NCBI RefSeq assembly: GCF_963921235.1
Contig: NC_086097.1
Coordinates: 161,946,001 to 162,010,000, forward strand
Source: Mobula hypostoma
Lineage: Eukaryota
Direction: 5' to 3'
DNA length: 64,000 bases
Both the position numbers and the translations under genes were made by a program. The notes below the pieces were generated by a model. It saw only the letters and a program-made list of their open reading frames with translations, had not been told where the DNA came from and did not search any database. This document shows positions 1-64,000 of the stretch, piece by piece; the first letter of the stretch is position 1, and each line of letters opens with the position of its first letter.

Positions 1-405
1 TCTACTTTCCCCACAACCACTCCACTAGATGCCCTGGCACATTGGTTCCCTGCAACACTAGTTTAAACCCTTTTGGAGCAGCACTAGTAAACCTTCCCAC
101 AAGGATATTGGTGCCCCTCTAACTTAGGACCAAATTGTCCCATTTGTACATGTCCCACCTTCCCAGAAAGAGAGCCCAATGATCCAAAAATCTGAAGCTC
201 TCCTTTCTACACCCTCTCTTTAGCCTTGCTTTAAACTGTACTGTCTTACTGCTTTTGGCTTACAATCACTACCCTGGTGGTCCAGTCATTTAACTTAGCA
301 CCTAACTCTCAGAACTCACGTTGCAGGATCTTGTCACTTTTCCTGTCTATGTCATTGGTACTGACCTGGATCATGACTTCTGGCTGCTTACCCTATCCCT
401 TAAGA
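1..405 (-). mobile_element. CR1-type LINE ORF1 (esterase-like) remnant
   Basis: Similar by eye to 20360-20730 (shared taacttagcacctaactc...gaactcac segment), which is the ORF1 region of the minus-strand CR1 at 18340-21000. Confidence 0.6.
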
Positions 406-1594
406 CAGTGGTCCCCAACCACCGGGCCGCAAAGCATATGCTACCGGGCCGTGAGGAAACAATATGATTTGGCGATAATGAAACGATATGAGTTTCAGCT
501 GCATCTTTCCTCATTCCCTGTCACACCCACTGTTGAGCTTGAACGCACGCGATGTCATTAAACATGCATCATCCATGTCAGCGCGGGAAGGAGATCAACT
601 CTTTGAGCTTGCAAATGACGACGGGCTGTTTGGCATAACATCTCTGCTGGCATTCTGGATCAAAGTCAAGGCTAAGTATCCTGAGATTGCCATGAAAGCA
701 CTGAAAACATTGCTTCCATTTCCAATATATCTCTGCAATGAATGCAACAAAAACTAAATTGCGGAATAGACTGGACATATGGAACCCCCTTTGAGTATCG
801 CTGTCTCCCATCACCCCTCGAGAGGACCGTCTTGTTGCAGGGAATCAAGCCCAGGGCTCCCACTGATTCAGCGATATTGGTGTGTTGCAATGATATTATA
901 TGTTCATACGGGGGAAATATGTGCTGTGTGTTTAACATCCAAACGTTACTTAAAATGTTATGATGCTATTGACTTGTAAGTGACCTATATAACCATATAA
1001 CAATTACAGCACGGAAACAGGCCATCTCTGCCCTTCTGGTCCGTGCCGAACGCTTACTCTCACCTAGTCCCACCGACCTGCACTCAGCCCATAACCCTCC
1101 ATTCCTTTCCTGTCCATATACCTATCCAATTTTTCTTTAAATGATAATGTCGAACCTGCCTCTACCACTTCTACTGAAAGTTCGTTCAACTCTTAGTTCA
1201 AGCTCCCCTGTCCTCCCCGGACTTATCACTATATTCATGTGAGGAAAATATGCACTGCGTGTTTAATATTAAATTCGTTAGATAAACCCTTTTAGAAACG
1301 AAATTGAGTGTATTAGCCTCTTATCACCTATATTCTGTTCGTGATTAACCCCCCCGAACAGAATCACCAAAAACTATTTGTAGAAAAAAATGGGCACGTT
1401 ACACGCATGCGCACACGTGCCCACGCAAGACTTCATGGTCATGGTAGTCTTTCTTGGGGTAAACACAACGTATTTGACTGCTACTGTTCTCCGTTGGCAA
1501 CCCTACCCCCCTCCCCGCCCCCGGGTTGGCCGGTCCGCAAGAATATTGTCAATATTAAACCAGTCCGCAGTGCAAAAAAGGTTGGGGACCCCTG
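406..1594 (+). mobile_element. Non-autonomous hAT (Charlie3/MER1-like) DNA transposon
   Basis: 15-bp TIRs cagtggtccccaacc / ggttggggacccctg (1 mismatch); 8-bp TSD ccttaaga/tcttaaga; internal hAT C-terminal dimerisation remnant LLAFWIKVKAKYPEIAMKALKTLLPFP (ORF 488-757). Confidence 0.92.
987..1188 (-). mobile_element. CR1 3'-end fragment nested in the hAT element
   Basis: Reverse complement resembles the CR1 3' ends elsewhere in the window (e.g. 11520-11720): ORF2 C-terminus plus 3' UTR. Confidence 0.65.
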
Positions 1595-2017
1595 TCTTAA
1601 GAATTCAATAGACTTGATCTGAGATCTGAGTTAGATTTATTGATCACATGTACATTGAAACATGCAGTGAAATGTGTCATTTGCATTAACAACCAACACA
1701 CATTGGGAGGTGCTGGGGGCAGCCCGCAACTGTTGCCACATGTTCCAGTACTAACATAGGATGCCCACAATGCTTTGCAGAACAACACAGAGCAAAGAAA
1801 AATACGATAAACCAAGTTTAAACATAATTTTAAAGCTATGTTAGGTCACCTCTCAGTTTTTTCTCCTCCACCCTTTACAGCTACTATGTATTTTTGGCAG
1901 AAACTTTACTGAGTTGATTTGGTGTATAAATAAAACCCAGAGATGTAACAGGTACGTTACATCTCTTGATCTTAACTGAGCAATTGAATCCAATTGCATA
2001 TCTGCGTTATTTTATAG

Positions 2018-2184
2018 GGTATTATTCAGAAGATTGTAGACTCTCATGAAGTAAAGAATGTGGCATGCTTTGGAATTCGACTCAGCCATATACATTCAGA
2101 AGAGGTTCATTGGTTGCATCCAGACATGGGTGTTTCACATGTGCGTGAGAAGTTTGAACAGCATCATCCTTCAGATGAATGGAG
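2018..2184 (+). CDS. PTK2: PTK2/FAK coding exon (FERM F1 lobe), 167 bp
   Basis: tttatag|GGT...TGGAG|gtaaga; translates GIIQKIVDSHEVKNVACFGIRLSHIHSEEVHWLHPDMGVSHVREKFEQHHPSDEW(R), matching the FAK N-terminal FERM sequence. Its phase joins the next exon. Confidence 0.97.
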
Positions 2185-2689
2185 GTAAGAAACACTGAGA
2201 TTCTTCAGAGCTTAACGTCTGGTCTTTATAAATCACTGGTTAGTAATCTAATCAAGCACATAGAAAGTGACTAACCCATAGTCTTCAGTGATGTATGATT
2301 TTGTTCTCTCCCTATATTTGTCATGTTATCTGACCCTACAGTTCTGTCTAATGTGGACACAAAGGATCAATTGCCTCACTTGTGTGACTCTAATCTTATG
2401 TGATATTTTCATTCCTTCACATTTTGCCTTCTGTATACACACAATTTCATCAGGTTAAACTATTCTCTCAGATTATTAATTAGTGTGTTTTTCCAAACCA
2501 ATAATTAGAAAGAAACATCAAGTAAAACATTGAAAACTTAATGAATTGTTAACATAATATTAAGATTTTACAAACTAGTTCTGCTGGCCATATTGAAGTA
2601 TCATATTACTGCAGACATAAAAAGTGTTACCCTTATTGAAGAAGGGCAGCAAGGATGCCAGGTATTTATGGGTTTGTGAGTCAACAGTG

Positions 2690-3490
2690 AGTAAGTTCCT
2701 GGAAAAGATTCTGAGGGATAGGATTGGTCAACACTTGGAAGGCTAGAGATTAATCAAACATGGCAAACGTAGTAGGAGATCCTGTCTGAACAATTTGATT
2801 TAACTTTTTGAAAAGATGGCAAAGTAGTTTGTTGTACTTAATATGGACTTTATTAAGTCTTTAACAATGTCCTACTTGGGAGACTGGTCCAAAAGTTTGG
2901 AGTCCATGAGGTCCAAAGCAATTTAGCAAATTGGATCCAAAGCAGGCTTGGTAATAATGCACAGACAGTAATAGTAGATGGTTGTTTGTGATTGGAAGCC
3001 TTTGACAGGGATAAGAGCTTGGTATTTTGTTGTATATATGAATAATTTGGATATGGAACTAGAGGTATGAAGAGTAAGTGGATGGCATGAAAATTGGAAG
3101 TGTCAATAGTGAGGAAAACAGTTGCGGGCAGCAGTTAAGGTCGATGAGTTGGTACAATGCACAGAGCAATGGCAGATGGAATTCAATCTTGTGTGGCATA
3201 ATCCTGTGTATGCTTCTGTTCACCATACTGGAATGGGCATAATTGCACTGCAGAGGATGCGGAAATGGTTCACCAGGATTTTGCTTGTGATTTTGATGAA
3301 GAGAAACTGATACTCCAGTTATGTTTTCGTTGAAGAAGAGAACCCTGAGAAGTGACATGATAGAGGCATATAAAATAAAGGAGCATAAATAGGGTAAAGA
3401 GTCATAAACCTTTTTGCTTTGTGGAAGATCCTTGATGTTCAGTATGGATCTGATAGGCTAAGAGGCTTGGTCTGGATCGATGACTCTGAA
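2690..3490 (+). mobile_element. Old degenerate CR1 LINE RT fragment
   Basis: Remnants of CR1 ORF2 motifs (QWQMEFN; LQRMRKWFTRIL for ERVQRRFTRML). Confidence 0.75.
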
Positions 3491-4009
3491 CAAATACCTA
3501 CCATATCTGACAGTTTCATTCATGAGGTGGAGGAGCATTTGGGAGGGATGCATTTTGGCTAAAGGAATACTTAATTATCATCTTGCAGCCATCATGCATG
3601 TTTAGTAGACTTAATTGAACACCTAGCCTTTTCTATGCCAACAACTGCATGTTCTTAAAAATTGCAAAGCACGTCCTCTGAAAGGAAACATGAACATCTG
3701 ATGCCCGAACAATATCAGGTTGTTGACACTGATTAATGACAAATAAGTTGGATATCCAAAGTAAGACAGCAGTGCCTATCAGTAATCTGTCAGTTTCCAT
3801 TATCTTCTGGGGGTTGCTCTGTACTTGAGATAAGACAGATAACATCTGGAGAGAAATTTGTTATTGTACTTCATTGACTTACAGGGCAATGTGTAGCTCC
3901 AAAGCTGCAGGGTCTTCAACTCTGCTCTGGATCAATAGCCAAAACCTTTGGCTATGAGTTCAATTGATTAACCACAATGCTCTTTTATACATCACAGGAA
4001 AGCAGCTCT

Positions 4010-4335
4010 TGGAGCTGCTGCAGTACAGATCCAGTGATCTGGATTCAATTCTCGCTTCCAGTGCTGTTTGTGTAGAGTTTAAACATTCTACCTGTGACTG
4101 TGTGGATTTCTAGGTGCTCCAGTTTCTGGGTTCTTCCCATGTTGTGAAGTAATGTAGGTTAGTTATGTTAATTGGCTACTGTTAATTTTTCTTAGGTGAG
4201 TGGTAGAATCTTGGGGAAAGTTGATGAGAACAATGGGAAGTTTTCAGTAAAAGGCAGAATTATCGTAAATATGTGCTGCTGGTTTCCATGGAATTGGTGG
4301 GCTGAAAAGCCAGTTTTATTGCTGTTTGCCCCTCT
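4010..4335 (+). mobile_element. tRNA-derived SINE (V-SINE/HE1-like), degenerate
   Basis: B-box-like ggattcaattct followed by a gtgtagagttt..cattct.cctgtgactg.gtgg.tttc core; a related copy lies at 35390-35660. Confidence 0.6.
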
Positions 4336-5469
4336 GACTTCCTGTATGCCTTTATTTCCTTACCCTATTGTGATTAAATTTAAGCAGTGTTTTTGACAAA
4401 CATTTTATATTTTCACTCCCTTTGTAATTTGTATCTCATTACCATTCTTTCACATTTGAGAAAGCTCATTTATTTGATTCTTGAGCATTACTTCACTCTG
4501 CTGATGACTTCTCTCTGAAGCCTTCAAGGCTTAGCTAGAGTTTTGTGCACATTGATGTGGCTTATAATTTCAAAGATAGCTTCTTCCAAATCTATTGTAG
4601 ACCTCCACAGAATAATCTAATCCTTTTTTTCTGTGATTTGATATATATTAGATTTAAGAATTCTGAAAGACCTGGAAACAATTTTTGATTTTGTTTCTCA
4701 GTGTGCAGTGCTAAATGAAGTTTGCTACGTTTCATCATAATTTTTTTTTGTTTTGTTATATATTTTATTTTCAGAAATCCAGTTAGTACTGCAGCAACTT
4801 GAGTTCAATTATTTAATGTCTTCATAGAACTTGCATGATCTACCTGTGATGTTGTGGGTTTTTGCTCACATCATAGGTGTTTGGTAGGTTACGATGGGTG
4901 TTGGTTGATGGTGAGAGGGTCGTTATAGTTTAGTGACATGTAAAAACCATTGGATTACAAGAAAATAATTGGGAAATGGAAATGCTGTGAAGTTGGGATT
5001 GATGCTTTGGGTCAAATGGCTTCCTAAAATGTCATATGAAAATAAAAGTTACTTTGCTGCAGTAATGGGAGAGATCTTAAGGATGTTCTTCGCAAAATTG
5101 GAAATATACTCAAATTGTACTTTCCACAAATTGTTCCGCATAAAGTTCTATCTTTGATAACAGTTTTTATGTTGGAAACTGTTCATTCACGAAAATGCTG
5201 AAGTTGCAGTATGTTTCAAAGATAATGTTAATGAAAGCTTATGATTTTAACACTCATACTGCTGCAGACTCGAGACTAGTCGTTCCAAAGTTTAACTTTG
5301 AACAGCTGTTTCGGGCTATGACATGAGGTTAATTTTTTTTTTGCTTTTTGGCATTTTGATAGATTATTTTGTAAGCCTTTCCATTCCAGGATTAATGAGG
5401 AATTGTATTAATTTGTTGACGTTCAGTTAATAACCTTAAAATATACATTACTCCTGATAATTTGTTCCA

Positions 5470-6500
5470 AATTTCAAAGTAAGTTTATTATCGAAGTACG
5501 TATATGTTACCATACTATATTCTACCCTGAGGTGCATTTTCTTGTGGGCATTCACAGTAGAATAAAAGAATACAATGGAATGAATGAAAAAACTACAAGC
5601 AGCCAACGTGCAAAAGAAGACAAACTGTCTAAATACAAAAAAAAAGTAACTAAATAATACTGAGGACATGAGCTGTAGAGTCCTTGAAAGTAAGTCCATA
5701 GGTTGTGGAATCAGTCCAGTGTTGAGGTGAGTGAAGATATTAATTCTAGTTCAGGAGCCTGATGGTTGAAGGGAATGGTTTGGAATCTAAGGCTCCTTTA
5801 CCTCCATAGCGATGGAAGGAGGGAGAAGGGAGTATAGCCCGAGATAGTGGGGGCCCCTTGATGATGGATGCCAGTTTCTTGTGGCAGTGCCTAATTTACA
5901 TGTGCTCAGTGGAAGGAGGGGTTTTCTTGTGATGGACTGGGCTGTATCCACTACTCTTTGTAGGCTTTTCCATTCGTGGGAATTGGTGTTTCCATACCAG
6001 GCTGTAAAGTAACTAGTCAGTATAGATTCCTCCTGTGCATCTATAGAAATTTGTTAGAGTTTTAGATGACATGCGCGAGCTTCTAAGAAAATAGAGCCTT
6101 CTTTGTAACAACACTTAAATGCTGGTCCCAGGAGAGATCCTCTGAAATGATAATGCCAGGGAATTTAAAGCCCTCATCTAATCCTTTAATGAAGGTTGAG
6201 TCATGGATCCCTGGTTCCCCCCTCCTCCCCTACTCCTCTCCCCCTCTCCCCCGCCCCCCCCCCCCATAGTGAACAATCAGTTCTTTGGTTTTGCAAACAT
6301 TGAGTGAGTGGCTTTTTTTTGTGACACTATTCAACCAGATTTTCAATCTCTCTCCTGTATGCCAATTCTCCAATTCGTCACTACTTTTGATTCAGCAAAG
6401 TGGTGTCATCAACGAACATAAATATGGCATTGGAACCCTATTTAGCCTCACAGTTATAAGCATCAAGTTGAAATTCAAGTTGAGTTTATTGTCATTGAAC
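5470..6500 (-). mobile_element. Rex1/Babar (L2-group) LINE 3' fragment
   Basis: Similar to minus-strand elements 59310-60100 and 24185-25730 (ttccataccaggctgt..., ggtcccaggagagatcctctga). Confidence 0.6.
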
Positions 6501-6879
6501 TACACACAGGATCTCACCTGAAACATTGACTCGTCATTCCCCTCCATAGATATTGCCTGGCTTGCTGAGTTCCTTCAGCATTTTGTGCATGTTGCTTAAG
6601 GTTTGCAACGCCTGCAGAATTTTGAGTTCAGGAATCATCAAAATTCAAGTATGCAAAACAGCAGTAGTGAATAAATATCATAAGAAATGGTGAATGAGAA
6701 GTGGGTTTGCAATGTTTAAAAGAAATTAAGAGAAAAGTTTGACAAAGTCCTTATCATAATCTTCCAGTTTTCTTTACCTTGCTCTCCAATATAGGCAGTT
6801 TGGGAGAGTCAACCAGGAATAAAATGTTAATTAGCCTAATAGCTTTTGTTGCAAATTACATGATTCAGTAAAATGACCA

Positions 6880-7380
6880 TTTTGCAGAGTAGATTTCTTC
6901 TGTCTGCAATGGTCATCTCCAGCTTCTAGTTGCATGCCATTTTAACTCTTCTTCCATCTTACACACTGACCTCTCTTTTCTCAGTCTTCTCTATTGCTTT
7001 TGAAAACCTAAAAGCAAATTGAAAGATTGGCATCTTACATTCTGCTCGAGTAACTTACAACTCAGTGCTGTCCTCCCCCATGTACAATTTTTCTTCTCTC
7101 TTGTGTTCATCCCTTCCATTCCCTTCTCCCAACTGGTTCTATCTTTCTATCATCCCCTCCCAAATTGGCTTCAATCACTTGCCAGCCCCTGCGCCAGCCC
7201 CCTTTCCCTCACCCAGGCCAATCTGCCACCTCATCCCTTCCCAATCTGGTGTCCATGATCCCCAACCAGCATCCATCCTATTCTTTTCATAGTGCTATAT
7301 GTTGGCAATCTTTCCATTTTCTTCTTAATTCTGATATAGCTTCTTGACCCAAAACATTCCTCACCTCTGGCCTCCTCTTA
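6880..7380 (+). mobile_element. Degenerate Penelope-like element 3' fragment (another short piece at 6510-6630)
   Basis: Remnant of LPVACHFNS and a pyrimidine-rich 3' UTR as in the other PLE copies. Confidence 0.55.
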
Positions 7381-7590
7381 TGTACAGTTAATCCAATTCT
7401 TTCTCTTGTCATTGGTAACCTCCGGGATATTAATAGTGGAGGATTTAGTGATGGTAATGCCATGGAATGTCAGGGGGTGATAGTTATTGTCATTGCCCAA
7501 CATTGTGTGCCACAAATATTACTTGCCACCTGTCAAGCTCAGGCCTGACTCTTGTCCAGTGACATTATCTGGTAATTGACTTCTTACGCC

Positions 7591-8718
7591 TTTAGTAAGG
7601 CATTTGACAAGGTTCCACAAGGTAGGCTTATTCAGAAAGTCAGAAGGCATGGGATCCAGGGAAGTTTGGCCAGGTGGATTCAGAATTGGCTTGCCTGCAG
7701 AAGGCAGAGGGTCATGGTGGAGAGAGTACATTCAGATTGGAGGATTATGACTAGTTCTGGGACCTGTTCTGGGACCTCTACTTTTTGTGATTTTCATTAA
7801 AGACGGGGATGTGGGGGTAGAAGGGTGGGTTGGCAAATCTGCAGACGACACAAAGATTGATGGTGTTGTAGATAGTGTAGAGGATTGTCGAAGATTGCAG
7901 AGAGACATTGATAGGATGCAGAAGTGGGCTGAGAAGTGGCAGATGGAGTTCAACCCGGAGAATTGTGAGGTGGTACGCTTTGGAAGGACGAACTCCAAGG
8001 CAGAGTACAAAGTAAATGGAAGGATACTCGGTAGTGTGAAGGAGCAGAGGTATCTGGGGGTACATGTCCACAGATCCCTGAAAGTTGCCTCACAGGTGGA
8101 TAGGGTAGTTAAGAAAGCTTATGGGGTGTTAGCTTTCATAAATCGAGGGATAGAGTTTAAGAGTCGCGATGTAATGATGCAGCTCTATAAAACTCTGGTT
8201 AGACCACACTTGGAGTACTGTGTCCATTTCTGGTCACCTCACTATTGGAAGGATGTGGAAGCATTGGAAAGGGTACAGAGGAGATTTACCAGGATGCTGC
8301 CTGGTTCAGAGAGTATGCATTATGATCAGAGATTAAGGGAGCTAGGGCTTTACTCTTTGGAGAAAAGGAGGATGAGAGGAGACATGATAGATGTGTACAA
8401 GATGTTAAGAGGAGTAGATAGAGTGGCTAGCCAGCACCTCTTCCCCAGGGCACCACTGCTCAATACAAGAGGACATGGCTTTAAGGTTATGGGTGGGAAG
8501 TTCAAGGGGGATATTAAAGGAACGTTTTTTTATTCAGAGAGTGGATGGTGCGTGGAATGCAATGCCTGAGTCAATGGTGGAGGCAGGTACACTAGTGACA
8601 TTTAAGAGACTACAAGACAGGAATATGGAGGAAATTAAAGTGGGGGGTTTTATGGGAGGCAGGGTTTGAGGATCGGTACAACATTGTGGGCCGAAGGCCC
8701 TGTAATATGCTGTACTAT
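7591..8718 (+). mobile_element. 5'-truncated CR1 LINE (RT C-terminal half and 3' UTR), young
   Basis: ORFs 7576-7800 and 7787-8569 with FSKAFDKVP, ADDTK, WQMEFN, VRPHLEYC, ERVQRRFTRM; near-identical to 22841-23980. Confidence 0.95.
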
Positions 8719-9721
8719 TACCAGGAAAGTGGATGAAGGGAAGGCAATGGATGTTGTCTACATGGACTTCAGTAAGGCCTTTGACAAGGTTCCGCATGGA
8801 AGGTTAGTTAGGAAAATTTAGTCGCTCGGTATACATGGAGAGGTGGTAAATTGGATTAGACATTGGCTCAATGGAAGAAGCCAAAGAGTGGTAGTAGAGA
8901 ATTGCTTCTCAGAGTGGAGGCCTGTGACTAGTGGTGTGCCACAGGGATCAGTGCTGGGTCCATTGTTATTTGTCATCTATATCAATGATCTGGATGATAA
9001 TGTGGTAAGTTGGATCAGCAAATTTGCTGATGATGCAAAGATTGGAGGTGTAGTGTACAGTGAGGAAGGTTTTCAAAGCTTACAGAGGGACTTGGACCAG
9101 CTGGAAAAATGGGCTGAAAAATCGCAAATGGAGTTTAATACAGACAAGTGTGAGGTATTGCACTTTAGAAGGACAGACCAAGGTAGAACATACAGGGTAA
9201 ATGGTAAGGCACTGAGGAGTGCAGTGGAACAGATGGATCTGGGAATACAGATACAAAATTCCCTAAAAGTGGCATCACAGGTAGATAAGGTCATAAAAAA
9301 AGCTTTTGGTACATTGGCCTTTATTAATCAAAGTATTGAGTATAAGAGTTGGAATGTTATGATGAGGTTGTATAAGGCATTGGTGAGGCCAAATCTCGAG
9401 TATTGTGTTCAGTTTTGGTCACCAAATTACAGGAAGGATATTAATAAGGTTGAAAGAGTGCGGAGAAGGTTTACAAGGATGTTGCCGGGACTTGAGAAAC
9501 TCAGTTACAGAGAAAGGTTGAATAGGTTAGGACTTTATTCCCTGGAGCGTAGAAGAATGAGGGGAGATTTGATAGAGGTATATAAAATTATGACGGGTAC
9601 AGATAGAGTGAATGCAAGCAGGCTTTTTCCACTGAGGCAAGGGGAGAAAAAAACCAGAGGAACATACATCAAAGTTGCTGGTAAACGCAGCAGGCCAAGC
9701 AGCATCTATAGGAAGAGGCGC

Positions 9722-9757
9722 AGTCGACGTTTCAGGCCGAGACCCTTCGTCAGGACT
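9722..9757 (-). ncRNA. Minimal hammerhead ribozyme motif, inverted copy with intact core
   Basis: Exact reverse complement of 11293-11328. Confidence 0.78.
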
Positions 9758-11292
9758 AACTGAAGGAAGAGTGAGTAAGGGATTTGAAAGCTGGAGGGGG
9801 AGGGGGAGATACAAAATGATAGGAGAAGACAGGAGGGGGAGGGATAGAGCCGAGAGCTGGACAGGTGATAGGCAAAAGGGGATACGAGAGGATCATGGGA
9901 CAGGAGGTCCGGGAAGAAAGACGGGGGGGGGTGACCCAGAGGATGGGCAAGAGGTATATTCAGAGGGACAGAGGGAGAAAAAGGAGAGTGAGAGAAAGAA
10001 TGTGTGCATAAAAATGAGTAACAGCTGGGGTACGAGGGGGAGGTGGGGCCTAGCGGAAGTTAGAGAAGTCAATGTTCATGCCATCAGGTTGGAGACTACC
10101 CAGACGGAATATAAGGTGTTGTTCCTCCAACCTGAGTGTGGCTTCATCTTTACAGTAGAGGAGGCCATGGATAGACATGTCAGAATGGGAATGGGATGTG
10201 GAATTAAAATGTGTGGCCACTGGGAGATCCTGCTTTCTCTGGCGGACAGAGCGTAGATGTTCAGCAAAGCGGTCTCCCAGTCTGCGTCGGGTCTCACCAA
10301 TATATAAAAGGCCACATCGGGAGCACCGGACGCAGTATATCACCCCAGTCGACTCACAGGTGAAGTGATGCCTCACCTGGAAGGACTGTTTGGGGCCCTG
10401 AATGGTGGTAAGGGAGGGAGATCAGTGGGGAGGGATGGGGGGGACGAATGGACAAGGGAGTTGTGTAGGGAGCGATCCCTGCGGAATGCAGAGAGAGGGG
10501 GGGAGGGAAAGATGTGCTTAGTGGTGGGATCCCGTTGGAGGTGGCGGAAGTTACGGAGAATAATATGTTGGACCCGGAGGCTGGTGGGGTGGTAGGTGAG
10601 GACCAGGGGAACCCTATTCCTAGTGGGGTGGTGGGAGGATGGAGTGAGAGCAGATGTACGTGAAATGGAGGAGATGCGTTTAAGAGCAGAGTTGATAGTG
10701 GAGAAAGGGAAGCCCCTTTCTTTAAAAAATGAAGACATCTCCCTCGTCCTAGAATGAAAAGCCTCATCCTGAGAGCAGATGCGGCGGAGACGGAGGAATT
10801 GCGAGAAGGGGATGGCGTTTTTGCAAGAGACAGGGTGAGAAGAGGAATAGTCCAGATAGCTGTGAGAGTCAGTAGGCTTATAGTAGACATCAGTGGATAA
10901 GCTGTCTCCAGAGACAGAGACAGAACAACACCTTATATTCCGTCTGGGTAGCCTCCAACCTGATGGCATGAACATTGACTTCTCTAACTTCCGCTAGGCC
11001 CCACCTCCCCCTCGTACCCCAGCTGTTACTCATTTTTATGCACACATTCTTTCTCTCACTCTCCTTTTTCTCCCTCTGTCCCTCTGAATATACCTCTTGC
11101 CCATCCTCTGGGTCACCCCCGCCCCCCGTCTTTCTTCCCGGACCTCCTGTCCCATGATCCTCTCGTATCCCCTTTTGCCTATCACCCGTCCAGCTCTCGG
11201 CTCTATCCCTCCCCCTCCTGTCTTCTCCTATCATTTTGCATCTCCCCCTCCCCCTCCAGCTTTCAAATCCCTTACTCACTCTTCCTTCAGTT

Positions 11293-11328
11293 AGTCCTGA
11301 CGAAGGGTCTCGGCCTGAAACGTCGACT
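11293..11328 (+). ncRNA. Minimal type-I hammerhead ribozyme motif (PLE-associated), intact core
   Basis: AGUC-CUGACGA-AGG(GUCUCGG)CCU-GAAA-C-GUC-GACU: stem I AGUC/GACU, conserved CUGANGA and GAAA boxes, GUC cleavage triplet, stem III reduced to palindromic ACGU. Confidence 0.8.
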
Positions 11329-14300
11329 GCGCCTCTTCCTATAGATGCTGCTTGGCCTGCTGCGTTTACCAGCAACTTTGATGTATGTTGCTTGAATTTC
11401 CAGCATCTGCAGAATTCCTGTTGTTTGCGAAAAAAAACCAGAGGACATGGGTTAAGGGTGAGGGGGGAAAAGTTTAAAGGGAACATTAGAGGGGGCTTCT
11501 TCACACAGAGACTGGTGGGAGTGTGGAATGAACTGCCAGACGAGGTGGTAAATGCGGGTTCTTTTTTAACATTTAAGAATAAATTTGACAGGTATATGGA
11601 TGGGAGGTGTATGGAGGGATATGGTCCATGTGCAGGTCAGTAGGACTAGGCAGAAAATGGTTCGGCACAGCCAAGAAGGTCCAAAAGGCCTGATTCTGTG
11701 CTGTAGTTTTTGTATGGTTTCTATTCTATGTTTATTGTCTCATGTAGTGAGATACATGGAAAGCTTTGGTTTGCATGCTACCCATAGAACTCTTTGCAAA
11801 GCGTAAGTACATTGAGGTAGAATAAAGGGGAAAGCAGCAAAAAATGCAGAATGCGGTCTTACATTTACAGTCAATGCAGTCATCATCGATCATCCTTACT
11901 TCTGACTTTACAGATGAAGGAAGCTCATTGATGAAGCAGCTGAAGAATATAGGATACAAGATCTTAAAGAACTCCTGTGAATGTATCCTATGACTGAGAT
12001 AATTAACCTCTAGCCGCCACAACCATTTTCCTTTGTGCTACATATGATCCCAACTATACCTAATTGAAATTTCCCCCCAAATTACATTGACTCCAGCTTA
12101 ACAGAGCTTCTTAATGCCATACTTAATCAAATGCTGCCTCAATATCAAGGGCAGCTCAGCTCAAGTTATCTGTGAAGCATTCCTTTTGTCCATGTGTGTA
12201 CTAAAGGTGTAACGAAGGTCAGGAAATGAGCAACTTTGGTAGAATCCAGGTTGAGTTGCCTTGAATATGTTATACTTAAATGTGCTAATTGTGGGCTTAA
12301 AATTCTATAACAGCATAATCTTAAGTGTTACATAACCATTCAAATTTGTTCAGCGCATTAAAAATACCTGAATTTTTTTTTTGAAATCTTGTTACGGTGC
12401 TGTAGCAAGTGTTATTATGCAATTTGCATGGTAAATATTAGACTAACTTTAATACAAAATATGAAAATTGTACATTTCTTGTTCTAAAGTTGGATTTTTT
12501 TCCCCATTTTCTATATTCCTTATCATCCTGAAATTAGTATTGACATATATGCCCTTCTTTTGGCAGAAGAGATAAGTTTAGTTAGCCTCTTGATTACTAA
12601 TTTAATTTAATTGGGCTAGCACAATATTGTGGGCCGAAAGGGCCTGGCCTGTAGCTGTGCTGAACTGTTCATCAAACGACTAACAAATATAAACCAACAT
12701 ATATCTTGTGTGTAATTGCATCATGTATTTTTGGACTTGTAAAAGGGATAGAAACAGAGAAAACCCTTTAAAACAGTTTTTGCTGATATTCTATAAAAAT
12801 GAAAGTACTATCTTATGATAGAATGGATAAGAACTCTGTTGGCTTTTTAAAAATATTATCCAGATAGGCACCAGCATCAACTCGGTTTCGCTAAAACTAT
12901 CATGTTTTTCTTTCCATCATTTATCCATTTCCTTTTGTTAATTTGGTTCAGGTGGTGCATCCTGGAGTTCAACAAATAAGTCTGCATTTTTTTTTCTTTC
13001 ATACCATCCCCAGTTATTCCTCAAGTAAATTAAAATCAAGAAACTGAAGATGGCAAAATTCTGAAACCAAAGTGGATGATGCTGAGAGAACTCAGCAGAT
13101 CAGGCAGCTTCCATGGAAAGAGAAACTATGGTTAATATTTCAGGTTATAGATATAGACCTTTCCACAGATACTGCCTGATGTTTGAATTGAGAATCTGAA
13201 GCAGATAGTTCACCAATGCCTCACGAGTTTCTCAGAATGGGTAATAAATGACATTGCATTGTATACCAAGTGCTGTCTGTCTCAATATATGTATTATTTC
13301 AATAATTCTGATATTTCTGTACTTAATTTTATTGCAATAAAGCCCAATGTTCTGCCTTATAATTTCTTGTTCCACTTAAGTTCCTATAGTGGTTTATGTA
13401 CAATTTTATCTAAATCCCTATGAATGTCTTTCAACCACTCATAATATTAAAAAAAAATGAATCTGCTTTTCTGCTGTCTATCAAGGCTTCACATTTTCCA
13501 TGTGGCATTGCAGTCCATTCATTTAGCCTGTTAATATCTCCTTCATACCTCACTGTCAACAAACTTCAATATTTTATATAGTTTCCTCAGCTAACTTATC
13601 AATAGAAGTTATGAACACTTGGGGTCCAAACATAGATCCCTGTGGCAACTGATGAGCCACAACTTTCCAAAATGAAAATCATCATTTTATTCCAACTTGA
13701 TTTATTGTCCATTACAAATCCTCAAACCACACACCATTCAGTATCCTGTCCCTGTGTTCTAATTTGTGTCGGATCTTTTTGATGCCTTCTAAATGCTTAA
13801 ATACATCACATCCATTGGTTGACTCTAGTTGCAACCTCAAACAACTTAACAGATTTGTCAAATGTTAGTATTCCTTCCTAGGTCAATGTTGGCTCTGCCC
13901 AATCCTATTATCATTTTCTGAGTACCTTAATAGTGGATTCCTGCACTTTCCTCTACTCTCTTAATCAGTGTAGAGGGCTCAGGCTCAGTAGACTTGTGGA
14001 AGTATAATATAGCTAGTACTGAAATATTATGGTGAAAACAATGTTAAGAGGTTTATCATCTATATAATCAAGGATAGGCATCAAGGTGTTTAGAGAGTCT
14101 AATATGAGTTGTTTTGACTAATGTGCGAATTGTTTTGAAGACTTACAAGGGTATATGTGCATGCTTCATGTCGGCATGATTGTTGTAAGTCCTTGATGGG
14201 ACATTTTTTTTGGAGTTGAGTATCTGGCGAGGCCATTACTTTACATCTATGTAATATTGCCCTTGGGAAGATGGTGCTGAGCTACTTCTGTCGAAAGTGC

Positions 14301-15503
14301 TCCCACTGTGCTAATGTGATGAAAGCTCCTGTATTTAAAACCACTAACTATGAGGGAACAGCAATACATTTGGAAGTCCAAGGAGGGAGTGAGCTGGAGG
14401 AAAACCTACAGATGGCAGGTGTTTACATGTACACTAAGTTGTCCTTGCTAGAGGTTGTGGGATTGGAACATGCTGTCAGAATAGCTTAGGTAAGTGAATG
14501 GTGTGCATTTTACAAGTGGTACATTTTTGCAGCTTTCCTGTGTAGTTGATGGAGCAGAGCTGGAGATAGTAGGCTGTTTTGTCCTACATGCCGTTAAGCT
14601 TCTTGCATGTTGTTGGATTTGCAGTCATCTGTCCAATTGGTAACATTCCATTGATGGTAGTGATAAGCATTTAGGGAATCAGAAGATGAGTATTTGCAAC
14701 ATCTATGAATTGATTTGCATTTGTAGTAGAGAGCACTTAAATATATAGCAAATTATGAAGTGAATTCTGAATCAAAATTACGAGTCAGGTAACTAAAAAT
14801 TCTTATTTCCATAGCACTGCCATGACTTATTAAGCACCGAATGAATTCTTATCTATAAGAATTTTTTAGTATTAAGAGCTATTAGTTCTTCTTGGAAATA
14901 AATACTGCAGTAGGAGATTAGCAATCTATTTGCAAAATTTCCACATAAAACCTAATTTGTTCAAATGAGCATTGTACATCTTTTTTCAGTCAATTGGACA
15001 TCCAACAACAGTGGAAATATTCTGCTATCTTGGTTTTATGATCATGGTTACAAATGTCTATAAAATTCTGAATATAGCTTCTAACATAGATAAATGGTTA
15101 CCACACAAGGCAGCCTTGGAAACATATTTGAGTTAATGCTTGGCTCCTTTGTTCAATGAATAATAAGCCACTGAAATTACTCTCCAACACCACATTTTAT
15201 GATATTCCTTCCACAGGTTGTTGATGCACTACACCATCATCCAAAAAGGAAACTGGATGCCTATTGACAGTTGGAGCAGAGGAATTTGATTGCAGCTGGT
15301 TCTGTCAGACTAAATTTATTGAGGCAATAACTTTATTAAAGAATAACATCAATTTGTTGATTTTAACCTATGAGGGTTTCTTAAATGACATGTGCTGCAC
15401 AGCATATTGTTTAGGATTGAACTAAGAAGTATTATTCCCTATTTAATCAAGTTATCCCTTGATAGTGTAGGAACAAAATGAAATAGGCGTAGGAAGTTGT
15501 TAC

Positions 15504-17560
15504 CAAGCAACACACACAAGATGCTGGAGGAACTTAGTAGGCCAGACAGCATCTATGGAAAAGAGTATAGTCGATGTTTTGGGCCAAGACCTTTCACATG
15601 ACTGGAGAAAGAAAGCTGAGGAGTAGATTTAAAAGGTGAGGGAAAGAGAAACACAAGGTTATAGGTGAAACCTGAAAAGGCGAGATGAAGTAAAGAGCTG
15701 GGAAGTTGATTGGTGAAAGAGATAGAGGGCTGGAAAAGGAGGAGTCTGACAGAAGAGGACAGAAGGCCATGGAAGAAAGAAAAGGGGGAAGGGGCACCAG
15801 AGGGAGGCGATAGGCTGGCAAGGAGATAAGGTGACAGAAGGAGAAGGGGATGGGGGGGGTGGCATTACAGGAAGTTTGAGAAGTCGATGTTCATGCCATC
15901 AGGTTGGAGGCTACCCAGACGGAATGTAAGGTGTTGTTCCTTCAACCTAAGTGTGGCCTCATCACGACAGTGAAGGAAGCCATGGATAAGCATGTTGGTA
16001 TGGGAATGGGAAGTGGAATTCAAATGGATGACCACTGGGAGATCCCACTTTTTCTGGTAAGTGCTCGGTGAAGCGGCCTCCCCATCTATGACACATCTCA
16101 CCGATATACAGAAGGCTACACTGGGAGCACCAGACACATATATATTCTCAACGGACTCACAGGTGAAGTGTCGCCTCACCTGGAAGACTGTTTAGGGCCC
16201 TGACTGGTAGTGAGGGAGAAAGTGTAGGGGCAGGTGTAGGACTTGTTCTGTTTGCAAGGATAAGTGCTAGGAGGGAGATCACTAGGAGGGATGAATGGGC
16301 AAGGGAGTCGCATAGGGAGCGATCCCTGCAAAAAGTAGTGGGGGGGAGGATAGATGTGCTTGGTTGTGGGATCCCATTGGTGAGGCATAAGTTGCGGAGA
16401 ATTAAGTGCTGAGTGCAAAGGCTGGTGGGTTGGTAGATGAGGACAAGAGGAACCCTACCCCTGGTAGGGTATCGGGAGAATGGGTGAGATCTGATGTGCA
16501 TGAAATGGAAGTGATGCAGTTGAGGGTTGTGCCCAGGCAGGCATCATGACCTGATGTTTCCTTATGGGGTCCTGTTCGACGGGTAAATAAGAGGAAGTGT
16601 CTGAGAGTTAGCGCTGGTCCTTAGCAAGGTAGAGGTCAGTACGCCAGGCTACTACAGCACCTCCCTTATCTGCGGGTTTGACGATGACATTAGGATTGGT
16701 GCGCAGGAAGTGGAGAGGAGAGTGTTCAGAAGGAGTGAAGTTGGAATTGGAGATAGGAGTGTTGAAGTCTAGACAGTTGATGTCCCGTTGGCAGTTGGCA
16801 ATGAAAAGGTCCAGAGCAGGGAGAAGACCAGGGCAGAGTGTCCAAGAAGAGGAGGAGGGTTGAAGACTGGAAAAGGAGTCATCAGTACGAGGTGGAGAGT
16901 TCTTGCCAAAAAAAAAAGACTTGGAGACAGAGGCAGCGGGAGAAAAGCTGAGTGTCATGGCGGGCGTGGAACTCACTGAGGTGTGGGCACAGGGGACAAA
17001 GTGAGGTCCTTACAGAGGACAGAACATTCTACCTTAGCGTGACGAAGGTCAGAGGAAATTGTGAAGACCCGGCATGGATAAGAGCTGGGATCAGAGGGGG
17101 GAAGGGGGTTAATGTCTGAGGAGAAGGGAGGTTTGGGGTGTTCAGGGATGGTGGGGTTAGAGGAAGGTAGAGTCTCCAAGGACCCAATAGCAGGCAGTGG
17201 GACCTGAAAGACCTGGTGGGGGAAGGGGAGATGGGAGTTCCAGCAGCAGTGCATGAAGAGGTCAAGGCTGGAGTCAGTGTGGGATGTTGTGCAATCAGCA
17301 CTTTGGAGATGTCCGAAGTCTTTGGAACCTGCATTGATGGTGGTGGAGTCTCGGTTTTGAATCAGCTCTGGATCATTAGAGCCATTGAGGTCAGCAGCAG
17401 GGATCGCAGTCTGGAGATGTCCGGGCCTGTTGGCGCTGGAGACAGGAGGTCCTGTGGTCTGTAGACGGGCGATCTTCTGATCCTTGCAGGATGTGAGAAA
17501 GTCAAAGAACCCGCGATTGAAAGCATGGATCTGGCTGTTACCATGGTTGTCTGCTGAGTG
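15504..17560 (-). mobile_element. Older Penelope-like element with internal deletion of the RT core
   Basis: GIY-YIG remnant (15865-16179), Cys linker TYPCKQNKSYTCP, RT N-terminal motif NPNVIVKPADKGGAVVAW (16608-16976), decayed hammerhead at 15569-15603. Confidence 0.88.
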
Positions 17561-18021
17561 GTTGATAATGTCATATGAGGGAATAACAAATAGATAGATG
17601 GAGTGAAAGAAATAGTCAAATGACAATTACATGTTTGTATGCTGCTTCAAGTTCATATCCCTCAGTACAACTTATTGTGTGCACCGAATTGTTTTCACTA
17701 AGGATAGTTGTAAGCAGTGAAGTTTTCATCACTCAATGTTTTGCCTGAAAAGACTAGAAACTTAGAATTTGTCAATGAGCTGGGAATAATTGACAACACT
17801 TTTGGATTTCTGACTTCAGCTGTGTTGACTTTACTCCAAAATGAAGCATCGGTAGTCTCGCCATTATTGTTACCATTTATTTCAGTCCCATAAGTCATTT
17901 TATGCATTCTCAATGCTACCAGCTGTGAATGTGCATCAACAGATCTTGAAGTATTTTGAATTATAATTCATTTCAGTAAGAATATGAGATCAGTGGCTGA
18001 CGTAATGTTGTTTTCTTTCAG

Positions 18022-18109
18022 ATATGAGCTTCGGATCAGATATTTACCCAAAGGTTTCTTGACAGAGTTCAGCGAAGATAAGCCTGCTTTAAATTTCTTT
18101 TATCAACAG
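18022..18109 (+). CDS. PTK2: PTK2/FAK coding exon, 88 bp
   Basis: ttttctttcag|A TAT GAG...CAA CAG|gtgagt; (R)YELRIRYLPKGFLTEFSEDKPALNFFYQQ. Confidence 0.97.
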
Positions 18110-18339
18110 GTGAGTTAGTGGCTAAAACATCCATCTTCCAAAGGGTGAAGTTGTTTGAATGACATTTGAGAATCTCAGTAATTTTACAGGTAGATAATTT
18201 CAGAATTTATCTGTAAATGGCTGTTCCCAACCCTACCCACCCCGCATATTATTCTTGGATCATCTGTTTATACAGGAAAAACAAATGTTTTTAACGTTTC
18301 CCTGCCACTCCAGTATTTTTTTTTTGTAAAATGGAAAGG

Positions 18340-21000
18340 CTTAATCTCATAGGTGTACTGAAATTTTTTCGTCCAATTTTCCAGCCAGACCAGATCAAGC
18401 AAGCGTTGATAGCCTTCCTCGCTGTTCACTATACCCCCAAACTTGGTGCCCCCTGCAAATTTGCTGATCCAGTTTACCACACAATCATCCAGATCGTTGA
18501 TTTAGTTGACAAACAACAGGCCCAGCATCAGTTCCTGCGGCACTCAACTAGTCACAGGCCTCCAGTCGTCCACTACAACTCTCTGGCTTCTCCCACAAAA
18601 CCAAGGTCTAATCCAATTTACTACCTAATCTTGAATGCCAAGCAATTGAACCTTCTTGACCTACCCTCCCATACGGGATCTTTTCAATTGCGTTGTGCTG
18701 AAGTCCATGTAGACAACACCCACTGCCTTACCTTCATTAAAGTCCCTGGTAACTTCCCCAAAAAACTCCGTAAGGTTGGTTAGATACGACCTCCCACACA
18801 CAAAACCAAGCTGACTATATCTAGTGAGTCCCTGTCTATCCAAATACTCAAACGTATATCCAACCCCTTACAGTACTTTCTAATAACTTTCCCACTACTG
18901 ATGTCAGACTCACACTCTATAATTTCATGCCTTATTCTTAGAGCTTTTCTTAAACAGCGGAGCAACATTAGCTATCCTCTAGTCCTCCAGAACCTCACCT
19001 GTTGTGATGAATGTTTTAAATATCTCTGCACCTGTTGCAAAGGATGTTTTAGAAATCACTGCTAGGGCCCCTGCATTTTATGCACTAGCTTCCCACAGGG
19101 TCTGAAGGAACACTTTGTCAACCCCTGGGGACTTACCCACCCTAATTTGCCTCAAGGCAGCAAATACTTCCTCCTTTGCATTCTGTATAGGGTCCATGAC
19201 CTGTTGACTCTCAGTCCGTCTCCCAAGTAAATACAGATGCAAAAATTCCATTTAAGATTGCCTCCATCTCTTTCAGCTCTGTCCAAGAGAAAATCTGATG
19301 CTGGAAATCCAAGCTCCATGTACAGATTACTACCCCGATCTTCCAGAGGACCAGTTTTGTTCTTTACTATCCTTTTGCTCGTAACATATCTGTAGAAGTT
19401 CTTGGGATTCTCCTTCACCTGGTCTGCTAGAGCAGCTTCGTGTCTTCTTTTATTCCAACAGGAATATACAAACTCCATACTCTCAAAATTTCACTTTTGA
19501 AGGCCTCCTATTTACCAAGTACACTTTTCCCAAAAAACTATCTGTTCAAATCCACACTTGCCAGAATCTTTCTGATACCATCAAAATTTGTCTTTCTCCA
19601 ATTTAAGATTTCAACCTGAAAACCAGACCTATCCTTTCCATAATTACCTTGAAACTGACATTATGATCACCAGATGCAAAGTGTTTCCCTACAAACTTCT
19701 GTCCCCTGCATCGTCTCATTCCCTAATTGGAGATATAGTATTGCACTCTTTCTAGTTGGGACTGATTAAAGAACCTTTCCTGAACACATACGACAAATTC
19801 TTTTCCATTCCGCTGTTTTCCAGTATGAGAGTCCCAGTATATATGTGGAAAGTTAAGATCACCTACTGTAAAAACCTTATGTGGTCTGTAATATAGCCCC
19901 ATTTACGTGGAAAGTTAGAATCACCTGTTCTCACAACCTGTTTATTGCAGCAGTCTGCGATTTCTAAATCCCGTGAGCTGTTGGTTTAATAATCACATTA
20001 ATGCGGTCGTACCTTTCTTATTCTTCAGCTCTACTGATAAAGCCTCAGTCCATGAGTTCTCCAGTCTATCCTGTCTGAGCACTACCTTGACATTTTCCCT
20101 GACTAGTAATTCCACCCCTCCCTCTTTAATCTCTCCCGCTCTAACATGTCTAAAACAACAGAACTCCTGTACATTGAGCTACCAGTCCTGCCCCTCCTGC
20201 AACCAGTCTCACTAATAGCTATAAGGTCATAATTCCACAGGCTAATCCATGTTTTAAGCTTATCCACCTTTCCTACAATGTTCCTTGCATTGAAATACGT
20301 GCAGCTCAGAACATTAGTCCCACCATCCTTAACCTTTTGATTCTTGGCTTTGTATGTTTAAACCCCCCCATGCAGCACTAGCACACTTCCCTGCAAGGAC
20401 ATAATCCCCCTCCAGTTCAGGTGCAAGCTGTCCTTCTTCACAGGTCCCACCTTCCCTGGTAGAAAGTCCAATGTTCCAAAAATCTGAAGGCTCTATCCTG
20501 CACCATCTCCTTAGCCACATGTTAATCTATATGATCTTCCTATTTCTGGCTGTACTAGAATATGGCACAGGTAGCAATCTTGAGATCATGATCCGGGAGG
20601 TCCTGTCCTTTAACTTAGCACCTAACTCCCTGAACTCACTTTGCAGGAGCTCATTACCTCTCCTACCTATGTCATTGCTACTGACAATGACCACGACCTC
20701 TGGCTGCTCACCCTCCCACTTAAAAATACTGTAGACTTGATCCAAGATGTCCCTAACCCTAGAACCTGGGAGGCAACATACCATCTGGGAATATTCTTCT
20801 TATCCACAAAACCTCTGTTCTTTTCCCCTAACCAACAAATCCTCTATCGCTAGAGGTAGCCTCTTCTCTCCCCATTTCTTCTGAGCCCACAGGGCCAGAC
20901 TCAGTGTCAGAGACCTGACCACTGTGGCTTTCCACTGCTAGGTCATCCTCAAGTGGTATACCCTTTTGCTGAGTGGAACATCCACAAGGTTACTCTCCAC
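18340..21000 (-). mobile_element. Degenerate, internally deleted CR1 LINE (ORF1 esterase-like, APE and RT remnants)
   Basis: ORF1-like MVCCLPGSRVRDI...QPEVVVIVSSNDIGR; KENPKNFYRYV; SYLTNLTEFF...VVYMDFS; WISKFAGGTKFGG. Confidence 0.85.
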
Positions 21001-22627
21001 TGCACCACATGTTCCCTGTACATTGTTGTTTGGACAAAGATAAAGTTATTGATATTGGCTAATATTGATAGTTTTCATCTTCTATCAATGTATTAAAGAA
21101 ACTGTTACAATGAAACTACCTATTGAACCACGTAGCCAGTTTTGTTGTGAGGCAAACCAGACGAGTCATGCTTTGGAATAGTTACGTGAAAGAGAATTTC
21201 AGCAAGAGGTAAATTGAGATGAAGATAGAGCTGAGAACCGTTAGAGGTGGGGATTGAAGGCTAGTATAAATATGTGATGACTGATCCAAAGCTCTCCTTG
21301 GAGGCAGATATGACATTAAAACTCTGAAAAGCTTAGTTTGGACTCAGACAACTTCCAATGAGTGTGAGAGTCAGAAGCAAGGAAATGGAGGTTGTTCTCT
21401 GCCATCTATAATTTTTTCCAGTATTAAGAGAAAATTTTGGTTTATCTAGTACTGATTGTCAAGTAAGCTATCTGTCAGTTTAGAATCATAATAGGTTGAG
21501 TATGATAGTGAGGTGGACCTGCATATTTTCTGTAGATATTAAGGTAAACCCAAGAGATGATGTTTGGGGGAAAAATGTGGGAAGCAAAGATAGACACCAA
21601 GGGAACATGGGGAGTAATGGTCAGAAGCAGCAAGATTGTAGGTGCTTTTTTGATTTTAGCTGGGTAGTTAGAAAGTTAACCAAATATACGTGGTTCCATC
21701 AAGCTTCATGATAATGGAGTGATCTTGAGGGAGGTCAGTTTGGTCAAATGTCTCAGAGGCCACAGACAATTAGAGAAGGATTGGACATGGTGTATTATGA
21801 TTGTCACACAGTCATAAAGGTATTTATTTATCCTATAGGATATCCTCTAGAACCATTTCAGTACCACAGCATGATGGGAAATTATTTACTATTTTGTGAC
21901 TCTGGGCATAACCACCAACACAACAACATATAGGCCATCCCTAATTACCCTTGGTAGGTTATTATTAAGCCAGTGAAGTTTGTGCTTTGAAGATATTCCC
22001 ATGCTGCAGTTAGAAAGATAATTCCAGAGTTTTGACTGTGCTATGATGGATTGATAAGGTGTTTTTGAGATACAAAGGTGTGTATTTTGAAAGGCATCTT
22101 GGAATTCTATTTTTTTTTGGGCCCCATATTGTGTCGGTTACAGCTTTAGAAATATTTTAAAACCAATCTTGACAAGTTGCAACAGTTGGTCTTCCAGGTG
22201 ATGCAGAGGGCAGCGATCTTACCTATCAGTGACAGAGAAAATAAATGTTTAATGAACTGATGGAGTGTCAGTCAAATGACCAGATTAAATAATAAATGGA
22301 TGATGTCAGGCTTGTGTGTATTTTTGACCTGCACTTTTTTAGAAAAAGGAGATGATTTCATCATACTCCAGACTTGGACATGGAATAACAAAGCTTACAT
22401 TCTGCTGCTATGGCATTTATATTCATTTTTCTTGTAAGATGATAATCTCCATGGTATTTCTTGTTTATAGTGCTGTTGAATGTCAGAGGGAGATCAGTCA
22501 GTCCTCGTGTTGGAGATGATTAGTCCCTCATCACTTGTTGTTCACCAAATCAAGCCTGTACTCTGTATAGATTATACAGTGGATTCTAGTTAATTGGGGC
22601 AGCTGCTTATTTCAGACAACCCTTGTA

Positions 22628-22747
22628 GGAGGAAACCCATGCAATCACAGGGAGAATTCCTGAAAGACAGCAGCAGGAAGGGAATTGAACCCAAGGTCAC
22701 TAGTACTGGAAAGCATTATGCTAACCACTATGCTACCCGTGCTGCCC
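22628..22747 (-). mobile_element. tRNA-derived SINE 5' head
   Basis: Reverse complement GGGCAGCACGGGTAGCATAGTGGTTAGC...GGGTTCAATTCC shows Pol III A and B boxes, but no complete cloverleaf. Confidence 0.7.
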
Positions 22748-22778
22748 TTGTTTATGATTGATAATAATCATAAGTTAA

Positions 22779-23985
22779 TCTTTGAGGAGGTGACCAGGCT
22801 TATAGATGAGGGTAGTGCACTGGATGTGATCTATATGGATTTTAGTAAGGCATTTGACAAGGTTCCACATGGTAGGCTTATTCAGAAAGTCAGAAGGCAT
22901 GGGATCCAGGGAAGTTTGGCCAGGCGGATTCAGAATTGGCTTGCCTGCAGAAGACAGAGGGTCGTAGTGGAGGGAGTACATTCAGATTGGAGGATTGTGA
23001 CTAGTGGTGTCCCACAAGGATCTGTTCTGGGACCTCTACTTTCATGATTTTTATTAACGACCTGGATGTGGGGGTAGAAGGGTGGGTTGGCAAGTTTGCA
23101 GATGACACTAAGGTTGGTGGTGTTGTAGATAGTGTAGAGGATTGTCGAAGATTACAGACAGACATTGATAGGATGCAGAAGTGGGCTGAGAAGTGGCAGA
23201 TGGAGTTCAACCCGGAGAAGTGTGAGGTGGTACACTTTGGAAGGACAAACTCCAAGGCAGAGTACAAAGTAAATGGCAGGATACTTGGTAGTGTGGAGAA
23301 GCAGAAGGATCTGGGGGTACATGTCCACAGATCCCTGAAAGTTGCCTCACAGGTGGATAGGGTAGTTAAGAAAGCTTATGGGGTGTTAGCTTTCATAAGT
23401 CGAGGGATAGAGTTTAAGAGTCACGAGGTAATGATGCAGCTCTATAAAACTCTGGTTAGGCCACACTTGGAGTACTGTGTCCAGTTCTGGTCGCCTCACC
23501 ATAGGAAGAATGTGGAAGCATTGGAAAGGGTACAGAGGAGATTTACCAGGATGCTTCCTGGTTTAGAGAGTATGCATTATGATCAGAGATTAAGGGAGCT
23601 AGGGCTTTACTCTTTGGAGAGAAGGAGGATGAGAGGAGACATGATAGAGGTGTACAAGATAATAAGAGGAATAGATAGAGTGGCTAGCCAGCACCTCTTC
23701 CCCAGGGCACCACTGCTCAATACAAGAGGACATGGCTTTAAGGTAAGGGGTGGGAAGTTCAAGGGGGATATTAGAGGAAGGTTTTTTACTCAGAGAGTGG
23801 TTGGTGCGTGGAATACACTGCCTGAGTCAGTGGTGGAGGCAGATACACTCGTGAAGTTTAAGAGACTACTAGACAGGTATATGGAAGAATTTAAGGTGGT
23901 GGCTTATATGGGAGGCAAGGTTTGAGGATCGGCACAACATTGTGGGCCGAAGGGCCTATACTCTGCTGCACTATTCTGTGTTCTA
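22779..23985 (+). mobile_element. 5'-truncated young CR1 LINE
   Basis: ORFs 22685-23047 and 23044-23925 (one frameshift) with YMDFSKAFDKVPH, GVPQGSVLGP, FADDTK, and the C-terminus intact to the stop. Confidence 0.95.
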
Positions 23986-24184
23986 TAATCTTCACCCTTA
24001 CACAGCTGGTAGCACTGCTTGCATCATTCTCTCATGATCCCTTCTCTTACCACAAGAAATTTTTTCCTTTATTTTCTCCCTTCCCTTATCTCTGCAATTT
24101 GAAATATTTTTGATTTCTAACTTTTGTCAGTTCTGATTTAAAGGCATTGACCTGAAATATTTACTCCATTTTGCTTTCCACATA

Positions 24185-25730
24185 TTGGTAAATTAGTTTA
24201 TTACTGTCACATATACTGAGGTACAGTGAAAAACTTCGTTTTGCAAAACATCCATACAGATCATCTTATTACAACAGTGCATTGGGGTAGTACAAAGGAA
24301 AGCTATAACAGAATGTAAAATAAATCATTAGTTACAGAAAAAAATGTAGTCATTAAAGTGCAAGGACCAAATGAAGTAGATTGTATGTTTGAGGCTACCA
24401 TACTATGGTACTATTCAATAGTTTTATAACAGTGGGATAGAAGCTGTCCTTGAATCTGTTCTTGTATACTTTTAGGCTTTTGTATCTTCTACTCGATTGG
24501 GGGTGGGCGAGGAAACAAGATGTCCGGGATGGATAGGAATTATTTTAGCTGCTCTACTGAAGTAGTGGGAAATGTAGATGGAGTTCGTGGAGGTTGGATT
24601 CTGTAATGTGCTGAGCTATGTCTACAATTCAATGTAGTTTCTTGTGGTCTTGGGCAGAGCAGTTGCCCTATCAAGCTATGATACATCTGGATAGGATGCT
24701 TGCTCTGGTGCATCAATAAAAAAATCGGTGAGGGCTAAAGAGGATATGCCTAATTTCTTTGGCCTCTTCAGAAAGTAGAGGTGCTGGTGAACTTTCTGGG
24801 CTGTGGCATCAACATGGTTGCATAGACAGACTTCTGGTGATGTTCGCTTTGACTTCTAGCATCATTGATGTTAACAGGAGTGTGTGCAATGTCCCCTTTC
24901 CTAAAGTCAATGACCAGCTTTTTCATTTTGCTGATGTTGAGGGAAAGGTTGTTGACCTGACATCATGCCAATAGGCTCTCTACCTCCATCCTGTATTCTG
25001 ACTCATTATCATTTGAGATTTCAATCCACTGAAGTAGTGTCATCTGTTGACTTGCAGCTGGAGTTAGAGCAGAATTCCTATACGGTCATGAGTATAGAAG
25101 GCAAAGTAGGTAGCCAAAGATGCAGCGTTGTCATACACCAATGTTGTGGATAATTATGGTGGTCATGTTGCTGTTTGCCTTTACTGATTGTGGTCCATTA
25201 GTCAGGAAAACAAGAGTCCAGTTGCAAAAGGAGGTGTTTTTCCCCAGGGTTCTGAGTTATCTTAGAATATTTGCTTAGAATTATCTTAATAATAACAAAC
25301 AATAGTCTAATGTAGGTGGCTTTACTGACCAGTTCTCCAGAGATGAGTGTAAGGCCAGGGAGAAGGCATCCACTGTGGACCTATTTTGACAGTAGGCCAG
25401 TTGCAGTCGGTTGATGTTGTATGGAATGATGGTGTTGATCTGTGCCAGGACCAGCTTCTAAAAGCACTTCATGATGGTGGATGTCAGAGCCACCAGGCAG
25501 TAGTCATTAAGGCATGTTATCTTATTTTTCTTGCTACTAGGATGACAATGGTCTTTTTAAAGCATGTGGACGCCTCAGATTGAAGTAGGGAGAGGTTATA
25601 AATGTCTGCAATTACCCTCACCAACTGAACTGCGCAGGATCTGAGAACACTGCCGTGGACACGATCAGGGCTAAACACTTTCCATGGGTCCCCTCTTCAG
25701 AAAACTGATCTGAAGCATCCGCAATGGTCA
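24185..25730 (-). mobile_element. Degenerate Rex1/Babar-type LINE fragment
   Basis: 3' end and RT remnants resembling 59310-60100 and 30210-33000 in reverse orientation. Confidence 0.6.
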
Positions 25731-26369
25731 CTGTGCTAAGAATGTGCGACTGCTAAGAATTTCCAGGAGTTTCTATTTCAACTTCAGTTTTCCGCCATCT
25801 GCAGCTTCTTTTTGCTTGTTGATCAGATTGTGATTGCTGATTTTATTCTCCAACAATATAGTGTAAAATGAATTGAAAATAGAGAACTTCAATGATTACT
25901 TTGCTATTCGAATCTTACCTTGCTCCTGAGCTACAGTGTTGGAAAATGAGTGGGGTTTAAGATTTCCACTCCACTCTGAAATATAACAGGAATAATTTGT
26001 CTCATCAAAGACCCTATGTTTGAACTCAGGATCTGTGAGTTAAACTGTTTCTCTTTCTGGAGATACTACTTAACCTGATTTTTTTCATAAGCCCCAGCAT
26101 TTCATGCTTTTATTTCATATTTTCAACATCTGCAGTTTCACTTTGATTTTTCAGGATTCAATCTAGTTATTTCACCTTGACTGCTTAATTAGAATTTCTA
26201 TATCACTTATTATTTACACTTTAGGTTCAGTTCATCCAGATATTTAAAATAGTTCATAAAATTAGTGAATCAAATGATTAATCTGTAGAATATTTGGGAA
26301 AGAGAGCTGGTCTAAAATGAATCATTCCCCAAGTTTGAATTTAGCTTAATTTCTTTTAATGTTTGTTAG

Positions 26370-26449
26370 GTTAAGAATGATTACATGATGGACATAGCTG
26401 ATCAAGTGGACCAAGATATTGCACTGAAACTAGGGTGCCTTGAAATCAG
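26370..26449 (+). CDS. PTK2: PTK2/FAK coding exon, 80 bp
   Basis: tttgttag|GTT AAG...ATC AG|gtgagt; VKNDYMMDIADQVDQDIALKLGCLEI(R). Confidence 0.97.
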
Positions 26450-26469
26450 GTGAGTCCATTCCACCAATC

Positions 26470-26736
26470 AAAATTAGCTCTTTCACCAATCAACTTCCTA
26501 GCTCTTTACTTCATCCCTCCCCTTCCCGTTTCATCTGTTACCTTGTGTTTATCACTCCCCTCCCCTGACCTTTTAAATCTATTCCTCACTTTTTTTTGCT
26601 CCAGTCCTGCCAAAGTGTCTCTGCCCGAAATGTCGATTGTACCTTTTTCCATAGATGCTGCCTGGCCTGCTGAGTTCTGCCAGCATTTTGTGTGTGTTTC
26701 TTGGATTTCCAGTATCCGCAGATTTTCTGATGTTTG
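26470..26736 (+). mobile_element. Penelope-like 3' fragment with decayed hammerhead (26603-26638), about 20 bp from an exon donor
   Basis: ccagtcctgccaaagtgtctctgcccgaaatgtcgatt...atagatgctgcctggcctgctgagttc...gatttccag. Confidence 0.8.
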
Positions 26737-26964
26737 TGATTGGAAGCCCATTCCATATAACCTTACATTTGAGAAAAAACTTTTGACATCCAGTAGTACC
26801 AGAATATCACTTAATTGAGTTTATGGAAGTATTAATAGAAAGATCATAAAATAACTATCAGCAAGCCATCAGGTGAACCAATTACCATTAAAAATGTTGC
26901 ATATCATTTACAAATCTGGTTTGTGATCAGCAAGTGATTTTTAAAAAAACATTGTTTCAGTTTT

Positions 26965-27138
26965 AAAAGTTGCTGGTGAACGCAGCAGGCCAGGCAGCAT
27001 CTCTAGGAAGAGGTACAGTCTTGGCCCGAAATGTCGATAGTACCTCTTCCTAGAGATGCTGCCTGGCCTGCTGCATTCAACAGCAACTTTTATGTATGTT
27101 GCTTGAATTTCCAGCATCTGCAGAATTCCTCGTGTTTG
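26965..27138. mobile_element. Mini foldback Penelope-like insertion with a 13-bp TSD
   Basis: Arms 26964-27016 and 27040-27092 are inverted (2 mismatches in 53 bp); TSD ttgtttcagtttt at 26952-26964 and 27139-27151. Confidence 0.85.
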
Positions 27139-27885
27139 TTGTTTCAGTTTTTGTTGATTTGACTGTCAGTACTTGCACATCATAGGATTTTTCTCATGTT
27201 TTTCTAATGCCTTCACTGTATTTTAAGACTGGTAGAATTTGTTTTTATTCAATATCTTCTTACATGGAGATGAATTCTGAATTTTAAAGGTAAAATAAGG
27301 GATAATTCATTGTCAATATATCAAATGTTTCTTGCATTCAATAATGTTTATAATCTCTCTTAATTCAACAATGAAATAGCTGAAGTTATTGCAATCTCAC
27401 TAAAAATAATTAAATTGCACCAACATCCTTGCACGCTGCAATTTTCTCTGACAAACTTTGTATTAATTTTTATCACCTGAAACTTTTTGTGAAATCACAT
27501 CTTTTTCTAATACCTTCTCATCCGAAACTTCTACCAATCCCCCCCATTATGCTCATTTTGTGTTATCTATTGGCAAATGATCTTTATCTTCAGCTTGAAA
27601 TAATATTCAAGCTTAGTGGCAGTATAGGGAGTGTTTTTCAACTATTTTTCTCCTCACTAATTTTAGCAGTAAACACTATTTATAAAGCGTGGATTAGATT
27701 TCACCAAGGAGTTTTATAAAGAATGAAATGATTGATAAAGAATATCATATAGAGTGAACCATAGAACTTTTAGACTGTAACTTTTGTGCTTTTTTTTGGT
27801 AGTTGAAGCAAGAATAGGCCAGTCAATTACCTGACAATGTTATGCTGTTCTGTAAGAATTCATTGCTTTTGTTTTTTTAAAACAG

Positions 27886-27948
27886 GAGATTCTACAGAGA
27901 AATGCGGGGAAATGCCTTGGAAAAGAAATCCAATTATGAATTACTGGA
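27886..27948 (+). CDS. PTK2: PTK2/FAK coding exon, 63 bp
   Basis: ttttaaaacag|G AGA TTC...CTG GA|gtgagt; RFYREMRGNALEKKSNYELL(E). Confidence 0.97.
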
Positions 27949-28015
27949 GTGAGTAATTTATTGTTGTATTTCAGTTTTATTTATTTGACTGTGTGAGCAA
28001 TTGATTTGCACATAT

Positions 28016-28580
28016 CTCAAGGGACTGGCAGCTGTTGGTGGACCTCGAAGGGCAGCTGAAGTTCCCCAACCATATCGCAGCCACCACCCTGCGACCAGAC
28101 ATTGTCCTAGTGTCTGAGTCTACTGAGCAAGTGGTGCTGCTGGAGCTGACAGTCCCATGGGAAGATAGCTTGGAGGAGGCCTTTGAAAGGAAACTCTCCA
28201 AGTACGCAGGACTGGTCAGCAACTGTCAGCAGGCTGGATGGAGAGCGGGGTGTCTCCCAGTGGAGGTTGGTTGTAGGGGATTCATAGCCCGTTGTTTAGT
28301 TAGAGCCTTCAGCATTTTGGGCATCGACGGAGAGAGGAAGAGGAGAGTCATTCGCAGTACCACCGATGCGGCAGAGAGGGCCTCAAGATGGCTGTGGCTC
28401 AAAAGAGGGGAGCCATGGAGTCATAAGTAGCTAGCCATCTGGACACAAGCTGGGGTCTGATCAGCTCCGGCTGGGTCACCTGGAGGAGGTTGTATGATGT
28501 TGAAAGACCCGAAACACCCGATGATTCCAGGAACATCACTGAAGATGTGTCCAGAAGCATCAATAGATGTATGTACACAG
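28016..28580 (+). mobile_element. R2-superfamily (HERO-like) non-LTR retrotransposon 3' end with restriction-like endonuclease
   Basis: ORF 28035-28430: TTLRPDIVLVSES..QVVLLELTVPWE..LEEAFERKLSKY...PVEVGCRGF, a PD-(D/E)xK RLE domain. Confidence 0.85.
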
Positions 28581-30209
28581 TATTTTGGAATGAACAGCAG
28601 AATTATTTCTTTATTTTGTATTTGGTATGAGCAGAAATATCACTTGAGTGATTTTGATATGAATTGTAAATCCATCACCTGAGATAAAACATTAGGTATT
28701 AAAATGATCTTCATATTTTATGAGTTAGTATTTCGGAAATTTACATGTAGGAAGGTTGATATGCTCTTGTAAAATTAGACGACTGCAAATATTGGAAAAC
28801 CAAAATGCAAATAGAAAATGGGGCAACCATCTGGCAGGCCACACAGCATCTAATGAGAGAGAAAAATGGTTCCTTGTGGCTAGAGCATGGTCCAATAAAT
28901 AAATAATATATATTGTTGATATTTTATCACAGGAACAAGCCATTTATTCTAATCGTCCATGCCAGTGTTTATACTCCATATTCTATCTGTTTTAAATTAC
29001 TCCCACATATATCTGGCTTATCTTTAAATATGTTATGGTATGCCACTTGAATTACTGATTTTGATACAAGTTTCACATTTTGATGATCCTGGGGCAGCAG
29101 AAATTTCTCTTGAATTCCCATTTTCAATTAATCATGACTATCTTGTATTTAGGGTCTCCAGTACTGTAAGTAGAACATCCTCTCCACACCTATCCATCAA
29201 AGTTAATTCATGACCTTAGCAGTATGCAGTCCTGCAGAAAGTTTTGTCTTTTACAGGGAAGACACCATCTCCCAAGGATGTTATTTCCAATATAATACAG
29301 CCAAAGTTCCATAAATATTTTAATGTATTTCTTGTTCAGATATTTGAAAGTGTTTGCACAGATGACGGAGCCACATTCTGTGAATTTCAGATACATGATA
29401 AAGTGAACATTTGATGTACATAAGTGTCGGGGCCAGAAGAATGCAATTTTCCATCCAGTTGAAAAAATATGATTGCTAGTTTATTGCTGATAATGCAGTG
29501 ATTTTGATAGTACAGCAATTGTTTTCATTCTCTGAAATTAAATTGATATTTCTTCCTGCTATGATTAAAATCAGTATAAGATCCAGTTTTGCTTTTTCTT
29601 TCAGATGAGCTACTCCACAGATTAGCTTTTAGCAACTAAGTTATCAACAGTAGGATGATTTTTACAAATTAATAGTGGTCAGATTGGTCACTGTGTTTAC
29701 TGATTAGAACATGCAAAGACCCACAGGACGGTATAGATACATATTTAAACCGAAATCCTGTTTTACCTAATAGATTTCAACCAGTTGCCTTTTATCAAGC
29801 CCAAAGGACTAAACAAATAGTTTGAATGATGATCACTTTTATTAATTTAGTTGACGATGAAACAATTTGTGGTGCGATGTTGGAGGGAATAAAGGATTAA
29901 CCAGGACTCCATTAAATGGAGTTGGTCTGAGAGACCTAGATGCCTATTCCTGCTTTTGTTTTTCATGTACATTTGGATTTCTTTTAACTTGTTTTGGTGT
30001 TACTTTTAGAGTTAATGATAATACAAATTAAACTTACTATAGATAAGATTGACGCCTTTCACCCCATCCACTCAATTTCTGCTCTTCATGTGGCCACTCA
30101 CTGCTGTTTCAGCAGAGTTCAGGTGAAACTGTGCATTTCAAAATTCATGTTCTCTCAGTGCCAAATCAATAAACCTAAGTTTCAGATCTGAAAAGCTTGA
30201 ATAGATGGC

Positions 30210-32999
30210 CACTACCTCGGAAGAAGCGCCAGAGGTGAAGGAGCAGGGCCGGCATACTGGTGAGGCTGAGATGGCGTGCAAATCGGCCGCCGCTCCCTAG
30301 CATACCCCTGGCTAACGTTCAGTCCCTGGACAGCAAGCTTTGTGAACTGTGAGCCAGAATCTCTTATCAGCAGGAAACAAAGGAATGCAACATTCTGTGC
30401 TTCGTGGAGACCTGGCTGACGGAGGAGATACCGGATCATGCCATCGAGCCCTCTGGGTTCTCCCTGTTCCGGGCGGACAGGTCAAGAAACCTCTCTGGGA
30501 AGAGTAAAGGAGAAGAGGTATGCTTCACGGTCAACAATGCTTGGTGCAAACCCCAGAATGTGCATACACTCAAATCCTTTTGTTTCCAAGACCTGGAATA
30601 CCTGGTGCTGCTGTGCAGATCGTACTGGCTGTCTAGGGAGTTCACGGCTATTATTACAGCGGTGTTCATTCCGCTGCAGGCTGATGCTGACCTGGCTCTC
30701 AAGGAACTGTACGAGACCATCAACACACTGGAGACTGCACACACGGAGGCTGCCTTCATTGTCACCGATGATATTAATCAAGTGTCACTGATGAAAGTCT
30801 CTCCGAAGTTTTGTCAGTACATCCAGGTGAGCACTCATGGAGATAAAGATACTTGACCACTGTTACACTCCCTTCCGCAATGCTTACAAAGCTCTCTTTC
30901 ACCCAGCTTTTGGAAAGTCAGGTCACTCTTCAATCCTGCTTTTGCCAATGTACAGGCAGGAGCTAAAACAAGAGGCAGCTATAGTTAAAACCGTCCACTG
31001 TTGGTCTGACCAATTGCCCTCCAAGCTGCAGGACTGCTTTGATGATGTCAACTGGAATGTCTTCCATGATGAGGATATCTCCGAGTTCTCTGATGGAATC
31101 ACCTGCTTCATCTGGAAGTGCATCCCCCAAAAGTCGGTCAGGGTCTTCCCGAGCCAGAAACCCTGTATCAATTGTTCCACGCGGGCAGCACTTACCGCAT
31201 GACATAGAGCTTACATTGCCAGTGGTCAGCTAGGGCTCAAGAAAAGCAGCTATGGTCTGCGCAGTGTTATCAAGGCTGCGAAGCAACAATACAGGGACAA
31301 GATTGAGTCAAGATCCACCATGAATAGCACGCATGACTTGTGGCGAGGGCTGCATACCATTGCAGACTTCAAAGCCAAACGTTGTGCCGCCAACATCGTG
31401 GCCTCTCTCCCAGATGAGCTCAATCACTTTTATGCTCAGTTCGATGTTGCTAATTCTGAACGTCCGAGGAAAGCCACCGCTATAACCTGCAACCCGGTTA
31501 TCCCTGAGGCTGAGGTACACAGATGTTTCCAACAAGTGGACAGTCACAAGGCTGTGGGACCGGACAGCATCCCAGGGCGAGTATTCAGGATGTGCGCAGC
31601 ACAACTGGCAGGTGTGTCTACTGACATTTTTAATCTCTCCCTCTCCCAGTGTGGAGTGCCCTCCTGCTTTAAATTATCCACCATTGTCCCTGTACCAAAA
31701 GAGAGCAAAATAACATGTCTGAACGACTGGCGTCCTGTAGCCCTCACTTCGTTAATAAGCAAATTCTTTGAGAGGCTAGTCAAGGATTACATCTGCAGCT
31801 TGCTATCACCCAAACTGGACCCTTTGCAATTCGCCTACCGACAGAACCGATCGACAGATGACACAATAGCTACTGCTCTACATGCTGTCTTTACACATGT
31901 GGAGAAGGAGGATGCTTATGTGAGAATGCTGTTCTTGACCACAGTTCAGCATTCAACACCATAGTTCCATCAAGGCTCAGAGACCTCAGCCTTGACCCTG
32001 TCTTGTGCAGCTGGATCCTGGACTTCCTGTCAGATTGCCGGCACGTGGTAAGAGTGGGCTCCTTCATCTCCACCCCTTTGACTCTTAATACCGGAGCCCG
32101 TCAGGGCTGCGTACTAAATCCCCTCCTTTACTCCCCGTATACCCATGACTGTGTTGCCACCCACAGCTTTAATCTGCTAATTAAATTTGCCAACGACCAT
32201 ACATTGATAGGCCTTATCTCAAACAATAATGAGGTGGCCTACAGGGAAGAAGTCATCTCTCTTGACACAGTGGAGTCAAGAAAACAACCTCTCCCTCAAT
32301 GTCGCAAAAACAGAGGAGCTGGTTGTGGATTACAGGAGAAGTAGAGACGGGCTAACCCCTATTGACATCAACGGATCGCGGGTTGAGAGGGTAAGCACTG
32401 TTAAGTTCCTTGGCATCCACATCATCGAGGACCTCACATGATCTGTACACACCTGCTGTGTGGTGAAAAGGCAAACCTCAGACGGTTAAGGAAGTTTGGT
32501 ATGGCCCCCCAAATCCTAAGAACTTTCTTTCGGGGCACAACTGAGAGCATTGGCTGTCTGCATCACTGCCTGGTTTAGAAACTGTACCTCCCTTAATCCC
32601 AGGACTCTGCAGAGAGTGGTGCAGACAGCCCAGCGCATCTGCAATTGTGAACTTCCCATGATTCAGGACATTTACAAAGACAGGTATGTAGAAAGGTCCC
32701 GTAGGATCATTGGGGACCCAAGTCAACCCAACCACAATCTATTCCAGCTGCTACCATCCAGGAAACGGTACCGCAGCATAAAAGTCAGGACCAATGGGCT
32801 CCGGGACAGCTTCTTCCACCAGGCCATCAGACTGATTAACTCACACTGATTTGAGTGTATTCTATGTTACATTGGATGTTCTATTTATTATAAATTACTA
32901 TGATTGCACATTGCACATTTAGATGGAGATATAACGTAAAAATTTTTAGTTCTCATGTATGTGAAGGATGTAAGAAATAAAGTCAATTCAATTCAATTC
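30210..32999 (+). mobile_element. Near-full-length Rex1/Babar LINE, frameshifted (APE and RT)
   Basis: [80 protein letters not shown]; 3' end aataaagtc(aattc)n. Confidence 0.92.
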
Positions 33000-33339
33000 G
33001 CAGATACCGCCTAGCTGGGTGAATGTTTCCAACAAACTTAGTTATACTGCTTACAGTTTGATTTCCTGAAACCTATCTTCAATGGTACTTCACCTCATAT
33101 TTATCACATTCTTGGTACTTTTTACGTATCTAATGCTTGTGTAAAGGTCTAATAGCAATCCTTTATAAGTTTATTGGATGCAATTGGATTCTTCCCAGGC
33201 TGTATTGCAATTGTTATTATTGTGTCTGTCACAACAGTTTTATTTCATTCATTCTTTTGACTAAGTCATTGGTCCTCTCAAGCCCAATTTAAAAAGTTTT
33301 AAAAATCATTATATTAGCAATAATAGCAGACACAGGCTA

Positions 33340-33990
33340 TTTTCTTCCTTGTGCCAACAATTAATAAAATTATTGTTGACCTTTTACATTTGTGATACTT
33401 TCATGTATTAATTCTATGTCTCTTGATTCCTTGAATGTTTGAAACCTATCCTTTTCTGTTTGAATATAATCCACAGCTTATTTGAGAGCAAATTCCAGAG
33501 ATTCACTACTCTTTAGGTGAAAACATTCTTCTCATCTGTGTCTTGAATGGGAGAACTCTTATTTTGAGACTGTGATTCCTGGTTCTAGGCACCCCTGCCA
33601 GAGGTAACATCAGTTCTGATTCAGGCCTGTCAAATCCTTGAGAGTTTTGTATATTTCATTAAAATCGCTGATCATTCTTCTAAGCTTGAGAGTATAGGCC
33701 ATGTTTGCTTCAACTCTCCCTTTGCAACAAAATATGTCATCCCAGGAATTATTTTTGTTATCTTTCACTGCACTACTGTCATAAGTATTAATTCTACACA
33801 CAGTAATTCAGATAAAGGCTAACAAGATTCTGTGTAATTAGAAGAGTTGGTCTCTACCCTTGCACCCAATCCTTCTGCGGCATAGGCTAGTGTACGTTTA
33901 GTCTTCCTCCTGTTTTGTAAGCTAACTTTCATACGTTTATTTGTTTGGACACACGGATCCCTGAAAACACAAGTGGTTTTCAATCTCAAG
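33340..33990 (-). mobile_element. Old CR1 3' fragment
   Basis: Degenerate reverse complement of the CR1 ORF2 C-terminus and 3' UTR. Confidence 0.55.
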
Positions 33991-35389
33991 TCAAAGCTTT
34001 ATTTCTGTGTTAAATAAAATATTTATTCAATTGGTGCAGAATTTTTTTTGAAAAGACTTGTACCACAATTGAATTTCACTGAGATATAAATACCCCATAT
34101 GTGGATACTTAGATACATGGATACTAGAATAGACTAGACAATTGCATGACATATTCTATCTGGCAAATGTTGTAGACATCTAAGGCTGTTTTTGAGTTGT
34201 AATTTAAAGAATATATTCCAACACTTGATTTGAGCAAAACTGTTCAAGAAATAACTGAATAAATTTTGAATATTGTAGGAGTCGCATAATTATGACTAGA
34301 TTCAAATAGATGAACTTGCTGTAATTTGTACCAGTGTGATTTGGTAGTTTACTAGTTGGGTGATTTCCTTTTGTGCATTAGAGTTGCTATCAACTCCATC
34401 AGCAGATGGTTCTGAAAGATGCTATGTAGCTTGTGGTTTAATGTTTTGCCTGAAGCTGACCTACCAATGTGAGGATGTCAGATGTCAAAGATTTCTTTTA
34501 ATTTCTGTGGATCTTTCCCTGTGGCTGTTGAAAATGCATATGTTCCAGCATTTGGTGAACATCTTGAAATTTAATCATAAGTTGCACATGAGTGTATTTC
34601 CTCAGGGTTTTCATTGGATATTGAATATAGACAGAAGTTTTAGTGACTCAGCAAAACTATGTATCCATAAATTATTATTAGGGATAATCATTAGCAAACA
34701 AAAAGTGTTCTTTTTTATATAGAACAGAATTTGTTGATTAAAGATGTTTTGGAGAAAGCAGTATTCCATTTTTTTGAGGTACATTTGCATTTCACTGTGG
34801 CGTCTGGGAAATTAAAATTCAAGCATTCAAAAAACAAAAATTTTAAAATAAGTTAGTTAATGGCATGCTGTTGTAAAACTCCATCTGACTTAATGTGATC
34901 TTTCAGGAAAATTTTCTGTTCTCGCTCAATCTGGCCCTATGATCCAGATTTGGTCTACTCAGTTCAGGTGTAATTAAGGTTGGATATCAAATACTGAACA
35001 ATGTCAAGTTTTTCTCAAGAAAGAAAATTTTAAGCAGTATTTTCATCAGACCGAATGTATATTTATTTCTTTATCACCTATGATTGCTGTCCATTGCTTA
35101 AAACAAAGTAAAATATTTGCTCTGTTAATAGTAAGTTAGATTCTGCTTTTGAATACCAGTTATGTCTTAATTTCTTTCTGCACAAAATATTCTGAGGAAA
35201 TAAGGTATTCTAACAATCAGGTATAGACTTTGGTGAAAGCAACCAAAATTAATGCATAGTTGCATGTTCAGGAAATGAAAAACATGTTACAAGTGCAAAA
35301 TTGCAGTATTGAGGAAGGGAAAAAAGTTATATCATTAGAATATGCGAATGGAAATAAATCAATGATTAAGCTAACAGAGTATTCTCCCC

Positions 35390-35660
35390 CTCAGCCCCAG
35401 CAATCCAGATTCAATCCTGGCTTCTGGGCTGTCTTTGCGGAGTTTAAATGTTTTCCCCGTGACCATATGGGTCCTCCTGAGGGCCAGTTTCTTCCTTCAG
35501 CCCTAAGACTGGGTTGGTAAGTTTATTGACTATATAAATTGCTTTTAGTGTGTTGGTGAGTGGTAGAGTTTGGGTGGATAGGAGTTAATGGAGAATAGAT
35601 ACAGGAAAAATTAGTGAGGGAAGGGAATTTATCTGTGAGCCAGCATAGTCTCAATGGACC
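35390..35660 (+). mobile_element. SINE related to 4010-4335
   Basis: gattcaatcctggcttct...gtctttgcggagtttaaatgttttccccgtgacc...; shares a ggtgagtggtaga tail with 4196-4208. Confidence 0.55.
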
Positions 35661-36461
35661 AAAATGCCTTATTATTGTGAGTTCTTAGGTTATGTTTTCA
35701 TATAAAGGGAGCAAAATCTTGCATTTATTATTTGTTATGTTTTTAGAATTGTCCTGAAAGGACTTTCATAAGAATCCATTGAATTTGGAAATGATAATGC
35801 ACTAGAAAATTTGTGAATACTAGTGCCATATAAGCAGCAAAGTTTATCAAGGTAATGGGCAAAATTTTTCCTCTTTAATTGAATACTGCCACGGTTGAAT
35901 GAGATATGGGTAGAGAGGATGGATGAGGTAGTGTTAAGGAGCTCAAAAGAAACAACACCCAAAAGTTTGAACAGACCAACAGAACCTTAATTTAGTGTCT
36001 AAGACCAGGTCTTAGAACAGACCTATACTGAATGTGTGTGGATTCACATGAAGTGAACAGATTTCGGACCCTGAGGCAAAACATCACATGAAGAGCTTCT
36101 GCCTCACAGTATGATTTAAGTTAGAAAATCACATGGGAAAAAAAGCTTAGAAATGCTAAATACTTCACAATGTTGTTAAGGATTGCAATTGAAATATATC
36201 TGTTTATAAATATTAGTAAGTGTCATACCAATTCCCCAACACATACAGCTAGAACAATCAAGCAATATGTAAAGCTAAGAAGGATGTTTAGAGCAACAAG
36301 TGTTAGGATGTGGAATGCATTACTAGATTGACTTAGGAAAGAAGTTAATAGTTGCTTTCAAAACAGGTTTGGATGACTATTTGAAGCAGCAAAGATTGCA
36401 TAGCTGTGGGAAGCATTAGATTCTTTTAATAAAGAGCTTATACAAGTGCCAACTTTGAGCA

Positions 36462-37914
36462 CAGGTGTCCCCCGCTTTTCGAACGTTCGCTTTACGAAAC
36501 CTCACTGTTACGAAAGACCTACATTAGTTCCCGGTTTTCACTGACAGAAGGTGTTTTCACTGTTACGAAAAAAAGCAGCGCACGCCTGGAGCAGCCGCTC
36601 TCCCACGGATTCGGAACTGCATTCTCGCCGGCATTGCTTAAACACGTGCCTGTCAGCAGCCGTTAGCAAGATGAGCTCTAAGGTATCGGAAAAGCCTAAA
36701 AGAGCTCTTAAGGGCATTACACTTAGTGTAAAACTAGACATAATTAAGCGTTTCGATCGTGGTGAACAAAGTAAGGACAAAGTGAGTTTGGCTTGTGAAA
36801 GTTGACGAAGATGATGTTGAAGAGGTTTTGGCATCTCATGACTAAGAACTGATAGATGATAGATGCAATTGGAAGAGGAAAGGATAACAATTGAAACCGA
36901 ATGCAGTAGCAAACGGACCGAAAGTGAAATCGTTCAGGAACTGAATGTGAAGCAACTGCATGAGATTTTCGCTGCAATGATAAAGTACGACTTTAATTTT
37001 GAAAGGGTACGTCGGTTTAGGGCATATTTGCAGGATAGTTTGAGTGCTTACAAAGAACTGTATGATCTAAAAATGCGCGAGGCTAAGCAGTCAAGCAAGC
37101 CTTCCACATCAGCCACAGCAGGCGATGAACCCCGACCTTCGACATCGAGGCAGGCAGTCATAGGAGAAGATGACCTGCCTGCCCCGATGGAAACAGACAA
37201 TACCCCAGTGTCCCACCACCCCAACCCCCGGGCCGCGGACAGATACTGATTCACGAAGAATGCAGCGGTAGCCGGGAGGCACCCAGCAGATCTTTAAGAA
37301 AAAAAGCCGAAATAAACAAGCTAATTAATTAGGTGTCGCCCGGCACGTAAATGTCGACCAAAAAAAAAATCGGTTGGCGGCCTGGAAGGTGGGGGCCACT
37401 GCACCACCCCAACCTCCGACTCAGCCTCACACATCATTGTCAGTGTGCTCGATGTCTTCCCGATTCCTGTAAGTGATACTACACTGTACATACATTATTT
37501 CTACTTTATATAGGCTGTGTATTTTTAGGTGTTATTTGGTATGATTTGGCAGCTTCATAGCTTAAAGGTTACTGGAGAGAGTGTTTCTGCCGACGGCGTT
37601 TGCGCTGTGTTTCTGTCGAGAGCACTTGCGTGAGATTTTCGCTACGGAGAACAGTGCGGCAATGATTGTGGAAAAGTATTTCTACTTTATGTAGGCTGTG
37701 TATTCATCATATCATTCCTGCTTTTACTATATGTTACTATTATTTTAGGTTTTATGTGTTATTTGGCATGATTTGGTAGGTTATTTTTGGGTCTGCGAAT
37801 GCTCACAAATTTTTCCCATATAAATAAATGGTAATTGCTTCTTCGCTTTACGACATTCCGGTTTACGAACCGTTTCATAGGAACACTCTACCTTCAGATG
37901 CCGGGGGAAACCTG
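36462..37914 (+). mobile_element. Tigger/pogo-type DNA transposon, internally deleted
   Basis: 13-bp TIRs caggtgtcccccg / cgggggaaacctg with TA on the right; CENP-B/psq-like N-terminus MSSKVSEKPKRALKGITLSVKLDIIKRFDRGE joined to the C-terminal tail, DDE domain absent. Confidence 0.85.
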
Positions 37915-38419
37915 TATCCTGTTACTGTGCTGTAGTAATTTCATGTTAGTATTTTAAATGAACTTTTTCAAATTAATGTAGATGTTGCTTAAAAAATTTG
38001 CAGTTATGTTGAACATAGTTTAGTAAACTCTTCTGGTGATTGTGATTTACTGGATAACCACAAACCATTTGTTATCAACTGAGAACATGATCAGATCACA
38101 TTGGTGTACGCCCGTCATGTATTGGGTTCTTTTCTTCCACTTTATTATAATACTCTAAAGCATAAACAGTATTTTATAGTTAAATGACTAATTCAGCATG
38201 TAAACTGAGTATATTCTGCTCTGACCAAAATATCACACATTTAAAATTGATTTCCTTGTTTCAAGCTCAGTCACTCAGAGTGATTGATTTTTCTTGTCAC
38301 TGTGTCTGACTTAGTCATAATTTTAAGATAATTCATCAATAAAAGCTATAAGCTTTGTATTCCTGTGAAATTAACACTAATTTGGCGTGGCAATCAGTGA
38401 TAGAGGATGATATTAAAGG

Positions 38420-39990
38420 GTTGTTATTTGAATTGAATGATTTTCCATAGGGATTGGTGCTGGGACCCTTTCTGTTTGTAATATACATGAATCATTAGTA
38501 TGTAGATGCAGGAGTCATGATCAGTGAGATTATTGGTGTTATGAAGATTGGTGTACTTGTTGACATTGAAGGGTAGTCTTGGGCTATGTGGTGATAAGAT
38601 ACGTTGGTGAAATGGGTTGACAAATGGCAGATGGAGTCTGATCATGATAAACCAATGAGGCTAAAATATGCATCATGAGTGATCGGATCCAAGAGAGTAT
38701 TAAGGAATCTGCAATTCCAAGAATCATTGAAGTTGGCTGCACAGGTAACTAACAAGGTTAAAAAGACATACAGGATACTGGCCTTCGTTTCTCAGAACAT
38801 TGAATACAAGAACGGGGATATTATGCTCCAACTTTATAAAATATTGGTCAGATCTCTGCATACAGTTCTGGTCAAATTCTGTTCAAAAAAATATAGAGCT
38901 CTAGAGCAGGGGTTCCCAATCTTTTTTATTCTCTGGACCGATACCATTAAGCAAAGGGTCAGTGAATCCCAGGTTGGGAACCCTTGCTTGAGAGGCAACA
39001 GAAGAGATTTATCAGGATGTTGTCTGAGACAGAGCATTTTAGTTATGAAAGGCTAGGTCTGTTTTCCATGGAGGAGAAAAGATTAAGAGGGGGTATAATT
39101 GAGTTATTTAATATGAGAAGTGTAGATAAATTTGACCACATGAAACTTTTCTGCATATCGAAGGTAGATAAAACTAGAGGACATAAATTTTGGGTGAGGA
39201 GTAAAACATTGAGAGTGTATTTGAAAAGGTCCCTTTTTCACCCAGAGAACATACAAATCTGCAGCACATTACAGGCCCTTCAGCCCACAATGTTGTTCCT
39301 ATCATGGAACCTACTCTAAAAACTGCTTAGAATTACCCTACTGCATAGCCTTCTATTTTTCTAAGTTCTGTTTACCTATCTAAGAGTCTCTTAAAAGACC
39401 CTATAATAGCTGCCTCCACCACTGTCTCCCACAGTGCATTCCACGCACCCACCACTCTGTGTGAAAAACTTACCCTGACAACCCCTTTGTACCTTCTTCC
39501 AAGCACCTTAAAACTATGCCCACTCATGTTAGCCATTTCAGCCCTGGAAAAAAAGGCCTCTGGCTATCCACAACGATCAATGCCTCTCATTATCTTATAC
39601 ACCTCTATCAGGTCACCCTTCATCCTCTGTCGCTCCAAGTAGAAAAGGCCAAGTTCACTCAACCTATTCTCATAAGACTTTCTCTCCAATCCAGGCAATA
39701 TCCTTGCAAATCTCCTCTGCACTCTTTCTATAGTATCCACATCCTTCCTGTAGTGTGGTGACCAGAAATGAACACAGTACTCTAAGTGGAGCTTGACCAA
39801 GGTCTTGTATAGCTGTAACACTTAGTGGCAAGTATCTGGAATGCACAGCCTGAGAGAATGGTGGAAGCAGAAATGTGTTTGGACAAGCACTTGAATCACC
39901 TTTATATTAAAGCTAGAAGAAGGAATTGATAAGTATGGATACCAACTGGTCAACATAAATATAGTAAGCAGAATGGCTTGTTTCCATGCT
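38420..39990 (+). mobile_element. Old CR1 carrying a nested MITE and a nested minus-strand CR1 (about 39250-39821)
   Basis: SLKLAAQV...IMLQLYKILVRS on +; MLQLYKTLVKLHLEYCVHFWSPHYRKD on -. Confidence 0.8.
38907..38986. mobile_element. 80-bp hAT MITE
   Basis: TIRs caggggttcccaa / ttgggaacccttg; degenerate 8-bp TSD ctctagag/cttgagag; interrupts the CR1 reading at LER. Confidence 0.8.
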
Positions 39991-40734
39991 GTAAAACAAT
40001 GAATAATTCAGTATTTGCAGCTCACATTATCAATCCTTTCTCTTTCTGTTGAATATGATCCATTTTCCTTCAGTTGCCACAAATTCATTCTTGCATTTTA
40101 AGCCTCAAAACCGCACATCTATTTTCATCATACTACCATTTGCACGTCATATTTTAACTATTCTGTATCTCTTTGCAGTAAAGCTTTCATTAGCATGAAG
40201 TGGTGATTTTCATTTCTTGTAAATGTAACCCCCAAAATCTTTTGTCAGGTGCCTTAAACTTGGCCTAAACTTCTCATATTGTTGCAGATTTGAACATAAC
40301 TCCCTCAACTTCTCTGCCCATATCCAGTTCTCTCCATCATCCAATCAATGCTGCTGTTATCACTCTGAAAAACTATCACTCTTCTTTTCTCCATTGACTA
40401 GTTAGTGTGGTTTGCTGCCCTTACTATAATTTTATTTTCCTCAGACTACACTGTCATGATGTTGATTAACTATATTTTTTCCATCCTCTACATTTGTTCC
40501 ATTATGAACTAGTTGAGCCTGTCGGTTGCCTATTTTTTCTGAAATCTGGATGTGCAAATGCAAAATGTTTGTTTTTTAAGTAATTATTGTCCTGTGATGA
40601 TGCACACATTCTGCATGTTATAAGAAGTCTAGATACGTGTTTTGAAGTTTCCTCTTGAATAAAGATCATAATTTTCCACCCAACACACATCAAAGTTGCT
40701 GGTGAACGCCCGTCTCCTTCGTGATCCATGATAC

Positions 40735-41690
40735 ATTTGTAAGAAAAAGTTTGTTAACCCTTTGCTATTACCTGGTTTTCTGAATTAATTACTCATAAAA
40801 TATGATCGCATCTTCATCTGAATCACAATTATAAACAAACACAATCTGCCTAAACTAATAACACACAAACAATTGTACTTATCATGTCTTTATTGACACA
40901 TGTTTAATCATTCACAGTCCAGGCTGGAAAAAGTATGTGAACATTTGTATTTACTAATTGCTAGAATCTCCTTTTGCAGCAATATCCTCCACCAAATATT
41001 TTCTGTAATTGCTGATCAGATTTACATAACAGCGAGGAGAAATTTTAGACCATTCCTCCATTCAAAAACTGTTTCAGTTCATCAACATTTCTGGGATACC
41101 TTGCATGAACAGCTCTCTTCAGGTCATACCACAGCATCTCATTTGGGTTAAGATTTGGACTCTGACTTGGCCATTCCAAAACACAATTTTTCTTTGAAAT
41201 ATTGTGGAACATTGGTAGCTCATGTTGGCTGTTTGGAAGTTTGCTTGATTGCCGAGCTTGGCAAAATGTTTGCAGATGTTTCAGCTCCAATCAGGAAACC
41301 ATCATCATTGTGCAGTTGAGGTTGCGCTAAACTGTGCACTGATGATGGCTTCTTGATTGTTTGCAGAAGAACTGTGGCAAGTTCTCCAAGATGCCTTGAA
41401 CAACCTACCAGCTGACTGTGGCATGTTCTCCAAGATGCTTGGAACAACCTACCAACCTACCAGCTGATTTTGTTATAGAACTGCACAAAAGTGCACTTAG
41501 GAGAATTGATGCAGTTTTAAAAGCCAAGAGTGGTCACACCAAATATCAATTTGATTTCATTTTTTACAGTTTCTGTTCTTTATAGTAATTTTTTTGATAT
41601 TTAGAAACTTTAATTCATTGTTTTTGAAAGCATCTTTGCTTTACAGATTTTTTTTACACGTGCCTAATCCTTTTGCATGGTATTGTATGT
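40735..41690. mobile_element. Composite of two Tc1 3'-end remnants (minus 40735-41200, plus about 41365-41690)
   Basis: Minus strand VLEWPSQSPNLNPNEMLWYDLKRAVHAR; plus strand LWHVLQDAWNNLP...RRIDAVLKAKSGHTKY. Confidence 0.75.
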
Positions 41691-44369
41691 ACCTTGAGCA
41701 AACATATAAATTACTGAAATTTCTACTAAATATTTTGAAATATAATGAAAACTTTTATTTGAGTTGTGGCAGAGAAAATGTATTCATTTTAATTATGGGA
41801 CTGGATATCCTTGAATTTGTGAAGCACAACAGAGTATAGTGTTTGTCCCTCAAAGAAGTTTCTTATTTAAGCTTCTCTGGACGAACTCCCAGAGACGGCA
41901 GCCAGGCATCTCTACTGAATAATAAAACCAAACATTGGTGGAGGTTGAGTAAATTGGGTGGATCCTGGCAAGCCAAAGTAAAAGTAAAATACAAAATGCT
42001 AAAATATTTATGGATGCAGCTTTACAACAATAACCAGCAAATAAAGCAATATAGCACAGAATGTTTAGGATAACAGTGGTTTCATAAACTCGATTTTTAA
42101 AATTATGTTACTGTTCCATTTCACCAAATTTAAATTGCCTTCTCTTCAGTGTGGGAGTGTAAGAAAGGTTCCATATAGTACAAATAGATTAGAATATTTA
42201 ATTACGCAAACAACAATATATTTTGCACTTGTGTTAACATGGAGTAAATGGAGTAAAAGCTTCTTTAGTCATTAAATTCCATTCCTTTTAAAACAGCTAA
42301 TAAAAAAAAGTGCTGAAGTTATCTCAAGATTAGCCTTTGGATAGCATTAGAGAGATGTGTTGCATTTTTCAGTATCTTGAGATTTTTTTCTTCTTTGATC
42401 GCCATCAGTTTTTACTTTTTGTTGATTTTTTACAATCATTTTGATCTCCAGTTGTCTTGCACAACTGTAACTTTAGGGTTGTGATGGATGCACAAAACTT
42501 GGCAGTATTGTATTACTGCCAAGGCTGCACCTTTCCACCTTCCCAGTATTGCCAAAATGCAACAAATCTCTCTATTTTCAACATGAAAATTCCTGTTGGA
42601 ATTCAACATGCAAATTCCAAATGTTATGAAAGCTAAATCTTTACCTCTGACCATGCCACTTGTCCTTTGCCAGCATCAAGTGAGCTGACTGAAAAATTCT
42701 GGAATACAACTAAGAGACATGTAATCATATAGTTTATTATGCATCCCTGTTTGTCGTATCCTTGCATAACAAACAAATTTTGCTGTGAAGTTGGATTCTG
42801 TATTGCATTTGCATGTAGTAAGACCTAATAAACAGCAGAGTGAAAATATCCAGATAATCATTTCATAATGTAGAATCTTGAGCAAGATATTATTGGATGT
42901 ATGGTAGCAATAATAATGAATTGGCAAAATAGTTCTATGGGATTTCTTCCATCTGATTTATGAGACAGCATCTCCAACCTTGCAAAACTCCACTGAAGTG
43001 TAAGATTAAATTTTGTCCTCGGATTTATAGTAGGAATTAAATTCAGTCATTTCCTTCTTAAGAGGTTATACAGTTTTAATGGTTTTGTTCTCCATGGCTT
43101 TACCACTCCATGACTTGAATTTCCTGTGGCTGATAACCCTCTCTTTTTTTAAAAATAATAATACAGAAGGAAGCTATTTGTCCCATCCAGCTTGTCCCTA
43201 CTCATTTTTTTAAAAAACTGAGCCTTGCATTTTGCCTTCAACTCAGTAAGTGCCATGTCTGACAGATGCATGGCCAATTTCCTTTTTAAAAGTGATTTTG
43301 GGAATGATCTTCCATCATCTTTTCATATGAAATCTTCCAGAACCTAACAATTGAGTGAAGTATTAACTTCCAGTAGATTTTTTTGCTCATTAACTTAAAT
43401 CCAGGTTCTGTAATTATTGACTCATTTGCTAAGTGTGTACAGTTCTTTCCTCCTCCATCAGAACAGTTGAGACCTTTTGAGCCACTGGCAATCATTCTTG
43501 GTTGCATAGTGCACAATCCCAATATTTTTAACCCTATTTCATAACTGAAATCCCTTAACCTTGTTAACATCCTTGTATATACACTTGAGTGTCCTTTTTA
43601 ATTCTTTGTTAGAGTGCTTTGGTGTCCAGAGTCACCCATGTTACTCAATAGGGTCCTATCCAGTGACTTACAAATTTGAAACACTATCTTTCTGCTTTTA
43701 TCTTCCATGACTTTACACGTTTACGTTAGTATATTTAAGTAACCCACATTTTCTGTAATTATCTTATCATTACCTTATCCCTTTGGACACAAATAACATT
43801 CTGTTCATCACATTATTCAAAATTTTGTTATTTATAAAATGCATTCTTTCCAAAATGCTATTTCCAAAGTGCAGGACTTAACACTTTTCTATAACGAACC
43901 CCATCCGTCATACTTATCATGCTTCTGACCATTTTATCATAATGTCCATGTCATCCTGAAGTCTATAAACTATCCTTATCACTGTTTATTATGTTGCCAT
44001 GTTTCCTATTGTGAACACAATTATTACTGTTCCCTGCACCCAAGTTTAGGTTAGTGATTAAAAAAAAGTGAAAACAAAAGGATCCCAAACTGACTGTTGG
44101 GTAACGTGATACAAGCAACCTTCTAGCATCTAGCATCATCTGCTTCTTTCTGTAACTGAGCCACTTCACACTAACAGATGGTTTTCTATCTCAGATGTTT
44201 TAAGAGGCTACCTAAATGTGTTATAAATGCTTTATTACTTCATGGAACTGATGAGATCCATTTCCATTGTCAGTCATACTGTGAATGATATCTGCAGTTC
44301 CATACAATGCACACAAAGGAAGATGTGTTCTTAAGTACAAAAAGGCATGCCAACATAAAGCTTTGTCAG

Positions 44370-44935
44370 TCACCTCTGCTCCATCCGCCGAAAGTGGAAT
44401 TTCCCAGTGGCCAACCATTTTAAACTTATCTATATTCCCATAATGATGTTGGTCCCTAGGCCCCTCGTCTGCCGCAATGAAGTCAATATCTGGGTGGAGG
44501 AGCAATATCTTGTATTCTGTCTAGGTAGGCTCCAACCTCGACTTTTCTTCTGGTAATTTTTTTCCCCCTTTCTTTTACTTTTCCTTCTATTTCACACTCT
44601 GGCATTTTACCTCTTCTTCTCATCTACCTATCACCGCCTTCTTCCCCTTCTCCCATGGTCTGCGCTCTCCTCCTATCAGATTCCGTTTTCTCCAGCTCTT
44701 TGCCTCTCTCCCCCCCCCCCACCAAACCTGGCTTCATCTATGCCTTCGAGCTTGTGCTCCTTCCCTTCCCCCCACGGTTTTATTCTGGCATCTTGCCCTT
44801 TCCTTTCCAGTCCTGTTGAAGGGTCTCAGCCCAAAACATTGATTGTTTATCCATTTTCAGCCTGACCTCTTGAGTACCTCCAGAATTTTGTGTGTTGATC
44901 TGGATTTCCAGCATCTGGAGAACCCCTTGTGTTTA
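44370..44935 (+). mobile_element. Penelope-like 3' fragment with decayed hammerhead (44809-44844)
   Basis: ttcccagtggccaaccattttaa (PVANHF), ggaggagcaatatcttgtattctgtctaggtagg; ccagtcctgttgaagggtctcagcccaaaacattgatt. Confidence 0.8.
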
Positions 44936-45494
44936 AAATTTAATATATGCATGTAAGCACTGTTGCAGTTAATGTCATATTAAAATACATGGCTTTGTTC
45001 TTACTTTCTTTATGAAAAAAAAAACAAATTGCTGGAAATGCTCAATAAATCAGGCATGAAGATTTCTGGTTGATAAGTATCTGTTTTTATATTTTGTTCA
45101 TCAAAAAATTACATTTTAAACAAATCATTGTAGACTCTGTCTATATCTCCAAATTTCTTAATCAGCTTGATGCCTGTGGTATCAATACCTTTTGGTTTCA
45201 CTGTTCAAAATAATATATAGAAGGCTTTACACTAAAAGGTAGATCAAAAACATTTGTGACTGTATCATAACAGTTTCTTCCTAAGATCTGACTGTATGAC
45301 CATGAATTTTGTGTGTGTTGCTCTGGATTTCCAACATCTGTGGAATCTCGTGCTTTAGACTGTATGATGTATTTCAGCTAGACTGGTTTATGAAAAAATA
45401 ACAACCTTTTAGCATGTGGTTTTGTGATTTTTGGTCATTGAGTAGGGACTTTAGAACTGTACTAAAAATTATGTAAACATTTTATTTTTAACAG

Positions 45495-45549
45495 AAAGGA
45501 TGTGGGTTTGAAGAGATTTTTTCCCAAGAGCCTATTGGATTCAGTAAAG
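45495..45549 (+). CDS. PTK2: PTK2/FAK coding exon, 55 bp
   Basis: tttttaacag|A AAG GAT...GTA AAG|gtaagg; KDVGLKRFFPKSLLDSVK, which is the FAK-type rather than PYK2-type sequence. Confidence 0.97.
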
Positions 45550-45890
45550 GTAAGGAGATTTTGGTTAAAACTATAGTGCATTTTCTTTCTTACTCATTGT
45601 CCAGTGCATTTTCCTTTCTTGTACATTGTTATCCATTGTTGCTTTTACTTGTGCACAATGCTTATGCTAAAAAAGGAAATGAAAGTTCACAAAATAATTG
45701 AACTATTTAGATGAAAATATGAAAGTATCAGTTATTTATTTTTAGGTGAACAAGTTGCAGATAATTTTGGATGGTGTTTTGAGAAATAGCTGTACAGTAG
45801 TAAGTGATTCAAGCATAATCTGCATTTCGATAAGGTCATTAGCAGTCTTCAACCTCATATCTACCGTCTGGCATAAACCCCATAAATATA

Positions 45891-48263
45891 CAGGTCCACA
45901 ATCCCTTATCCGAAATTCTTGCGGCCAGTCGCATTTCGGAATTCAGAATTTTTCGGATTTCAGAAAATTGATAATTATATTGAGAATTAACCTGTCTCAT
46001 TGCAGGTGGACTTTAGGACCTGAGGGAGCTCCAGACCTACGCACATCCTCCTGTATAATTTAAATCATCTCTAGATTACTTATACCTAATACAATGTAAA
46101 TGCTATGTAAATAGTTGTTATACTGTATTGTTTAGGGATTAATGACAAGAAAAAAGTCTGTACATGTTCAAACAACGAGTACTGGAGAGAGAACTTCCGG
46201 GTTTTCTTGATCCATGCTCTTTTAAAAATACTATTACAGTTTATTTATAGAGTAATATACTGATAAATGAAATAGTAGGATAATTATAGACCATAAATAC
46301 AGTAGTACATTTTATTTCCAACAAAAACATTCAATAAAACATAATATACAGCTTCAAACGAACCGAATCAAACACATGGTAAATGACTTATTGGAATATA
46401 TGTAGAACGTAAATACTCTCGGACATATACAGGTTCAAACTGAGCTAAATACATACAGGTACCTCTAGTTAAGTTGCATTACGTCTGGCAAACAATGCTA
46501 AATACTCTACAGGTGCCTGATGGGCCAGGAACAGGATTCTCAAGTTATGAAGCAGCACTATGACAGATGGCATTTTTAAAGACTTCTTCAAGTGTCATCT
46601 GTCTCATTAACATAGGTTTATGTCTAAGCAATCTCTCTTTAACTGAGTAAACTGCCATAATCTCTTGCTCACTGATAAATGCACGTTGTTCAAGGCCAGC
46701 AATTAACTGATCACACATTTTCACCATATCGTCTATGGGGATTTTTTCACCTGTGTTTACTATGTCATCATCATCAATACTATCTTCATGCTTATTTAAC
46801 ACCATTTCAGCAATTTCCCCATCACTCAAGGAATGCACAACAGGTGCATCATTGTTAATGTTCAGCATTTCTTCAATGTCAGCTTCCTCTAACATTTACA
46901 CTTTCGCTGGATAACATTTTAGCGTAAGTTATGAGGTTTGATATCATCATCTTCTCATTAGTGACACGAAATCCTACTAAAGTCTTGACCTGCAGGTTCA
47001 TTTACATCAAACATCATTGTAGACCAAAGTCTGTGCCAAGCGTTTGTTATTGTTAATTTATCAACATCATTATAAGCATTAGCAACTGCGTAAATGGCAT
47101 CCTTAACATTGAACTCTTTCAGGAAGTCTTGGATTCCTACTCCTCTGTTGACTGCAGAAAGTATACAATTCAAAAAATAGTCTTTATACTTGCTCTTCAT
47201 GAAGCGTAAAACTCCTTGGTCACAAGACTGTAATATAGATGTCACATGGAGGCGGGGGGGGCAAGTAAATTGCGAAAACATTACTTTTCACAAGAAGTTC
47301 AGCAGGGGGATGTGCAGAGCAGTTGTACAGGAACAATAAAACTTTACAGTTTTCTTCCAGTCCAGCTTGCCTGCAATGAGCTCGTACTGCTGGTACAAAG
47401 TGGTATTGAACCAGTCAGAAAGTATTTCTCGGGTTACCCATGCTTTCTTGTTTGCATAATAATGCACAGGTAAATTGCGTACGCCTTTCAGACATCTCGG
47501 ATGTTGGCTTTTTCCAATCAATGCCAACTTCACCTTGTGTGTGCCTGCTGCATTGGCACACTCAAGAATAGTTAACCTGTCCTTAGCATCTTTAAAACTT
47601 GTTGGTGCTCTCTCATCAGCCGTTGTTAATGTTTTTCTAGGAACATAGCACCAGTACAAAGCTGTTTCATCAGCATTGTAAATCTGTTCAGGGCTAAGGT
47701 TTTCATCAGATATTATCTTGACAAATTCGTCAATGTAATTTTCAGCTGCTTCATGATCAGCAGAAGCTTTTTCACCACAGATTTGCAAATATTTTACTCC
47801 ATGACGCTTCTTAGATTTCTGCAGCCATCTCTCTGAATATTGACATTCACCTTCAATGTTCAGTTCTTCATGGTATATTCTAGTTTGTTTCATGATTAAC
47901 ATGCCATTCAGTGGCATACGTTCACTTCGTTGTCTAATCCACTCAATCAACACACGGTCTCATTGTTATCCGTAGGGGTATCTACAGCTCTTTTTGACGT
48001 TTTCGCAGTGAAATTAAACACAAAGTCAACAGTGAACACAAAATATCAGTGAACAGCAAATACACGTGTAACCAGCACGATCGCTGTGAGCCACAATTGA
48101 CGTCTAGTGGCCTCTGCTAGTGCTGCCACATCACACCTGAGTGATGTCAGCTGTTGGCGTGCCAAACAAGTCTTGTTGCAACACGCTCCACACTCCACGA
48201 AAAAAACTTTGGTTTTTGGAACTTTTCGGATTTCAGAATTTTGGATAAGGGATTGTGGACCTG
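45891..48263 (-). mobile_element. Tigger/Jerky-like (pogo) DNA transposon with pseudogenised transposase
   Basis: 29-bp TIRs caggtccacaatcccttatcc(g/a)aaattct with TA on both sides; CENP-B HTH and DDE_1 pieces (YNADETALYW, KDRLTILECANAAGTHK, KKAWVT, TSILQSCDQGV) in ORFs 47288-47953, 46958-47281, 46545-46895. Confidence 0.94.
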
Positions 48264-50463
48264 TAGATTCTTTTTAGCCTCGGTCGCATTCGTTATCTGA
48301 CTGACTATAGCTCTGTGATTAATGAAGGGATTCACACCCTTTGCATAAAGAGCTCAACATGACTTAATTCTAAATTGCTGTTGTCTTCTTTCAAGATGCC
48401 TAGTTGAAATCTTGCATCAGGACTTATGATGCAGTATTTCAACTTGAAACATGGAAAATCCCTTTTTCTCATGGATCCTGTGCAATCCCCTGAGATTCTC
48501 CTGCAGATTGCTGGTTGCTAAGGAAGTACGACAAAACAGTACAGGTTACTTGCATCTAATACCACTGCTCAAGGCCTTACATAATTGCAGTAAGACAGGT
48601 GTTTCCTGTTGAGCTCTAATTCTTTCAAATCAACAAGATGTGCTTTCCTTCTGGTTTGCAACACTTGTTAATTTTACAATTTTTGTGTACTGAGACATCA
48701 GAATTCATATTAAACGTGTGCTTTTCCAGTCTCTCACCATTGAAGAATCTCTATTTTCTTTTTAGAGTGGAAAATTTATATTTCTTTCCGATATATTTAA
48801 TTAGTTATATTTTTGTCCAGTCAGTTGTTTCTGTCATTTCACAGTTTTGTGTCCTCTTCACCATCTAATTTCTTTTCTTGCTTTGTATAGTCAGCAAATT
48901 TAGCTCTATTTCATTTTATTTCCTTATCTGACAGAATTTACTGCCAGTAAACTTAAAAATGACTGATTTACGACAACTATCGTCAATTCCAGTACCATTC
49001 CTTTATCTATATAAATACCAGTAACCACAATCCCTGAGCTCTAATTTTATTCAGTCAACCTCTTGTGTTGCACTTTATCAAAAATTTTGACGAGCTTGAT
49101 TCCACCTTAGCTATCTCACTGGTTACAATAACTGCCAATTATCCTGTTTAATTATTGAACACATTGAATGCTCTATTTCTATATTAGAACTGTTTCATGG
49201 TGTACATCACCATCAATGTTTTGGTTTGAAATAATTCCTAGTTTAGAATTTCCCATCCTTGCAGCAATGTTGTTTACTAGGTTGGTTCTTCAGAATGTTG
49301 CAAGCACACCAGTGAGTTATGGTCATTCATGTCATTGATGAATGCATTTTGCTTAAGTCATTTCACTGGGCATTACTGGGGAGAGATAGTAAACCTTGGT
49401 GCAGGGCAAAAGCATGTATAATTATTGTGTTGTCCAGCATGGGAAATGGAGAAAACAATTTGTTTAGGGATTGATCTGAACCTGTTTTATCCAGCTTGGT
49501 AATGTCCATTCCAGTATCCAGTGTGTCTACTACCAAAATTCCATATATCAAAATTCTGCAAACATAAAGCATGATGGTTGAAAGGTGGGGGAAGCTGCAG
49601 CTAAACATCTGTGTATGGTGAGAATCAACTATCCAGGAGTGGTTGCATTGAATCGCTCTCTGCCTCCAGCTGTTGGCTTGGGGCAGCATCGGGCTTGGTG
49701 CCACAACACCAGAATTGGAGGAAACCTTTTAGTATTTGCTGCTCTATCTGGATTTGGAGGAACTCATCTGATTTTGATATGTATCACACTGATACTCGCC
49801 CCTGCTTATCTCTGTCTAGGTACTTCACCCACATCCTGAATGGGTGGTCCAATTTGCAATGGGGTTTGCAGCAAGCTGGGTTACACACCTCTTCCTTTGC
49901 TCCTTATTCCTGTCTCCCTGAAGTACTGTATCTTTTTCAATATCTCATTTCTGTCTTTCTGTGCCAGCCAGTTATCAAAGGCGTCCAGTTTTTGGCAAAA
50001 GTAATAACATTTTTGCAGGGTAGGGATGTAGCTTCCTTTTCAGATTTCCAGTTACTTTTCATGATCTCATTGCCTTCCAATCCCTCTTATCTGTTGATTT
50101 TGCTGCTTTTATGCTAATACTTATTCACCATGTTAAAATATGATCCTGAAAAGTAGTATTTGAAAAGATTTTGTGATTATATGTTTCTCAAATTGTAATA
50201 ACATTTGTGGCATATTACAATTTTCTCTTGAATGAGATTGTTACTGAAAGCCTCAATTAATAAAACCAGTAATTCATTGTGATTAATTTTTACAAAAATA
50301 TAAAAAGATGATTAAAGCTGTAGGTCACATTATGAGCCAGAATACCAGAGCTTATTAATAACAATATTGAAAGCAAAGTACTCTTAATAATCAGCTGTTT
50401 TTCAATTGGATGCATTATCCCAAGAATTTCCTCATAAATTTGATTAATTCATATTGCTTATAG

Positions 50464-50604
50464 GCAAAAACACTGAGGAAGTTGATACAGCAATCTTTTC
50501 GTCAGTTTGCCAATTTGAATGAAGAGCAAAGTGTTCTGAAGTTCTTTGAGATTCTGTCTCCAGTTTACAGATTTGACAAGGAGTGCTTCAAATGTGCTCT
50601 TGGG
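50464..50604 (+). CDS. PTK2: PTK2/FAK coding exon (FERM F2, KAKTLRK basic patch), 141 bp
   Basis: ttgcttatag|GCA AAA...CTT GGG|gtaagc; [47 protein letters not shown]. Confidence 0.97.
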
Positions 50605-51644
50605 GTAAGCATTTGTATTGGTATCTTGGTAATTTACTGAAAAACATGGTGCTCGTAAGGTTATTTAACACTCTATGGGTTAAAATTCTGAAGATAGCAG
50701 TAGATTGATTTGGTAGTAATTTGGTAACAGCCTTATCCTGATTTAATCCTAGTCTAATCATGGGACAATTTACAGTGACCAATAAACCTACTATAATTCA
50801 ACAGTTAATTATATATTCACATTTGTGTTTTTATTTAACTTCATGTGTATATTGGTTGTTTTATTGCTTTTAAACAGTATTCTGAACAATTTCCCCAAAA
50901 TAAAATGTGTTCTGATGGAAGAAATTGTTCAATGTTTGTGGTTTGTCCATTCTAGGAATTGCTGAGTATTTTTAATCAATGTATACTTGTAAATACTTAA
51001 GCAGAACTTAAGCAAATCCGTAATTTATGGATCAGCAATCTTGTAGAAAATATTACTATCACATGTCAAGTTTATTTACCAAACAGTCTCCATCAGACTA
51101 TTGGAGAGCCTTAAAATAATTTTATTTTATTCTAATTATTTGTATTTAAACTGATTCAATTTTCAAATATACTACACAAATCATTGTCTGTGATTTTAAT
51201 TTTCTCTATATTTATGCACCACTCTAAACACCTTATCTCATAATATTATACAAAAATCTAATAAGTAATGTCACAACCTCAATGAGGAACTTAAACATCA
51301 CATTGTAATAAGTTTTCTCTTTCCATTCTATTTACTGCGACTTGTAATGTTATAGATGAGTAAAAAATTTCATCATGAAGAAAAATATATTTACCCTGGA
51401 AAGAACAGCATCAGAGTTCTGCTAATAGTTATTCAATAACATTTTAAAACTCTTTTATTAGTTAGCCAACACTCTGTGGAGAGACTCCTTCCAAAGGAGC
51501 ACTTTTAAGTAATGTTAAAATGAGTAAAAAACTTTATTGGAGCCATTAAACATACAGCATTATCACCCTAAATTGCTTTAATTTTTTTCACCCTTTAGAT
51601 TGGAAAATGCCTTTTGAAAATTGAAAAATGTAATTTTATGCACC

Positions 51645-53118
51645 ATTCCGGAGGACTGGAAGATTGCAAATGTTAAATCCGCTATTTAAGAAGGGGGCAA
51701 GGAAGCAAAAAGGAAATTATAGACCTGTTAGCTTGACATCAGTGGTTGGGAAGTTGTTGGAGTCGATTGTCAAGGATGAAGTTACAGAGTACCTGGAGGC
51801 ATATCACAAGATAGGCAGAACCCAGCATGGATTCCTTAAAGGAAAATCCTGCCTGACAAACCTATTACAATTTTTTGAGGAAATTACCAGTAGGCTGGAC
51901 AAGGGAGATGCAGTGGATGTTGTATATTTGGATTTTCAGAAGGCCTTTGACAAGATGCCACACATGAGGCTACTTAACAAGATAAGAGCCCATGGAATTA
52001 CAGGAAAGTTACATACATGGATAGAGCGTTGGCTGATTGGCAAGAAACAGAGAGTGAGAATAAAGGGATCCTATTCTGGCTGGCTGCCATTTCCCAGTGG
52101 TGTTCCACAGGGGTCCGTGTTGGGGCCGCTTCTTTTTACATTGTACATCAATGATTTGGATTATGGAATAGATGGCTTTGTGGCTAAGTTTGCTGACAAT
52201 ACGAAGATAGGTGGAGGGGCCGGTAGTGCTGAGGAAACGGAGAGTCTGCAGAGAGACTTGGATAGATTGGAAGAATGGGCAAAGAAATGGCAAATGAAGT
52301 ACAATGTTGGAAAGTGTATGGTTATGCACTTTAGCAGAAGTAATAAACGGGCAGACTACTATTTAAATGGGGAAAGAATTCTAAGTTCTGAGATGCAACG
52401 GGACTTGCGAGTCCTCGTACAGGATACCCTTAAGGTTAACCTCCAGGCTGAGTCGGTAGTGAAGAAGGCGAATGCAATGTTGGCATTCGTTTCTAGAGGA
52501 ATAGAGCATAGGTGCAGGGATGTGATGTTGAGGCTCTATAAGGCGCTGGTGAGACCTCACTTGGAGTACTGTGGGCAGTTTTGGTCTCCTTATTTAAGAA
52601 AGGATGTGCTGACATTGCAGAGGGTACAGAGAAGATTCACTAGAATGATTCTGGGAATGAGAGGGTTAACATATGAGGAACGCTTGTCCGCTCTTGGACT
52701 GTATTCCTCGGAGTTTAGAAGAATGAGGGAGACCTCATAGAAACATTTCAAATGTAGAAAGGCATGGACAGAGTGGATGTGGCAAAGTTGTTTCCCATGA
52801 TGGGGGAGTCTAGTACGAGAGGGCATGACTTAAGGATTGAAGGGGGCCCATTCAGAACAGAAATGCAAAGAAATTTTTTTAGTTAGAGGGTGGTGAATCT
52901 ATGGAATTTTGTTGCCACGGGCAGCAGTGGAGGCCAAGTCATTGGGTATATTTAAGGCAGAGATTGATAGGTATCTGAGTAGCCAGAGCATCAAAGGTTA
53001 TGGTGAGAAGGCGGGGGAGTGGGACTAAATGGGAGAATGGATCAGCTCATGATAAAATGGCGGAGCAGACTCGATAGGCCGAATGGCTGACTTCTCATTT
53101 GTCTTATGGTCTTATGGT
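51645..53118 (+). mobile_element. 5'-truncated CR1 LINE with a complete RT domain
   Basis: 358-aa ORF: NYRPVSLTSVVGKLLE, QHGFLKGKSCLTNL, YLDFQKAFDK, GVPQGSVLGP, FADNTK; tail (tcttatgg)2. Confidence 0.95.
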
Positions 53119-54801
53119 AATTTGTTAGATATATTAGTTAAATTTCCTGGTAGCTAAAAATAATTCTGTCCATTTGTGCAATTGTCCTGCTGCATTGATC
53201 TCATTTCCCCCACGATACTCTCTCATTCTTAATCAGAATGTTAGTCATGCAGAAATTTTATTGGATGGGAATGCTTCCAGCCACTTCACTCTTGTTAAAT
53301 TGTAATTTAATCGTATAATTTTCATCAGCCAGCATTGTACTATTAATCAAGGAATGTGGTATTACTACATTAATTACTTATAAAATGTTGAAGCGGGTTT
53401 ACAGTAATCCTTAAATGTCTAGTGAAATATTTCACTAATGAATGAGCATTAAGTGAATGCTCATGGTGGCATAAATGTTGATTATGTTACATCACAAAGT
53501 CCATCCTCCTTTGATACAATGTTGTCATGTTTCCTTCACAATTAATAAGATATTTGAAAGAAAAATAAGATTAGTATTTCAACTATGGTCCAGAACCCTC
53601 ATAACACTACTCCACCGAGCACTAATTTATTTTGGTCCTAGAGTCCAAACACTTACTTGTATGTACTTCTGCCCCCTTTTTTTAAAAAAAAACATCAACG
53701 TAAGGGTTAGTGACTTTTCTGGAAACTGCAAAAGTAGCTGTCTTCCCTGTTGTAGTGTACTGCTATACTGGAACATAATGCAATCTGATACACAGAATTA
53801 GCATCCCTGCCTACTGGCCCAGATAGGAGAACCTGCCTGTGAGTGCTAGACATGCAGTGCAGGGATACGGTGATCGGGACGTGATGAGTTTGAGCTGTCG
53901 CCGGAACTGACAGACTGCATGGATCTAGAGTCTCTCTCTTCACCTCCTGACAAATGCAATAGAAACTGCTGTATTTCCATCCCTTTATTTGACTGCATCG
54001 CTCTCCACAACTTAATGTTTCTCCATAGTGGCAAGCTCAATAGTCGTTGCAGGCATTCCCAAAGAGATACATCTATGATGTGAATGAGAGAGCCAGCACG
54101 TTCCAGAGGGCCTGTCACACAAGGAATAGGTACTGCCAGTTGCTAGCAAAGTCCCAGGATCACCATGTCAGCCAGTTTGCTGAATAGCCATACCATTGGC
54201 CCAGCACCACCATAGCTAGCCATCACAGAAAGCCTTTCCGCATTAAGCTGTCAAGTGATTCATTGCTGTGGGTTTGCATTCGTTTCCTGGCACAACACAG
54301 AGGGCAAGTGTTTGCATCAAGTTCTCAGCATAGCAGTATTTTTGATAACTCATCTTGTATACTTAGGATATCACATTCAGTTTGTTAAAATGGAAAAGCT
54401 GAATTATTGTAACAAAATGTCAATGGACAGAGAAAGATAATCTGATATTTTATAAGTGCAGAAATATTTCAGTTTTAAACCTACAGTACCTTTGTTGAGA
54501 ACACCTTTCACCAGCTTTTAACATTATTTGTTTTTAAGTTGTGTCTTTAATCAAAAGTTATCAAAAATACAGATGAATTTACAAAGGAATTATGGATTGG
54601 TGATCTGTAATGTGTATTTTGTCATTGGTCACACAGATTTAATTTGACGAGTAATTTAATGCCAGCAGAGTACCAAGAACATGCAGTAGTTCTGCACATG
54701 CATAACTTTCTAGGATACTTGAAGAGCTTGATTTTGTAATATGCATGATTTAAAACAGAATTAATTGACCACTGAAATTGATTTCTTCTAATCTTTACCA
54801 G

Positions 54802-54879
54802 TCAAGCTGGATAATTTCAGTGGAATTGGCAATTGGACCAGAAGAGGGTATCAGCTACCTTACAGACAAAGGTTCAATG
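54802..54879 (+). CDS. PTK2: PTK2/FAK coding exon (start of FERM F3), 78 bp
   Basis: atctttaccag|TCA AGC...TCA ATG|gtatgt; SSWIISVELAIGPEEGISYLTDKGSM. Confidence 0.97.
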
Positions 54880-55889
54880 GTATGTATTTTTTTGCTTATT
54901 CGCCTAAGTAATCTGCATGCTTTTCCAATCCAACAAACAGAAATTGTTGCAATTGAAAATTAGAGCTTTCTTTGTAAAATGTGGATTATCACCTTGTGTT
55001 TTTGAGGTTTGTGGAGGTCATGGTCAGTGTCAGCAGTTTTGACTATCATGCTTTTGAGTAGTTTCTGCCTTGAGTCCCTACAGTCCTTTTGTTGAAGTTG
55101 TTCCATGGATAGGAGTTAGGATTTTGTACCTAACATAGATGAAGAATTAGTGGTCTACAGAAATTATTTGGAGGGAAACTTTCAATTAGTAGTGTTCACA
55201 TGCACACACTACCTTATCCGTTCTAGTGCTTTTGAAAAAGACCTTAAGTAAATTTTTGCTGAGCCCCAATTGATGCCACATGCTATTGATATTTTAAAGG
55301 ACTAGTGGTGGAAAGTAAATGTTAAGGTGGTTGCTTGATCAACTCTTTTCTCTGGTTGATGATTTGGGTGCTGCATCAATTAAAGCAAGCAATGATGTAT
55401 ATATGGAACCTGTGGGGAGTTAGGGCAGTGACACACATATCACAGGTACTCCCGCTATTCTAGCAACATTATTTATCTCATTTATGTTATCTACTATAGA
55501 AGGGTATCATTCAACCCTTCAGGTGTATTCTAACTCCTGGAGCAATCCCATCACCTCACTTACATTTTTTTGCTGTAGATATTCCTCTTGATTTCAGGGT
55601 AGCATGTTAGTGCAATAGTTGGTACAGGGTCAAGGATTTTCTTTAAGGAATGCCATTAGTTGGATCTTGAGGAACTCCACTGGTTCCATCAGTCTCTCTG
55701 GAAAAATACACTGTAGCTCTGTCTTTTATGTTACAATTCAAGCTAAGTTATGTTACAGTTTTATGTTACAATGCAGTCTTCAATACAAGTGAAGCATTTC
55801 TCCAATAATGTGAACCTTTTTTGTGCGCTAGCCTTTATAGCTTATGGGTTAATCGGAATGAATGATAAACATAATACGTCCTTCAAAGT

Positions 55890-56165
55890 ACATCTACGAA
55901 TTGTACTTCTTCTCCAGCCCTTTATCTTTCCAACCCACCTAGCTTCAGCTTATCATCTTTGAGATATCCTCCTTCCCCTCCCCCTCCCCCTGTCTTTTAT
56001 TTTCTAGCATCTTCCCCCTTTCTTTTCCATCCTGAAGAAGGTTCTCAGCCCAAAATGTCGACTGTTTATTCATTTCCATATATGATATTTGACCGGCTGA
56101 GCTCCTCCAGCATTTTGTGTGTGTTGCTTTGGATTTCCAGCATCTGCAGATTTTCTCGTGTTTAT
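55890..56165 (+). mobile_element. Penelope-like 3' fragment with decayed hammerhead (56029-56063)
   Basis: catcctgaagaaggttctcagcccaaaatgtcgactg...gatttccagcatctgcagattttctcgtgttt. Confidence 0.8.
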
Positions 56166-57219
56166 GATTTGTTACTAAATGTTTACCAATATTAAGAAAG
56201 CTTAAGATTCACAGATATTGCTTTATCAAGAGCAAGTAAAGAGGGAATGAAAATGGATGTTTTGCTACCATGTTTTCTCCAGGTCGAAGTCCAAATTATC
56301 CTGCACAGGAAATTATGTAACACCAGTTTACGAACAGAAAGTGAAGTTTGTACAAAACAAACTACGTACAAAGCGAACAGCATCTCTAGAGGCAGAACAG
56401 ACAGGATAAAATTATATTTTTTGGATGAACTGTATGAAATCTTTGAGTTTGTGAATATTGGCATGGTGTAGAAAAGCCCCAACGAGGTTGCTGTGTTCTA
56501 TTTTGCTCATGATACTTCAGGAAATACTGCAGATTAGATTTGTGTCAACTGGGAGCAAATCAAATTTAAGGTAGTTTGCAGAGAAACCAGGGCAGATGAA
56601 ATGTTTTTGGTGTGCAGTTCATTATAATGGTCAAGAATGTAGTGTGGCAAATAGGGTAATTAGCTGCTCCGTTGTAATATGATTCCATTCAATCAGAAGA
56701 GTTGAATTTAAATGAAAAATATTTTAGAAGTTGCAAATCAGAATAAAATACATCCTATCAATATTTCTAACATAAAAGGATCTGTTATTTTGAATGCAAA
56801 ATCTTTCAGCTGAAATGAAAGTTTTGATTTGACTCTATTGTACTCGGTATTGAAATATTGGTATCACCTCTCTGTATTTATTTGTTAGTATTTCAGGTCA
56901 GTACATAGGTATGTTTCTGCAGGGTCATACTGGTCAAATTGCTTTCTCTTCCTTGTATTTTGAATTCTGATGGATCAGATTTGCTCTCCTGTAAAGAATT
57001 TTGTATTGTGCCCTGACTAATTAGTTCACATGTGCCTAAAGAGGAATTTAATTACCACGAAAACAAATGAAATTCAAATGGGGAATATCTGTTAAGCAAT
57101 TGCTTTGCTACAATCTATATTTTTGAATGGTCTTTCTTTATTTCTGGCATTTTTAATATTTTAAACTAGAAACAGTACGATTGAAAATATATATATTTTG
57201 TCTATTAAAATATTTGCAT

Positions 57220-57686
57220 TCCATGAGACTGTAAAATATAGGAGCATAATTAGGCCATTTGGCCCATCGAGTCTGCTCCACCTTTTCATCATGGCTGATT
57301 CAATTTTTCTCTCGGCCCCAATCTCCTGCCTTCTCCCCATGTCCCTTCATGCCCTGACTAATCAAGACTCTATCAACCTCTGCCTTAAATAGACATAAAG
57401 ACTTGGCCACCACAGCTGCTTGTGGCAAAGAATTCCACTGATTTACCACTCTGGTTAAAGAAATTCTTCCTCACTTCAGTTATAAAAGGACACATCTCTA
57501 TTCTGAGGCTATGTCCTCTGGTCTTAGACTCACCCACCATAGGAAACATCCTTTCCACATCCACGCTATGAAGGCCTTTCACCATTCGATAGGTTTCAAT
57601 GAGGTCACCCATCATTCTTCTAAATTTTAGTGACTACAGGCCCAGAGCCATAAAACGTTCTTCATATGAAAAGCCATTGAATCCTG
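57220..57686 (-). mobile_element. CR1 3' end
   Basis: GDLIETYRMVKGLHSVDVERMFPMVGESKTRGHSLRI; same family as 52730-53100. Confidence 0.85.
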
Positions 57687-58690
57687 GCACGAGGAAATCT
57701 GCTGATGCTGGAATTTCAAGCAACACACACAAAAGTTGCTGGTGAACGCAGCAGGCCAGGCAGCATCTCTAGGAAGAGGTACAGTCGATGTTTTGGGCCG
57801 AGACCCTTCATCAGGACTAACTGAAAGAAGAGCTAGTAAGAGATTTGAAACTGGGAGGGGGCGATCTGAAATGATAGGAGAAGACAGGAGGAGGAGGGAT
57901 GGAGCCAAGAGTTGGACAGTTGATTGGCAAAAGGGATATGAGAGGACCATGGGATAGGAGGCCTAGGGAGAAAGAAAAGGGGGAGGTGGGAAGCCCAGAG
58001 GATGGGCAAAGAGTATAGTGAGAGGGACAGAGGGAGAAAAAGGAGAGGGAGAAAAAGAATGTGAGTAAGTAAGTAAGTAAATAAATAAATAAATAACGGA
58101 TGGGGTACGAGGGGGAGGTGGGGCATTAGCAGAAGTTTGAGAAGTCAATGTTCATGCCATCAGGTTGGAGGCTACCCAGACGGAATGTGAGGTGTTGTTC
58201 CTCCAACCTGAGTGTGGCTTCGTCTTTACAGTAGAGGAGGCCGTGGATAGACATATCAGAATAGGAATGGGTCGTGGAATTAAAATGTATGGCCACTGGG
58301 AGATCCTGCTTTCTCTGGCGGACAGAGCGTAGGTGTTCAGCGAAACAATCTCCCAGTCTGCGTCGGGTCTCACCACTATATAGAAGGCCGCATTGGGAGC
58401 ACCGGATACAGTATATCACCCCAGCCGACTCACAGGTGAAGTGTTGCCTCACCTGGAAGGACTGTCTGGGGCCCTGAATGGTAGTGAGGGAGGAAGTGCA
58501 AGGGCATGTGTGGCACTTGTTCCGCTTACAAGGATAAGTGCCAGGAGGGAGGTCGGTGGGGAGGGATGGGGGGGACGAATAGACAAGGGAGTCACGTAGG
58601 GGAACTTCTGCCACCTCCAACGGGATCCCACCACTAAGCACATCTTTCCCTCCCGCCCCCCCCCGCTTTCCACAGGGATCGCCCCCCCTA
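57687..58690 (-). mobile_element. Penelope-like element 3' part (Cys linker, GIY-YIG, 3' repeat) with a short 5' inversion
   Basis: GTYPCKRNKCHTCP...VIYCIRCSQCGLLYSGETRRRLG; hammerhead remnant at 57783-57818; 58603-58690 is inverted relative to the body. Confidence 0.92.
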
Positions 58691-59300
58691 TAGTCCTCCA
58701 TGACTATTGTAACATTGTCCTTTTGACATGTATTTACAATCTCCCATTGTAATTTGTAGGCCACATCCTTACTCCTGTTTGGGGGTCTGTAAACAACTCC
58801 CATCAGGGTCTTTTTATCCTTTCAGTTCCTTGGCTCTGTCCACAATGATTGAACGTCTTTCAACCCTATGCCACCTCTTTCTAATGATTTGATTTCATTT
58901 TTTACCAGCAGAGCAATGCCACACTCTCTGCCTTCCTACCTGTCCTTTCAATACAATGTGTGTCCCTGGACATTAAGCTCTCAGCTATAATCTTCTTTCA
59001 GCAATGATTCAGTTATGTCTAAAACATCGTACCTGCCAATCTGCAACCGTGCTGCAAATTCATCTCCCTTATTCCGTATACTGCGTGCATTTAAATGCAA
59101 CACCTTCAGTCCTGTATTCACTCTTTTCGATTCTGTCCACTTTAACAACAGCCTCTCCTCACTACAGATTGCCTCTGTTAGTAAACCAGCTACCTCGTCT
59201 TCACCACTACTATCCGCCATTCCTGTGATACTTCTTGCATTGAAATACACACAGCTCAAGGCAGTAGTCGCACCATACTCAACCTTTTCATGCATTGGAA
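58691..59300 (-). mobile_element. CR1 ORF2 APE endonuclease N-terminal fragment
   Basis: LKVLHLNARSIRNKGDE...YDVLDITESLLK; GVVYRPPN. Confidence 0.8.
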
Positions 59301-59307
59301 GACCATA

Positions 59308-60100
59308 CAGAATCAGAATCAGGTTTATTATCACCGGCATGTGATGTGAAATTTGTTAACTTAGCAGCAGCAGTTCCATGCAATACATAATCTAGCAGAG
59401 AGAGAAAAAAATAATAAAATAAAACATAATAAACAAGTAAATCGATTATGTATATTGAATAGATTATTAAAAAATGTGCAAAAATAGAAATACTGTATAT
59501 TAAAAAAAACTGAGGTAGTGTCCAAAGTTTCAAAGTCCATTTAGGAATCGGATGGCAGAGGGGAAGAAGCTGTTCCTGAATCACTGAGTGTGTGCCTTCA
59601 GGCTTCTGTATCTCCTACCTGATGGTAACAGTGAGAAAAGTGCATGCCCTGGGGGCTGGAGGTCTTTAATAATGGACGCTGCCTTTCTGCGACACCACTT
59701 CCTAAAGATGTCCTGGATACTCTGTAGGCTAGTACCCAAGATGGAGCTGACTAGATTTACAACCATCTGCAGGCCCTGTGCAGTAGCTCCTGCATACCAG
59801 ACAGTGATGCAGCCTGTCAGAATGCTATACACGGTGCAACTATAGAAGTTTTTGAGCGTTTTTGTTGACATACCAAATCGCTTCAAACTCCTAATGAAGT
59901 ATAGCCGCTGTCTTGCCTTCTTTATCACTACATCAATGTGCTGGGACCAGGTTAGATCCTCAGAGATCTTGACACCCAGGAAGTTGAAGCTGCTCACTCT
60001 CTCCACTTCTTATCCCTCTATGAGGATCGGTACGTGTTCCTTCATCTTACCCTTCCTGAAGTCCACAATCAGCTCTTTCGTCTTACTGATGTTGAGTGCC
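59308..60100 (-). mobile_element. Rex1/Babar LINE 3' fragment (a short related end at 61297-61495)
   Basis: ERVSSFNFLGVKISEDLTWSQH...KARQRLYFIRSLKRFG...FSLLPSGRRYRSL; (ctgatt)n-type tail. Confidence 0.9.
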
Positions 60101-61583
60101 TGGTGGTTATGTTCCTCGAAAACAGTCTATATTGTGATTTTCCGATTAACAAAACTGCGTGACCTGTGTATGTGTCAAGAGATGAAAGTTTTAAAAAAGT
60201 TATTCACTCTCTCCCCCCCCCACAAACAAATTCTGTAAGAGTGAATTTTATTCCATATCCCAATTTCCTGAGTAGTGGTTTGTGAATTTTGCAAGGGTAA
60301 GTTCACATTACCTGAAGGACTGTAACGTGAGGGTCACCTGTAGTGGTAAGATGGATATTTCATTTGATGCATTCAGATAGCCCATTTATATAAGTTTTTC
60401 ATAATGATGAAGAGATACTGAAGAAAATGAACTGGGTCTCTGCTACAACACTTGACCATCTTAGATTAATTAATTCACCCATGTACATTCATGGGTAAAT
60501 TGAACAGCTGGGCCATTCGGGAGAATGGTGCATAATCTGAGAACATAGGGTTGTAAAATACAAAGTGTAACTTCAGATAAAATGAGGTAAACACCTTTAT
60601 CAAGCAGATAGAATTCTTGAACTGCAGGATACTAATTTCCTGCATTGAGATCTGCTACAGCACATTTTTTTGTCTTTATTTTAACATTGTATTTGTGTCT
60701 TCTCCATTCTCTTCTGAGGATGTTGGTTCAAATGGAATGCAACTTTATGGGACAGGCAGCAACCAAGCACCCTACCCAGCTGTCTTTTTATTTGTGAGCC
60801 CAGGCCCGACTTTCAGCTGTGACTCAATCCTGTCATCGCCTGTTGACTATGAACAGTCACATATGGTTATTGGTTAAAGATCAAGAGGATTCTTTGCCGT
60901 TTATCCTCTCCCTTGTTTTGTGTCTTTGAGGCCAGTTGCTGTTTTCTATAAGGGTAACAAGTTCAGCACTGAAAGAAAATATGACACCTTCCTTTTCTAT
61001 ATTCAACACAACTATGATGAGGAGATTACTTAGAGGCTTTAGCAGATTTCCCTAATGGTTATTTATTTTGTTTGAGACGGTATTATTGAAGACTTGTAAT
61101 TATTCTGAATATGTCATGACTGAAAAAGAACTGGTGGGTGTCACATTAGGTAAATTGATTTCTTTGATTTCATAGATTATTATTTTGTAATTGTCCTTTT
61201 CTTTAATAGTGGTGCAGATAATTGGTTAAAAAAATAGTTTCTTTCAAAACAAGTAACTTGCTCTCTTTCTGTAAAATAATTGTTTTGTTTGTTTAAATCA
61301 GAATCAGGTTTAATATCACTGGCACATCATGAAATTTGGTGTTTTGAGGCAGCAGTACAATGCAATACATAACTAAAATGATATAAAATATTAAATTAGT
61401 GAAAAAAGAGAACAAAAAGGTGAATTAAGGTATTATGAGTTTATTGTCCATTCAGAAATCTGAGGGCAGAGGGGAAAAAGCTATTCCTGAATAAGTATTT
61501 GATAGCCCCACAGTTGATTGTATATTTAACAATAAAACCTGGTATTTTTTGCTCAGGTTTTGCACTTGTAATACAGCAATTTA

Positions 61584-63200
61584 CAGTGGCATGCAAAAGT
61601 TTGGGCACCCCAGTCAAAATTTCTCTTACTGTGAATAGTTAAGTGAGTAGAAGATGAATTGATCTCCAAAAGTCTTAAAGTTAAAGATGAAACATTCTTT
61701 TCAACATTTTAAGCAAGATTAGTGTATTATTTTTGTTTTGTACAATTTTAAAGTGGGGAAAAAAGGAAAGGAGCTCCATGCAAAAGTTTGGGCACCCCAA
61801 GAGATTTGAGCTCTCTGATAACTTTTACCAAGGTCTCAGACCTTAATTAGCTTGATAGGGCTATGGCTTGTTCACAGTCATTGCTAGGAAAGGCCAGGTG
61901 ATGCAAATTTCAAACCTTCCTAAATACCCTCACTCCTCAAATCTTGTCCCAACAATCAGCAGCCATGGGCCTAAGCAACTGCTGAGCACTGAAAATTAAA
62001 ATAAATGATGCCCACAAAGCAGGAGAAGGCTATAAGAAGATAGCAATGCGTTTTCAGGTAGCCGTTTCCTCAGGTCATAATGTAATTAAGAAATGGCATT
62101 TAACAGGAACAGTGGAGGTCAATTTGAGGTTTGGAAAACCAAAAAAAAACCTTCCAAGAGAACTGCTCGTAAGATTGCTAGAAAGGCAAATCAAGACCCC
62201 CGTTTGACTGCAAAAGACCTTCAGGAAGATTTAGCAGACTCTGGAGTGGTGGTGCACTGTTCTACTGTGCAGTGACACCTGCACAAATATGACCTTCATC
62301 GAAGAGTCATCAGAAGAAAACCTTCCCTGCGTCCTCACCACAAAATTCAGTGTCAGAAGTTTTCAAAGGAACATCTAAGCAAACCTGAGATGCATTTTGG
62401 AAGCAAGTCCTGTGGACTTATGAAGTTAAAATATAACTTTTTGGCTGCAATGAGCAAAGGTATGTTGGGAGCAAAAAGGGTGCAGAATTTCATGAAAAGA
62501 ACATCTCTCCAACTGTTAAGCATGGGGCTGGATCGATCATGCTTTGAGCTTGTGTTGCAGCCCGTGGCACAGGGAACATTTCACTGGTAGAGGTAAGAAT
62601 GAATTCAATTAAATACCAGCAAATTCTGGAAGCAAACATCACACCATCTGTAAAAAAGCTGAAAATGAAAAGAGGATGGCTTCTACAACAGGATAATGAA
62701 CCTAAACACACCTCAAAATCCAGAATGGACTACCTCAAGAGGCGCAAGCTGAAGGTTTTGCCATGGCCCCCACAGTCCCCCGACCTAAACATCATTGAAA
62801 ATCTTTGGATAGACCTCAAAAGAGCAGTGCATGCAAGACAGCCCAAGAATCTCACAGAACTAGAAGCCTTTTGCAAGGAAGAATGGGTGAAAATCCCCTA
62901 AACAAGAATTGAAAGACTCTTAGCTGGCTACGGAAAGAGTTTACAAAACTGTGATATTTGCCAAAGGGGGTGTTACTAAGTACTGACCATGCAGGGTGCC
63001 CAAACTTTTGCTTGGGGCCCTTTTCCTTTTTTGTTCTTTTGAAACTGTAAAAGATTGAAATAAAAAGTAATCTTGCTTAAAATATTAACTTGTCATCTGT
63101 AACTTTATGCCTTTTGGAAATCAGTTCATCTTTTATTCACTTAGCTGTTCACAGTAACAGAAATTTTGACCAGGCGTGCCCAAACTTTTGCATGCCACTG
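61584..63200 (+). mobile_element. Full-length IR/DR-type Tc1 transposon with disabled transposase
   Basis: ~215-bp inverted repeats starting cagtggcatgcaaaagtttgggcac, with inner direct repeats at 61777-61798 and 62994-63011; left TA; transposase remnants (LLQQDNEPKH, WPPQSPDLNIIENLW) with stops and frameshifts; 1617 bp. Confidence 0.95.
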
Positions 63201-64000
63201 TGTGCTGGAGTAGCCATTGGGAAGTGACACTCAAAATTCTAATTTAATTATATAAAACCAAATGTAAAGCTTTCAGTGTTTCAGTAGATTTTAGAAAATC
63301 TACAGAAGTAATTAGTTATTAACAAACATTTAGTCCATAGAGCCTTGGAGACATAGACGGATCTAACCAGAGTATGCATTCATAAAGTTGCTTTAGAAAA
63401 CAGAAGAGCCTGAGCAATGGTTTCAGTTCATTACTGGTCAATGGTTTTGTGTATTTGGGTCATATCACTTGCCATAATTTGAACTCATTTAAACTGAATT
63501 TGATCTAGTGTAGCTACAGTAACTGGAAACCAATGTGAGTTAGTGGTTTGTCAGACACAACTACAGTCCATCAATGATAAATTAATCAATAATCTGTGTG
63601 TATGTGTACGTCTTTGAACCTGTTTGTGAATCATGTGAAAAATGCCCCATTAAGGGTTTAATTAATTAAAGTTTCTGTGATCAGTATTGAAATTTTTATA
63701 ACTTTTTTTATTCTTGTGTACACAATTCTGAAAGAACGCCAGGGTGTTTCCTTTTGGTGAACGATAATGATTACCAGAGTGTTATATGCTTTATTTTTTC
63801 TCTCAAGCTTTTTCAACTGAACTGATTATTTGGTTCATATATTGTTGCTCTTTGAGAGAGCTACCTATGGGAAAATAGCAGGCAAAGTGCTTCAGAGTAT
63901 TCCAAAGCAATGAAAGATGGAGAATGCCTTTCTTTAAAACATTGATACTTTGCTTGGAGCGCCATCTCTTGGAATGTTTTATTTATGGTGATCAAAGAAG

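Follow-up and report, generated by a model that had tools for sequence, protein, structure and literature searches.

A Penelope-like hammerhead motif in a PTK2 intron, probably silenced by pairing with its upstream antisense copy

Introduction

Does an intact hammerhead core on the sense strand of a PTK2 intron expose the pre-mRNA to cleavage, and does it have any meaning for that gene? The question is raised by positions 11293 to 11328 of the window (the 64,000-nt stretch of Mobula hypostoma DNA analyzed here), which the initial annotation had described as a potentially self-cleaving motif that awaits a partner. Lunse et al. are said to have described, in 2017, the cleavage of Penelope-like hammerheads as dimers. 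Minimal hammerhead ribozymes (min-HHRs) are found in the pseudo-LTRs of metazoan Penelope-like elements (PLEs), including the fish elements Xena, Poseidon, and Neptune, and in the published examples the monomer had no activity and the dimer little (Cervera and De la Pena 2014, PMC4209133). We therefore asked what the motif is, which transcript and which mobile element it belongs to, and what partners are available to it in the PTK2 pre-mRNA.

Results

By inspection of the sequence, the motif reads as an intact type I minimal hammerhead on the plus strand (Table 1). The core CUGANGA / GAAA / UH is present with a helix I of 4 to 5 bp and a helix II of 4 bp, and there is no stable helix III, only the palindromic positions around 15 and 16. 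The letters, the core, stem I, and the ACGU stem III are as the initial annotation had described them. Its AGG-loop-CCU stem II stands as a stem, but not in its register: among the 64 distinct 36-mers in a set of 80 homologues from 944 kb, the pair A11304-U11316 is kept in 31 and the closing pair G11305-Y11316 in 57, and on these counts the A11304-U11316 register was rejected. Stem II is better drawn with A11304 unpaired (G11305-U11316, G-C, G-C, U-G; loop CUCG). A11304 is present in 78 of the 80 homologues and provides the unpaired nucleotide that min-HHRs have between 9 and 10.1. At 10.1-11.1, the window copy has G-U, as do 31 of the 64 distinct homologues, and 25 others have G-C.

Table 1. 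Features of the PTK2 intron, the Penelope-like insertion, and the hammerhead motif, in window coordinates
Feature	Position	Strand	Remarks
PTK2 FERM N-lobe exon	2018..2184	+	upstream of the motif's intron
PTK2 intron, 15,837 nt, GT..AG	2185..18021	+	holds the insertion
Next PTK2 exon	18022..18109	+	
Host LINE reverse-transcriptase fragment	8822..9661, resumes after 11431	+	RVT_1, E 2.1e-15
Target-site duplication, left, 15 nt	9647..9661	+	100% repeat pair
Target-site duplication, right, 15 nt	11431..11445	+	100% repeat pair
5'-truncated Penelope-like body	9662..10922	-	post-RT region, GIY-YIG, 3' pseudo-LTR
3' pseudo-LTR	about 9662-10124	-	
Hammerhead copy identical to the motif, in the element's own 3' pseudo-LTR	9722..9757	-	perfect complement in PTK2 pre-mRNA
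GIY-YIG endonuclease	10053-10421	-	profile match over cut-off on window fragment
55-nt deletion	at 10417		removes Cys linker; in body of window copy
Inverted 5'-truncated pseudo-LTR arm	10923..11429	+	GIY-YIG coding end, 3' UTR, hammerhead, tail
One-sided tail, 37 nt	11393-11429	+	reads as part of the element ORF's first codons
Minimal type I hammerhead	11293..11328	+ (sense to PTK2)	core pattern, descriptor scan, homologue counts
Stem I	11293-11296/11325-11328	+	4-5 bp
CUGACGA core segment	11297-11303	+	
GAAA core segment	11317-11320	+	
Stem III, palindrome ACGU only	11320-11323	+	
C17, predicted cut after it	C11324	+	

A search with hammerhead descriptors and models, which had been proposed as a check, gave a divided answer. 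The descriptor scan of the window found seven loose hammerhead cores, two of them with both stems, namely the motif and its identical minus-strand copy (core 9726-9753). The motif pattern with up to 3 mismatches had three matches in the window, compared with none in 100 shuffles, the third being a decayed copy at 57787-57814 on the minus strand. Rfam scans, on the other hand, returned no hammerhead family at the gathering threshold or at an E value of ≤10. Folded in isolation, the 36-mer was no better than shuffled sequences (z = -0.37) and did not take the active form, as expected, because its stem III is a single base pair closed by two nucleotides.

The motif might then be no ribozyme in this family but a conserved terminal-repeat signal (promoter, protein-binding, or RT-stop) that resembles one. 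The Rfam result and the inactive monomer fold are consistent with this explanation, and so are the young copies, among whose 64 distinct homologues variation is concentrated at CpG sites, double changes occur in single copies only, and no compensatory signal is seen. Ribozyme mutants, moreover, left the insertion of the Anolis Poseidon element PAc in vitro unimpaired (Frangieh et al. 2024, PMC11167929, in part). Against it, the motif agrees with the published class at every core position, in its palindrome, and in carrying an extra nucleotide after A9 (PMC4209133), and an older subfamily (loci L158 to L165), which shares homologous downstream sequence with the young family, has U-A in place of C-G as the inner stem I pair in seven of eight loci viewed (two tandem duplicates), a pair that the search had left free. 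Stem II of this older subfamily has 5 bp, with a closing pair that is A-U in 64 matches and A-C in 4; the pattern used for this count fixed the remainder of stem II, and CpG decay also favors U. We consider a signal without ribozyme function unlikely. The proposed check for covariation in stems I and II thus failed among the young copies, where neutral decay is expected; pair changes of this kind show up only in the comparison with the older subfamily, which lends modest support to a hammerhead fold kept in master elements. The core looks conserved between subfamilies and so probably works in such elements.

Another older subfamily (window coordinates -17646 and 26603; loci L152 to L157) carries A6C in the core. 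It has 700 matches in the genome (control, 0), with a common downstream flank in most of the six loci viewed; natural A6C in other hammerheads is described as favoring Mn2+ over Mg2+ (PMC7151607, in part). Within the young subfamily, U at 11.1 (11316-11317) removes a CpG that overlaps the catalytic G12. G12 is often lost to A in copies with C at 11.1 (A at G12 in 15 of the 80 homologues, mostly after C), and U at this position is possibly a mutation-proofing side effect.

Because exon 2018-2184 favors FAK1 structures (E = 2.6e-25) over PYK2 (E = 5.6e-10) and the paralogue lies on a separate contig (C22), we assign the gene in the window to PTK2 and reject PTK2B as the host. Matches to the FERM_N, FERM_C, and Focal_AT domains follow in order on the plus strand, with FERM C-lobe exons at 54802 and just beyond the window and the FAT domain about 230 kb further. 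Contigs from all four runs examined, belonging to two studies, join 2184 to 18022 at GT..AG; that these runs represent RNA is a guess, and the individuals were not necessarily carriers of the 9662-11429 insertion. The plus-strand gene, the FAK1-type exon, and the spliced joint bear out the sense position in a PTK2 intron, and the presence of the motif in every PTK2 pre-mRNA holds for this allele. A search of the 160 kb upstream gave no CpG island by which to place the PTK2 transcription start; further hammerhead copies upstream, at window coordinates -13,065, -20,166, -51,937, and -86,424, are accordingly left unassigned to the transcript. Part of the sense arm (11260-11382, plus strand) resembles a cryptic exon: a long pyrimidine tract with several AG dinucleotides leads up to the hammerhead, and a GT follows at 11383; no joint that uses this segment is among the run-contig joints listed.

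The motif lies inside a 1.77-kb Penelope-like insertion (9662-11429), which is flanked on each side by a 15-nt perfect direct repeat and splits a LINE that we take to be of the CR1 type. Loose ends in the run contigs join both LINE sides of the insertion, and the end of the element at 11429 coincides with such ends. The plus-strand arm (10923-11429) is 99% complementary to 9658-10124, giving an inverted repeat of 467 nt; the arms differ by three C/T substitutions and one 3-nt indel, and no A-to-G editing scar was seen between them over the 467 columns. The initial annotation had overlooked both this inverted repeat and the antisense twin of the motif. In comparison to three full-length copies, the window copy has 17 to 19 substitutions in about 1.27 kb (1.3 to 1.5%), and judged by its sequence the insertion is young and non-autonomous.

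Other repeats were seen in and around the window. Contig C1 has fold-back insertions of very short length that turn inside the hammerhead core, at window coordinates 177481-177508 and 259137-259140. PTK2 introns also hold older Penelope-like fragments with decayed hammerheads (15553-17626 on the minus strand, 26444-26820, and 57783-58821 on the minus strand). Decayed frames are present in the window at 46545-47959 (minus), 62276-62901 (plus), 30353-32849 (plus), and 28005-28430 (plus); from their translations, these four presumably represent Tigger/pogo transposase, Tc1 transposase, and two other non-LTR retroelements.

Full-length relatives of the element (L092 to L094) have an RT/GIY-YIG frame of 1,043 codons and carry the motif in both of their direct pseudo-LTRs, at a distance of 3,512 to 3,515 nt, which confirms the PLE pseudo-LTR origin proposed in the initial annotation. 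The core in the window copy is identical to that of the full-length copies. Locus L100 likewise has an open 1,043-codon frame and two direct pseudo-LTRs, and from the sequences of these copies the family looks recently or still active. The full 1,043-codon protein gave matches to RVT_1 (E = 2.2e-4) and GIY-YIG (E = 1e-3) that were both under the cut-off. A CX4CX2C linker is present in all 12 long-frame loci examined and was lost from the window copy by the 55-nt deletion. Neptune and Nematis elements are distinguished by a CX2-5CxxC linker that separates RT from endonuclease (PMC8557442, in part), and we assign the family to the Neptune-type PLEs, a clade call made from the linker. The natural dimer context of the motif is this full-length element, whose two direct copies are separated by 3.5 kb. 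In its transcript, the two direct motifs would form a double hammerhead through ACGU:ACGU pairing, with a cut some 60 nt ahead of the first ATG to which the element protein might contribute.

PTK2 pre-mRNA offers the motif a different partner. In the equilibrium fold of 9600-11480, a prediction for naked RNA whose duplex could be opened by hnRNPs, helicases, or editing, there are 461 arm-to-arm pairs, and all 36 motif nucleotides are paired to 9722-9757, with a motif-twin pair probability of >0.997 at the 11 positions reported. Freeing 11289-11332 from this predicted fold would cost about 101 kcal/mol, and the computed energy of the motif-antisense duplex is -76.3 kcal/mol, compared with -9.5 kcal/mol for the dimer fold. 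Folds of the growing transcript had 75 arm pairs when it ended at 11000, and 400 pairs with all 36 motif nucleotides included when it ended at 11330.

During transcription of PTK2, the antisense arm would be made first, 1.5 kb before the motif, and the two arms would zip from their inner ends while the second arm is being transcribed. The motif would emerge into a duplex of about 460 bp and would then be removed with the intron. Inverted Alu pairs are substrates of ADAR, and the duplex is predicted to be one in the same way. From this modeling, we consider it very probable that the motif is a passenger hammerhead in an inverted PLE end repeat that is kept silent in PTK2 by the upstream antisense copy. 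It would likely stay uncut in the PTK2 pre-mRNA because of this predicted pairing.

Genome-wide, a 31-nt motif pattern has 43,114 exact matches in 3.48 Gb, divided between the strands (21,552 plus and 21,562 minus), with none for the reversed-pattern control. The relaxed core has 159,733 matches (control, 2,453), or one per 22 kb. The PTK2-specific significance that the initial annotation had implied does not survive these numbers, the motif being one copy among the 43,114. The PTK2 coding span (about 307 kb) contains 21 sense homologues, 5 of them intact, and 22 antisense homologues, also with 5 intact; because of these equal numbers and the genome-wide abundance, a PTK2 sense copy is what chance insertion would be expected to produce.

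The nearest intact sense copies lie 80 kb downstream and 24 kb upstream of the motif. Intron 2185-18021 has no second sense copy; besides the antisense twin it holds one decayed antisense copy, near 15604, and a cis dimer partner within the same intron was therefore rejected. With no such copy, and with a perfect complement 1.5 kb earlier that is predicted to sequester it, the idea of a self-cleaving motif awaiting its partner in PTK2 could not be upheld. Each of the five intact sense copies in the coding span, of which only 11293-11328 is in this intron, has an inverted partner 49 to 1,560 nt upstream, and no intact lone copy was found in the span on either strand. Of the 22 intact copies in the 944-kb sample, 16 lie no more than 5 kb from an inverted partner (pairs counted twice), and among the first 30 exact matches on contig C1, 7 have one within 1.5 kb. 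Inverted pairing is not family-wide.

An occasional cut in trans, through dimerization with element RNA or with the help of element protein, is a different matter, although it would have no consequence for PTK2, the intron being removed anyway. The motif has an intact core that does not differ from the one in full-length copies; partners could be plentiful, given some 160,000 cores genome-wide and the many contigs that cover the repeat in the likely-RNA runs; and protein-assisted cleavage has been published for the Anolis element (PMC11167929, in part). The predicted sequestration, however, would cost about 101 kcal/mol to undo, the dimer fold would gain roughly 9.5 kcal/mol, and by the strand counts half of the repeat-derived RNA would be an antisense competitor. 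We regard such cuts as quite unlikely.

Discussion

Conserved vertebrate intronic ribozymes are generally single-copy and competent as monomers. The motif in the window is neither of single or low copy number nor independent of a young mobile element, and it is very improbable that it has been co-opted as a regulatory ribozyme that tunes PTK2 pre-mRNA processing, as the initial annotation had implied. Such a role would fit its sense orientation in a transcribed intron, and intronic ribozymes with suggested host roles do exist, as in CPEB3 and the amniote hammerheads (PMC6765202, in part). The insertion, however, is young, at 1.3 to 1.5% from full-length copies, and nested in a LINE, and its motif is one of 43,114 matches; PTK2 has no strand bias (5 versus 5), and the intron offers no partner and a predicted dsRNA lock. 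A slow hammerhead cut inside an intron has, in addition, been reported not to block splicing (PMC2995048, in part), which argues against co-option; by analogy, the PTK2 intron motif might be harmless even if it were cut.

In a wider reading, the inverted-pair format might be an antisense safety catch: lone sense copies would undergo trans cleavage during expression of the element and would be under negative selection in introns, whereas locked pairs such as the present one would be tolerated; we hold this to be decidedly improbable. If true, it would mean that about 160,000 Penelope cores expose almost all long pre-mRNAs to possible cleavage guided by the element. With one relaxed core per 22 kb, most large genes in the genome should have an intact sense-strand hammerhead in an intron, and its context can silence it. 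The present finding adds another copy to a motif class already published, and is of use as a caution and as a test bed. The young, very high-copy family gives statistical power for a genome-wide test, and trans cleavage or orientation selection, if shown on that scale, would bear on the in vivo role of Penelope hammerheads.

Much of what is described here is known already: earlier publications cover the motif class, its location in pseudo-LTRs, pairs on opposite strands, and the inverted layout (PMC4209133; PMC8557442, in part). The one small addition, a prediction from modeled folds, is the antisense lock of a PLE hammerhead in a host intron. Our literature searches found nothing on antisense locking or inverted-repeat silencing of PLE hammerheads in host introns, and nothing on elasmobranch Penelope hammerheads; the supplements of PMC4209133, which possibly include cartilaginous fish, were outside their scope.

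Compared with the min-HHRs of PMC4209133, the motif is alike in being of type I with a conserved core, palindromic positions 15-16 and no stable helix III, in the 4 to 5 bp of helix I, and in the unpaired nucleotide between 9 and 10.1; as there, most copies are dispersed single copies or close opposite-strand copies of truncated elements. It differs in its helix II, of 4 bp here and 7 to 8 bp in Schistosoma, and in its closing pair, which is G-U in the window subfamily whereas G10.1-C11.1 is highly conserved in that study, though not part of the descriptor. With 43,114 exact and about 160,000 relaxed matches, it is also far more numerous than the 4,000 to 9,000 copies given there for coelacanth and Xenopus, which were counted with different descriptors.

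The full-length relatives resemble the EN+ PLEs of Craig et al. 2021 (PMC8557442, in part) in having an RT, a C-terminal GIY-YIG, and a Cys linker. The window element shares with these the inverted 5'-truncated copy and a one-sided tail of 30 to 40 bp, and it is unlike them in being truncated and in having lost the linker. In the Anolis PAc element, cleavage of the hammerhead required the element protein, and reads with an end at the cut site were absent (PMC11167929, in part). Both elements have the hammerhead near the ORF start and a genomic tail within the first part of the ORF, but the cut falls 26 nt into the ORF in PAc and is predicted about 60 nt before the first ATG here.

Like the amniote intronic hammerheads and CPEB3 (PMC6765202, in part), the motif is on the sense strand in an intron of a protein-coding gene; those ribozymes are described as ultraconserved, whereas the window motif belongs to a young repeat of high copy number and lacks a stable stem III. 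With the animal non-LTR retrozymes (bioRxiv 10.64898/2026.07.22.740005, in part) it has in common a hammerhead derived from Penelope-like elements. Retrozymes, however, are direct tandem repeats without an ORF, and the locus in the window is an inverted pair with coding remnants.
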